This document shows, piece by piece, positions 1 to 64,000 of a DNA stretch of 64,000 nucleotides (its first letter is position 1; each line of letters starts with the position of its first letter). Source of the DNA: Camelus ferus (lineage: Eukaryota); contig NC_045696.1 in the NCBI RefSeq assembly GCF_009834535.1, forward strand, positions 50,718,001 to 50,782,000, given 5' to 3'. A model generated the notes under the pieces. It had not been told where the DNA came from. It saw only the letters and a list, made by a program, of their open reading frames with translations, and made no database searches. Position numbers and translations under genes: made by a program.

Positions 1-1025
1 CAGAGGCACAGACTTAGTCGGGTATTGGTCTGGGGAGAAGAGAAGGAAAGCAAAGAAGGTTCTTGAATGAAACCCCAAGTAATAGGAGCAGCTGCAGGGA
101 CAGTGACTTCCCTCAGGCCGCTTGGTCCTCCCCTCAGGCCACCTACTCGTCTAAGGGCCATTTGGGTTTGAAAAATAAAGGCCAGGGTTACAGTCCTTCC
201 CCCTAGAAAAACCCCTGGATTCCGAGTAAGCGTGTCTCTAGGCATTCCTCCTGAAGGTCTGTGGTTTGGATTAGCATTCCTTCTCAGTCCCAAATTTCTC
301 ATCTGAATAAACCCTTCCGCTCAGCAGACATTGACCAAGTGGTGTGCCAACACTTTTCCAGGTGCTAGGGTTACCGAGAGAAATTGGACACATCCTTGCC
401 TTCAGGAAGTCTATAGTCTGGGAAAAGAGGCACATTACAGACAGACAAATCTGTAAGTCATTATGGAAATGCTGCAATAGGTAAGCAAAACCCTTTGGAA
501 ACTGGGATGAGGACTAGTCACTGGCGGCATCATACGGTGACGTTTGAGCTAAGTTTTGAAGGATAATGAAGGGAGAAGGACAAGATGGTTCTGGTAGAAG
601 GAAAAGAGTGAGAAAGTAGTTTGCCCAGGGTTTAGGGCTTGTGGAGGAAGACAAAGGAAAGGCTGGCTGCAGCCCAGTTAGGAACCTGGGAGGTTATGTG
701 AAGGAGTTTGAACTTCATTTAATCATAGTCGTTTGGGGAGCTATCAGAGGTGAGTCTATTAGCTCCTTTGTCTGTTTTTTTTTAACTGACCCCAAAAGGG
801 GGAAAAAAATCACTCATAATTCCTTCACATTTTCAAATCAGCTGCTTTGATTTCATATTCCCTTCCAGGTCACACCCAACTGCTCACATGCTTTTTACAA
901 AATAAGATCTGTGCTTTTCCTTAATATCTTTTTAACATTTTTCATGTTGCTACTTGATCTTTCTAATTATTGTGCTAAATGGCTGCGTAATAGTCCATCA
1001 ATTATTAGGTCATGATTTACTTCAA

Positions 1026-1270
1026 GCAGTAGGCTAGAGTGCCAAGAGGCAGGGGTTTTAGAGTCAGGCAGACTCGTTCAAATCCTGACTCTGTGATTTA
1101 CCATCTGTGTGACTGTGTGATCTTGGACAAAATATTTAATCACTCTGAGCTTTAGTTTCCTCATTTATAAAACGAGTTGATGGTACAGGGCCATTGTGAG
1201 AATTTTATCAAAGTAAGCAAATTATGGGTGATGGCCTATAGGAGGCATTGCTCCGTGAATGGTGGCAGCT
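1026..1270 (+). mobile_element. MIR SINE relic
   Basis: MIR core-like text: ttcaaatcctgactctg...tgtgatcttggacaaa...ctctgagctttagtttcctcatttataaaa. Confidence 0.75.
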
Positions 1271-1387
1271 CATTTGTCATTTTTACTGTTGGCTTGAGCT
1301 TGAAATTCTAGAAAGAAAGTAGGTGACAATGTGGGGGCTTATTAGTTGGGGAGAGGAAAATCAGGGAGCCAGTGTGAGGGCCCTAGA

Positions 1388-1805
1388 CGTGTACTGTCCA
1401 GTACAGTAGCCACTGACACACATGGCAATAGGGCACCTGAAATATGGCTAGTTTGCACTGGGATGTGTAAGTAAATAGAAAATACACACCAGATTTGAAA
1501 GACTTAAAACAAAATATAAAACATCTCATTAATAACTTTTATATTGACTATATGTTGAAGTAGTAGTATTTTGGATATATTGTGTTAAAAAAAAAAGATA
1601 CTCTTGGAGAGGTGGGGTATAGCTCAGTGGTAGAGCACATGCTTAGCGTGCTCGAGGTCTTGGGTTCAATCCCCAGTACCTGCACTGAAAAAGAAAAAAA
1701 AGAAAGAAAGAAAAGATACTATTAAAATTATTTCCACTTGATTTTTCAATGTGGCTCCTAGAAAAGTTTGAATGCTGTATGCCACTCGCATTGTATTTCT
1801 CTGGT
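1388..1805 (+). mobile_element. MER33-like hAT DNA transposon, interrupted by a SINE
   Basis: ctgtccagtacagtagccact...aaatacacaccagatttgaaagactta...atattttggatatattg resembles the recalled MER33 consensus. Confidence 0.75.
1606..1710 (+). mobile_element. tRNA-Ala-derived SINE (vic-1-like)
   Basis: A box tagctcagtgg, B box ggttcaatcc, A-rich tail, TSD aaaagatact at 1593-1602 and 1711-1720. Confidence 0.88.
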
Positions 1806-4800
1806 TGCTCTTGCCATAGTTAGAATCCACACGACTGATCAGATCCTGGCGTGGAGAATCGGGGAGAGCCAGGAGACAAGGGTGAGTCCCGGGTTGGGCA
1901 GCGGAGCAGGTGGTGTGTAGGGAAGATAGGGGAAGAGCAGATGAGTTTGAGTTTGTTTGTAGAAGCAGGTCATTAGTGGGTGTCCTCTGAGCAGTGAAAT
2001 GAAAAGCAAGCATTTGGTCTGGACCAGAGAAGCCGCCCCTGCTTTCCTTAAGAGCTGGCCATTCTGGCTCTCACCACATCACACACGTCGGTGCTAAGAT
2101 TACTGACCAAAGCGCTCTCTGCGGGGAGGGCTGGGAGAGCTTGGCAGCCCTGCTGAGCTCCCAGGGTGCTTCAGGACTGGCTTGTCGTGGGGCTTCAGGT
2201 GTCCCCACAGGCTACTCTGTAACACATACAGTATGTGGGATCAGAATGACCAGGAATAGGGTGCCGTACAAACACAGAAGTTGGAGGGGAAGGCAGGCTG
2301 CTTCTGCAGGGAGGGTGAGTGCACTGAGTCCTAGAAGGCCCTGTGCAGTTGTGTGTCTGCAGCTACTCTGGTTTGGGGTCTTCAGGGAAGGGGGTACTGC
2401 CCTTATGGGCCCCTAATAGTTAAAAATTGATTTGATGCTGAGATTGGCCTCTGGGTAGAATTTCAGGTAACCAAATGCTATTTAGGTTTTAGAACTAGGA
2501 GTTGAAATTGGACCTGGCTCTCAAAATATCATTGCCCCATTTCCTGAAGGGTTGTTGGACATAGGGCCTTAAAATCAGGATAAAAGCAAAATAAAATAAG
2601 AACTTTCACATACTCTCCTGCAGTCTTGCCCAACCCCTTGGGAAACTGCAGATTCATGATGCATTTCAGTGGGATAAGAGCAAGGAAAGTAGAATAGGGT
2701 AAGCTTGGGGGACAAAAAACAAACCACAGTGAGCTCCGGAATCTGGGTTTGAGCAGTTTTCTCTGACAGCCTGCCTGCCTGGCGCTGGGTGAGGCAGGCA
2801 GTGAAAGGCCGGTGTGATAGATGCAGGCATCACTGTGGCAGGACCACTCCTAGCAAAAGTGCAGCAGCATTTTGCTTCTTCTGTTCAAGCCATTGTCACC
2901 CACCCAAGCCCTGACTGCAGTTGTCAGTTGGGTAAAGAGTTTCCAGTTCTTGGTGAGCAATGGAACAACCACAGCAGCATGTACACGGTTCACTCCTTCA
3001 GCAACCATTTACTGAGCTCGTCCAGAGTGCCAGGCCATGGGATTCAAGTTTCAGCTGTAGGAGAGTATGTGGAAGTTTTTATAGCTTTTCTTTGCTTTCA
3101 TTTTCTATCTTGATTTTAAATTTGGAATTTTTTTTTTTACAGTCACAGAACCAATAACTTTGTTTCACAACCTACAAAACAGATTCTTTATTTTTTGAGG
3201 AATGCTGTCATAGTTCGGTTACCAGTTTTATTTTTTCTGAGAAGTTGGGAGAAATGTACTCTGTTCTCTCCCCACATCTGCTCCCCTCCTTCCCTTTTTG
3301 GCCCTGGGGAAAGTGCACCTTTGACCTCAGGGAGCCCCGAGGCTCACTCCTAGCAGATACACTTACGACACAGCTTCAACTGCTAGACAGCCCACTCCAT
3401 CCATGCAGAGAGGCTCCATATGCCCTTGGTTTGGCTGTGGCGGACCACAACTGTCACCTCTTCCTTAGTGCCAGACCAGCCAGAGGAGAAAGTGGGCCCC
3501 AACTTGGCAGGCTGGTGGGTCTTCTGCCCCTACAGAGATTTATTTTGAAAGCAGTTTCATCCCATTGCAAAACTTGCGACTTTTTCAAGGCAACTGTGGA
3601 GAGGTGGGAATTGGCCACAGGCTTGACATCTCGGGGAAACAGGTGTTCCTGGCTTTAATGACCTTAAATTGACTGGGATGGGAGGGGGATTTGGGATACC
3701 TAGACACAGAAAGCTGAATAAATATGCAGGCTTCTGTGCTCCAAGGCCCGGAGGGACCATCCCCACCCGCCACACTCTCTCCACAAGTGCTCAGCCTCAA
3801 GGCCGCGCGCACACCGCACACCTGCAGTACCACGTGCCCCAGCCCCGCCCTCCTGCCCTGCTCTCGGCGCTCCCCGCCCTCCCCGCCCGGCTCTCGGCGC
3901 TCCCGCTCCTCGCCTCTCCCTGCCAGCTCCCGCCGCCACCTCAATATCACCTCACCTTCCTCCCTCTTAACTCCACAGTCCGGCCTTTCTGCCAGCCCAG
4001 ACCTCTCCAGATTAGAGTCTCTGGGGACCCAGTCCTTTTAAAAGGAAGAAACAAAGAAAAAGGGAGGAAAAACAGAAAGAAAGAAGGAAACAGAAGAATG
4101 AAACTGGACCGAAGGGGCAGTGGTGCCTTGAGCCATCTCACTGCATTACAATGAATATGGACTCTATTAAGCTCCGTTCTGCCTGTTAGTGTTTCCCCGG
4201 GCAACACAGCTCCCATATGGCAAGCATGCAGCAGATTAGGGGAGGCCCCTGGGCCTCATTGAAGGCCGGGGGCTTGACTGGCAGTTGAACCCCCTCCCCA
4301 CCTCCCCCTAACCCTCACACTTGACAGTGCCTGTGTTTATCTAAAGCAAGGAGGGGGGGCCATTTGGAAGGTTTTTGTCCTGCTCTGAGAGAAGGGAGAG
4401 GAGGCTGGGGGGTGGGGTGGGTTGAGGGAGGAAGGAGGTAGGGGTGGGGTGGAGGGGGTAGGCCTGAGGGAAGGCCTCATAAATATTCAGGAGGAGTGGT
4501 GAATGGAGAGAGAGAAATAAAGCAGATGGAATTCGTGTTAAAGAACAGCACAATCACCCTGTTTTGAGCCCTCCAAAAACAACAAAAAAGAAAAGGGAAT
4601 GGCCTTCCAGGAGTGTAGGAGCTGCGTTTATCCAATTAGTAGGGTTGTCAAATTGAATTTATATGGAATAGGGGTGGGGGAGTTGAGAGGCGAGTGCAGA
4701 AGAAAGGAAGTGGTTTTCCTTTTCTCTTTTTTCAGTTTAGCAGTAAGGTTTGTGGGTTTTTTCCCCCTCTTTCCCTTTCTTTAAGGGTAGATTTTTTTTT

Positions 4801-6981
4801 TAATCTCTTTAAAGAAATTAGGCCATTTTGAGGGAGAAGTATGTGTGACAGAGAAATGAGACTCCCAAGTAACTTTTTCCTGAAGTGGTGAAGGTGAGAG
4901 AGGATTAGATGTGTCCAGTGGGCAAATCAAGAGACCAAACCTCCTCTTTACTCAGAAGGCAGAGGTGGCTTCTCTCTGGTGGGGGATTCCTCCCCAGAGC
5001 TAAGATGCTGTGACCAGACTCTTCCTTGCTCCTTGGCTGGATCGTAAAGGGTCCACCTACCTGAGTAGAATTAGCAGCTTGTTATAACTTTGGAGTTCAG
5101 AGTGAGTTAGGAGCCCAGGTTTTGCTAATCTCCCCCAAATGCCTCTTTGGTTATATATTTCCTTCTCAAAACCATCAGCATTCCCCCTCTGTCTATGGTG
5201 TTAACTTCAGGCTCTTTTTCCTAGTCTTTCACAACATGACTCAATCTCAGTTTTTCCCTTGCCTCTTTTTCATTCTTCTGGAATAGTCTCCAAAGCGGGG
5301 TGCAAGCCCCGAAGGGGAAATAGAACATATTCCACTGGGGCGCTGGGAGATAAGAGGGTCTCTTAAAGTTGATTTCTGTCCACAAAATGAATAGGAAAGA
5401 AATTCAGCTTCCTAATATTTAACATTAGGATTGCTATCGTTCCTTTAGTCCTGTGTCAGGCAGTGTGCGTGTCACCACAGCACGAAGGACCTGCACTGCT
5501 TGGAGGGCTTGGCAGGGTGGGGGTGGGCTAGAGGGGGCTGGGGTAGGGGCAACCTCACTCACTTGTTCATTCACTCCCCAGTGTTCCTGTTCTCTGTTAA
5601 GTGGATTTACAGATTATATTATTTAGTTTTAACTAAATTAACTCCCAAAAGGACAAGTGGCTTAAAGAGATTGCTACAAAGAAACTGGGTTGATGTGCTG
5701 ATAATCTAAGCACTTGCAGACAGGATGGAAACAGCAGAGCTGACCCCTTTTCCAGTCACATTAGGAAGTAGAAACAAATATATCCCATAATAATGGGGTC
5801 TGATGAGAAGTCAACAACATAATTAGCATTCAAGCAGACCTTTTCAAAGAGATTACATCCATATCATTAGTGATGAATCTAACCCTAAGTAGGCTTGCTG
5901 CCTTCAGGTATTTGCTTAATGCTATTATAAGACAGTCGTGGATTAACAAGTCATTAAAATAGTGATTTCATCTCTGCCTACTCATAAATTTTAGTCTGGC
6001 AGCACATGCACTAAATTTATGAATAAATATGCATGCATTAGCGATATTTGCCCAGAATATGTTTCTCCTATGGAAGCAAAATCAGAAAGGTTAGGAGACC
6101 ACTGTTCGAGATAGGCATCCTGTGACAGCCAGATTGCTTGATGCACCCCCTGCAAACAGACCCTTCCCACCAAGTTGGGGTCACCTCCCTGCAGGGCCTG
6201 TCTCTTTCCGTGTGCATATTCCAGAAGACCCATTTTCAAACCCACATATCCAGAAAACCGTTCCTGAAGACCTGAAATTAAAAATGCTCTCCTCCCTCTG
6301 CTCTCGTTTGCCACTTCCCGTTTGTAATGAAGCTGGTGATCAGGTGAAGTTTTAGGGTAAAGAATGTTAGAGTTGTTACATGAGCGTAATCCCAAAACTT
6401 CAGTGGTTTTATGCAACAAGGACTGAGTGCTTCTCCTGTCGTAGATTGTCTGCCTTCCATCCTGCAGCTGTGCCTCCTGGAACATGACGTGCTCACCAGG
6501 GCTGGGAGGAGGGACACACCGCCCCCCTAGTTCTCTAGCTCTTAACTGCCTTAGCCCGGAAGTGACACAGAACATGTTCACTTACAGGCCATTGGCCAGC
6601 ACTGGTCACATGGTCCTAAGCCACCTGTGGAGGAGGTTAGGAAATAAAGAGCTTATGGGTATTTGCCGAGCACTGGCTGACTTATTCTAAGCTTTGTTTT
6701 AAGCTTCTCAGGACAGAATCCATCCTCTGATACAGTGCCTTGCATGCTGTCTGGTGTATGGTAGATCACAGTGATGTTTTTCCTTCCCAATATAATAATA
6801 TCACAGTACACACAGTTTTTTAATAGAAAACACATACACAAACTTTGGATAAGGAATAAGTTAGAGATATATTTAGAGGCTGGCTGGAGCATGGCTCATA
6901 CTTAAGACCATCAAACCATTGTCATTCTCCCCTGTGTGACATCAGAGCTGTCTGGGTGGATGTTCCAGTTAATAGTCTTGA

Positions 6982-7400
6982 ACCGCATTCCCTAATTTGG
7001 TAACCACTAGCCCTATTGGCTAACTTAAAATTAAAAATTCAATTCCTACATTTTGAAATCCCAGTCTATCCCTTCCCGCCCAAATGTAGAAAAGATAAAC
7101 AAAATTATACTGTATAGCACAGGGAAATATATGTAAGATCTTGTGGTAGCTTACAGAGGAAAAAATGTGACAATGAATATATATATGTTCATGTCTAACT
7201 GAAAAATTGTGCTCTACACTGGAATTTGACACAACATTGTAAAATGATTATAAATCAATAAAAAATGTTAAAAAATTCAATTCCTTAGTCATATTAGCTA
7301 CACTTCAAGTATTTAACTGCCACAAGTAGTTAGTGGCTATCTTAACATTTGGGACAGTGCAAATACAGAACATTTTCATCGTTGCAGAAAATTCTATTGA
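6982..7400 (-). mobile_element. MER3-like hAT element split by an L1 insertion
   Basis: aaattcaattccttagtcatattagctacacttcaagt...acagaacattttcatcgttgcagaaaattctattg. Confidence 0.7.
7048..7270 (+). mobile_element. 5'-truncated young L1 3' end with an inverted 5' piece
   Basis: 15-bp TSD aaaaattcaattcct at 7033-7047 and 7271-7285. Ends in aataaaaaatgtt. Nearly identical to the copy at 21708-21866. Confidence 0.85.
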
Positions 7401-9977
7401 AGAGGTTTGTGTGAAGAACAGTAGGATTCTTCCAGATTAGGATCTAAATGGTAAAGAATAAAAATGACCACACAGAAAGTTACTGTTACAGATAATGATC
7501 CAGGTGATATTTTTAGGCATGAGAAAGTAAATTCAAAAAACCTTCTAAATTTAGTTCTAAAAGCAGCTCTAAGCAGTTGGTTAATATGACCCAGAAACAA
7601 TTTTCTGGGAGGCAGAGTCAAGGTAGTGGACAGAGCGCTGGACTAGGAGTCAGGAGTCCTGACCTGTAGCCCTAGATCTGTCTTAATTGGGCGACCTTCT
7701 GCAAATCACTTAGCCTCTCTGCACCTTGCTTTCCTCACTTGTAATACCAGATACCTGTTAGGTGTTATTCTAAGCGATTATTTTTTTTTTTCTGAGATCC
7801 CTCCTAATTTAAAATGTTTCCCTTTAATTACATCTGTGGGTAAAAACTTTTTAAGTAAAAAAATGCCCTTTCTTAAATCCTTCTTCTAGGTTTACATAAA
7901 CTCACATATTCAGCCGTCTGAGAATTAAATTCACTTGTTTCCCCAAGTATTCCGCCAGTGTCACTCCTTGGTCCAGGAGCACCACCCTCTTTCTTGAGGC
8001 CAGAGGGCTGCCAGCCCACACCTGTCAGCCACTTGGCATCACCTTCTAGGGGCAGAACTTCTCTCTGCCTTTAAAGACAGTTGGGAATCTTACTCCATAG
8101 AATTGGAAACATACAAAAAAAATGTAACTTGTGGTCAGAAATACTTCTTTTTTTCATGTAGGTAGCCCCCTCTCAACCGATGGGAAAAAAAAAAGCTTTG
8201 TCAGATCTCATTCTTGCCACTGGAAGAATGTTTTTTAAGATAAACTCTGTGCTTTCTGCTAAATCACATGGGCTGCTGTGTAGCTCATCTTGGTTATTGG
8301 TCATAGGACATCCACAGGGTGTGTTTCGCATCTTAGACCATGCAGGCTTCTCTTTCTGAGAGAGCTGCAGGGGCCTGGGTGATCAGAGCATGCGACGTGG
8401 CCTCGAGTGCCCTGGTTTCACTCCGGCCGGCCAGCCAGCCCTCCTGGGAGAAGGTGGAGCTGGTCTCCTCCTGCTGATGATCGACTCTCCGTTGTTTGTA
8501 ATTTTCTCGCAAAATAAATACTCCAAGGCTATAATTTCTCATGCTTGGTCTCAACCTTAGACGTGTATTCTGCTGTTGTTGTTTTTGGAAAGTTTCAAAA
8601 CCGTCTGCCTGGAGATTATTTCAGTGGGAACACGTATGTCGCCAGTAAAACTCAGGCGCATTTTCTTTTATTTTTGAGTCCAAATAACCCTTAAAAAATA
8701 GCAAGTACCTAGGCCTCAAGGAGGAATTCATGTCAAGAATTCATTTTCCCTTCTCTCTGCTCTTGATTTTTTTCCCCCTTGATCTCTTTTTCTGAGAAAA
8801 TGCAGAGAAAATAAGCCGGATCTAGACATACTTTGCATTGCCAAGAAAAATAACAGGCCTTACTGTTGCCTTCACCCAACTTTGAAATTGTTCCTTGTTT
8901 ATTTCACAGTGGGACAAAGTGACACTGCAATTAGGTACTCCAGCTAAGCCTCATTTGCCCTTTTTTTTAATCATTAAAAAAAAATGTTCTCCGAAACCTG
9001 TATTTTTGGACCTATCTTTCTAGACCAAGCTCACTAGGTAACTTGGTCCAGAAGTAACTCAGTTTCCCCAGCTGCTAAATAAGATGCATCACAGCTACAT
9101 CTATGATTCCTCCCTCCACATTTTTGGCGCAATTCTGCTTTTACGTGAGGGAGACCCCACGTGTCCTGCTCTGGGCTCATTGAGTGCTACCTGCTCACAA
9201 CTCTGTCGTGGGGATCAACGAGTTAACTCCTTTCTCCCCCTTTGGACACCTGCTTCCTCTCCCTCCCTCTCCCTCTCCAGCTACATTCTTTTCTCCCTGC
9301 TGCATTTCAAAGCCGGATGGTGGCTGGCAGCAGCAGTGGGGTCTGTTTCCATTTTGAACCTTGTAAATTACCCAGGGTGCAGAAGTAACAGGAATTGTTT
9401 GGCTGGCCCTCGTTAAGCAGGAGGCGGTCTGGGCTGAATTTCCTCAGTAAAACCTTTGTCGACTTTACAACCACCAAACACCTCTGTAGCCACCCTGTGC
9501 CAGGATGAGAAACAGCCCTCCTGTCCCTCTTTGTCTGCATGTCTTCTTTCTGCCCTTTATTACTTTATATTCATTGTCTCCCCGCCGAGCCGCCTCCATC
9601 CTTACTTTCCTTCCTTCTCCCTTCCTTGGGGAGGGAGGAACAGGTGTCGGAGTTCTCTTTAAGGAGTTGGGGAAACTGGTGCATGTCGGGAGCAAGCAAT
9701 TTCCCTAAAATCCTATAACTGGTAATTCATGCAGTGTTCTAGATAAATACTTCATTTCACTGGGAAAAAGCAGAGAACTAGAACTAGTATCTGGATGATT
9801 GAGAGGACACCAAAAGCTTGCGTGGTTTGTAAATATGTTCACGAACTTTTCCTTAATGAACAGCGATTCAGAAATCACTGTTAAAATTCCTCATTGTTTT
9901 GCCTCACTCTTATTCCAACTCCATTCATTAAGAACCCACTGGGTGCAGAGCACTGATAGAAAAAACATGAAAAAGCT

Positions 9978-10182
9978 ACTATTGTGGTTAAAAAGCACAG
10001 AACTTTGGAATGAGCCCAACCTGGGTTTCATTCCAGGCCTACAGTTATGTGACCTTGGACAAGTTACCTACCCTCTGGAACTCACTTTCTTCACCTGTAA
10101 AATGGGTGAGTCCCCACGTTGTCGAGTTTTTCTGACGATGAAAAGAATACCTTGTGCAAAGAGCTTAGCGAGGTACCTGCGG
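9978..10182 (+). mobile_element. MIR SINE relic
   Basis: tgtgaccttggacaagttacc...ttcttcacctgtaaaatggg. Confidence 0.75.
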
Positions 10183-12114
10183 TGATGACAGGCATCTGCC
10201 CCCCACCCCGCCCCCGCCTCCACCACCGCCCTTCCCCACCCTTCCCTTCCCGTCTGTACTCACATCCTTTGCAGCTTTCCTTAATGTCGCTTTATAATAT
10301 GACCCTTTGATTTACTGCATTGTCTGAAAAAGAGCAAAAGCGCTCTCTACACCAAGAGGAAATTACATTGTCAGGAAAAGCTTAAAAATTTTCTTTCAAA
10401 CCTCTTATGGAAAATGTCCCCTTGTCCTTTCCCAGAACAGTGGAGGAGTTTTGGAGGTGCTCTGATATCAAAGACACGAGGCAAAGGGAAGGATGAAAAA
10501 CCAAGGGGAAAGAACTCTTTACTGGGAAACATTCTTAACAACAGTGTAGGGCTGGGTCCTAGATCTGGTTTGGAGAGGTGTTTGTTGGGCCTTGACACTC
10601 AGCAGCCGAGTGAAAAGACAGAAGGGCCAAAGGAGCGTGGAGAAGGGAAGTGTTTAAGCAGATCTCAGGCACTTCCTGACAGAGCAAGAGCCCCGCAGCC
10701 CAGCCTTCAGGCCCTTGTTGAAGGAGCAATTGGGGGTTGAGAGACTGAAGATCAGATCTTACAACAGACTGGGCGGGTGGCCAGAACTCCAGAGACCCAG
10801 GGGCCATAGCACATCTCTCAGTTGGGTGGCTTAACAGCCTCGTATGATTTTTCACTGGTGACTGTAAGTCTTTGAAAGAGTCACTAATTAGATAAACTGG
10901 TCCAAAAGAGAGAACATTTTGAGTATAAGTCACTCTCCTGGAAATATACTAAATATTGCCGTATGTGCACAATTCAGGAACGTGCATTCACCATCTAGAC
11001 TGTTGTCATGTTGCCTTCAATGATCTGAACCTCACTCTAATGCGTACCAGCCTAATAAGGATGTTGACACAGCTTCCTTATTGGTCTGATGTTCTATAAG
11101 GGCAGCAGTGAAAAGCAGAGAAGATCTTGGTTGAGGCTGTGACAGAAGGGTGTCTACACTTGCCTGTATGTCATTTTGATGAATCTTTTATTAAAAACAC
11201 CATAGATTAAATGAGGCATAAAGAAGTAATACTGTGGATGGAGAGGAGTTAAAGTTCTAGGCAGGCAGTAAGAGGGTGGCTGACAGCTGAGGTATGTCAC
11301 CAAGCTGCTGGAGGTGCAGGGCAGCCTAGAGCTCCGAAGGAATGTTCTGGGTGGAGATGGAACACAGACGATTGTCAAGAGTACAGATTTTGTAGAGATG
11401 GAAGACACCAGAACTTTAGCACCAGGGCAGAGAGAAGAGGGGCCTTGGCTGATGTGTGACTTTTGTCTGTGTTTGTGTTTGGGGACACAGAGGTTACAGA
11501 CAAGCTTAGGAGGGTTGGTTGATTCCAGGAATCGAAGAATGGTCACAGGGATGTCAGTGAAGAGCTGAGATGAATCAAAAACAGACCTTCTGTGAGCCTC
11601 TGAGACTTTAGGATTCATTAATTAGTAACATCCCCTAAACGAAGGACTCCGCATGCACTCATATGTATGACCGCATTGTGCGCGGTCCTTTGTGCTAGCG
11701 GTGAGCCACTAGTACAGGTGGCCCAGGACACCTGGCCTCCTGCAGGAAGGTGGTAAAGATGACTGCATCCTCTCCAGCATCTGTGCTACGTGCCCACCGC
11801 CCAGGGCCTGGCACCAAACCGCAGGTCTCGGCCTCCCCATGTCCTGGGCTTTCCTCTCCTCGTTACTGTCGGTGCCCAGGCAGGGCTCTAGCATTCTTAC
11901 TGTAATAGCATCACTTTCTACCTCAAAGGGGCCACTTAGAAGTGGCTTATTTCAGATGAGAAATGGCATGAGAGTGTTTGGTCTTCCAGCAGCCCGGCCA
12001 GGCCAACACTTTGAATGATCCCACCTGTGTGGTGGACCAAGGGGCGCCAGGACACAGCCAGGCCCGGAGCACAAGGGTGTCCCGTCCCAGGCATCCTCAC
12101 CATGGCCCTCCCAA

Positions 12115-12180
12115 TCTCTCTCTCCCTCTCTCTCCCCCTCTCCCCCCCCCTCCCTCCCTCTCTCTCTCTCTCTCTTTCTC
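12115..12180 (+). repeat. (CT)n/poly-C pyrimidine tract forming the 3' splice-site tract of the BOC ATG exon
   Basis: About 65 nt of pure C/T directly before acagcag. Confidence 0.9.
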
Positions 12181-12269
12181 ACAGCAGAGTGTGGCAGGAG
12201 ATTGCAGTACCTCATTGAGTGACTCCAGTGGCTTATGGGTCTTTGGCTTTGGACCCTCTGTGACACACC

Positions 12270-12366
12270 ATGCTGCGTGGGATGATGACGACGCAGAGAG
12301 GACAGAGGCCTGGAATCATACTTGCTTGCCTCCTCCTGGCCACAGCGGGCTGCTTCGCCGACCTGA
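12270..12366 (+). CDS. BOC: BOC coding exon 1, signal peptide MLRGMMTTQRGQRPGIILACLLLATAGCFADL
   Basis: accATG at 12270, hydrophobic signal peptide, donor GTGAGT at 12367. Exon acceptor CAGCAG at 12182-12187 follows a long CT tract. Confidence 0.93.
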
Positions 12367-12541
12367 GTGAGTGCCTTCCTTCCTTTCTCAGAGGCCCCTC
12401 TGGGAAGGACACTTTGCCCCTGCTGTCAGCCGGAAGTGTGACGCATTCCTCAGGGACCTTCTAACAAGGCCTTCCTCCTGGGTTTCGAAGAGCACTGCAT
12501 TCCCACTGGCCTTCAGGGACATGCTCAATAATACAAGATGA

Positions 12542-12676
12542 CAAGGTGTTGGGCTCAGTCCCCAGTTACCTCCATTATAAAGAAATGAGGGAATAAATGT
12601 GGTACAGCTCAGTGGTAGAGCGTGTGCTTAGCATGCACAAGGTACTGGGTTCAACCCCTAGTACCTCCACTAAAAA
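12542..12676 (+). mobile_element. Tandem vic-1-like SINEs (a 5'-truncated unit followed by a near-full unit)
   Basis: Two B-box/acctcca segments, flanked by aatacaagatga at 12530-12541 and 12677-12688. Confidence 0.8.
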
Positions 12677-12769
12677 AATACAAGATGAGAAATGATGTCA
12701 ATAACATCATATTGGCTGTGTTTTGGTATCTTAATCATTTCAAATACTAGAGGAGGAGTAATGATAGTA

Positions 12770-12960
12770 ACTCAACTGCCTTGTACTGAGCCTGCTGGCG
12801 GTTTACATACATAGTTTGTAAGCGTCCCAGCAATGCGGTGAGAGAGATATTAGTCCCATTTTACAGATAAGAAACTGAGACCCAAAAAGGCTAAAGTCAC
12901 CTGGCTCAGAAGCAGTGGCACTGGGATTCAGACCCAGGTCTAAGTCCAAAGCCTGAGCCC
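12770..12960 (-). mobile_element. MIR SINE relic
   Basis: cccattttacagataagaaactgagaccc...ctgggattcagacccaggtct. Confidence 0.75.
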
Positions 12961-13176
12961 TTGCCTGCACCTGACACTGCCCCTCCAGGTTACCTTCTGG
13001 GGACAAGGCCAGGATCGGGAATGGACCCAAGGGCGGCAGTGTTCTTCAGAGAAAGATCAGCTCCTCTCTGGGTTGCTCAGCTCTGAAGGCTGTCTGGGTG
13101 CTGTGCTTATGAGGAGGTCTTATTGTCAGTTTCTTGGGGGTGTCAGCTCATCTCCACATCCCTGCTCTTCCTCCAG

Positions 13177-13455
13177 ACGCAGTCCCTCAGGTCACTGTCC
13201 AGCCTTCTTCCACCGTCCAGAAGCTCGGGGGGACTGTGATCCTGGGCTGCGTGGTGGAACCGCCCTGGATGAACACCACCTGGCGCCTGAATGGGAGGGA
13301 GCTGAACAGCTCGGATGACGCCCTGGGCATCCTCATCACCCGTGGGACCCTCGTCATCACCACCCTCGACAACCACACCGTGGGACGGTACCAGTGTGTG
13401 GCCCGGATGCCTGCAGGGGCTGTGGCCAGCGTGCCAGCCAGCGTGACACTAGCCA
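13177..13455 (+). CDS. BOC: BOC coding exon 2, Ig1 (AVPQVTVQP...YQCVARMPAGAVASVPASVTLA)
   Basis: ctccag acceptor, gtgag donor, 279 nt, phase 1-1, Ig C...W...YxC motif. Confidence 0.96.
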
Positions 13456-14216
13456 GTGAGTACTGCTCCTCTGCCCCTTTCCGTGCCGCAGCCTCCTCCT
13501 CCTACCCATTCTCTCTGTCCCCCACCATTCAAACCCCCTGTCATTAGTCTTACCTTAAAAGGGGCCTTAAAAGCTGACATTTCCAATCAGAGAGCAGTGG
13601 CTGCCTAATATCCCCTGTGGCAGGGAACCTCTGTGCTCTCTGAGTAGAGGCAGAGTTGGAGTGAGTGTCTGGAAGGAAGGGAACTTGACATGGTTGAACT
13701 GCTCCTATGGGCTCTGGAGCTGGGCCATGCCGTGCCTTCCTACTTGGTCACCCTGTGGTCTTAGATGTGGTTGTGCCAACTGTTTGCCGCCCCCTCTGTC
13801 CCCCACACTCCGTCCTCACAGCAGCTGTAGACAGAGCATGTACAGGGCTACGCGTGGTCTGAACAGAACCTGCCCATTCACCCTTGGCCTCCTGCCTCTG
13901 AAGGACAAGCATATTCCAAATGCCTGGAGTATAAACAGTAGAACACAATGAAAAGGAAACTGTGACAAAGAGGTAAAGAGGAAGAGATCAGGTGACAGTT
14001 TGGTCCGAGGAGGATGCCAGGGGAAGACTTCCTACTACTCTTGTGTATAATTGCCACTTGGATATACTTCTGTGTCCAAGCTCAGCTCAGTACACACATT
14101 ACCTGATTTTCTGCCCATTGTACACGGAGGAAGTGAGACTTGACGGACTGAAGTCCCACAGGCCACAGAGCAGCGGGACACCTGGTCTCATGTGCGGAGT
14201 CTACAGCCAGGAAGCG

Positions 14217-14419
14217 CAGCTGACCCCTGAACGACGTGGGGATTAGGGTCGCCGGCCCTCCCGGCAGTCAGGAATCCGCACACAACTCACACAGGGTCTT
14301 CGGATCCTCAGGTCCAGCCAGCTGTGGGCCCGGTAGTGCTGCAGCATTCACTGTGAAAGAAAAATTCGCATCCAAGTGGACCCGTGCAGTTCAAACCTAT
14401 GTCGTTTAAGGGTCAACAG
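14217..14419. mobile_element. Tigger2a-like TcMar MITE
   Basis: TIR-like ends cagctgacccctgaacgac and gtcgtttaagggtcaacag; internal aagtggacccgtgcagttcaaacc. Confidence 0.75.
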
Positions 14420-17400
14420 CATGAAGAATTACCTCCCCTTTCCTGGTGGCCAAAGTGTAGGGAACAGAGAAACTTGAGAGTTTAATGGTATTTGGATTTA
14501 AACTTTGAGAAGATCTCCAAGCTTGTTCCCTCGTGACTTAGCAGTGCCCCTTATCCCTGCTTCTGTGTCACCATCATCCTCCCCCTCCCAGATGATGTGT
14601 TTCCAGGAGGTCGATGGCCTTCATGTTATGGGTCATACCTAAGGCAGCAGACCTCTAAAATGCTCCTTAAAAGTCAGCTGGAGTCCCTGGGGTGTGAGGC
14701 ACGAGTCCTGGGAGGAAAGTGGCGAGAGATGGGGAAGTAGAAAAGCAGGGGAGAAAAGACCCCTCCCTACTCCCTGATCCCAGGGCCCTGGAGGGACTTG
14801 ACCGCATGGAAGAAGAGAGTAGAACGGAGGCCGCTACAGCATTCCTGTTTTCCTGGGGAACCGTCACATGGCCCTGCCCTCTTCTCAGAAGAGGGAGGAA
14901 GGCAGGGTGGGTCCCCAGTTACTTCCCTAGGGGCTAGGCCGAGCCTGGGCTGCATCTCAGAGCCCCCCTCACTCCCACAGGGGAGCCCCTTTCTTTTGCG
15001 GCAGCGGGAGCACTACTGAATCTGAGTGCCAGGACTCTGGGGAGTGGGCTGTGAGCACAGCTCAGCGAGGGTTGGCAGGCCCTGGGCCTCCCGCTGCGCC
15101 CTCCCCTCCCGCTGTGCCTGCTGGGGGTGGTGCCGGGAGACTTGGGTGAGGACATAGCAAGAAGGGCTGAGCTCAGAGCTATACTTGTTACCATACTACT
15201 TCTCTTACATGTCTCAAAATTATAATAAAATGACACCATAGAAGGTTTAGAATATATAGAAAATAATGTCTCCCCACCAGCCTCCCACCCTCGCACAACC
15301 ACCGTTATTGTTTTGGAGTGTGCCCTTCCAGTCTATCCATACCTGTGTGTTTACACTACTGAGTATATTCTTTATATCCTTACTCTCTTCCCTTTGACAC
15401 TGTATGATAAGCGTTTTCCATTGGCCATATGGCCATATTACCATATTTTTCTTGAGTATAAAATGCATCTGGTAAAGTACACAGAGTGCCCTCATCTTAA
15501 GTGAACAACCTGATGTGTTTTTCACACGTACATCCCATGTAACCATCCCTCCGGCAGACTCCTAGTTACCGTCCCCCCACCCCAGCCAGAGCAGGAGCAC
15601 AGTTATCACAGCCCTAGAACATCCCCGAGTGGCTTTACCACAATGTGCTGAACCCTCTTCCTAGGGCTGGGCCATCAGGTCGCTGCCAGTTGTTCATTAT
15701 TACAGATAAGATGTGCCTTTTTGCAACCTCTGTCCCTTTAAAGGATGACGTTGCTCATCTGGGAGGCTTGCTCACCTGCAGGTGGTCAGCCCTCGTCTGT
15801 GAAGACTTGGGAGACTCCAGCATTCTCTGCCTAATCAGGAGGCGGGCTGGACCTTTCATTGTTTGGAAGGAGAGCTGGAGAGGAGAAGGTTTGTTTTGGA
15901 GCCCTCCTTCTACTCCAAGGTGTATCCATGTGAGGAGAGACGATTTATAGCCTTTATTTTTAAAAAATTCCTGGCCATTCTTTCTCTGGTGTTTGAAGGG
16001 ATCTGAAGTTAGCAGTGAGGACAAAGGGACGGGTTTGGTTGCAGCCCAAGAAGGCACGGTGAGAGAAGAGGGGGCTTGTGCAGGAGCCGAGGCGCGTCTT
16101 GTTTGAAAGCCAAGAACTATTGGCTTGTCATTGAGACATGAATCAGAAGGGAAATGTTTGGGCCTGACCAGAAGAAGGATGGAGGAGTGCTGGAAATGCA
16201 GAGAGCGGGCTTGGAGGGCACTGTGTCCTGGGGAAGGGGGAGCTGGTGGAGTGGAACCACCACCTCCCAGACTTGGAGGAGGCAGTGCCGGGGTGGCAGG
16301 AAGGCGGGAGAAAGGGGTGCTGTCTTTGGGTTAATGCCATGGGGGATTTGGCCCAGGCTCAGCAGCTAGATTAAGTTTCCGAAAGCACATTCCTGAGCAG
16401 AATGGGGGCTGTGTTTTGCTAGTTGGCTGGTGTGCGAGAGAGGCTGAGTGGTAGAAGGGATTACCGAAGGCACGGTCTGCATGGCGGGGTGAGGCCGGGC
16501 AGCGGCGTGCCGGCGCACACGCACGTACACACGCACCCACACCCACACTCAGCATTGCAGGCTTCCTTTCCCTCCTGCCTCTCCCGCGTGCGTTCAGATG
16601 TTCATCCTCAGACAAAGCACTTCTGTTTGGCCTCCCTGGCAGGACGCTGTTCCCTGTGTCTTAGTGAACTCTTAGAGATCACTGGGGGCTTTCAATGATG
16701 GGGGCAGGACCTGGCTTGAGGATTCAGGGGAGTGGAGGGGGCCTCTAGCAGAACTTTCCTGGTCCAGACCTCCTTCATCTGATGCTGGGGGTGCACTTGA
16801 ACTTCACCCCTGCCTGGTGACGTCAGCTCTGTTCTTCAGGTAAAGGGGAACGACCTGAAGTCTCACCAGTGCGCTCCCGCCCTCTCCTCCTGGTGGTCCA
16901 CCCGGGTGGTCCACGTGGAGAACTGCTGCCTTCGCTCTCTGGGAAGGTGTCCTTCCCACTCTCCTCTACCTGGAAATTGTTTTTCCGGTTTAACTTAAAC
17001 TTTATTTGTGGTGAATCCCTCTTGCTGCTGCTGTGTCCCTTCAGACCGTCTTGTCTAATTCTGGCTTTTCGAAATGCTCCAGCTTTGGTCTCCTTTCTTC
17101 CTCTTACCTCTCTTTTCACAAGCTTCACACCTAAAGGCCAGCCACTCAACGTGACTCAAAGGTTGCCACTCTGTGCACCTGAGCCAACAGCAGACACTGC
17201 CCTCAGCACCATTTTCCTTGCCCCTGGACCCCGAGTCAGCCTTGGAATTGTTCTCCGTGCAGCAGAGCAAGAAGCCACCACCAGTTCATCAGAGCTGGCA
17301 TGCAGCGTGAAAGCTGTTTTCCGTCCCTCACCGCTGGTCATCTGCCATTCAGATAAATTCCTAATAATCCTTCATTTTCACCCTTTTTTTTTTTAAATTA

Positions 17401-18564
17401 ATTCTCCCAGTTATCCATTATCCCTAGGTCCTAGTCAGAGGTGAAATAAAATAGGCAGTAACTGGGCAGTAATTCTGCATCTGGGAATTTTAGTTCACAG
17501 ACTAATGCGAAGTCTTAAGCTGATGCTGTTTAACTGAGAGTGGATCTAACCCCTCTGTAAGGTCTTTAAGCACGAGGACCAGTCACGTTCTCCTGGGTTA
17601 TCCTCTCTCTGGCATCCAGGATCAGGGGCAAGGCAGCTGACAGGAAGGGAAGGAGTTCCCCTCAGGCAGCTGTCTCCATGACTCTGTGACTTTGAGGAAA
17701 GGTCAGAAGGTGACAGGGGCTCTTTGTTACCATAATTTAACCCATGAGAGAAATAGAGCCAAGCTGGTATGGTGGAAAGAACAAGAAACTTAAACCTAGC
17801 ATCTTTTTTTCTTAAGTTTTAACTCTGCCGCTTACAAGTTAACATGAGGTTGGGCAAGTTACTTAATCTCAGATTCTCACAGCTGTGAAATGAGCACAGG
17901 AATGATTATACCATCAGTCGTACAGGTTTTTTTTTCCTTTGAGAATCAAATGAGAATCTAAGATAGTAATTTTTTGAAGGATTTTATAAAATCCAGGTTT
18001 TATTTATTGATGCATTTGGTCAACGCACGTGTGTAGTGTCCTTCTGTGGGAGGCTCTGGGGCCTGTGTCCAGCCCTGTGCTTCCCAGTCCATTCTGGGGG
18101 CAGCTCTTGGGAAGACAGTCCAGGGGCGGCACGGTTCCCAGTCCCCGCCACAGGAGAGAGGACTGGCTTATCAGGAAGAGACCAGACCCATTTCCTGTGA
18201 ATTTCTTATCTCCCTCTGTACATGTGTTCTCCAACCCAGGTTCCCACCTGCCAGCTGCCTCTGAGAGCCGCCGTGGTGTCACTGCATTGTGTGTTGTCAC
18301 TATAGCCACAGAGCTGCCCACTTATGCCTTTGTTGGTTCATGGTCGCTTGCTCTTGCAGTGTTGGTTTGTGCTGGCAGGCTGGGCTGACCCTGGCCCTCG
18401 GCGTGGTGAGTTCCACAAACAGGAGCCTCGTCTCTTCTGACTCAGCTCCCAGCTGTGGTTCCCATCACTCACTTCCTTAAGGTTTTCTGCACTAGGACCT
18501 TGAATTAGGACAGGCCCTGAAGGACTGCTGTCCACATTAAAATATTTCTAGCTTCCTTTATCCC

Positions 18565-18888
18565 TGTTTTAGTCAGGATTCTCCAGAGAAGCAGAACCAA
18601 TTATTATATATATGTTGTGTGTGTGAAATGTACACATACATATACTTATATATAATTATATACATACATGTAATTTTATGGAGAACATACATATACAGTT
18701 TTGTGTGTGTATACACACACACACACACACACAGATATACATGTAGATGGTGAGAGGTAAGGAAAGGGGAATAGAGAAAGGGAAAAAGGGGGCAGAGAGA
18801 GAGATTTCTAGTAAAGAATTGGCTCGCCTGATTGTGGAGGCTGGTAAGTCCAGAATCCACAGGGAAAGCCAGCAAGCTGGAGATGCAC
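18565..18888 (-). mobile_element. MLT2-like ERVL LTR fragment with an embedded (TA)/(CA) microsatellite
   Basis: tgttttagtcaggattctccagagaagcagaaccaat...aagaattggctcgcctgattgtggaggctggtaagtcc. Confidence 0.75.
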
Positions 18889-21707
18889 GAGTCCCCCTGG
18901 GGAACCGGCGAACTGTCTGTTCTCTGGCCCTGAGTTCACTATCTGGATGTTCTGGAGACTGGCGTCCTGAGAAGTGGGGAGTGTTTAGAATTTCCAGCAG
19001 AGCACAGGAAGACCTGGTCCCTGCCATGGAGGCTCTCCCAGACTAATGGAGAGGATAGATGCAGTCACGTGTGAGCCATAAAGCAAGTCAATCAGAGCTG
19101 TGAGTTGCCTAACAGAGATGTAAACAGATTTTAATGGGAGCTCAGGCTAACAGTGATTCACTTCAATTTCAGGGCATTGAGGAAGACTCAGAGTTGAGCC
19201 TTGAAGAATGTGTGTGGAGCAACTTTTATTTCTAATTATTTGAGTCCTCATGTATCTTCCTCAGACTTTCAACAACTTGAGTTCAGCCCTCTACATTGTA
19301 TACTTAGACCTAAGCCCAGTGCAGTTTCTGAGATGGTGCAGATACTTCCGTGGTGAGTTCAGTCAAATCAGAGAGGGTGGGACGGCTTTGGTGGTCACCA
19401 CTGCTGTTAGGAATACGTAGTTCCCAGGTGTGTGGGCAGGAAAAGTGGGAACCACTATGGGCCCCACTGGCCCAAAGACAGTGCCCCTGCCTCTCCCACC
19501 TAGAATTCTGGTTTTAAGGGCCACACTGAAGTGCTCGCCTCCATCTTCTCCCCTCTCTCTTCTTGTGCAGGCAGCCAGCCTGCCAGAGACTGTGCCGGGA
19601 TCCAGCTCTGGCTCTGATGAGTCCGGACCACCAGGATTCACATTAATTTTCCCATTGCTAAGTTTATAGTTTAGATTTGGTTGATCAGAGAAATATGTGT
19701 GATGTGGGTTGTTGGCAAGTAAATCTTTTTTTCCCTTCTTCTCTCTTTCCTCTGTGTATTTTTTTTAAACCATTTTATTCCTTCAGCTAGTCCAAAAGAA
19801 ACTCCCCAGTTCTGCTAACCAGCCCTACCTCATAGCAGCACTGAAGTCAGATAAATGGGATGGGCTACAGACATCTTCTCTGTTCATCTGGCTGCCAGAC
19901 TCAGTGGAGAAATGGCTCCCATCCTTGACTTGTTTTCAAGGATTAATAACATTTCTCAACCTCATATGTCTTTTTAAAAAAAAATTTTTTTTAATTGGTT
20001 CAAGCCAAGAAATTCCTGAAGCATTAGGCCAGTTTATTGCAAATCATTTAATGACATTGTAAACTAGGTTCTTTTTATTTTCCCCCTTTCTTCTATGCCC
20101 TGTCTCCTCTCCTGCCCACCTCCAGTTATGACTTTGATCTTCTGCCCTCCTCCCCCTAGCTCTTTCGTCTCTTCCCCATCCTCAGCTTTCTCCCATCACT
20201 CACATCTAGGTGCACACCCCACCTTAAAGGAAAAGAAACACAAGATTCAGGGATGAATGTGTTTGGCATCTGCAAAGGTTTTTTTTCTTTTCTCCATGGA
20301 AACTGTTTTTATTTAAATAGAGAGCCTGCCTTGCTTTCATCAGAAAGTGTGTTTGAGAAATTGCATGTCATGTTTCCATGGCTGTCAGGAGAGAGCTCTG
20401 GAGCCAAAATTATTTGTGCAATTGAACAGGCAGAAGAAAGTCCCAAAGAGAGCAAATGTATTTATCCACGCTTCCGGCCTTGCAAAGGATGGAGAACTCA
20501 CTCTGCCAGGCCCCTTTCTGAGTTGCTCTGGAGCTGGAGGTAACCGAACGCTGATGCAAGTGGCAGGGACTATGCTTGGGGAAACCACTCTTGCCAGTTA
20601 CTGTACCCTACCTTGTGTGTTGCTTTTAAGTGTTTTTTCTATTAGAGTGAAGCTCCCAGTGGTGAGGCACTATGTCTGTCTTCTTGATATCTCCTGCAGC
20701 TCCTGGCTGGCTGAGTGAATGAATCAGTGATGCCTGGAGTGATGGTATTGTGCCAAACGCCAACTCCAGAATCTGCTGATTTTGCCCAGCCTTGTGGGCT
20801 ACAGTTGGATTTGACTTCAGTGGTCTGTGTGCCAGAGCTACAGACGGGTAATAGGCTTAGTCACTACCCAGGATGCGCGGCTTCTGAGATGCCTGCCCAT
20901 CCCCCAGTAAACCCTGTCTGCTCACCGGGAGCCAGGCATTCCCACCTCTAACGGGAAGCACTGTCAGGCTCCAGCCTCCACTCCGCTCCTGCAGTCAATC
21001 AGATGGTTTTCCACTTGTAGAGCACTTTAGTTCAGGGGTTGATCTTGGGGCCATGCCAAGCCACGGCTGCTCAGGTGACTTGGAGATCAAGAGTTGTGCT
21101 GTGATTCTCTGCCCATCAGGGGGCAGTTCAGGGCACAGGAGCACCCCAGCATTGCCAGAGGCCACACGAGGAGGCAGTCCCTCGGCCCCTTCACTGGCTC
21201 AGATGCCACCTCCAAGCCCATCTGTAAAGCAGTGAGCTGCAGGCTAGTTTTACTGCCCTTGCACCTTTGCCATCTTTCAGAAAGGTGCAGCGAAGGGCCG
21301 CAGGGTCAGCACATCACTGAGGAGTCCTCCATTAGGGCGAAATATTTCTGTGCTTTGTAACTGTAGCCCTAAAGACGCAGCAAGCCAGCACGGGGACAAT
21401 CTGAGGCCTGGAGGCCAGGAGAGTTAGGGAGCGGAATTGTCACTCAGCCCAGAAACTGGGCGATAGCCACAAGGCTGCTGAGCTGCCTGGGCCACTCTGC
21501 CAAGTGAGCCCAGTGCGGTGCTCTGCAGCCCGGGGGACCCCATCCAGGCTGCAGCAGATGAGCGCAGGCTTGTCTGGGAGCCCTGAGAATAGGCAGGAGG
21601 GTAGGGCAGGGCCGACTAGACACGAGAAGTGCCTGCCTGGGTTGAAAGCCAAAATGTTTTTAATCATTCAGCCACGTTCATGGAGATGAAGATGCTGGGA
21701 ATGCCAT

Positions 21708-21866
21708 TTTTTTAACATTTTTTTTTGATTTATAATCATTTTACAATGTTGTGTCAAATTCCAGTGTAGAGCACAATTTTTCAGTTATGCATGAACATAT
21801 ATATATTCATTGTCACATTTTTTTCTCTGTGAGCTACCGTAAGATCTTGTGTCTATTTCCCTATGC
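21708..21866 (-). mobile_element. Young L1 3'-end fragment
   Basis: Reverse complement closely matches about 7115-7270; poly-T end. Confidence 0.85.
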
Positions 21867-22412
21867 CTGACTTCCTTCTTGAATGGAATTGAACTTTAAG
21901 TTGCAGCCTAAGGTAAAACTCAGGGAGAAGAGGATCAAATGAGGAAACTCCTTGAAAGTAATTATTAGGTTTATTGATGACACTGGGAGCATTTTGCTGA
22001 GGCCTGTAAAGTCTAAAAACTGGGGGATGAGCCTGCAGTTAAGATGTGACCATGTTGTGTTATGAGAATGCACAAATGTACATGAAATACTGTCATTTAA
22101 TTCATAGATCGGCTGAAGGAAGGACCAAGGCTAGAAGGTGGTGAGAGAGAAATTCAAAAGGGGGTTCAAGAAAAAGCTTGTCAATTTGTAGTTTCACATA
22201 TGATCCTGGTGATGGCAGGCATACCCACACGCCTCTAAAAGTGTTTATTTTCTTCGTCTTTTCCCCCACGGCCAAGAAGGTAGGAGCCTGATGTATCCTA
22301 GGCGTGAAGAGGAATCTCAGAGCACATTGCATGGTTTGTGTCTGAACAGATCCCTGTAATCTGTGTATCCAGTGGTCCTACGGAAGAGATGTGTCAGAAG
22401 ATACACATTCCA

Positions 22413-22491
22413 GGGGGGAGGGGGAGCTCAGTGGTAGAGCATGTGCTTAGTATGCACAAGGTCCTGGCCAGGACCTCTGTTAAAAAAAAAA
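22413..22491 (+). mobile_element. vic-1-like SINE lacking the B box
   Basis: agctcagtggtagagcatgtgcttag, poly-A, 15-bp TSD agaagatacacattc at 22396-22410 and 22492-22506. Confidence 0.88.
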
Positions 22492-24129
22492 AGAAGATAC
22501 ACATTCTGTTAAGAAATTGAGTGCTTAGAAGGAAAGGAACTGGGCAGGGTTTGGTATGGAGTCTGAGATGTTAGGGCTTTCTCAGAAAGCACAAAGTTCT
22601 GTGACTAATAAAGCAGGTCTGTAAACTGCGAGATGATGGCCCCAAAGACCAGGGCTTCTGACCTGGTGAGAGCTGAGAAACAAGAGTGGGCCTCCTGGCA
22701 TTTGATTAGTGCAGGGAAGTTAGTAAAATCACTGGAAGAATGCACAAAGAGAGGATACAAAAGAGGGGTCTGAGGGAAGGTAAGAGGATTAAAGCTGCAA
22801 AAACATTCCTCTAATGGATTTCTCAAACACACCAGCCAACAGGCAAGGGCAGGTGTCCTGTCAAACCGTTTCCCCTGTGAAACCGGATACCACTCTGCAT
22901 CGAGGCCTGCTAACCCCATTTGTAACCGAAGGGCCTGCCCCTTATTCCCAGCGAGGCACCCTGAGCAGCCCAGGGGATTCGCCAGGAAACCGGCTTTGCA
23001 GACAAAGGGGCCTGGGAACAGGCTGGTTTCCTTCATATGCAGCCAACTAGATCTCTGCATCTGCCTCTCATCTGGTGGCCGAAGGGGCTGTTATTGATCA
23101 CGGAGTCTCTTCCCCTCCCTGGCCTCCTTCCTGCCCAAAAATACTAGGAAAGGGGGTGCTCTGATTTTCAGATCATTCATCACTTCATTACTCTGCCTTT
23201 GATCCCTTAGTGAAACTCAACTTTTGCTCCAGCAGCCAAATTGGGAGTATTTGTCTAGTGAAGCAACTGCTAAAGCTTGAGCTCGGGGTTGGGGGTTGGG
23301 GGGACAGGGCCAAGGACCAAACTGCTGCTTATTTGTTTTGAAGCCAGGAGCCTTTCCTGCTAGTCGGCCCCTGTGGGGAGCTGGAAGCTCAGCTGGGGTG
23401 TCCTGGGTCCTGCCCTCATGGGCTGTTGTGCACATGTTGGCATCAGAACAGAGGGGCCGTCTGGCTGCATGGCTGACCGGTGCCCAGCTTTGTGCCTCCC
23501 CCAGTGCATAGCCCGCTGTCTCCAACCAGGCAGTTAATTGTCAGTGCAGAGGGGCCAGGAGGAGCTGCAGGGGTGCGCAGTGTTCTCTAGCATTGGGTCA
23601 GTGAGGTGGGTACACGGAGGAGCACGTGCTCTGTTCCTGGGTAAGCCTTCAGTTACCACGGGGCAGGAGCCTAGGGGCGGCGATGGCATTCTGATGCCAG
23701 ACTTCCTTTCAGTTGCTCACATCTTTCCGGCAAAATGATCTGTTAGGTTTAAGTATATTCTGGCTGGAGGCAGATTTTCTTGGAATGAGGTAAAGAAAAG
23801 GAGGAGGGTAAAACGAAAACTCAAAAACTCTTGGTGGAGTAGTTTTAGATTTATTAGACCGTGACAGAGAGTGCTTCTCAGCGACTGAGGAATTTTCCAG
23901 CTCACCATCGCTCACTGCTGGCTTCGTGGGGAGTCTCTGACTTGGCAGGTACTGCGTGCAGTGTGCTAAGGAGAATGAAGGCCTTTGCATGGTTGAAGCG
24001 CTTTGCTTTTGAAAAGCAGTTAGCGATACTCAGCTAGAACACACTGAGCCCAGGCAGGCCACCCTTGCCCAGAGTCCAGCTCTTCCTCCTCTCTGAGACA
24101 AAATGCACTCTCTCTCTTGGCTGAGGGGC

Positions 24130-24313
24130 TCTGCCAGGACTGGACTCCATATTTTGTGTGGCCCACTGCAAAATGAAAACATGAGGTCCCTTGGTCAGAT
24201 ATCATCTAGAATTTCAAGATGGTGACAGCAGAGTGTTAAACCAAGTGTTGGCCTCTTCCAAGCGCAGGGCCTGGTGCAGCTGCATCGGCTGCGTGCCCAG
24301 AAAGCTGGCCTTG
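24130..24313 (-). mobile_element. MER91A-like hAT element
   Basis: ggcccactgcaaaatgaaaa...agaatttcaagatggtgacagcagagtgttaaaccaag. Confidence 0.7.
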
Positions 24314-25832
24314 GGCACAGAATTCCAAACTATCCATTCAACAAGGTCTTAATGAGCACTTGGTATGTCCTGAATACTGTGCAGTGGGACTTGGGGTTGG
24401 GGCATGGAGTGCAAAATTAATAGGCTGTCCACCAGGAATTTGCAATTTCATTGGGGTAAGACATCACAAACACCAAATTAAATAACAAAATAATTGTTTA
24501 AAAGCCCAGAAGGTCCCATACCCACTCAAAGGAAGAAGTGCGTGCAGACCGCGCCTTGACCCACAGGAATCACTTGTTCAGCCTGGAAAGTGAAATGGGG
24601 CCACAGAAATGAACCAGGTATTCTGTCATTGTTTTTGCCACACCACTCCGTGAACAGTGTGGATTTCGTATTCCACATTTATTAGGCCTATTTTATCCCT
24701 TTCCTGACCTCCTGAGTAACCTCTCAAAAAATATTCTATTTTCAAAATAGCCACACTTAGATAAAGGTTGACTATCCTTGGATAAAAAGTTCATAGAAAA
24801 TCTGTTGTGCTAGGCCCTGGAGCTCATAATGTAGACCCAAACTCAAATATGAAATTTGAGTTCATAGACAGCATGGATGGGCATTTTGTACCTGACTTGA
24901 GGGGCCCAGCTCCAAGATAAATTATTCATCCAGTCATTCAACATTCACTGAGCATCCCCTAGGTTCAGAGGACACATGTATGAACAAGACTTGGTCACTG
25001 CCCCTAAAACATTCACAACTGAATATTGTTATCAAAGGACAACAAGCCTTTCAATAGAAACAAAAGGGCTTTCCTGCCCTGGCTGGCTTGACTGAGAACT
25101 TCAGAAACGTTCCATTAAGTGGGAAACCTCCTGACAGCACGGAGTGCCTGGATCACCAGGCTCTCCTGTGGTGACAAGAGTTTGTTCTTGGTGATTATGT
25201 CATGCCTCCTGGGAGAAACCTGATTCCCACCGGCTCCCGTTGCCTTCTCTGGGAACCAGCCACACAGGCAGGTGGAGTCTTGCGTGGAATTGCAGTTCGC
25301 TGTGATGGTATCATTCTCAGGAGCTGAGAATGTGGCGTGGTCAGCATTCAGACAGGGTGCCTCCAGGGCTTTCTAAGTACCTTTGTGGAGAGAGTGTCTG
25401 TGTAAATATTTTCATTTCTCTTATCTTATTCTCTATTAGTTTTATTTCCTCTCTTAAATTAAATTCAGCTCCAATCCTGAAAACCAAATTTGGAATGTGG
25501 TTTTGTTGCACAAATGGCCCATTTGGTTTAGCAGCATCAGTGATTTGGCTCAAACAAAGAGAATTTTGTTGTTTGGACTGTTGGATTGTTTGGGAAACAT
25601 CCTGCTTTTGTTCCAGATGGCTCTCCATCGTCTCCCATTTAAATCCCGTCTTCCTGCAAAGAGTCAAGTCAGGAGAGACCATAGCCTGTGTCAGGACCCT
25701 TGGCTCCCCCATATCCCACTGCCATTAAGCCACACTGGGGGCATCCCTCTTTGCCTTAGAAAACACTTTGGGCATACACAGATCCCCACCCCCAGCCCCG
25801 AGAAGGAATCAGCCATGACAAGGCACAGGGCA

Positions 25833-25989
25833 CAGTCGGCTCTCTGTATCTGCAGAGGGGAAGCCCGTGGACACGGAGGGCTGACTGAAATCACTGTACC
25901 CAATTTCATGTAAGGGGCTGGAGCATCCGTGGATTTTGTATCCACCGGGGTGCCTGGAAACAATCCCCAAGGATACAGGGGGAGGGCTG
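25833..25989. mobile_element. Tigger-family MITE (MER2/MER8-like)
   Basis: TIR-like ends cagtcggctctctgtatc and gatacagggggagggctg; internal gagcatccgtggattttgtatcc. Confidence 0.65.
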
Positions 25990-26595
25990 CACAGTTCCTG
26001 GGTGACAGGAATCAGCCTTCTCGTTGTAACTGTGGTTGGCAATTGAGTGGAATCTCTGGCCTTTCACTTTTCCCTGTGGATGTCTGAGAAGAACTAGGGA
26101 AGGCTGTTCTTGACTGAACTGGGGAAAAGACATGAGCATTCTCTTTCCTTGTTCCTTTCAGTCTCCATGAGCTGAGCCATGCCAGGACATTTGTGCCATG
26201 ACAATAACCCATTTTCTGCCAGGTTCGGTAGGGCCAGTGGGCCTGGCCTACTTACACACAGCACCCCCACCCATGTCAGGTCACAGAAGAGAACTGGTCT
26301 GTGTCACAGGCACCACTTGATGGAATTCTCTGCACACCCCCACCCCCAGGCTTATGTGCACCAAGCTGAACTCCCATGCCATAATGTGGGCTCACGGTCC
26401 CTTCTGTAAACTCCTCGTGACAACAGAAGGCTGGAAGGAGGACTCTGAGCACCCCTAGAGGGCCCTTGGAGTGTGAGGTTCTTGCAGCTGCTGATGGTGA
26501 CTAAAGACACCAGGGCACAAGCCCACCCCGAAATGTTGCATCACCTGCCTCTCTCTTCCGTCGAGACCCAGCTGGCCCCTGCCCTCTCTCTGCAG

Positions 26596-26742
26596 ATCTC
26601 CAGGACTTTAAGTTAGACGTGCAGCACGTGATTGAAGTCGACGAGGGGAACACGGCGGTCATTGCCTGCCACCTTCCTGAGAGCCACCCGAAAGCCCAGG
26701 TCCGATACAGCGTCAAACAGGAGTGGCTGGAGGCCTCCAGAG
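26596..26742 (+). CDS. BOC: BOC coding exon 3, N-half of Ig2 (LQDFKLDVQHVIEVDEGNTAVIACHLPESHPKAQVRYSVKQEWLEASR)
   Basis: tgcag acceptor, gtgag donor, 147 nt, translated by hand. Confidence 0.95.
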
Positions 26743-28496
26743 GTGAGTGAACAAGCAGGAGCCACCTCCTCACTGCCTCCTAAACCCTCGTCGACATGCC
26801 AGCAGCCCTCTCCTTGGGCTGTCAGCTGTCTTCTACTTTGACATTTAGCCCTGTGGGATCCTAAAGGGACTGGCTTCCGTTACGGAGGTCCCCTGCCTGT
26901 CACAAGCAATCTGTTCATCCTCTGAGGGCCTGGCAGATGCTGAGCTGCTGCCCTTGGACCAGGGCACTCAGCACAGGGTTCCCGATTGTGCCGGTGCAAG
27001 CTCCCTGCCGCCGGGCCCGCACAGGAGGGGTCCCTGATGACCCGAGACCTTCGTGGAGCTGTGGGGTTCCCTGGTGGGAGGTAGGGCTCTTCCCCACACA
27101 GAAAAGCAGTCTTTCTAGGGGAACTCGAGACTTTCCCTCTCCCCATTTTCCTGGTAATTTTGCAGCCATCTCGACCATCACAGTTTCCTGCCCAGGCCCC
27201 CGTGGTCACAACAGCTGGTCCAGGGGAGACCAAGCTTTGGTCCACAGAGTGCCAGCGGGGAGAGGAGATACCTCTCAAGACCAAGTCAGCTTCTTCTCAC
27301 AATGACCTGCACTCAAGGCCAAGTAGACCCCTGTGGCTTGACCCCACACCTCAAAGTGTATACCTTTTAAAATGTTCTAGAGATTTTTAAATGTTTCTGC
27401 TAACTTTCTGGTTATGAAAGGAATATATGTTTACTATAGAAAATACAAAAAAAACATTTTGTAAGAGGGTAAAACCTCTAATCCTGCCACTCAGAAATAA
27501 CTGGAGACTGAGAAGAGTATGAATGTCTGCTGTCCCTGGCAGAAGCCTGGCATTAGCCCCTAGGGGAGGCTTGTCCATTTTTCCATTCCATCCAGCATTT
27601 GCCTAAGCAGCTCACACCTGGAGGCTGGGTTGCAGAGACATCCAGCCTGCCAAGCACAGGCCACCAGAAAGCTTGACGACCAGTGCTTTGCCTCTCAGGA
27701 AGCTGAACACCATCCCTGTTGTTGGGGTGTCCAGAAGCTGTGAATCTGTCTCCTGGGGAAAGAAGCTGAAATCAACCCTGGGACTCCACCCCCATGGCAC
27801 CTCTGATCCAGAGTAGACAAAGCCTAGCAGACCAGTGATGCAGAGAGAAGGGCTTCAGTGCTGTGTTTATGGAGAGGGTAGGGGTTGGGGGCTAGAATAC
27901 TCCTCCCTGGCTGCAGAAATTCAACAGTGAGGTGGCTCAGAGCTGTGACCAGACTGATGGGAAATTCTCAAGTCAGTTCCCTCCTTCCTGGTGGCTCGCA
28001 GGAAGGATCACCTCATCACCATGCATGCAGCACTGGCCCCTCAGTCCTTACAAATGGTTCTGAGGCAGGACATGTTATGCCTTCGACAAATGAGGAAGCA
28101 GAGTCTGAGAGGTTAACTGACTTGCCCAAGATCACACGGTTAATACAGGGTAGAACCAGAGCTTGGGTCCAGGTCTGGCAGACCCCCAGTCCTGCTTCCC
28201 TTCTATGCTACCTGGGCTCCCTTGAAAGTATAAAACAGACCCATGCAGAGCTTGGAGTGGCGAGGGTCAGCCACCCAGTTTATTACCTGGTTGGTTAGTT
28301 CCATTCCCTGCATTTTCGTCCCAGTTGGTGCAAAGTTTCGTGGGGAGAACAGCACTTTCAACTTGGGCTTGTTGGGACCCATGTGCACAGCTCCCGGCTC
28401 CTCCCCTACCTGCCCCCAACTTTGCGGGGGGCTGTTGAGTGCAGTATTCTGGGCCCAAACTCATCCCATGTTCCCCTGGCCCTGTCCTTTCCTCAG

Positions 28497-28640
28497 ATAA
28501 CTACCTGATCATGCCATCGGGGAACCTGCAGATTGTGAACGCCAGCCAGGAGGACGAGGGGATGTACAAGTGTGCCGCCTACAACCCAGTGACGCAGGAA
28601 GTGAAAACCTCGGGCTCCAGCGACAGGCTGCGCGTGCGCC
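28497..28640 (+). CDS. BOC: BOC coding exon 4, C-half of Ig2 ([30 protein letters not shown]...)
   Basis: cctcag acceptor, gtaag donor, 144 nt, inside ORF 28439..29026. Confidence 0.96.
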
Positions 28641-29258
28641 GTAAGGGTCGGGTCTCGCCGATAGAGGGGGGCCTGGGGGTACAGCGGTCCAAGCTCCTGA
28701 CCCGTGTTCTCCAAGGTGGGGGCCGGGGGGCTGGGGCCAGTGGGATGTCCAGGACTCAGGATTCAGCCAGAGTAGGGGTCCTCTGCCCTCTGCCGGCCTC
28801 TCACAGCACGTGGCCCTCAGACTTGGTTCAGGGGGCGGCAGAGCTTGCGGGTCACTTCAGAGCCCTGTGGGGGGACACCCGCTCACTCCAGCCTGTTGAG
28901 AGCTTTCCTTCTCTGTGCCACTTTCAGAGGATGGGCACGGGTTGGGATGCGTGTACTGGGGCAGGACAGGCTGGCCATAGCATACGCATAGAAAAGACGC
29001 TGGTGCATGCATTTGTGCCTGTGTGAGGCCACCAGATCTGCTTTGCGTGAGGCCAGGCTGTGTCTACTCAGTCCGCATGGTGGAAATGCCCAGCACCTCC
29101 CTCTGATGAAGGTCCCCAGAGGCCCACACTGCTCCCCCATTCATATGAAAACAGCAGCTCCCTTGGCTGAGCACGTCCTCCGGGACAGGTACTTTTCTAG
29201 GCTCCCGCGTATTCAGTGGAGTGACGTCTTATGTGGAATTAGGCTTTAGAGTTGGCAC

Positions 29259-29408
29259 CAGAAGCAGATCTACCCTGAATCTAATGAAGCAAAACTTCAT
29301 TGAGTCCTCACTCACCTAATTTTGTATCTGTAATTTTTTATATTCTTTTTCTTCAAGAGGGTCTCCTGAGCTAAATTTCAGGTCTTACATACGCTGGATC
29401 TGCCTGTG
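29259..29408 (+). mobile_element. MER53-like hAT MITE
   Basis: TIR-like ends cagaagcagatcta and tggatctgcctgtg; 8-bp TSD gttggcac / gttggcgc. Confidence 0.75.
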
Positions 29409-30144
29409 GTTGGCGCATAAAGCAGATGGTCAGCCTGCTCCTTAGTCAGCGGGCTCCTCCTGGGTTCCTGAGGAAGGGAACCTGCCTTCCAGTCAGTTCT
29501 GTGTAGTTTCTGCCCCAGCGTTGAAAAAAGATCACTGCTTCCTCAGCTGAGCACCTGCTGAAATACTTGATTTGCTTTGGACACAAGAAATGAGTGCCTC
29601 TTTAAACAGTAGGTTACCTCACCACCCCCCGACTTAGCACAGCAGGATGCCAACTGCCAGATGAGCGCAGGGGCTCCCGTGAGACACACTTGGGAACTGA
29701 GGTCCAGGGATGGGGTTTGTGGGACGCAGCAGATCCTTCTCCCCTCTTGTCCTGGGCCTCAGAGTGGACTTACTGAGTACAAGTGAGAAAAATCACCTGC
29801 ACCATTCGAATTGTTTCTCTGCCCACCACCTCATCTTTCTTTGTCAAAACACATAGTTAACCATGCACATGTCGTGTCGATGATGCTGCTTCACCCCTGT
29901 CTCGTTCCTTCCCCGTGACAGCTCTCTGCAGGACGACCTTGTTACCCATAAGAAAACCAAGGCCCAAGGGAATTAGTAACTTGCCCACTTGACATAGGTC
30001 GTAAGCCCCTGGAGGCCTGTTTGAGTCCAAACGCAGGCTCTCTGGGCCGCCTCCTGGGGCTGGGCCGCCTGAAGCAGGCTGGAGGGGGTCCCTTGCACCC
30101 CGGCCTGGTCCCACACGCTGTGCTGCTTCTCCTTGCCCCTCCAG

Positions 30145-30438
30145 GCTCCACTGCTGAGGCTGCCCGCATCATCTACCCCCCCGAGGCCCAGACCATCGTT
30201 GTCACCAAAGGCCAGAGTCTCATCCTGGAGTGTGTGGCCAGTGGGATCCCACCCCCGAGGGTCACCTGGGCCAAGGATGGGTCCAGTGTCGCCAGCTACA
30301 ACAAGACACGCTTCCTGCTGAGCAACCTCCTCATCGACACCACCAGCGAGGAGGACTCGGGGACCTATCGCTGCATGGCAGACAACGGGGTCGGGGAGCC
30401 TGGGGCTGCGGTCATCCTCTACAACGTCCAAGTGTTTG
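30145..30438 (+). CDS. BOC: BOC coding exon 5, Ig3 (STAEAARIIYPPEAQ...YNVQVF)
   Basis: ccag acceptor, gtgag donor, 294 nt. Confidence 0.96.
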
Positions 30439-30777
30439 GTGAGTGTCTCCTGCAGACCTTCTTCTCTTCTGCCTTCTCTTATCTGCATGGCCTTTCTAGA
30501 GGCATTAAGCTGAAGCTCAGACAGGGTCACGCGCCGAGTGAGTGATGGAGGTGTTCTGAGAGGGTGGGAGGCCTTGGATCCCAGGGACTAGGGAGTACCT
30601 GCCTGGCAGCCCTTCCCTGTGAGGACTCTGATGGAGGAGACATGGGACCTTTCCTCTCCTCTACCAACAACCACAGAGAAGGAGAGAGAGTCTCTTGCCA
30701 GCAGTCCCCTCCCCAGCCTGTCTGGGCCTGGACAGAAGGACTCAGCCTTTCTCACCGTTGCTCTGATTTCCTGTCAG

Positions 30778-31050
30778 AACCCCCTGAGGTCACCATGGAG
30801 CTGTCCCAGCTGGTCATCCCGTGGGGCCAGAGCGCCAAGCTCACCTGTGAGGTGCGCGGGAACCCCCCTCCGACCGTGCTGTGGCTGAGGAACGCTGTGC
30901 CCCTCACCTCCAGCCAGCGCCTCCGACTGTCCCGTCGGGCCCTGCGGGTGGTCAGCATGGGGCCTGAGGACGAAGGCGTCTACCAGTGCATGGCTGAGAA
31001 TGAGGTTGGGAGTGCCCACGCCGTGGTCCAGCTGAGGACCACCAGGCCAG
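30778..31050 (+). CDS. BOC: BOC coding exon 6, Ig4 (PPEVTMELSQLVIPWGQSAKLTC...VQLRTTRP)
   Basis: gtcag acceptor, gtgag donor, 273 nt. Confidence 0.96.
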
Positions 31051-32059
31051 GTGAGTGCAGCCCAAGGGTCTGAGATTCTGAGTGAACATTTACAGAACCC
31101 TTTTTTTCAAATGAAATCCAACTTATCTAGTGTATAAAGTGAATAAAAGTGACTCTTAGTTGTAAGTTCAAATCTACATTAACTAGTAAGTCAGAAGTGT
31201 TAACTTTCAGTAATGAAAATGACCCATTTCACTGTTGTAATTTTTTTAAACTTTTTAATTAGCTTGCAGAATCTGTAGGGTTCTAGGGTTCCATGGAACC
31301 CAGTTTGATAACCACTGGTCTAGCACCAGGAAAAGCAAGTCTGTCTTTCTCAGCTTGATTGATTTCAGTTGACGATTCAGTCAGGCAATTAAGCAGTTGC
31401 TGTTGGCTCAGCACAGGGCTAGGCAGTGTTGGGGGTGCAGAGAAACATAACCAAGACCCTACCCTCAAGGCCCTTCTTAGGCAGGATGTGGAAGAAGACA
31501 ACAGGAGTAATAAAATGCTGAGTCAGCTACCAGGTGCCCACCTCCTGTGGTGCAGGAGCTCAGGTAGAAGCAGCTAGTGTTGGCAGAGTCTGTGGACGCT
31601 TCCTGAAGGAAGTGTTGCCCCTCCTGCCTCTCAGAGTCTCAAGATGCACTTTCATAGCTCAGGTCTCCAGGTCCCCACAGTTCCACAGGAAGCGGCCCAC
31701 ACTGTGCCAGGGTGTTGATCCCACAGTGAAGGGACATGTCCCCATCTCTGCATGGACGTGAGAAAGAGGGACGGGGTTCCTGCACCTCGGGAGCAAGTTG
31801 AGGTAGTTCACTCAAGACATACCAGGTGTGGACGCAGGAAGCCTGGGGTAGGGGTGGGGCGTCAGGCTGCCTTTCCCTCCTGGCTGGGCAGGGGCACAGC
31901 CCTCTCCTCCCACAGAGCCTGGCTGTGTGTCAGGCAGGCTGGTGGTCACCTCAGGCCCTGCGCTGAGAGCTCATCCCTCTGACATCTCAGTTTTCTCCGG
32001 TGGGGCAACAGCTCAGCAGGTGCTCTTCCTCACCTTCTCCTTCCTGCTCGGTCCTCCAG

Positions 32060-32367
32060 GCACCACCCTGAGGCCATGGCGGGATGCTCAGCCAGACACC
32101 ACCACACCTCGCACGCCGCCCTCCAGACCTGGAAGCCCTGACCAGATGCTGAAGGGCCACCCGGGGCCCCTGAGGCCCCCGGTGTTGGTGCAGCCGGCTT
32201 CCACACAGTGCCCCGGAGAGCAGGGGCAGGTGGCTCCAGCCGAGGCGCCCGTCATCCTCAGCTCGCCCCGCACCTCCAAGACTGACTCATATGAGCTGGT
32301 GTGGCGGCCCCGGCATGAGGGCGGCAGCCGGGCGCCCATCCTCTACTATGTGGTGAAACACCGCAAG
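32060..32367 (+). CDS. BOC: BOC coding exon 7, Pro-rich linker and start of FNIII-1 (...APVILSSPRTSKTDSYELVWRP...YYVVKHRK)
   Basis: ctccag acceptor, gtacgg donor, 308 nt, phase 1-0. Confidence 0.94.
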
Positions 32368-34719
32368 GTACGGAGCGTGCTGAGCTCTCGGTGAGGCCAG
32401 GGGCTCTCTGCCTGCTGGCCGTCTCCCCTACAGCTCCTGAAGCCTGGACAGTTGTCCCCACTGCTGACCATGACCTTCTCTGCCCTCCAGTGTACTTTTT
32501 TCCACCTTGCAGGAAGCTTTGGGTCTGAGCCCTGTGCACCAGCTTCCCATCCCGAGGAGCGTACAGGCTCCCTGTTAACCATCCCCCATCCTCCCCTCTT
32601 CCCTCTGCCATTTGCTGGGGCTGTTGTTTTGTTTCGTTTTTTAACCTAAGTAAGCTGTGCTGGGTACATACCTGCAGGAACTCTGGTGTGGCAAGCTAGC
32701 TCAGGAGCCAGGAAAACTAATATTTGTGAACAAGTGTTTTCGCTGAGGGCCACAAAATACCCACTCAGTTCTCAGGATTCCTCATGGCTCAGGTTTGACA
32801 AGCAGGCATTTGAGCTAAAAGCACATCATGTTGTTCAGACCTCAGCTATTTCTCGTTGACAGAAGGAAGTCTGTCCAGGTGGTTGTTTTGGGAGCTGTCA
32901 GGGAGGGAGTCTGGCTCTGACAGGATGCAGGGACAGAGCTGGGCCAGCCCATCTCTTGGACACTGCGCCCTGTGAGCAGAACGGGGCCCCCAGGCTGCCA
33001 CCCTCATTCAAGGCCAGGCTCTCACCTGCTGTTACCCATTAAATTCCCTTTAAGAAAATATCCTTGAAAACATTTCTGTTCATCCCAGGTGCAGGCTGTT
33101 TTCTTTCTAAGGCATAAAACAGTAGAAAATTATTAAGTGGATTTTTAAAAATCGTATTTGATAAGTAATAATGTGTCATAAGTGCTAGGCTTTATTATGC
33201 ATTTATTATTTGTGGTTTATGAAACTGCTATGTGCACTTGGTAGAAAACATGGAAAATATATGAATGTGGAACTAAAAGTATTTATCAGCTTTCCTCTCC
33301 CCTCCAAAAACACCACCACCAGCCCTGCCGGGTGGAAAGCGCTGGCTGTGCAGAAGCCATGCTCTGGCCCTGGGCCCGCCGGCCCCCACGGTCTCTTCCT
33401 GCCCGTTACGTGCTCTGCTCGGAGACCTCGGGTCGGGACAAGTCCTCGGGGGCACCTTTGGCAAAGTTGCCTCCTAGGTAGGGGTCGGGAGGGGCCGTTT
33501 CTCATTAACTCTCAGCCTGCTAGCCTGTTCACAGGCAGCCAGCAAAGTGGGTGGGTGAGTTTGTAACAGAAAGCAGCATTGTTCAGCCCAGGTTATGGGG
33601 CAGGGCTGGTCCTAACCCTCATTTCCCCGTGTAACTGGACCCCACCGTCACAGAGCTGTGGACAAAGATCAGGGCAGGCCAAATGCTCATGGTCCCCAGG
33701 AGACAAGAACCAGCGTGAGAGCAAGGAGAATATTTTTCGGGCCAGTAGGTGGACGTGAAACCAGCTCACTGAGAGGCCGGCTGGCAAAGGCCACGTGAGG
33801 CAATCCGGAAACACCGGGCTGAGGCCGCGTTCTCCCCCTCGGTGTGCGTGACAGTGACTAATTACCATTCCATTTCTTATTTTCATTTCTGAGCCCAGGG
33901 GAAGGGAGACCGGTGCTGGGAGGCCGAGACAGCAGGGGCCCAAGGGAAGTGAGAGGACAGCGCCCCCCGCTGGGCCTGGCTTCTGTTACGCTGTGGCCTG
34001 TGGGGCACTGGGAGCTGTTGGGTGGACTCGGCCTTGAAAGCAGTTTCTTTCTTGAAGAACTAAAGATCATCACACAAGAAAGGATTCTGAAAGAAAAATC
34101 AGGCTTGGGCTTGTATTTTTTCATCCCCCCTCTCCTGCTGGAGCCTGGGAGTCATTCAGCTCATTTTCACTTTTTCACATGCATGAAGCCAGTTTTCATT
34201 TCCTGGTGTATCTACAGATCCTGGGCTACTGTGTTTGGGTTTCCAGCACCGCTGGGGATTCTCAGTTTGTAAAAACTTTTTCCCTTTGGAACAAATCCTG
34301 GAAGCCTGACATTAATGAGTCCAGACCATCCCTGTCCCTTGAATAGTGGGTTTTGTTCTACTTTGGAATATTCGGCGTGGAGATAAGAGCTTTTCCTACA
34401 GCTGTTTAATTCCTTCAGCAAACCGCAGCTTCAGGCCCCAGCAGGCTCTCTGAGATGTGCACAGCTGGCAGTGGAGTCTCTGTCCTGAAAGGCGGGGTGG
34501 GTGAGGTGAAGCAGCCTCTCAGCAGCGCCTGTCCAGGAGCCTGGAGCTCCTTTGTTTTTTCTTTAAAAAGAGCTAAGAATTTGAAGCCTTAAAAAGATTA
34601 ATCTGTGATAATTACGAATTAATCCATGGTTTTTAAGTTCTAAGTGAGGCCTGAGGGCAGGAACAGAAAAAGGAGAGTTGAAATCCTCACTGCGTAGAGG
34701 ATGGGGGGTTAGGGGAGGG

Positions 34720-35200
34720 GCCAGGCGCTTGTTGGGAACCTACTGTGTGCAGGTTCAATGCTCAACACATCACGTAAATCATCAGATTTAATCTTCAGGA
34801 TGACCTGAGAGATTTTCTTTGCTTCATTTTAGAAATAGAGAGCTTAAGGGATCAGAAGGATTAGGAACCTTGCTCAGGGTCACACAGCTGGTAACCTGTG
34901 TGTGGTAGGAGAGACAGCCCAGATTTGAACCCAGGATTTTTTGGCTCCCAGGCTCTCTTTCCAGGGTAGGTTATGATTACGAACTCGCTCTCTGGAGTCA
35001 AGTCAGGGTTTCTGTGCTCACTAGCAGTGTGGTCTTAGGCAAATCACTCATCTCTGTAAGCCTCAGTCTCCCCACTTACGAGGCAGGAACAATATTAACT
35101 CCCATCTCTTGGGCTATTGCCATGGTAGCACTTTATGGTGCATATAAAGTGCTTAGTGTGTGCCTGGCACATAATCAGCACTCAGCAGATGGGGCTGCTT
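34720..35200. mobile_element. Two oppositely oriented MIR relics (minus about 34720-34960, plus about 34965-35200)
   Basis: ccttgctcagggtcacacagctggtaa...gatttgaacccagg followed by gtgtggtcttaggcaaatcact...tgcctggcacataatcagcactca. Confidence 0.7.
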
Positions 35201-35614
35201 CTCCTGGTGCTGCTACTTTCATCATTTTCACCATCATCTCATTAGAATGTTTGGTTTAAATAGATCAAGGAGAAAGAAAATTAAATAGGGAGGTTTTTAG
35301 AAAAACAGAGGGTCTTTGGAGAAACTCCCAGCAGTATCACTTGGGCCCTTTGACTCTCCCCACCGAGTTGTCTTTGATGAGATCATTAGATGAGGGATGA
35401 GGGAGCCTGAATGTACTGTCCCAGCGAGGATGGGTGTCCCAGGGCCAGCAGGACCAGTCTCCTTCTGTTGGGCCACCCCTGCCCCAACCCTGGCCCATTC
35501 TCCCTCCCTTTCTCCTGCCCTCTGAGGCTCAATTCTGCTTTTCTTGCAAACCACAACCCACTTCTAGCTCCAGGCCAAGATGCCAGTCCTTATACCAGCT
35601 GCCTTCACCAGCAG

Positions 35615-35775
35615 GTCACAAACTCCTCTGACGAATGGACCATCTCTGGCATCCCAGCCAGCCAGCACCAGCCTGACCCTCACCAGACTCGACCCTGGGA
35701 GCTTGTATGAGGTGGAGATGGCAGCTTACAACTGTGCAGGTGAAGGCCAGACGGCCATGGTCACCTTCCGAACTG
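35615..35775 (+). CDS. BOC: BOC coding exon 8, rest of FNIII-1 (VTNSSDEWTISGIPASQH / LTLTRLDPGSLYEVEMAAYNCAGEGQTAMVTFRT); contains a +1 frameshift
   Basis: CAGCAG acceptor at 35609-35614, gtaag donor at 35776. Length is 161 nt where 160 is needed for phase 0-1. The peptide is split over ORFs 35411..35710 and 35580..36002. Confidence 0.93.
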
Positions 35776-36135
35776 GTAAGGGTCCCAGGTTGCCCCCAGC
35801 GTGGGGTTTCCGTGAACCCGAGCAGTCCTGTCAGGCCAGGTGGGAAGCCCTGCTCGCCTTACCCCAGCTATTCACCTTGAACTTTACCTTCCTTTCAGCT
35901 ACTGCCTCCCTGTGGTCCCACCTCCCATCAGCAGAATCACCAGCTGGCCCCCTGACATCCCTTTGCCTCTCTTGCACTCAGGGGCCAGGTGCAATTCCAT
36001 GACCACACTTCCAGTGTCCTCTATTATTGACATAGTCTTGTCAGATCTCTTGGCAGAGCCTCAGGCAGAAGGGACTCTGTGGAAAGGGAGACCTGATGCA
36101 CACTCCTTGTGCTGACCCCAACCTATTTCACCCAG

Positions 36136-36246
36136 GACGGCGGCCCAAACCCGAAATCATAGCCAGCAAGGAGCAGCAGATCCAGAGAGATGACCCTGGA
36201 GCCGGCCCCCAGAGCAGCAGCCAGCTGGACCATGGCCGCCTGTCCC
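36136..36246 (+). CDS. BOC: BOC coding exon 9 (RRPKPEIIASKEQQIQRDDPG...HGRLS)
   Basis: cccag acceptor, gtaag donor, 111 nt. Confidence 0.94.
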
Positions 36247-36745
36247 GTAAGCCCCCAGCAGACCCAAGGGCAGGGTGATGAGAGGTCAGAACTGGGTACA
36301 GGTCCACTGCCTCAGAAGGCTCATTGCTGCAGGTTGAATGGGATCTTGGTTCGTGGGTGCAGGAGTCCTTGTGTTGTCTGGCCTCTCCCCAGTTAGCCAC
36401 AATGAGATGTGGATAGGAGCTTTTCAGAAAAGACACTGGAGTTTGACACTAGGGTTGCTGACCATCTGGGTCCAGAAAGCAGTAGAGGGGGGAAGAGCTG
36501 GCCCCTGGCCTCCACACTGATATTGCAGAAGCATAGCTTTTAGGCGTCTTAACTCCAAGGGCTCCTACCAGGGGAGAGTGACCCAGGGAGCCCCAGGGAG
36601 ACCTGACGCAGCCACCGGGGGGCGGAGGGCACTGGGGGAAGCTGGCCCTGATCAGGAACAGGCCAGGTCCAGTCTCAGGACACCCACCTTCTCACCACAT
36701 CCCTTCCTCCTGCTTCCTTCCTCTCTTGTGTATGGTCTCCTCCAG

Positions 36746-36952
36746 CCCCAGAAGCTCCAGACAGGCCCACGATCTCCATGGCCTCTGAGACTTCAGTGTA
36801 TGTGACCTGGATTCCCCGTGGGAATGGTGGCTTCCCAATCCAGTCCTTCCGCGTGGAGTACAAGAAGCTAAAGAAAGTGGGGGACTGGATTCTGGCCACC
36901 AGCGCCATCCCGCCCTCCCGGCTCTCGGTGGAGATCACCGGCCTGGAGAAAG
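36746..36952 (+). CDS. BOC: BOC coding exon 10, FNIII-2 ([32 protein letters not shown]...ITGLEK)
   Basis: tccag acceptor, gtagg donor, 207 nt. Confidence 0.96.
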
Positions 36953-37285
36953 GTAGGGTCCTGGCCACTGTCCTACCTGGTCCCCAGCTGCCCCGGCCAC
37001 CTGGAGGAGAATGGGAGCCTGGAGGTCCTTCTCTCCGCTTGTCCTCCACTCACCATCAGGCTCCCTGGCCGCTCTTGGTGGAGTTACCTCGGTCCCACAA
37101 GCCCTTCCTTCTCTCTCCCTAGCTCCATACTTGGTCTAGAGGCACCTCCTGTGTGGCTCCTCTCTGATGAGGGTGGGATTCTTGAGTCCTCTGGGGCTTG
37201 CTTTTGGGCAAGGGCTGCCCAGAAGATCCCTCCACGTCCTGAGCCTGGATGGGCCGTGGGGCAGTCAGGCCGTGTCTCTCCCCAG

Positions 37286-37467
37286 GCACGTCCTACAAGT
37301 TCCGAGTCCGCGCTCTGAACATGCTGGGGGAGAGCGAGCCCAGCGCCCCCTCCCGGCCCTACGTGGTGTCGGGCTACAGCAGCCGCGTGTACGAGCGGCC
37401 CGTGGCCGGCCCTTACATCACCTTCACTGACGCCGTCAACGAGACCACCATCATGCTCAAGTGGATG
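37286..37467 (+). CDS. BOC: BOC coding exon 11 (TSYKFRVRALNMLGESEPS...TTIMLKWM)
   Basis: cccag acceptor, gtgag donor, 182 nt. Confidence 0.96.
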
Positions 37468-37906
37468 GTGAGTGGCCTGGCGCAGACCGCCGTGGGAGGA
37501 CGGGGCCGGCAGCCGCAGCGCGGGCAGGAAGGAATCACCTTTCTTCCCTGACTCATTCCAAGCTGCTTCCCCTTAAGTGTTCCTCCACCTGCGTGCCTGG
37601 GAACCTGGGGCTCGGGCCAGAGAGACTCACCCTCACGATACCCAGGTTGAGGGGACTTCAGTCTTTGAAGAAATGGCAGTTTGTTTCTTGTCTCCAAAAG
37701 TTGGGGACTGCTACGCTAAATAAAATAAGGCGTGATCTCCTCAGCATTGACCAGGGGGCCTTGGGGATTGTCATCAGAAATGTTTGTCTGGGTCCCTAGT
37801 GAATTTTAAACTCTAGGCTGGGGTATGATTCCAGCCACCAGCGGATCTGCTCACATGATGATTTCCCTGCTCCACTGGCAACTTGTTTCTTCTTTCTTCC
37901 CTATAG

Positions 37907-38012
37907 TACATTCCAGCAAGTAACAACAACACCCCAATCCATGGCTTTTATATCTATTACCGGCCCACAGACAGCGACAATGACAGTGACTACAAGAAGG
38001 ACATGGTGGAAG
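37907..38012 (+). CDS. BOC: BOC coding exon 12, FNIII-3 ([35 protein letters not shown]), part of the Hedgehog-binding domain
   Basis: ctatag acceptor, gtgag donor, 106 nt, translated by hand. Confidence 0.95.
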
Positions 38013-38346
38013 GTGAGAAACACTTGTGAGTTTCCTCTGTTGGCCCTGGTGTGTCTAGAAGTTGGTGAAAGTACAAAACGGGCTGGCGGGTCCCAGATCA
38101 TTGGCTCCTTCATGACATACTCGGGGTCGTCCAGTTCATAAGCCCCCGTGCTTCCTTCCCATGGTGATGGGACAACAGGAAGTGGGTGGGCACTTGGACT
38201 ATGTCCTTCAGTGCTCCTTCCCCACATGGCCCCCTGTGCTAGTCCATGGCACCAGCTCAGACACACAGCCCTGAGTGTGGCTGCAGATGGGGGCCAGGCA
38301 AACCCCGTGCATGATCCCCACACGTGCCTCTCTTGCTGTTTCCCAG

Positions 38347-38469
38347 GGGACAGATACTGGCACTCCATCAGCCACCTGCAGCCGGAGACCTCCTACGACA
38401 TTAAGATGCAGTGCTTCAACGAAGGCGGGGAGAGCGAGTTCAGCAACGTGATGATCTGTGAAACCAAAG
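38347..38469 (+). CDS. BOC: BOC coding exon 13, end of FNIII-3 ([40 protein letters not shown])
   Basis: cccag acceptor, gtgat donor, 123 nt. Confidence 0.96.
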
Positions 38470-40574
38470 GTGATTCTCTTTGGGTTCTCTGCTCTCCTCT
38501 TGCTGTTCCCAGCAGACAAGGGCAGAGTCACTGCTCTGTGCGCCGAGCTGGGTATATCTCCTCCCCAGGATGACTCCATATTTTCCATGTATCCCCAAAC
38601 TTCGTCATTTTAAACCCTTATGTTGATTTGCCCAAGTATGAATGGGTTGCCATCATGACGGCTTGGGAATTAACTCATACATGAAATCAGGGACTAGAAC
38701 CCGTTCTTAAGTTGGGAACTTTCTATAAACACTTTATTCCTACACTGGGCACTTACCCTTTGGTACTTCCATTGGTTGGCTTACTTAATTTAACTACAAC
38801 CCCATGAGAAAGGAAAGAAATTCAGCATCAGGAAATGATACACAGCAGTTAGCGGTGGAGCATGCTCAGGGCCCGGTGGTCTAACTACAAGCCCAGACCC
38901 TTTCCCCGCAGTAAAACACACTGAACATACTCATATGTGTGTTTATATATACTCATATAATGTTAATTTTTGCACAGTGATCAAGTAGATCGATATCATT
39001 TCTATTTTGCAAATACTGAAAGTACATTGCAAAGAATGTGATCAGGAGGAGAAGATCCCAAAGGAATAGGAATGGAGACAAGAAAACAATCCACGTTCCC
39101 ATCACTGGCAACATTCTCCCTCCTGCATGCACTTCCCACACTCCTCTATCACGTGCAGTGAAGCCGGGGGCAGGTACGTGCACAGCCAGAAATCCTGTAC
39201 CAGGTGACACAGAGTCCCCAGGGCAAAGAACAGAGACTTCACAAAGGCTCTGCCCTGGTCTTCCAGAAGGACTAAATCTTCAGCCTGGATGCAGGGGGAG
39301 GCCTAGAGGACAGGACAAACCTGCAGGTCGCTCACCTGGTTGGAGAGTATGGCCCTGGGAGGACAAGAGGGGGTGTTTAGGGAAGAGGCCAGGGATGTGA
39401 GGGCATCGGGTCATTGAAGACTGTGGGCTGAGAGGTGGAGAAAGGGTCACTGTTGGATTTGCTTGTCCGGAAGCTCACTGGACCATGCAGGAATGGGCTG
39501 AGGGGGGAGAATTAAAGCGAAGGTGTGGGTTTGAGTCTCTTCTGGGGAAGTGCAGAGAGGACCAGAACTGATAGCACTTTGAGGCCAAGAGAGTGAGAGG
39601 AGTTCAGAGTAAACCTTAAGTTTCCAGCTTGAAGCACCACAGAGGTGGTGTGGCCACTTATTGAAATGGGGAGGCCGGAGGAGAACCAGAGTCCATGAGA
39701 AAAGACAAGGTGAGACCTCAGGGAACAGTCCTGAGACTGAAATAGTGTGCCCCACAAGAGAAGGCAGGTCTCCTGTGGCCGGGGGCGGGGGCAGGAGGGC
39801 CTGGGTGGGGATATTTGGCAGTCATGGAGATGGAGGCTGAAATCACAGGAAGTGAATAGAGTGCAGACTGAGAAGGACCAGGAGGACTTCCCGGTGTCTG
39901 AGGTGAAGACAGAAAAGGGCAAGAAAGAGAAATGTAAGTGGCCATGGTCAGAGCGGTCGTGGGAAACCCAGAAGACCGTAGTAGCAAGTCAAGGAGTGAA
40001 CGGTGTCAGGTCACCCTGATACAGCAGGACCCAGATGAGTTTGCCATCCCATCCCCTTTGGTTGGCATTTCACAACCACCGTCCGTCCACGTGAGCCCCA
40101 CCCAGCACGCTGTCTCCCTGCTCGGCCACCCCAGCTCACACCTAGGACTCCACGCCTCTCAACACACCCAGGAATAGCAAACTCATGGGGAAATTCCATC
40201 TTTTGCTGGTTTCATGCCTTTTAAAATATCTTCTTCTAAAAGGTCGCCAGCTTTTCTTTTAGAAACCCTCTATACCACTTCCGCCCCGGAGACCCAGCGT
40301 GAGCCCTGGGTCTTGGCCCACAAGTCTCTCAGGTTGCCTTGTGAAATGTGAGATTCACATCTCTTCGGCAATGCCCAGTTTCACATGAGATGCCAATTTT
40401 ATGCTGAGGTTGGACAACACACTCACCTAACAAATGCCCTGTATTATATAAGTTTGACCCAATTTCACACCCGTGGAATCAAATCAAGGTCTTTTGTTTG
40501 TTTGTTTTTTACTATTTCTTATGAAAGAAATGTTAAAGAAATAGATGCTGAAGTGAGTTTTGTCCCAATTGCAG

Positions 40575-40796
40575 CTCGGAAGTTTTCTGGTCAGCCTGGG
40601 CGACTCCCACCCCCAACTCTGGCCCCACCTCAGCCACTGCCCCCTGAAACCATGGAGCGGCCAGTGGGCACTGGGGCCATGGTGGCCCGCTCCAGCGACC
40701 TGCCCTACCTGATTGTCGGGGTCGTCCTGGGCTCCCTCGTCCTCATCATCGTCGCCTTCATCCCCTTCTGCTTGTGGAGGGCCTGGTCTAAGCAAA
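40575..40796 (+). CDS. BOC: BOC coding exon 14, juxtamembrane region and TM helix (YLIVGVVLGSLVLIIVAFIPFCLW)
   Basis: tgcag acceptor, gtgag donor, 222 nt, hydrophobic TM segment. Confidence 0.96.
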
Positions 40797-41500
40797 GTGA
40801 GTGAGTGACCTCAGTACCAAGGGGAAGGAGCCTGGGGTGGGGGGCAGCCCCCAGGGAGGCCTCTGCTCAGGGTGGGATACAGGTGCCCTGCTTCTCATAC
40901 ACCAGAGCTCAGGTTCCTGGTGGGCCCCCTGAGGACTTGGGGAGAGTCAGAACAGTCCCATACGGGCCCTTCCCTTTAGCTCACGGACCTTGGCAGATGG
41001 AAAGGGTCAAGGGGGACTTGGTCTGTCCCCTCTGCGTCCCTGGAACTCGGTACCCACCTGCCTCTGGCTTCTTTTACTGTCTGAAGCTATGCTCTGACCA
41101 CTTGTTCATACTTTTAAATGACCCTGTCTCTTCCCACCTCTGGGGCTGCCTCGAACTTTCCCCTTATCCTGGGTTAATCTGATTTACCCACTAATTTCTG
41201 CTTCAGATGGCAACACATCTTATCAACTTGCCTCATTTAAATGTTGCGCCTACTGTTCACTTAACACTTAGTTCTCACAAACCCTGGTCCTGTATCTCCT
41301 CTCCCTACTGCAGAAAAAAGTCTAGATGTCAGGAAGCAGTGGGTGACAGGAGGAATTTCCTGAGACGACATCCTCATCCCTAGGGTAGTGTCCGCTCCCT
41401 GCCTACCTCACTTGACCTCACATCCTCAGGACTTTTCTGAGATTCAAGCTGCCCCAGGCCTCCTTGGCCTGAGCAGACCTCCATCCTTCTGTCCTTCCAG

Positions 41501-41736
41501 AACATACAACAGATCTGGGTTTTCCGCGAAGTGCCCTTCTGTCCCCCTCCTGCCAGTACACTATGGTACCACTGGGAGGGCTCCCCGGCCACCGAGCCAG
41601 TGGGCAGCCCTACCTCAGTGGCACCAGTGGGCGGGCCTTTGCCAGCGGCATCCGTGTGAACAGGGCCTGCCCTGCGGCTGCCGCGGGCTACGCGGGCCTG
41701 AAGTCTCAGCTGCACTGCCCAGGGGAGCTCCAGCAG
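41501..41736 (+). CDS. BOC: BOC coding exon 15, cytoplasmic (HTTDLGFPRSA...CPGELQQ)
   Basis: ttccag acceptor, gtaac donor, 236 nt. Confidence 0.93.
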
Positions 41737-41917
41737 GTAACGTGGCTGGGGTGGGTGGTGAGCAGGTCTGGGCCACCGTGGAGAGGGGCTGGGCTGCCTC
41801 TTGGGGCTTCCTCTCTTCCTGCCTCTAATTCAGGCAGCAGCATCCAGGCCTGCTGAGCAGTGAACAGGGAGGTCACCTGGACCCCCTGATGGGACCTTTT
41901 TGTTACTCTTTGAGCAG

Positions 41918-41994
41918 CAGGAGGACCCCGCCAGCGTGCTGCGGCAGACCGTTCTCGGCAGTGGACCTGACCCCCGCGGGCACCGGAGTCCCAG
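41918..41994 (+). CDS. BOC: BOC coding exon 16 (QEDPASVLRQTVLGSGPDPRGHRSP)
   Basis: GAGCAGCAG acceptor cluster makes the start uncertain by 3 nt; gtacc donor; phase 0-2 fits the neighbouring exons. Confidence 0.85.
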
Positions 41995-42433
41995 GTACCC
42001 GAGCCCAGCACCCACTGTCTTGCTAGCGGCCCCACCCCAGCCTCAGTCACCCAGAGGGGGCCACTTGTGCCTCACTCAGGGATCCCCACATCCGCAGGCT
42101 GCTCCCCCCGGACGCTTAGCCTGAGGGGTGGTTGTTGCATCTGAGTCACAGTGCCTTTTCTGCTCAAAAATCCTTCCCTCACTTGGTGGGCCAGACACCG
42201 CTGGGGTTGCTCACAGGCCCCCACACCTGACTCCACACCCTCATACATTCAGGACACACACGGAATCAAATGGAAACAGGCTAGAATTACCTGTGAGAGT
42301 GATGGTGTGAAGCCTCTTGACGTCCCTGCCCTGTCTGAGCTCTGCCGCCCTCAGACAGAGGAGCAGCCAGGGCTGGGGACACAGGCGCCCCCTTCCCCCT
42401 ACCTCACCCCTCCATCTGGCCTCACGCACACAG

Positions 42434-42627
42434 GGGTCCCGCATCCAGCCTGGACGAGGGCACCTTCTTGTACACACTGCCCGATGACTCAACGCACCAG
42501 CTGCTCCCGCCCCACCAGGACTGCCACCACCTCCAGGAGCAGCCTGCAGCCGTGGGCCAGCCAGGCGTCAGGAGTGTCCCCCAGAGTCCTGGGCTAGAAG
42601 CGACATGGGACCCTCTTTTTCACCCAG
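42434..42627 (+). CDS. BOC: BOC coding exon 17 (GPASSLDEGTFLYTLPDDSTHQLL...WDPLFHP)
   Basis: cacag acceptor, gtcag donor, 194 nt. Confidence 0.92.
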
Positions 42628-43651
42628 GTCAGCGCCAAGGGCAGGGTGGGAAAGTGAGCAGGCTGGGAAGATGATAGGCCTTCAAGGTGGTGCTTGTAAG
42701 GAGCCATTCACAGCTTTTATCTCAGAGATGGGGGTGGGAAGGGAGCTGGCCACCTCCTTCCCTGCTAAAGGCCCAGCAGATCTGCAGGGACATGTCAGGT
42801 GGGTCCTATTCCACCATGGCAAGCTGTGTCCCCAAAGGCTGAGAGAAAGGGCACTCCTCCACTTCAGAGTAAGAAGCCCCTTTGGTCTCGGCATTTCAAG
42901 GGCCATTCGTGAATTCCCATTGCCCTCTCATCACCCCAAGAGGCATTCTCTAATCACTCCCAAATATCTTGCTTTGTTGGGTCTTGTCTCGTCATGAAGG
43001 AATGAGGTCGCACCCATCAGTGAGAAGCCAAGTTCTCACATCATCTTCAGAGCTCTGTGCTTCTACAGAACTTTCTCTCCAAGGGGCCCAGTACACGCCA
43101 CCCCCAGCCCACTGTCTTGTGCCAACCTGTCAGAAGTCCGTGGATACTTGGCTGGGGCTCAGGCTGTGTCAGAATTAGCTGATGATCCTCCATGGCGTGG
43201 ATGCCAGTTCACATGCAAGTCCTAGACTCTGTCTCTGGGAGATAAAATACCAAGACAAGCACCTTGTAGAGCCAGACCCCAGTGTCCTTTACATCGGACT
43301 CTCTCCACCTGGCGGAATGAGCTAAGTGGGATGATTATGACCAGAAGGCAGGAGGGTAGACTAGTGGGTGGACTTCCCACCTGGACAGAGCAGGACTTCT
43401 TTATGCAGTTCCTGGGCTCAGCTGACTTCATCTGCTCCCAGGTACAGGGTAAGGTCACAGTCCCACCGCTGAGATGAGCAGGCAGCACGTAGGTGGCCCG
43501 CGCCAGGTCGAATGTCCTTGTAGTTGTAGGTCTCTGTCCTCCTTCAAGGCCAGCGTCACTAGCTCCCGTCACAGGTAGAGGCAGGCCCAGCGGTGCTGAG
43601 CGCTGGCTCCTGGTCAGGCTGGACTCTGACGTTTCCCACTTCTCCCCCCAG

Positions 43652-43839
43652 GGCCGCCGTGCTGCTTGGGCCTCGTCCCGGTTGAAGAGGTGGACAGTCC
43701 TGACTCCTGCCCAGCGGGCAGAGGAGACTGGTGTCCCCAGCACCCCGCGGGGGCCTACGGAGGGCAGGAACGTGGGAGGCGGCTCTCCCCTAGCCCACCG
43801 GTGCCCGTGGCTTTTGAAACACCACCTCCTACAATTTAG
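43652..43839 (+). CDS. BOC: BOC final coding exon (PPCCLGLVPVEEVDSPDSC...AFETPPPTI*)
   Basis: ccccag acceptor, TAG at 43837-43839, C-terminus resembles recalled BOC ...FETPPLTI. Confidence 0.94.
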
Positions 43840-44293
43840 GCAGAAGCCGCTATCCCAGAAAGACTATATATATAGTGTTATTTGTTTTGTTTTTTTTTCA
43901 AAGAAGAAAGTGGTATTTATTTTTCTATAATAGCCATATTTATATATTTATGCACTTGTAAATAAATGTATATGTGTTTGTATACTTCTGGAGCAACATA
44001 GGGAATCCTGCCCACTGGGGCAGGAGAGGGAAAACAAAGAAGCAACGACCAAACAGGTGTCACCTGGGAAAGAGCAACACCCACTGAGGCGGCAGCTGCC
44101 CGGGAGGCTGCGGGGGCTGCGGAGGCGCCCATGGAGGGAGGCTCCTCGGCACGCCGACCAGTGACCGGGAGGAAAAGGCCGGGGCTGCGAGAAGCCTTTT
44201 CAGACGATGCCCGTGAGTCTAAGATGTGTATAGTCCTATAAGCATTAACAGGTCTTCCAGAATCAGTAATCTGCAGCAACATATCTCTGTACA

Positions 44294-44319
44294 AATAAAC
44301 ACTGTAACGTCTAAATAAA
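44294..44319 (+). terminator. BOC: BOC distal polyadenylation signals, AATAAA at 44294-44299 and 44314-44319 (a proximal AATAAA lies at 43961-43966)
   Basis: Canonical hexamers about 450-480 nt after the stop codon. Confidence 0.65.
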
Positions 44320-46564
44320 TGTCTAGTCTCCCTTGTAACCTTCAGCTGAGTCACAGGAGTCAGCATTATTTTTAGCTGTTAGGACTCAGTCTGCAGATTT
44401 AAAGAAACACCCACTGGTGACGTTTTCCACGATCCCTCGAGAGGAGAGCTGGAAAAGGCAGCAGATGTTTCTAATTTTTTGTCTTTTTAAATATTGAATG
44501 TCAGTTATTTTTATTAACGCGGATTCGTTGATAGCTGGTCCAGGAGGGAGACGGTGGACAGCAGGCGCGGAGCAGATTTGCGTTCTATTGATGGACTTGG
44601 AGGTAAAGCTTTGGTCAGACTGAGGGGATGAAACTAATCTTTTCTATAGAGGTGGGTATATTTTCTCCAGAATACCATTTAGTTAAGTGCTATGCGACAC
44701 ACGAGCATGCGGTGCCTAGTAAAATTCACTTCCCTTCTCTCCAGAGATACACCAGCATGGCCGGACGAGTTGACTCACTAGTTGTTTAAAGTCAACATTT
44801 ATTTACTGCCATCCAACCACAGGCTTAAACTTTGTACGGGGACGTGCAACTAGATGGACGCTGACGCTTGCAGTGGAAGCCCTAACCCACTACCTGTTTT
44901 CCGGAGGGAAAGATATCTTCTAGACTTCTGTCCGGTTAAGTCACAGATGAAATGCCATTGAGACACTTAATCCCATTCAGAGTCGTCAGTGCCAGACCCT
45001 GGCTTCAGCCTCTAGTCACAACTTACACAAACAGGGTCCTACCTGGGACAGCCCCGGGAGTGACTCTGATAGGCTGGGACAAGTGCGCCCTCTGCTGGCC
45101 AGAAGGGAGTCTTGCATCCTTTTCCATCCAACAGCTAAATCGGAACATGATTTTCAGAAAAGCTGTATTTTAAAAATATTTTAAGAAATGAAGGACTGTA
45201 AGGAACATGGAAATGATAGGAAAGGTGAAGTGGAACAGGGAAGAGAAGAAACGAGTTACTGTGACTTCAATCTGGCATTGAGGGCCTTGAGGTCACTTCC
45301 AGGAGCACGACTGGGCTCATGGCCTCAGATCTGGGCTGTAACTCAACTTCCGGCCCTTTGGCTTTTTAAAAAAAATCTCCCTTTGACAACCACTGGGATC
45401 ATCAAGCACTAAAAAATAAAGTAAATTTTGTTGAACTTTATGGAAGTGATATTTATGACACTTCCTTACATAACACTGAATGCTTTTGGCTCTCAAAAAA
45501 AAGTCTGGGAAAGAAAAAGCACTTCTAAGGCATGTTAAATGAGATAAATGTGAATATTTACCTTAGCCAATTGCAGGAAAGAAAAAATAGGTTAGGGCAT
45601 AGGCCTTTAAATTTTAGCCTAGAAAATGAAACAGCTTAGATATTCAATTTCATTGTAGTTTTTACTTTTTACTTTAGATTCTTTTAAAAGTCTGAGTCAG
45701 TAACAGCTGTATAAGTTAATCAGAAGGAAGAGTAAGGCCTAGTTGGGCAGCAGTGGGTGGGGGTGCAGAGTTCAGCTCAGGGCTCGGAGACCACTCTAAG
45801 CGTGGCAGCCAGACAGGACAGGCGGACTCAGCAGGAATGAGTAACCTCTTGTCCTGTGAAGATCTGACAAAGGGGCTGTCAGTTTCTTTTTCTTTCAGAG
45901 TTGAGATTTGATAATGCTATGGATGAGGGTGCAAAATAGCCAAGGACCATTAACAATTAAGCCACAAGGAACTCAATTTAGACTGACTTTTGGCCTCTCT
46001 CAAAGGTGAGGCTGCCATCTCTAAGAGCACAGTTTGATCAGGGAAACAGGACAGCTTTCCACGCACCCCCAGCCAAGGCTGCACCCTGGCGTGCTCCAGT
46101 TTGAAGCTAAACCTTCCAAAGGTTCAGATGCTCATACTTATAGATTCAGGACTAAGGCTGGAGTCAAGTAGAAATGAAACTAAAGCTACCTATGCATCTT
46201 GTCTAACTCAAAATAAAAACAAGTTAACTATATTGTCAAATCCCAAACATGCTTGCACAGAGGCCTTAAGATGGTAAACTTCAGTGATTTAGGGTTATTA
46301 TTTTTTTGCCAAATTGCACTAGGCTGATTGGTTTTACTCTTACATGGATAGACATGTGGACTCACTGACATGGCTCTCATAAATTCTAAGTTCATTCTGG
46401 CTGCGATTAGAATCGCAGGATTTTAGAATGGGAAGGTGCCTCAGAGCTTACCCAAATCCCTCATTTGATAATAATATGAGGCCCAGGACAGTAACTTAAC
46501 TTCCCCCAGCTCTCACCACAACCAAGGGGACAGTTTCTCCTCAGCGACCACCCACTTCATCCAG

Positions 46565-46812
46565 GCAGTAGCCAGCCAGTGAGGAATGGAGCCTCCTGGC
46601 AGTCAGGTGAGTAGGTTTGGAAGTAGCCCTTCCAGCTCCAGCCAAGCCTCAGATGGCCGCGGCCCCAACTCACAGCTGGACCACAACCTCAGGAGAGACC
46701 TGAACTGGAAACACCCAGCCCATAAGCGGCTCCCAATTCCTGACCCTCAAATTGAGTGAGATAAGAAGTGCTTGTTATTTGGGGGTAATTTTTTATGCAG
46801 GAATAAATCAGT
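46565..46812 (+). mobile_element. MLT1-like MaLR LTR 3' portion
   Basis: ccagccaagcctcagatggccgcggcccc...ttcctgaccctca...gggggtaattttttatgcag. Confidence 0.7.
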
Positions 46813-47827
46813 AAAGCACTCAGAGCTATGACTAGCACATTTTTTTTAAATGCTGGAAGGGCACACAGTCTTGGGCATACAGCAGAGAACGTGATGAAGG
46901 GTGCTCTCCAGTGGAGAAGCCACTCCTTCAGAGATCTGTGGTGATGAGCACAAACGATAAGCTGTTTAGACCTAAGTAGGAATACGAAAGGATCTTAGAG
47001 ACACAATGGGCCAAGTGGCCCCATCTAACATACATATTCCAACCTACCAAGAACCCAAGTCCTGTCTATAATTTTGGGGGGCAGATGAGCAGACTAGCCA
47101 CAGGTTAGGAAGACTGGACATTGCTGAGTCACCTTCTACACTGGTGCAATACTGCCTCCTTTACCTTTCCCTCTCAGTAACCAAGTCCTATTCTGGGACA
47201 GTCTCAGGACATCTCGGTTCAGTGGATCCACAGAGCACAGAATTGCCAGTGCTATGTTCTCTTACCAACGGGAATTCAAATATCAGTGAAATCATTTTTA
47301 AATGAATCCAATGACCACTTACCCCCAAGCCAAAAGAATGCTCTCAAATTAGTTTACAATGTTAGGTACAATCGAAAGTGACTGTTAGAGGCGGTCTCTC
47401 AGAGTGATGGAATCTAGTTCCTGATCTATATCAAAACCAGCAAATGACTCAAGTAGAACCTGAAAGAAAACAGCACAGGACGTGAGAAACTACAGGAAAT
47501 ACTTAGAATACTGGTAGAGCTGCAGACATCTTTGGAGAAAAGCCTCCTTCTTAACCATTTTGCAAAACACACTTCTCTGCTCCACCCGGAGCTGAGGAGA
47601 TTGCTAAAACCATAGGTGATTCAGGAAGCTGATTTATTTTTTCTTTCTGCCAGTCTAAAGCAAACTGCTCTGCTCTATCGGTCTGCATTTCCTGAAGCCT
47701 GAGCCCTCGAATAACGGCTTTCTGAAGTTAACAATGTCAAAATTCTAATTTGCATTTCTTTTTCTCCCAGATATGGTTGGCAAAATATTTCGTCTCTTTC
47801 TCTTGAGAACACCTGGTAACCTCAAAG

Positions 47828-47833
47828 TTTATT
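47828..47833 (-). terminator. CFAP44: Candidate proximal CFAP44 polyA signal (AATAAA on the minus strand); another at 47633-47638
   Basis: tttatt on the + strand about 355 nt past the CFAP44 stop. Confidence 0.45.
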
Positions 47834-48188
47834 TTCCAAGGATCCAATGATTGAGAAAAGGAGGTTTACTTTGAATGATAGATTTTCTTGTCAAAGACTG
47901 AAAATTCAGATAACTACAAAACAAGTTTCCTAAAGCAGGATATATTACAGGCGCTTTCTGGCGATTTGAGGTACAGCCTTCTGAGACTTCATATTCGATC
48001 CAGTTGGTTCCAAACACATGGAAAATGGTTCAGTTCAATAACAAGGAGGTGTTGGGCGCTACAGTCAGTTCTAAGACAACCAAGTGGGGAAAAATTATTA
48101 AAACGACATGACTGGATCTGGTTTTCAGCTTTTAAATAAGTTCACTTTAAAACAGTAGGATAAAAGCAAAATAAAAGGCCCCAGGGCT

Positions 48189-48362
48189 TCATACATTGTC
48201 TGGCGGAGGATGAATGGGTGGGAGGATAAGGCCACCTTTCTTACGCAAAACAGCGATCTCTTCCTTTAAGGCCAAAATCCTTTCTGCCTGGACTTGGATC
48301 AATTCAGTGACCTTCTCTTTTGCCACAATATCTGCTTTCCGAAGGCTCTGGAAGACATTGCC
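48189..48362 (-). CDS. CFAP44: CFAP44 final coding exon ([57 protein letters not shown])
   Basis: caacag acceptor on the minus strand, TGA at 48191-48189, matches the recalled CFAP44/WDR52 C-terminus. Confidence 0.9.
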
Positions 48363-48848
48363 CTGTTGAGAGAAAACACCTCCCTGCTTTAAGCCTCGTT
48401 TGGAATATGGAGATTTCCCTGTCTTAGTAAGTCTGTTAGGTGTGTCTGCCTTACAGTCCATTTAAATAACCATCACTTCTTATTTTTAAGAAGCACTCAG
48501 TTCCTCCACTGAAATCCTACCATTGGAAATATATCCCTTTGGCTAATAAACAACTCTGAAAATGCAAGTCCCCAGTAAGAGGGTAATTCATTAACATAGC
48601 TCTCAGTCATTCAGACCCGACAGGATTCATCGCTAGAATTATAAAAGACAAGATACCTCCTTTTCCTATACAGCCCCATGTTGTTTTCCAGAATAGAAAT
48701 TTATTTCCTCATCTGACGTCTTCCCCTGCCCAGCTAAGTCCTGCTCATGCTTCGGACATCACTTTAGGGAGGCCTGCTTTACCCCATGGACTAGGTTAGA
48801 ATTTCCCACGCTCTGTTCTATCAAATCATCCATCCCACGTCACTAGTT

Positions 48849-48961
48849 ATTAGACGGAATCATTTGAAATTTGTGATATTTGACTATTTTGTTGTAGTCT
48901 AAACTACAAATAGTCTAGACTATTTGACAAAAAAGTTGTAGTTTCATACAGTTCAAACTAA
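48849..48961. mobile_element. MADE2-like mariner MITE with an internal palindromic insertion
   Basis: attagacggaatcatttgaaatt...gatatttgac and tttcatacagttcaaactaa resemble MADE2 TIRs. Confidence 0.6.
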
Positions 48962-50459
48962 ATGCTTGTTTGATGTGTCTGTCTGTCTTGCTGGATCCTG
49001 TGCCTGAGAGGTAGGGCCGGGTATGCCTGGACCTCACCACCCTGCCAGCACCTGCCCCAGAGCTTGTCACGGAAGTGGATGCTCGATAAATCTGAATGCA
49101 CGTTAAAGGGAGGGACGTAAGACCTAGTTCCAGCTCTGTGCCAGGTGCTTACATGTGCTCTTAGAACCCTTACGGCTCTGAACAGGGCAGTGTTACTCCA
49201 GCTGTAAAGATACGGAAGCTGACAGATTCATGAGCTGGCCCAAGTCACTGTAATACGAAGGGCTGGAAGCAGCATTAGAACCAGGTTACCTGAAGCCAAA
49301 AGTCCATAATTCACCCATCACCCCCCTTACTGCGCAGCCCTTCCTAGGAAGCAGGGGTTCCCTGTGCCCAGTGCCTCTGCCTCTTCTCAGCGCACTTTCA
49401 CTTGAGAGGCCACGAAAGCTAAACACTAGCCTTACCCAGCCTCTCTTCCAGCTTGGAGTGGCTAAGTAGACATAGTAGAAAGCACTGGCTTTCTTAATGA
49501 GGGACACGAGAGGCTGGCATTTGACCATGGAACAGAGCTGTGACTCCAGAGGAAACACCAAAGAATCAGGGAGAGAATCACAGAGGTCCTGGCCCTGACA
49601 TCACAGGCCCACTGAGCCAAAGCCCGTCATCTCCTGCAGACTTCCTGTGAAGTGAGGAAAATAACCCCGATTTGTTTAAGCTACTCTCCGGGGGCTTTTG
49701 GTTACGTACAGCTACGTGTATGCCCCACTCACACCCCAGTTCATGCCCGTCCCTCTGAGGTCACCTTAGATTTTCCCTCATTCTTGTCACCGTATCCAAA
49801 CAGACTTTGGCTATTCTTACTTATAAATGTCTTTGGCCCTTGGCCTTTCATCTTTGCCGTCTACACCCCCATTCGTGACTAGACTATGATAAGAATAATA
49901 GCAGTGGCGTAAGCTTTGGAGGCAGACAGACCTCAGTTTAAGAGTGAACTCCCCCAGCTCCAGCCCTGAGAGCATGGGCACGTGACTCACCTACTCTGAG
50001 CTGTGGAGAGTGGTTATTTTGAGGATTAAATGAGATAGCCAGTGGGAAGAGATGATACAGGTTAAAATATATATGTAAAGACATACTATGTAAAGAGATC
50101 CATACTATTAATTTCTTTTCCCATTCAATTGATCTGTTGCCTCCAAACTCTTTCCAGTGTATCTGGACTTAGCAAAGCACACCACGTCGACAGACTTTAC
50201 TAAACACTCTGTGAAGACTTTTCAAGGCAGCAGCCTTCACGAGCAGCGCCTTGACTCTTCACTCGAAAATTCCTCAGTGGAGCAGGGGCTTCAGGGAGGC
50301 GGAGCGGAAGGACACGGAGCTCACCGTCTCCCACAGAAACGCTTCAGTGGACCAACCAAGGGCCCTTGCTATTCAGACTAGACTTCCTCTCCCATCTCAT
50401 TCTAACTCTAAACCTCCCAAAGCCTCTTATTCATCGTTTCTTCTGAACTTGTGCTTAGA

Positions 50460-50641
50460 CCGGGGATCTCAACTCCAGCACGCGGCAGAATCACCCAGAA
50501 GGCAGGTTCGGTGGACTGCCCGGCCCCTCCCGCAGAGCTGCCGATTCAGTTGGTCTGGGTGGGGCCCAAGCCTGCATCTCTGACAAGTGCCCCCGTGGTG
50601 CGGACGCTGTTCTTCAGGGGAGCACGTTTTGAGAACCCCTG
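50460..50641. mobile_element. MER5A-like hAT element
   Basis: cggggatctcaa...agaatcaccc...gattcagttggtctgggtggggccc...tttgagaacccctg; TSD-like gcttagac / acttaaac. Confidence 0.75.
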
Positions 50642-51270
50642 ACTTAAACCATTTCCAAGGCGCCTAAAGGAAACATAAAGAAAACTCGTAGCGTGAGAGG
50701 AGGGGGAAACCCAACATTTTTGCAGATACTACCATAAGATTATGGCATATAGTTCAGAAAATGCCACAAATGTGCTAGGTCCCTAGGGGGTGAAACTCTG
50801 TTAAGTAGGTATTATCCACCACATGTTATGTATTAAGTACCACTCTGCTAGGCTGGGTAAATACTGTATAAGAGCAAGTTGAAAGCCATAAAAAAAAGTA
50901 ACAAGTGTCAATTCAGGACGCCCACTTTAGGGCAAATGAAGTAAATGATATTGGATGTTTTGACACCAAATTCAGGGAGCATGCTGGTCTCATTATTTAT
51001 ACCTAAATAACCTTACCTCTCTAGGGCCCAAGGCACTTCCCAAAATTGGTACGTATATAAATTCATGGCACCCAAGAGGGACAGTAAGGCTAGTCGCGCA
51101 GGCTCCTTGCAATGTACCAGTACTAGCTCAGTGTCCTCAGGGACCCCAGTGGGCCAGAAATGTTCCAAGATCAAGGCTTGTTTAAAAGCCAGCACTTGAT
51201 ATTCCTGAGAATAACTACCTTTACAGAATGTCCTTGATTCTGACAGAGCGTCTGCAGAAAAGGAACATAC

Positions 51271-51405
51271 CTGCTGGTTCTGTAGTGTATTCAGCTGAGA
51301 ATCAAGCTGCTTCTTTTCAATACATAAATCATTCATCTGATGAAGCTTTTTGGTGTGTTCTTTGGTCTTCATCATCAATTCCCATCGCATTTGAGCAATC
51401 TTTTC
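51271..51405 (-). CDS. CFAP44: CFAP44 exon ([45 protein letters not shown])
   Basis: AG and GTATGT boundaries, 135 nt, phase 0-0, coiled coil. Confidence 0.92.
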
Positions 51406-52570
51406 CTACCAGGGCAGGGAGATGCAAAATGGATTAAGTGAATGAGAGAGGAAATAGAGAAAAATGCATGTCTGGCTTTGATCCAAACCATCAAGCAAAC
51501 GGAGTGATAGGCATATAGGGAAACATAATAAGCCAATAATACAATCAAAAGCAACTGCATTGGGTCTGGTTTGATTAGAGAAAAGAACATTAAGTAGGAT
51601 GGAAGTAGATAAAAATAAGACAGACACAGATATCACTCCATTGTTGAGGCATGAAATTAGTACGTGTACAGAGTGCTGGTATTCGCTAATTAAAAGGGAG
51701 AAAGGTCCCTTAAGCAGGAAACTTTACTATATTGTTCTTTCCCTAGCCTTCCAGGATCCTCAAGGTGACCAGCTTGAATGGCCATACATCTGCCAGTGGC
51801 TTTCCTTTGTTCTCTTATTGCTCCAACAGATGATTTTAGATTGCACATGTTATCTCCAAAACTCCGATAGGGACCAAGTCCCATGGATGCGAACACTTAA
51901 ACAATTTGCGTCTTCCTGGTATAGTGCAAATCTTGTATAAGAAAAGATAAGATAGCACTAGGAACCTCTCCTCCTTCCCTTCCTGCCAGTAAGACAGAAA
52001 ACTGGAGAAGCCATAATGATGTGTGGGCTTATAAAATCAGGCTGTAACTGGGGCACTGCCTCATCTTATGGTTCCGAGAACAGCGTAGACATTTAACATT
52101 TTCTAAGACCCTGCCGGCTAAACAGTATATACCTTGTTATAAAATGTATTACTTAGAGATGTGTTGTACTTTCCAGATGGAAACAGCATGCAAAAGCTAT
52201 GTGGAATAATACAATCAGAAGTGACCTGCTATACTCTGAGGATCCTGACACCATCAGAGCATTTGTACATTGCTGTAGACCTCCAAGTGGAGTCTTTCTG
52301 TAATCTTTCATGCCACTTTGCCATGATATTTACATGAATCCTGGCCCCCAAACCTCAGTGCTGATGCTTTCATCCCAAGATAGACAAGTCCTTCCAACTA
52401 AGTGAACGGTAAGGAAACAGACAGGCTTCAGATCACGGGGGAGCCACATGAGGCTCATGGACCCAACTCCAGCAGTACAGATGCCTCGTGGGAAACACTT
52501 ACAGCTCACCAGGACTTCTTGCCTCCACCCATACTGACACAAAGTAGGTCACCTGCCCTCTCATCCTTAC

Positions 52571-52731
52571 CTCCCACATCTTCATCTCCTTTGCGTTTGC
52601 TAGCTCCTTTCGGAGTTTTTTAATCTTCAGTTCTTCAAGTGTCATATTCACAGAAAGTGTCTGAAGGGCTTCTAGGTTTATCACACGGCCAAACTTGCTG
52701 ATCATTAGTTGACTAACTGTTTCTTCCATTT
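52571..52731 (-). CDS. CFAP44: CFAP44 exon ([23 protein letters not shown]...KEMKMWE)
   Basis: AG and GTAAG boundaries, 161 nt, phase 1-0. Confidence 0.92.
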
Positions 52732-55089
52732 CTAAAAGAAGACAGTCCCTGTCAGGTTGCTCAGCAGCTCCCACTGTTGTTCAATGAACAATCCCAACAC
52801 CAATGCCATTCTAGGGAAGAGCTTTTGCAAGAAGATGGGAAAGATTTGTTACCAGCTGGTCTTTCCTCTGTTACTTTTCAGAGAAAACCTACTATTTTCT
52901 TACTTAAAATGCACATGACTTACTGTCTTCTCATCTGCTTCAGATTCCTATGAAATTCCTTCAAATTCCTGCGTGCAGTGGACTCATCCTTCCCCACTGG
53001 CTTAGACACTCTGATCTGCCTCTCCTCAGACTATCAATAGGCCCCAGCTGGGTTATGGACTCTTGAGTTCTTAATTTCTTTGGTTACTGATCTCTACGAC
53101 ATCTTGTGTTAAGAATAGAACAGCACTTAACAGAGGTTTCCATCTTACTGCAAGTGAAAATATTAAAATCTTTGCGGTGGTTCAGAAGGTCCTACCTGGT
53201 CTGGCCTGCTCTGCCCCTATTCTCTGCCACCTCCTTCCCACACCTTTCTCCTCACTTACACCTTTTTGCTTCTCAAGCATTCCAGGCTCACTCCAGTATT
53301 CTCATCTGGAATTCTCTGCAATTCCACTGTCTGGAATTCTCTTCCCCAGTTGGCCACATGGTTCACTCCACACAGCCCATTTTCTGAAAACAAATTGTGA
53401 GACTGATAAAAAGACTCATTTCCAAAACATTCATTTCTGATGGTGTAACCAAGAGCAGGTCCTTGTCCTTGAACCAGGGAGGACTACATCTTAGCAAGTC
53501 TGTCACTTTTCCAGGGAGCTCTTCCCTGGCCTCCTACAGACCTCAGCACTCTTTCCCAGTCCCCTTTAAATTTTCTCTTAACAATTATCTACAGCTAACA
53601 TGCAATATATTGTACTTTTGTTTATTGTCTTTCCTCAATATGCCAACAGTGGGACACCTGGAGAAAATTCCATCTATGGAGTTTGAGCTCCCCAAGAAGA
53701 TGTAATCTTGTTACAAGTTTCTCTCAGTCACCAGAGTCCCATAAGTGAAGTCTGAAGGTCCTAAGGTATAAAAAAGATGATGTAATTCTGTTATGGTACA
53801 GAAATTTGTATTCAGGTATAACCGTTATGGCTGAATAATAATGGTACAATTGGCATGGCTGCCATTCTGCACAATCCAGGGAGGGCTTTTCATTTCTGTT
53901 CTTTGTGTGTGGTGCCTCCATGCTTTTGTGGAATGTTGGTGGCCATGATAATCAGTGACACAAGTGAAACGGTGATTGGATTATCTGCACGTATGTGGCT
54001 AGCCTGTAGCTGCCTGCTTGGCCTCCCTCGGTAAGAACCTTGACTTCCCCCAGCTAGTCCCATATGAGGGGGTGCCCTCTACCTGACAGCCCCACGTACT
54101 AGGACAGGTACTCTGGTCCTTGCCCTTCCCACTTTGCAGCCAGCCTAATACGCTTCTCTTGACTTGACTGGGCTGGTTAGTGTTCACTGGGGACACACAG
54201 GCTTCTGGAACACTCACCATCCTACACTCCCATGGCTGCAAGCTGTGCCCTCCTTGACGGAGAGAACTTACCTTCCCACCCCTATGCTCTAGACTCTCTT
54301 CTTTCCCACTGGGTCTGGGGGTGGGGAACAACAAGTGACTGCAGGGTTTCTCATCACTGTTAAGCCTTTGTTCTCTGAGTTACAGGAAAGGAACCCTCTC
54401 CTAGGTTCACCTTCAGAATTAGGAAATGAGTCTCTAACCAGACTCACAACACACTTTCAGAAAATGAACTGGGGTTGGGAGAACTGAAAGTCATTGAATA
54501 AAGCTTGCACCACATAGAACTATTTTTAATTTCAACTAACATTCCAAAATTTGAACACTTCATTTCATCCTCTTCACACATTTTTCCAAACTGAGAGTTT
54601 ACTCAAATGGAAATAAGCTTCTTTCTTCATTTTCATACGAGTTTGCTCCTTGGTTTGACGAGTAATATTTCCAAACATAAACAACAGTCAGGCTACAGAA
54701 GCCAAAGGAATGTGAAATACGTGAGAAAGACTGGAGCCTCAGGCTTGTACCTGAGATAACTCCGCCTCAAATAAGTGTTATTCAAACATAGAGTTGCAAC
54801 ATGTATTTTTAAATTGTATAATCCAGCCACCCATGAGGGCAGAACCATCAGCACTCATTGGAAACTGGCCTCTACAAATCTAAGCAACTTGGACTGACCA
54901 ACCACTACAGTCTTCCCATTTTTTTCTTTCAAATTTTCTTTTAAAAATATTAGTTTTTAATTGTGGTAAAATATACATATGAAAATCTGCCATTTTAGTC
55001 TTTTTACAGTGTACAGTTCTATAGCATTAAGGTAGATGCTATACAGTACAGGTAATATTATTGTTATTAAAGCTAGAATACTTCATCAC

Positions 55090-56345
55090 TTACACATATG
55101 TTCCATATATCAAATATTCAAAAGGTGTTTTAAAAGAACTGTCTTCATGCTATACATCTTACACTATAAACCTCAATTCCAGGTGAATTATGAACATAAA
55201 TATGAGAAGCACTACTAATAGAGGAAACAATAAAAAAAATCTTTATGACCTCAAAATCAGAAAGGATTTCTTAGGACACACACACACAAAATGCACAAAC
55301 TATAACCAGATTGAGAAAATAAACTATATTAAGGTTTAAAACGTCTGCATCCCAAAAAGATACACTAAATATAGAAGAAAGGGAAGACACATACTAGAAA
55401 AGATTTGAAATGCATTAATGGAAAGAGAAAGACAGATAATAGAAAAGAACTCTACAATCAATAAGAAAAATAAAAAAGCAGGAGTAAAAAATTGGGCAAA
55501 GTATATGACAGGGAATTTTCAGGAAAGGAAACATGAATAAATGACTAATGAATGTACATGAAGATGTTCAACCTCAAGGAATCAACGAAATGGAGAAAAA
55601 TCACAGTGAAATACAATTTTAACACCTACCAGGTTGGCAGAAATACTAAAGCCTAGTGGTGCTGAGTGTTGTTGAGACTGTGGACCTCGGCATACCTGGT
55701 ATCTATCGCATAAGGATGGAACAGACATTTCAGGGTTGGCATGTTAAGCAAACTGGCATGTAAAGCGAGCAGGGAGAGAAAACAGCACAGCCGCTCTGGA
55801 GGGCAACTTAACCTTGTTCCAGGAGAGGAAACGCATACAACCCGCTCTCACCCAGAGACCCCAGTGCTGGGGACTCACCCCCTCCCGCACACGCACAGGG
55901 AGACGTGCACAAGAAGGCCCACTGTGACACTGTCTACAATCCTGAAAAATTAGAATTACCCTAAACATCCATCAACAGGAGACCACAGAGATCAACTCTT
56001 TTATCGTCCTACAACGGAATACTGTGGTAGCAGTTAAAATGAATAAATTAATTATCTGTAGCAATATGGGTCACTCTCAAAAACTGGTTTAATAAAGTGA
56101 ACTGCAAAATGATGTGAATAATATTACAGTTAAAAACATGCAAAGGCATTTCATATACTGTGTGTGGATGCGGCCATCCATACACAGACATGCGTGCTCG
56201 TAGTGGTGGACCCTGGGGAAGGAGACAGCGGAACAAGATTGGAAGGAGACGGGCCTTCAGTTGTATCTTCAATGTTTTATTTCTTAAGCCTGGTAGTAGG
56301 TACACAGGTGACTGTTATATGATTCTATATTTTATTATAAATAAA
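55090..56345 (+). mobile_element. Old L1 (L1M-type) ORF2 end and 3'UTR relic
   Basis: A-rich; aaagaactctacaatcaataagaaaa...aaattgggcaaag...gaagatgttcaacctca...cctaaacatccatcaacagga. Confidence 0.75.
55691..55755 (+). repeat. 65-bp dispersed direct repeat, copy 1 (copy 2 at 57006-57070)
   Basis: 62/65 identity by manual alignment. Confidence 0.92.
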
Positions 56346-56585
56346 ACCTTTAACAATTACTAGAAATTGTTTCTGTGACAAAAGACCTATATCCTTTTAA
56401 AATAGAAGAGCGGCCCTTTGATAGAATCAGGAGAGACAGTAAGTAGGAAGCTGAGACGGTGCATTTCCTCTCAGTGGTTCTGATTCTGTGATTACTTACT
56501 CTTTCCAAAGTTGGAGATGGTTGCTGGATCGTTCCCTCTCTAATCAATAAATATTACTAGGTAATCCAGGGGCTTGGTTACTCAC

Positions 56586-56787
56586 TCTGAATAGTTTTTG
56601 CCATCTCTCTCTTTTCTCGGATGAGCTGTTTACGCCTCTCCCGGCATTCTCTGTTCAATTTTTGCTGCTTGGCATTCTCCTCCTGGAGGTGTACGATTCG
56701 CTCTTGCAGCCGTCCCAAGGAGCGGTTAGAAAAGACTAACGTTCCGGAAAGATCACTAGGGATTTCTCCAAACACCACGTGCTCTAT
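56586..56787 (-). CDS. CFAP44: CFAP44 exon ([22 protein letters not shown]...REMAKTIQ)
   Basis: AG and GTGAG boundaries, 202 nt, phase 0-1. Confidence 0.92.
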
Positions 56788-57552
56788 CTGCAGAAACAAA
56801 ACCAAGCCCAAACCCAAACAGACAAAGATCAAACTAAACGTTAAACTCACAGAAAGCATAAGGGAAGCACTTCTTACTCTGCCCCTTGTTTAGGTCACGA
56901 CCTTTGGCCTTCTAACTCTCACCCGAGTAAGGTAAAAGCAGGAAGCTTCTTTCAAAAGAAGCCACATTATATTCCCCTGGGGACAGCAAATCTTCCCACG
57001 TAGACCATGCCTGGTATCTACCGCATAAGGATGGAACAGACATGTCAGGGTTGGCATGTTAAGCAAACTGCTAAAGATAGCTAATCCAGGTTGGGTCAGG
57101 TTCTACAAACTGATATGTAAGGCTGAACTTAGGTTTTTCTTCTAAAATACCGCTTTGTCTCTACCTGACCAAATACAATACAGTTGGCCTTCACTGGTAC
57201 GTATCTCGGCATTTTAATGTAAGTTGTAGTTCATGTGAAACAGAGAAATGGACAAAGAGAAGAAAAAAAGAGAAAGAATATTTTCCTTTTATCTTAACTT
57301 CCCTCATTAACAAATAGAGATTAAGAGAAGGTAATGCTTGCATCTTTAGTTCATGTCTATTTAAAGATGGTGTGAAAGTGACATGTGACCAAGAGCCAAG
57401 ATTTCAAACTCCAAGCCATTCCTTTAAGCCACAGGCTCGTTTCTTCAGACTTGAGGTGATTCAACTTTCAAAGTGATAATGGGCCCCAGGGAAATAGACA
57501 TGCTTTGATATTACTCTTTCATAACAATCTCAGAAGGAAAAGTTGGGGTGTT

Positions 57553-57673
57553 GGGGGGAGGGTATAGCCCACTGGTAGAGTGCATGCTTAGCATGAACGA
57601 GGTCCCAGGTTCAATCCCCAATAGCTCCATTCAATGAATAATAATTGAAATAAATAAAATTTATTTTAAAAAA
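57553..57673 (+). mobile_element. vic-1-like SINE
   Basis: ggggagggtatagcccactggtagagtgcatgcttagcatg...ggttcaatcccc followed by an AT-rich tail. Confidence 0.85.
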
Positions 57674-57811
57674 ATGTTGGGGCATCACTCTACAGGTAGA
57701 ATTCTCAGCACAGGACTGCACTTCTCCCCACTTGTGGCCCATGAATCTTTCCCTGGAAAGCCTGGGTATGGTGGCTTAGATGGGGCGGGGCAACCCGTGC
57801 AGACCCCTCAC

Positions 57812-57928
57812 CTGGTGGAGCTTGAGTGGAATCACGACCAGTAGTTCATTCAGCCGCTGCTGCTTCTCGCGTTGATAAGCCTCCAGGGCCTCCTCTGCTG
57901 CGTTCAGATTAGTTGCCACGATTTTCAC
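57812..57928 (-). CDS. CFAP44: CFAP44 exon ([39 protein letters not shown])
   Basis: AG and GTGAG boundaries, 117 nt, translated by hand. Confidence 0.92.
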
Positions 57929-58956
57929 CTGTGGAAAAGCCCCGTGTGTGAGATGTCAACAAGATTCAGTGAATACATACCCAGGGTGGTAAATGAAGCC
58001 ATTTGGGAGGAAGCCAGAGCATGACGGAGTCTGCCGTGTTGGGCTGTGATTAAATGGATGATCAGTTTGCAGCCCAGGAATGTGTGTTACTCCCTTCCAG
58101 CTAAGTCAGGATCCACAGCATTTTTTCAGTCGTTCCTGTGACCCCAGAGCTGTAGAGGTTTTTGTGAATGAAAGCTCAGAAGACATGTCCCACCCTGGAA
58201 TGGTTCAGATCTCATTGGGTCATAATAAGCGCAATAAGTTAGAGGAGAAAGCCTTTTAAAGTGATGAAACTACTCACTATAGTATTTCTAAAGCACATGC
58301 TTCATCTCCTACGAAACTTGAAAATCTTCTAAATCATATCCTTTTTGCAAGAGGAGAAGCAATCTATCAAAAATATTTCTGAGTATGAGTCAAGTTAAGT
58401 GATGTTGCTCTAGGAAAGAGTGCCTAAGAGGAAAACTGAGCAGATATAGCAGAAATCAATCAATATAATTACACAGAAAGTTTAGCTTAGTGGTCTCTGA
58501 CATGGCACACACGTGCCCCCAGCATGTCAAAGTGATCTGCTGGGGTCCAGAAAGAAAATAGAGTTTCGATTTTATTTATTTTTATCTTATTCTTTTTCAT
58601 TTCCATTTTGGCAAATGTGTCATAATATACAAAATACATTAGAACAATCGTTTGCAAATATAATCTATAAATAAATGTACATTTATTGTAGGTATATGTG
58701 CTCCACAATTTTTTAACTTATAGAAGTATGTAATCAAAAAATTTTTGAGGGTCAATGATTTAGCTAAAGAAAGTTTCAACCATCAAAAAAGCAATGGCCC
58801 CCACCACAACTGTAAATGGATGTAACATTGGAGGAGTCTCTTCTCTTACGAGAAGTCCTAACTCATGTCACGGCTACGAAATAGCAATGTTAGAGCTAGA
58901 AGGAGGTGGCGCTGGGGGAGAGGATAAACAGAACTGAAGAAGGCAGACCAACATAC

Positions 58957-59087
58957 TTTTTTGGACAATGTATCATATTCCTTTTTGAGGTTATCAATAA
59001 TTTTCTTTTCTTCAACTAAGGCCTCTTCAATGTCCAGCCTTTTCTCTCGAAGTTGAATGGCCAGTTCAAAGAGACCCATGTCACAAT
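58957..59087 (-). CDS. CFAP44: CFAP44 exon ([43 protein letters not shown])
   Basis: AG and GTATGT boundaries, 131 nt, phase 1-0. Confidence 0.92.
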
Positions 59088-59121
59088 CTGAAATGACAGT
59101 CAAAATAAAAAAGTAGCCCGT

Positions 59122-59298
59122 GGGGGAGGGGATAGCTCAGTGGAATTGTGCATGCTTAGCACACACGAGGTCCTGGGCTCAATCCCTACTACCTCCATTA
59201 AATAAACAAACAAACAAACTGACTTACCCCCCAAAAGAAAATCACATCTTCAGGAAAAAAATTAAATAAATAAAAATTTGGAAAAATTAAAAAAAATT
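59122..59298 (+). mobile_element. vic-1-like SINE with a long tail
   Basis: gggggaggggatagctcagtgg...gggctcaatccc; TSD aaaaagtagccc / aaaaagcagccc. Confidence 0.85.
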
Positions 59299-59685
59299 AA
59301 AAAGCAGCCCCACTTGTTGGGGAATGTAGTAATATTGTAAGTGTGGACTTTGGAGCTTTAGAATTACTAATGACGATTTGTGGATCTTCTCTAGCAAGGT
59401 TCCATTACACTTAGGGCTCCAGGGAGAAATGACTCCAGGTAGAAATTAATGGTGTTAATAAGCATGGTAGTACTTATAATACTAGCATGGATGTTTTGAG
59501 CAGTCCTTGGTGCTAGCCCTTTTATGTACATTATCTCATTCAAGAGATCCAGCCCCTGTGATGTAGAAACTATTGTTTCCATTTTATAGGTGACAACTGT
59601 TAAGTCTCAGGTCACATGCTGATATGTGATAGAATGAGATTCAATACAGTATCTCTATATTAATTTCCACTATTATCACACTAAC

Positions 59686-60100
59686 TGTAGGCCCCCAACT
59701 GTGGGAACAAAGTAACGAGCCTTGGGCCAGAATGGTAAACAAGTTATAAAAAGCTGCAGACTCAGAGGTGAGAAGGCTGGTTAGCCAAGGACGGGTAAGA
59801 TCCCCAGAGGGTGGCAACCTAAGACAGGCAAAGCCGCCTGAGTCCAAGAAGAGTATTGTGAAGCAGCCGTTTCTCATACATTCCGCCCTGATAAGCTGTA
59901 AGGCTCGCTAGTGCCGACACGGACATGATTTACCAAAACATAAAGGGTCTTCAGACCTTGAGCCAGACACTGCCTGTTAACCATTTCCCTTGTCATTCTT
60001 CTTTTCTATATAAGACTGTGCAACGTAATAAAGCTTCAGAGTAGCCATCAGCTCTCTCCGCATACGGTGTGTATGTGTACATGGTATCATGACACTGACA
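59686..60100 (+). mobile_element. Solo LTR, family not recognised
   Basis: TGT...ACA termini, flanks ctaac / ctaat, TATATAA at 60007-60013, AATAAA at 60027-60032. Confidence 0.65.
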
Positions 60101-60649
60101 CTAATAGCCACATTTATCCACCAAGTAATTGATCAAGAATGTGAAAATATAACAGTATTACCACTGAACTTAGAACTTAGGTCTAGCCCCAGTTCTACCA
60201 CTAAATTAACTGTGAGCCTTTGTTCAAGCCATTCAATCCTGCTATAAAATAACAAGTCGCATTACAAGATTTTTTAGCTCTCTTCTACTCATAAATATGA
60301 TTTTAAGGAGACTCTTATTTTCCAAATCAAAACAAGATTTAAGTATTATTTGACATTAAGCTTTAAAATTTGATTTATAATTTATATAAAATATCTAGGA
60401 AGATCATTTGAGATCAAAAAGAAATAGTTTGGTTTTTTTTTTCCTACTGAATCATTCGTCTATTGAGACTGTAAGGATATTGGTCTGGACTGTAAGAATA
60501 CTGGACCATAAGGATATTTCAGACTGGTATCACCAGTGAAAACAGTGAATATAAGCTGCCAAGCACCTCCAAGAAACTGGTAAAAATTGCCCTTACAAAA
60601 CAGGTTTGAAATATGAAAACTGAATGATTTGGCAAAAAGGGAGTGCTTT

Positions 60650-60760
60650 ATGTATATATGCACACAACATACACACATATATACATACACATACATATAT
60701 ACACACATATACATATAAACACACGTATTTTATACACACACACACATATATATATACATC
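60650..60760. repeat. Compound (TA)/(CA) microsatellite
   Basis: atatatacatacacatacatatatacacac... Confidence 0.9.
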
Positions 60761-61053
60761 TTCTGTTTCTCTAATAAAGTGAAACTTTGGTGCATAATTT
60801 ATGACTCTGAACTGACTATAGCTTGTCTGCAGGTTATTTAATTTGGCACTCACAAATGGTTGCCTCAAGAAACAGGAAATAAATGGTCCAGAGAGGCTCC
60901 AAAAGTATTCATGAGACTGTACATCATTCCTATTAAACCGTCCTTTCCTTACATTTTATTATGAGACAAGTAAGAAACCAAGAAAATGACCTTTTAGGTA
61001 TTGTCAGTCCATATTCACACTTCACAGAGAATGCCTGGTTTTATCCAACTTAC

Positions 61054-61164
61054 GTGTTGGGCAGATAGAATCATCAAAAACCTCATCTTCAGATACAGAC
61101 TCATCCTCGTCACTCTCCAAGCCGGATTCTTCTTCACTTGACTCATCACTTTCCTCATCTTCAT
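61054..61164 (-). CDS. CFAP44: CFAP44 exon, acidic tract ([36 protein letters not shown])
   Basis: AG and GTAAG boundaries, 111 nt, phase 1-1, joins in frame to the next exon. Confidence 0.9.
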
Positions 61165-61634
61165 CTAAGGAGAGAGGGAAATATTGTTAATAAGCAGAGG
61201 CATTCCTCTGCCAAGCTAAGTCCCAGATATTAAAAATAAATTATTTTTCAATGAGTTTGTCTCTAGGGAAGAAACAAAGATTAAGCAGGAAATTACTCAA
61301 TATTTTTTAAAAGAATTTAAAATGGTTAGGAACTCAGAGACTATGAACTCAAATGCCTGCAGAAGGTCGTGCAATTAATTTCAAGGCTTTAAGTCAGAGG
61401 GTTGAGACCAAGCTGCCAAGCTGCCTATGCTGTGCCCCACCTAACACACACTTGGTTATGTTATGTAGTCCACAATTCCTACATCACAGGGATCTGAAAA
61501 CAGATTTTCATGACTGGTAATGCTATTTATAATCTTTATTTAACCTACTTACTGTGAATATTCATGTCTTGCTGCAGAAGTATTAAGATGTTTGATTTAC
61601 AGATTCTACACCAAACCCTGCTGGTGGTGTTAGT

Positions 61635-62096
61635 TTAGAAAGACTCTCTCCTTTGGCCAAACTTGAGTCAGGCTCTTTCTAACTGGAAAGTGTACTCTTT
61701 CTAACTAGGCCTTGACCTTGGGCTCTGTCCTTGGCCCATTCAGTCCAGTTTTAGCACGAATCCTGCTAAATCAGTTTAGTTAAAATCCCCACCTTTGATA
61801 TCTGATCAAATCTCTTATTCTCTGCCTTCAGTGTCATATCACCCTGGCTTACCTTCAGCAAAGGGTGTTTCCTGTTAGGTCAGTTTAGCACAGAATTACA
61901 CTACCTCTTAATAATTTTCCATCCACTGCCCCCCACCTTGCTCCTCAACTATAAATCTCCACTTATCCTTGTTGTATTCAGAGCTGAACTGATTGATCTC
62001 TCTCCCCTCCTACAAAATCCCATTAGAGTGGTCCCCTTGAATAAAGCCTGCCTTATTGTTCTTTAACAAGTATCATGAATTTTTTTTTCCTTAACA
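61635..62096 (+). mobile_element. MER31-like ERV1 solo LTR
   Basis: aaagactctctcctttggccaaacttgagtcaggctc...gatatctgatcaaa...ctataaatc...ttgaataaag...ttaaca. Confidence 0.75.
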
Positions 62097-62211
62097 ATGA
62101 CATATGTAATATCTTTTATAAAATATAAAAAATTGTGAATGCTAAAATACATCTGCCCCCATTAGTTTTGGATAAGGAATTGCAGACCTCCCCCACTCAA
62201 CTCTGCCCCAC

Positions 62212-62409
62212 TTTTTTTCTATCGTAGTACAGTCAGTTTACAATGTTGTGTCAATTTCTGGTGTACAGCACAATGCTTCAGACATACATATACATATATA
62301 TTCACTTTCATATTCTTTTTCATTATAGGTTACTACAAGATATTGAATATAGTTCCCTGTGCTATACAGAAGAAACTTCTTGTATATCTACTTTATATAC
62401 AGTAGCTAG
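62212..62409 (-). mobile_element. L1 3'-end fragment, related to but more diverged than the copies at 7048 and 21708
   Basis: tttacaatgttgtgtcaatttctggtgtacagc...tattgaatatagttccctgtgctatacag. Confidence 0.8.
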
Positions 62410-62599
62410 TCTCATTTTCTTTTAAAATAACTTGAGTCCATCTATGAACCATAGATTACCGATTGGCAATTTTCTATTTTATGGAACAGCAAATTAGAGA
62501 TAAGAAGTGGACCTCATGCTCTCTAGAAGACTTTTTAAATTTAAGATGTCTCTTAAAATTACTTTAAGTGATCTGTACCACCTTATGAAATAAACTTGT

Positions 62600-64000
62600 G
62601 ATTTCAGGGAGATGAAGTCGCTCTACCTTTCCCTATTTCTCCCACTAAATACAGCTAAAAACCCTGGATACTATATGTAAAGTAAACACAGGAAGATTCT
62701 GAAAACCAGAAAGAAGACAGTAGACCTACTATGCACCTTGGCCCCTGAAGAACAGCACTGTGGTGAGTTCCTTGGGTCTCCTTTTGTATCTCAGAGGTGG
62801 AGAAGGCTAAGTCAGCAACCTGAAACACTGACAGGTGCAGATACAGAAAAGCCAACAAGAACCTGCTCTCTCTAGGCAAACAACCAGGAAAGAGCAGCCA
62901 AGAAGGCAGAAAACTTGAAAAAACACCACAGGAAAAAAACAAACTGTAGTCTTACTTGCATCCCCATCAGCAAAGGCCAAGTGGGAGACTAGACATCCAC
63001 CTTTGCCAAGCTGGAGTGAGGCACCCCACCACTGCCACTAGAATGGTGTCAGAAAAGGCCAAGTAAGCACCAACGACATTTATTCCTGTTGACTGGTAAC
63101 CAGTCCCCTCCCCCCTCCCCCAACTCCCCACTCCAAGATCTCTGTGGAGACCACACAGGTAGCTCAGACTTCCACTCTCAGATGGCAGTGACAGGTTCTC
63201 TTCCCCCGCCCTGCAGAGGTGGTGTCAGAGGAGCCCTCGTAAAGAGTCAGGACGTTCACCATTGCCCCGAGGTGCCAAGGCCTTCTCCACCACATTGTCA
63301 GCAGAGACTATGTGGGGAGCTAGAACTCCCACCTGCACACAGCAGTAACAAGGAGAGCTCCCTTCCCTTGGGCGACAATTAGACTGAGTACCTCCACCTG
63401 GCAGTAGGAAGTAGGCACCCATTCCTCTCTCTGGCAGAACAGTGTTAGAGAAACCCAAGTATAAGCCAGAAGATCTAAATAAGAGACAGAGTCTCACACA
63501 TAACATGAAAGTTTCCAGGTTTCAACTGAAAGTCACTCACCATACCAAGGACCAGGAAGACCCTCCAACTGAATGAGCAAAGACAACCAGTAAATGTCCA
63601 GTAAGAAGACAAATGTTAGAATTACCTGACAAAGTATTTTAAATAGTCATGATAAAAATGATTCAACAGGCAATTATAAACACACTTGAAGCAAATGAAA
63701 AAATACAATGCCTCAAAGAAATAAAGTCTCAGCCTATTTATTTTTTATATAAAGAAGAGCTAAATGGAAAATTTACAACTGAAAAATACAGTAATTAGGA
63801 TAAAATCTAATGGATGGGCTCAATAGCAGATGGGAGAGGACAGAGAAATGAAGCAATGAACTTGAAGACAGGACAACAGGAATTAGCCAATTTGAACAAT
63901 AGAAAGAAAACAGAGCCCAAACCCCAGAGCCTCAGGGAACTATGGGACTATAATGTAATATCTAACATTCATGATAAAAATTCATGAAAAGTAGGAACAA
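62600..64000 (+). mobile_element. Old L1 5'UTR and degenerate ORF1
   Basis: ORF1-like text atggatgggctcaatagcaga...tgaacttgaagacag...cagagcctcagggaactatgggac, with stops. Confidence 0.7.

Follow-up and report, generated by a model that had tools for sequence, protein, structure and literature searches.

An apparent frameshift in BOC exon 8 of the wild Bactrian camel genome is probably a single-base insertion error of the assembly consensus

The Hedgehog co-receptors BOC (brother of CDO) and CDON belong to an Ig-FNIII family; in BOC, four Ig domains are followed by a BOC linker (PF16625), then by three fn3 domains and finally by a membrane helix. A frameshift and premature stop in a conserved single-copy gene are typical of unitary pseudogenes, the products of lineage-specific gene loss, which are recognized by several lesions, relaxed constraint and sharing throughout the lineage. 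On the other hand, a single +1 shift in an otherwise perfect gene, recurring in other genes, is the form taken by residual insertion errors of long-read assemblies, and NCBI marks models that have been corrected against the genome sequence with the label 'LOW QUALITY PROTEIN'. Uncorrected long-read indels are discussed in a study of dromedary assemblies, which are other assemblies than that of C. ferus (PMC7468183). Here we analysed a 64-kb window of the Camelus ferus assembly (C1:50718001-50782000), in which the BOC gene carries one extra base in exon 8. Judging by base rates and by comparison with related camels, this base would be a single-base insertion error of the assembly consensus, with a probability of about 0.85.

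The gene in the window is the camelid BOC, a Hedgehog co-receptor. In a tblastn search, dromedary BOC matched the + strand from 12270 to 43836, with 97-100% identity per exon, and the searches with camel BOC proteins, the exon map and the Pfam matches together define a coding region at 12270..43839 on the + strand, with 18 coding exons from ATG to TAG. A splice-aware reconstruction against isoform X1 of C. bactrianus BOC (P0128) placed GT-AG boundaries at all 17 introns. The exon lengths total 3352, which is 3351 + 1, or 3 x 1117 + 1, and when base 35670 is omitted the translation is identical to P0128 in 1116/1116 residues plus the stop. The gene therefore has the near-identity over its full length to named proteins of close relatives that is expected of a BOC orthologue, and the view of the initial annotation that the other exons and the splice sites are intact is borne out.

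The domain order is likewise that of a BOC orthologue, with four Ig domains, the BOC-specific I-set/FN3 linker, three FNIII domains and a single membrane helix. Pfam, run on the identical C. bactrianus protein, detected Ig_3 in four stretches, PF16625 at residues 410-473 and fn3 in three stretches. The membrane helix corresponds to the hydrophobic stretch LPYLIVGVVLGSLVLIIVAFIPFCLW, encoded at 40574-40795, while FNIII-2 (591-705) and FNIII-3 (711-818) match the solved BOC domains 1x4z and 3n1g/3n1m/3n1p. As compared to the known BOC and CDON co-receptors, the gene in the window differs by the extra base alone, and its protein is otherwise identical to that of C. bactrianus.

Coding exon 8, which encodes the middle and C-terminal parts of FNIII-1, lies at 35612..35775 on the + strand, between exon 7 (32060-32367, phase 0) and exon 9 (36136-36246). 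It occupies 164 nt in the window, where 163 nt are expected. The exon is single copy in the assembly, which was searched over 2,087,093,976 bases in 2043 contigs. Its acceptor is a CAGCAG tandem (35609..35614, + strand), which accounts for the presence or absence of Q515 in BOC isoforms (1116 and 1115 residues) throughout the three Camelus annotations, X1 and X2 of the camel models being distinguished by that one Q. Depending on the acceptor, the exon measures 164 nt from 35612 (+Q isoform) or 161 nt from 35615, after the second AG of CAGCAG. The 160-nt exon 8 and the 545-residue product given in the initial annotation are thus correct for the isoform without Q, but not for the +Q isoform, which has 164 nt in the window and stops at codon 547.

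The extra base, an A at 35670..35670 on the + strand, shifts the frame by +1 within FNIII-1. The stretch at 35640-35710 reads ...atc cca gcc agc cag cac cAg cct gac cct cac cag act cga ccc tgg gag ctt gta tga, and the frame from 35615 encodes VTNSSDEWTISGIPASQH and then QPDPHQTRPWELV, before ending at the premature TGA at 35708..35710 (+ strand; codon 547 of the +Q isoform, in the shifted frame). The conserved sequence resumes as LTLTRLDPGSLYEVEMAAYNCAGEGQTAMVTFRT in the next frame, which is open across the whole of exon 8 and beyond it, from 35568 to 36002. When the translation of this second frame was used as a query, 220 proteins were matched, and among the 120 listed, every descriptively named one is BOC, several of them from camels. 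The frameshift and stop described earlier for exon 8 are hence visible both in the sequence and in the translations of its two frames.

Omission of the A restores CAC CGC CTG, or H-R-L. Among the 120 listed BOC proteins, a pattern for this site matched 114 and missed 6; in all 114 pattern-matched orthologues, from amphibians to mammals, R or H directly precedes L-T/S-L, and neither Q nor a frame change occurs in any of them. Since its omission gives the H-R-L conserved in the orthologues, A35670 is the best choice of the extra base, as the initial annotation had proposed, and the full identity with P0128 agrees with this choice. The base lies in a quasi-repeat that can be read directly from the sequence, CCAG CCAG CCAG CA CCAG CCTG (35654..35675, + strand): the A turns CCAG CCAG CCAG CA CCG CCTG into a run with a fourth CCAG unit.

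The public annotation of C. ferus has met the same site. A 90% cluster of camel BOC proteins contains 12 members, one of which, P0123 (1115 aa), is named 'LOW QUALITY PROTEIN: brother of CDO [Camelus ferus]'. It differs from isoform X2 of C. bactrianus (P0122) at a single position, Q533 in place of R, where it reads ASQHQLTLT. The H-Q-L of P0123 is what the window DNA encodes if one C of 35672/35673, instead of A35670, is dropped. The flag and the H-Q-L at this exact site indicate that the public wild-camel genome has the same extra base and that the annotators modelled round it; they had thus already treated the site as a sequence fault, dropping one base and applying the label. As in other frameshifted NCBI models of this kind, the C. 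ferus BOC bears the label, and its single difference from the sister species is the residue encoded across the extra base. Compared with the public model, in which dropping a C gives H-Q-L, dropping A35670 gives the H-R-L of the orthologues, so that the better correction is the conserved arginine, not the glutamine. A literature search found no paper on 'LOW QUALITY PROTEIN' together with Camelus ferus. In the dromedary RefSeq annotation, protocadherin beta-6 is also a 'LOW QUALITY PROTEIN' (P0168), while its C. ferus copy is unflagged, showing that such flags are not peculiar to one camel assembly.

The comparison with related camelids that the initial annotation had called for gave a uniform result. 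QHRLTLT is present in all of the C. bactrianus and C. dromedarius BOC sequences inspected (about 7), which comprised RefSeq models P0128, P0132, P0122, P0131, P0029 and P0127, in two versions per species, and the GenBank dromedary sequences P0003 and P0028. Neither species therefore has the extra base in its models. A search of the exon 8 region (35580-35999) against proteins predicted from public read assemblies returned 26 matches, the best of them 76% identical and none from a camel. We also compared the word content of public sequencing runs with the region 32400-36100: of 24 runs, the 14 best DNA or unlabelled ones (7 studies) each contained 0.99 of 389 sampled words, and none reached 1.00. 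A shortfall of 2-5 words would be the cost of one private site; it is not placed on the sequence and is therefore not used as evidence.

The frequency of such faults in this assembly was estimated from protocadherin variable exons, which were chosen because each is a constrained, single open reading frame of about 800 codons and such sequence is unlikely to contain real breaks. The N-terminal domain PF08266 finds such an exon whether or not the rest of it is intact, and all 78 candidates were scored, giving 55 matches. Fifty-one of these lie in open frames of at least 788 aa, and the other four in frames of 320, 693, 422 and 399 aa. Each of the four broken exons (L002-L005) consists of two long, overlapping open frames, frame n and then n+1; against an intact paralogue nearby, its alignment falls into two successive parts between which no residue is missing, as in L004, where they cover residues 5-429 and then 430-798. 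The breaks, on contig C3 of the assembly (G000), lie at L002:1188, L003:2281, L004:1558 and L005:1483, and each is accounted for by one net inserted base within the overlap of the two frames (AAAAAA[T]CGG, GCGCAC[A]AGC, GGACCG[C]TGA and GGGC[A]ATG) in an exon that is otherwise intact.

L002, which encodes protocadherin beta-2, was compared with its orthologues, and L003-L005 with paralogues only. P0264 (C. bactrianus) and P0163 (dromedary) both continue without interruption across the L002 break; identity is 99% up to the break, and for P0264 it is 100% over the next 300 residues or so. The uninterrupted orthologues show that the insertion in L002 is private to the assembly, like that in BOC. 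In the same exon, a cadherin repeat is partially duplicated: L002:1534-1760 (G000:C3:98565033-98565259) adds about 216 in-frame bases (72 residues) that the adjacent paralogue and the dromedary protein lack and that the C. bactrianus model P0264 shares. A look-up of protocadherin beta-2 clusters for a C. ferus model returned three clusters of one member each, with no C. ferus entry. The four protocadherin breaks are probably further consensus errors, and the gene models there are probably flagged or missing.

A consensus error would be expected to have counterparts in further constrained genes of the assembly, and these were found here in 4 of the 55 exons. In constrained coding sequence, four events in about 132 kb correspond to about one per 33 kb, a rate that predicts about 0.10 events in the 3351-nt coding sequence of BOC; the lower 95% bound of 4/55 gives about 3%. 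Judging from human genomes, the chance that any one gene of an individual genome carries a real frameshift allele is a few per thousand at most. Setting the measured rate against this expectation, the odds of an artefact over a real allele are roughly 10:1 to 30:1. All five breaks, in BOC and the four protocadherin exons, are +1 shifts. In natural mutation, deletions are at least as common as insertions, and this one-sided bias therefore fits a technical cause better. A survey of GPCR domains (PF00001) was considered as a second base rate and set aside: among the best 147 of 1641 candidates, 135 were full-length and 12 partial, and since unbroken domains rank higher by score, the full-length matches are uninformative on the error rate.

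Taken together, these data favour a consensus error, on the strength of the public C. ferus flag, the sister species that lack the base, and the same +1 fault in 4 of 55 protocadherin exons. The state of the gene itself points the same way, as it is perfect apart from one base (18 exons, 17 GT-AG introns and identity over 1116 residues). The consensus of a long, gap-free C. ferus assembly would have gained one A at 35670, and the BOC gene of the animal itself would most likely be intact, encoding a normal Hedgehog co-receptor of 1115 or 1116 residues with four Ig domains, three FNIII domains and one membrane helix. The 64-kb window contains 0 N, as in a long-read assembly, and the C. ferus assembly was presumably built from long reads. 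From the shared signature, we infer that the BOC base belongs to the recurrent +1 fault class of this assembly.

Several observations run against a consensus error. The BOC insertion is not a homopolymer extension: the A stands between C and G (C-A-G), beside no other A, whereas in three of the four protocadherin exons the inserted base lengthens a base or run already present. It is therefore not a typical homopolymer error. In addition, exon 8 is unique sequence and should have been an easy target for short-read polishing. The base rate may also overstate the error in unique genes, given that all four broken exons fall among the 48 matches in one cluster (C3:98.32-98.86 Mb), and none among the seven matches elsewhere; as only about 0.5 breaks would be expected in those seven, an effect of the cluster is not separated from a uniform rate.

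These points bear on the strongest rival, namely that the extra A is a real and recent BOC loss-of-function allele, heterozygous or homozygous in the sequenced wild camel. The initial annotation had left the choice between a consensus error and a recent null allele, and these stand as the alternatives to be weighed; the evidence leans to the error, and we regard the allele as unlikely. In its favour, the A sits in unique sequence in the assembly, and the insertion is no homopolymer extension but a fourth CCAG unit, as replication slippage could make. Moreover, the wild camel is critically endangered, and its small population lets harmful alleles drift. Boc mutant mice are reported to show defects in commissural-axon guidance, the cerebellum and retinal projections, without holoprosencephaly, suggesting that a null could be tolerated, above all in a carrier (PMC4133726). 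However, the prior for a real allele is low when set against how often this assembly shows the same fault, as measured here; the models of C. bactrianus and C. dromedarius lack the base, the 3351 nt of coding sequence show no further sign of decay, and the annotators flagged the site as a sequence problem.

The mRNA of such an allele, if it exists, would be a target of nonsense-mediated decay (NMD); by the usual rule, the premature stop then precedes the last exon-exon junction by more than about 50-55 nt. The stop ends at nt 1641 of the coding sequence, far upstream of the last junction at nt 3164, with ten further junctions downstream, and the prediction thus holds. Any product escaping decay would be a secreted fragment of 545 or 546 residues, in which Ig1-4, the linker and half of FNIII-1 are followed by 13 foreign residues, and FNIII-2, FNIII-3 and the membrane helix are missing. 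The decay and the secreted Ig1-4 fragment foreseen by the initial annotation are arithmetically right, and are relevant only if the allele is real.

A still less probable reading, which we consider very unlikely, is that BOC is a fixed pseudogene, lost in the wild Bactrian camel lineage. The frameshift itself is the one feature that speaks for it, whereas the gene carries a single lesion, has 0 other residue differences from C. bactrianus in 1116, and keeps all of its splice sites, while the affected stretch is retained in 114/114 pattern-matched orthologues from amphibians to mammals. Such a loss would, moreover, have to be very young. As compared to unitary pseudogenes, with their several lesions, relaxed constraint and lineage-wide sharing, BOC has one lesion, no further substitutions, intact splice sites and closest relatives without the lesion; an old pseudogene is accordingly rejected, in agreement with the initial annotation.

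Functional readthrough, whether by cryptic acceptors at 35574, 35580 or 35658, skipping of exons 7 and 8, ribosomal frameshifting or RNA editing, is hardly credible and was rejected: the proposed arithmetic is sound, as an AG precedes each of the three sites, all in the second frame open from 35568, and joint skipping of exons 7 and 8 keeps the phase (1 to 1), but each route deletes or replaces conserved FNIII-1 residues (VTNSSDEWTISGIPASQH) that the orthologues keep, and none is needed if the base is an error.

A true null allele segregating in the wild camel would provide, in a large mammal, a Hedgehog co-receptor knocked out by nature, or carriers of such a defect; it would also exemplify genetic load in a very small population and be of interest to wild-camel conservation genetics. 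If the extra A is instead a consensus error, as we favour, the finding is a note on quality: the assembly would have roughly one extra base per few tens of kilobases of constrained coding sequence. Apparent frameshifts and 'gene losses' taken from this assembly, including those in screens for camel adaptation, would then need confirmation at the level of the reads.
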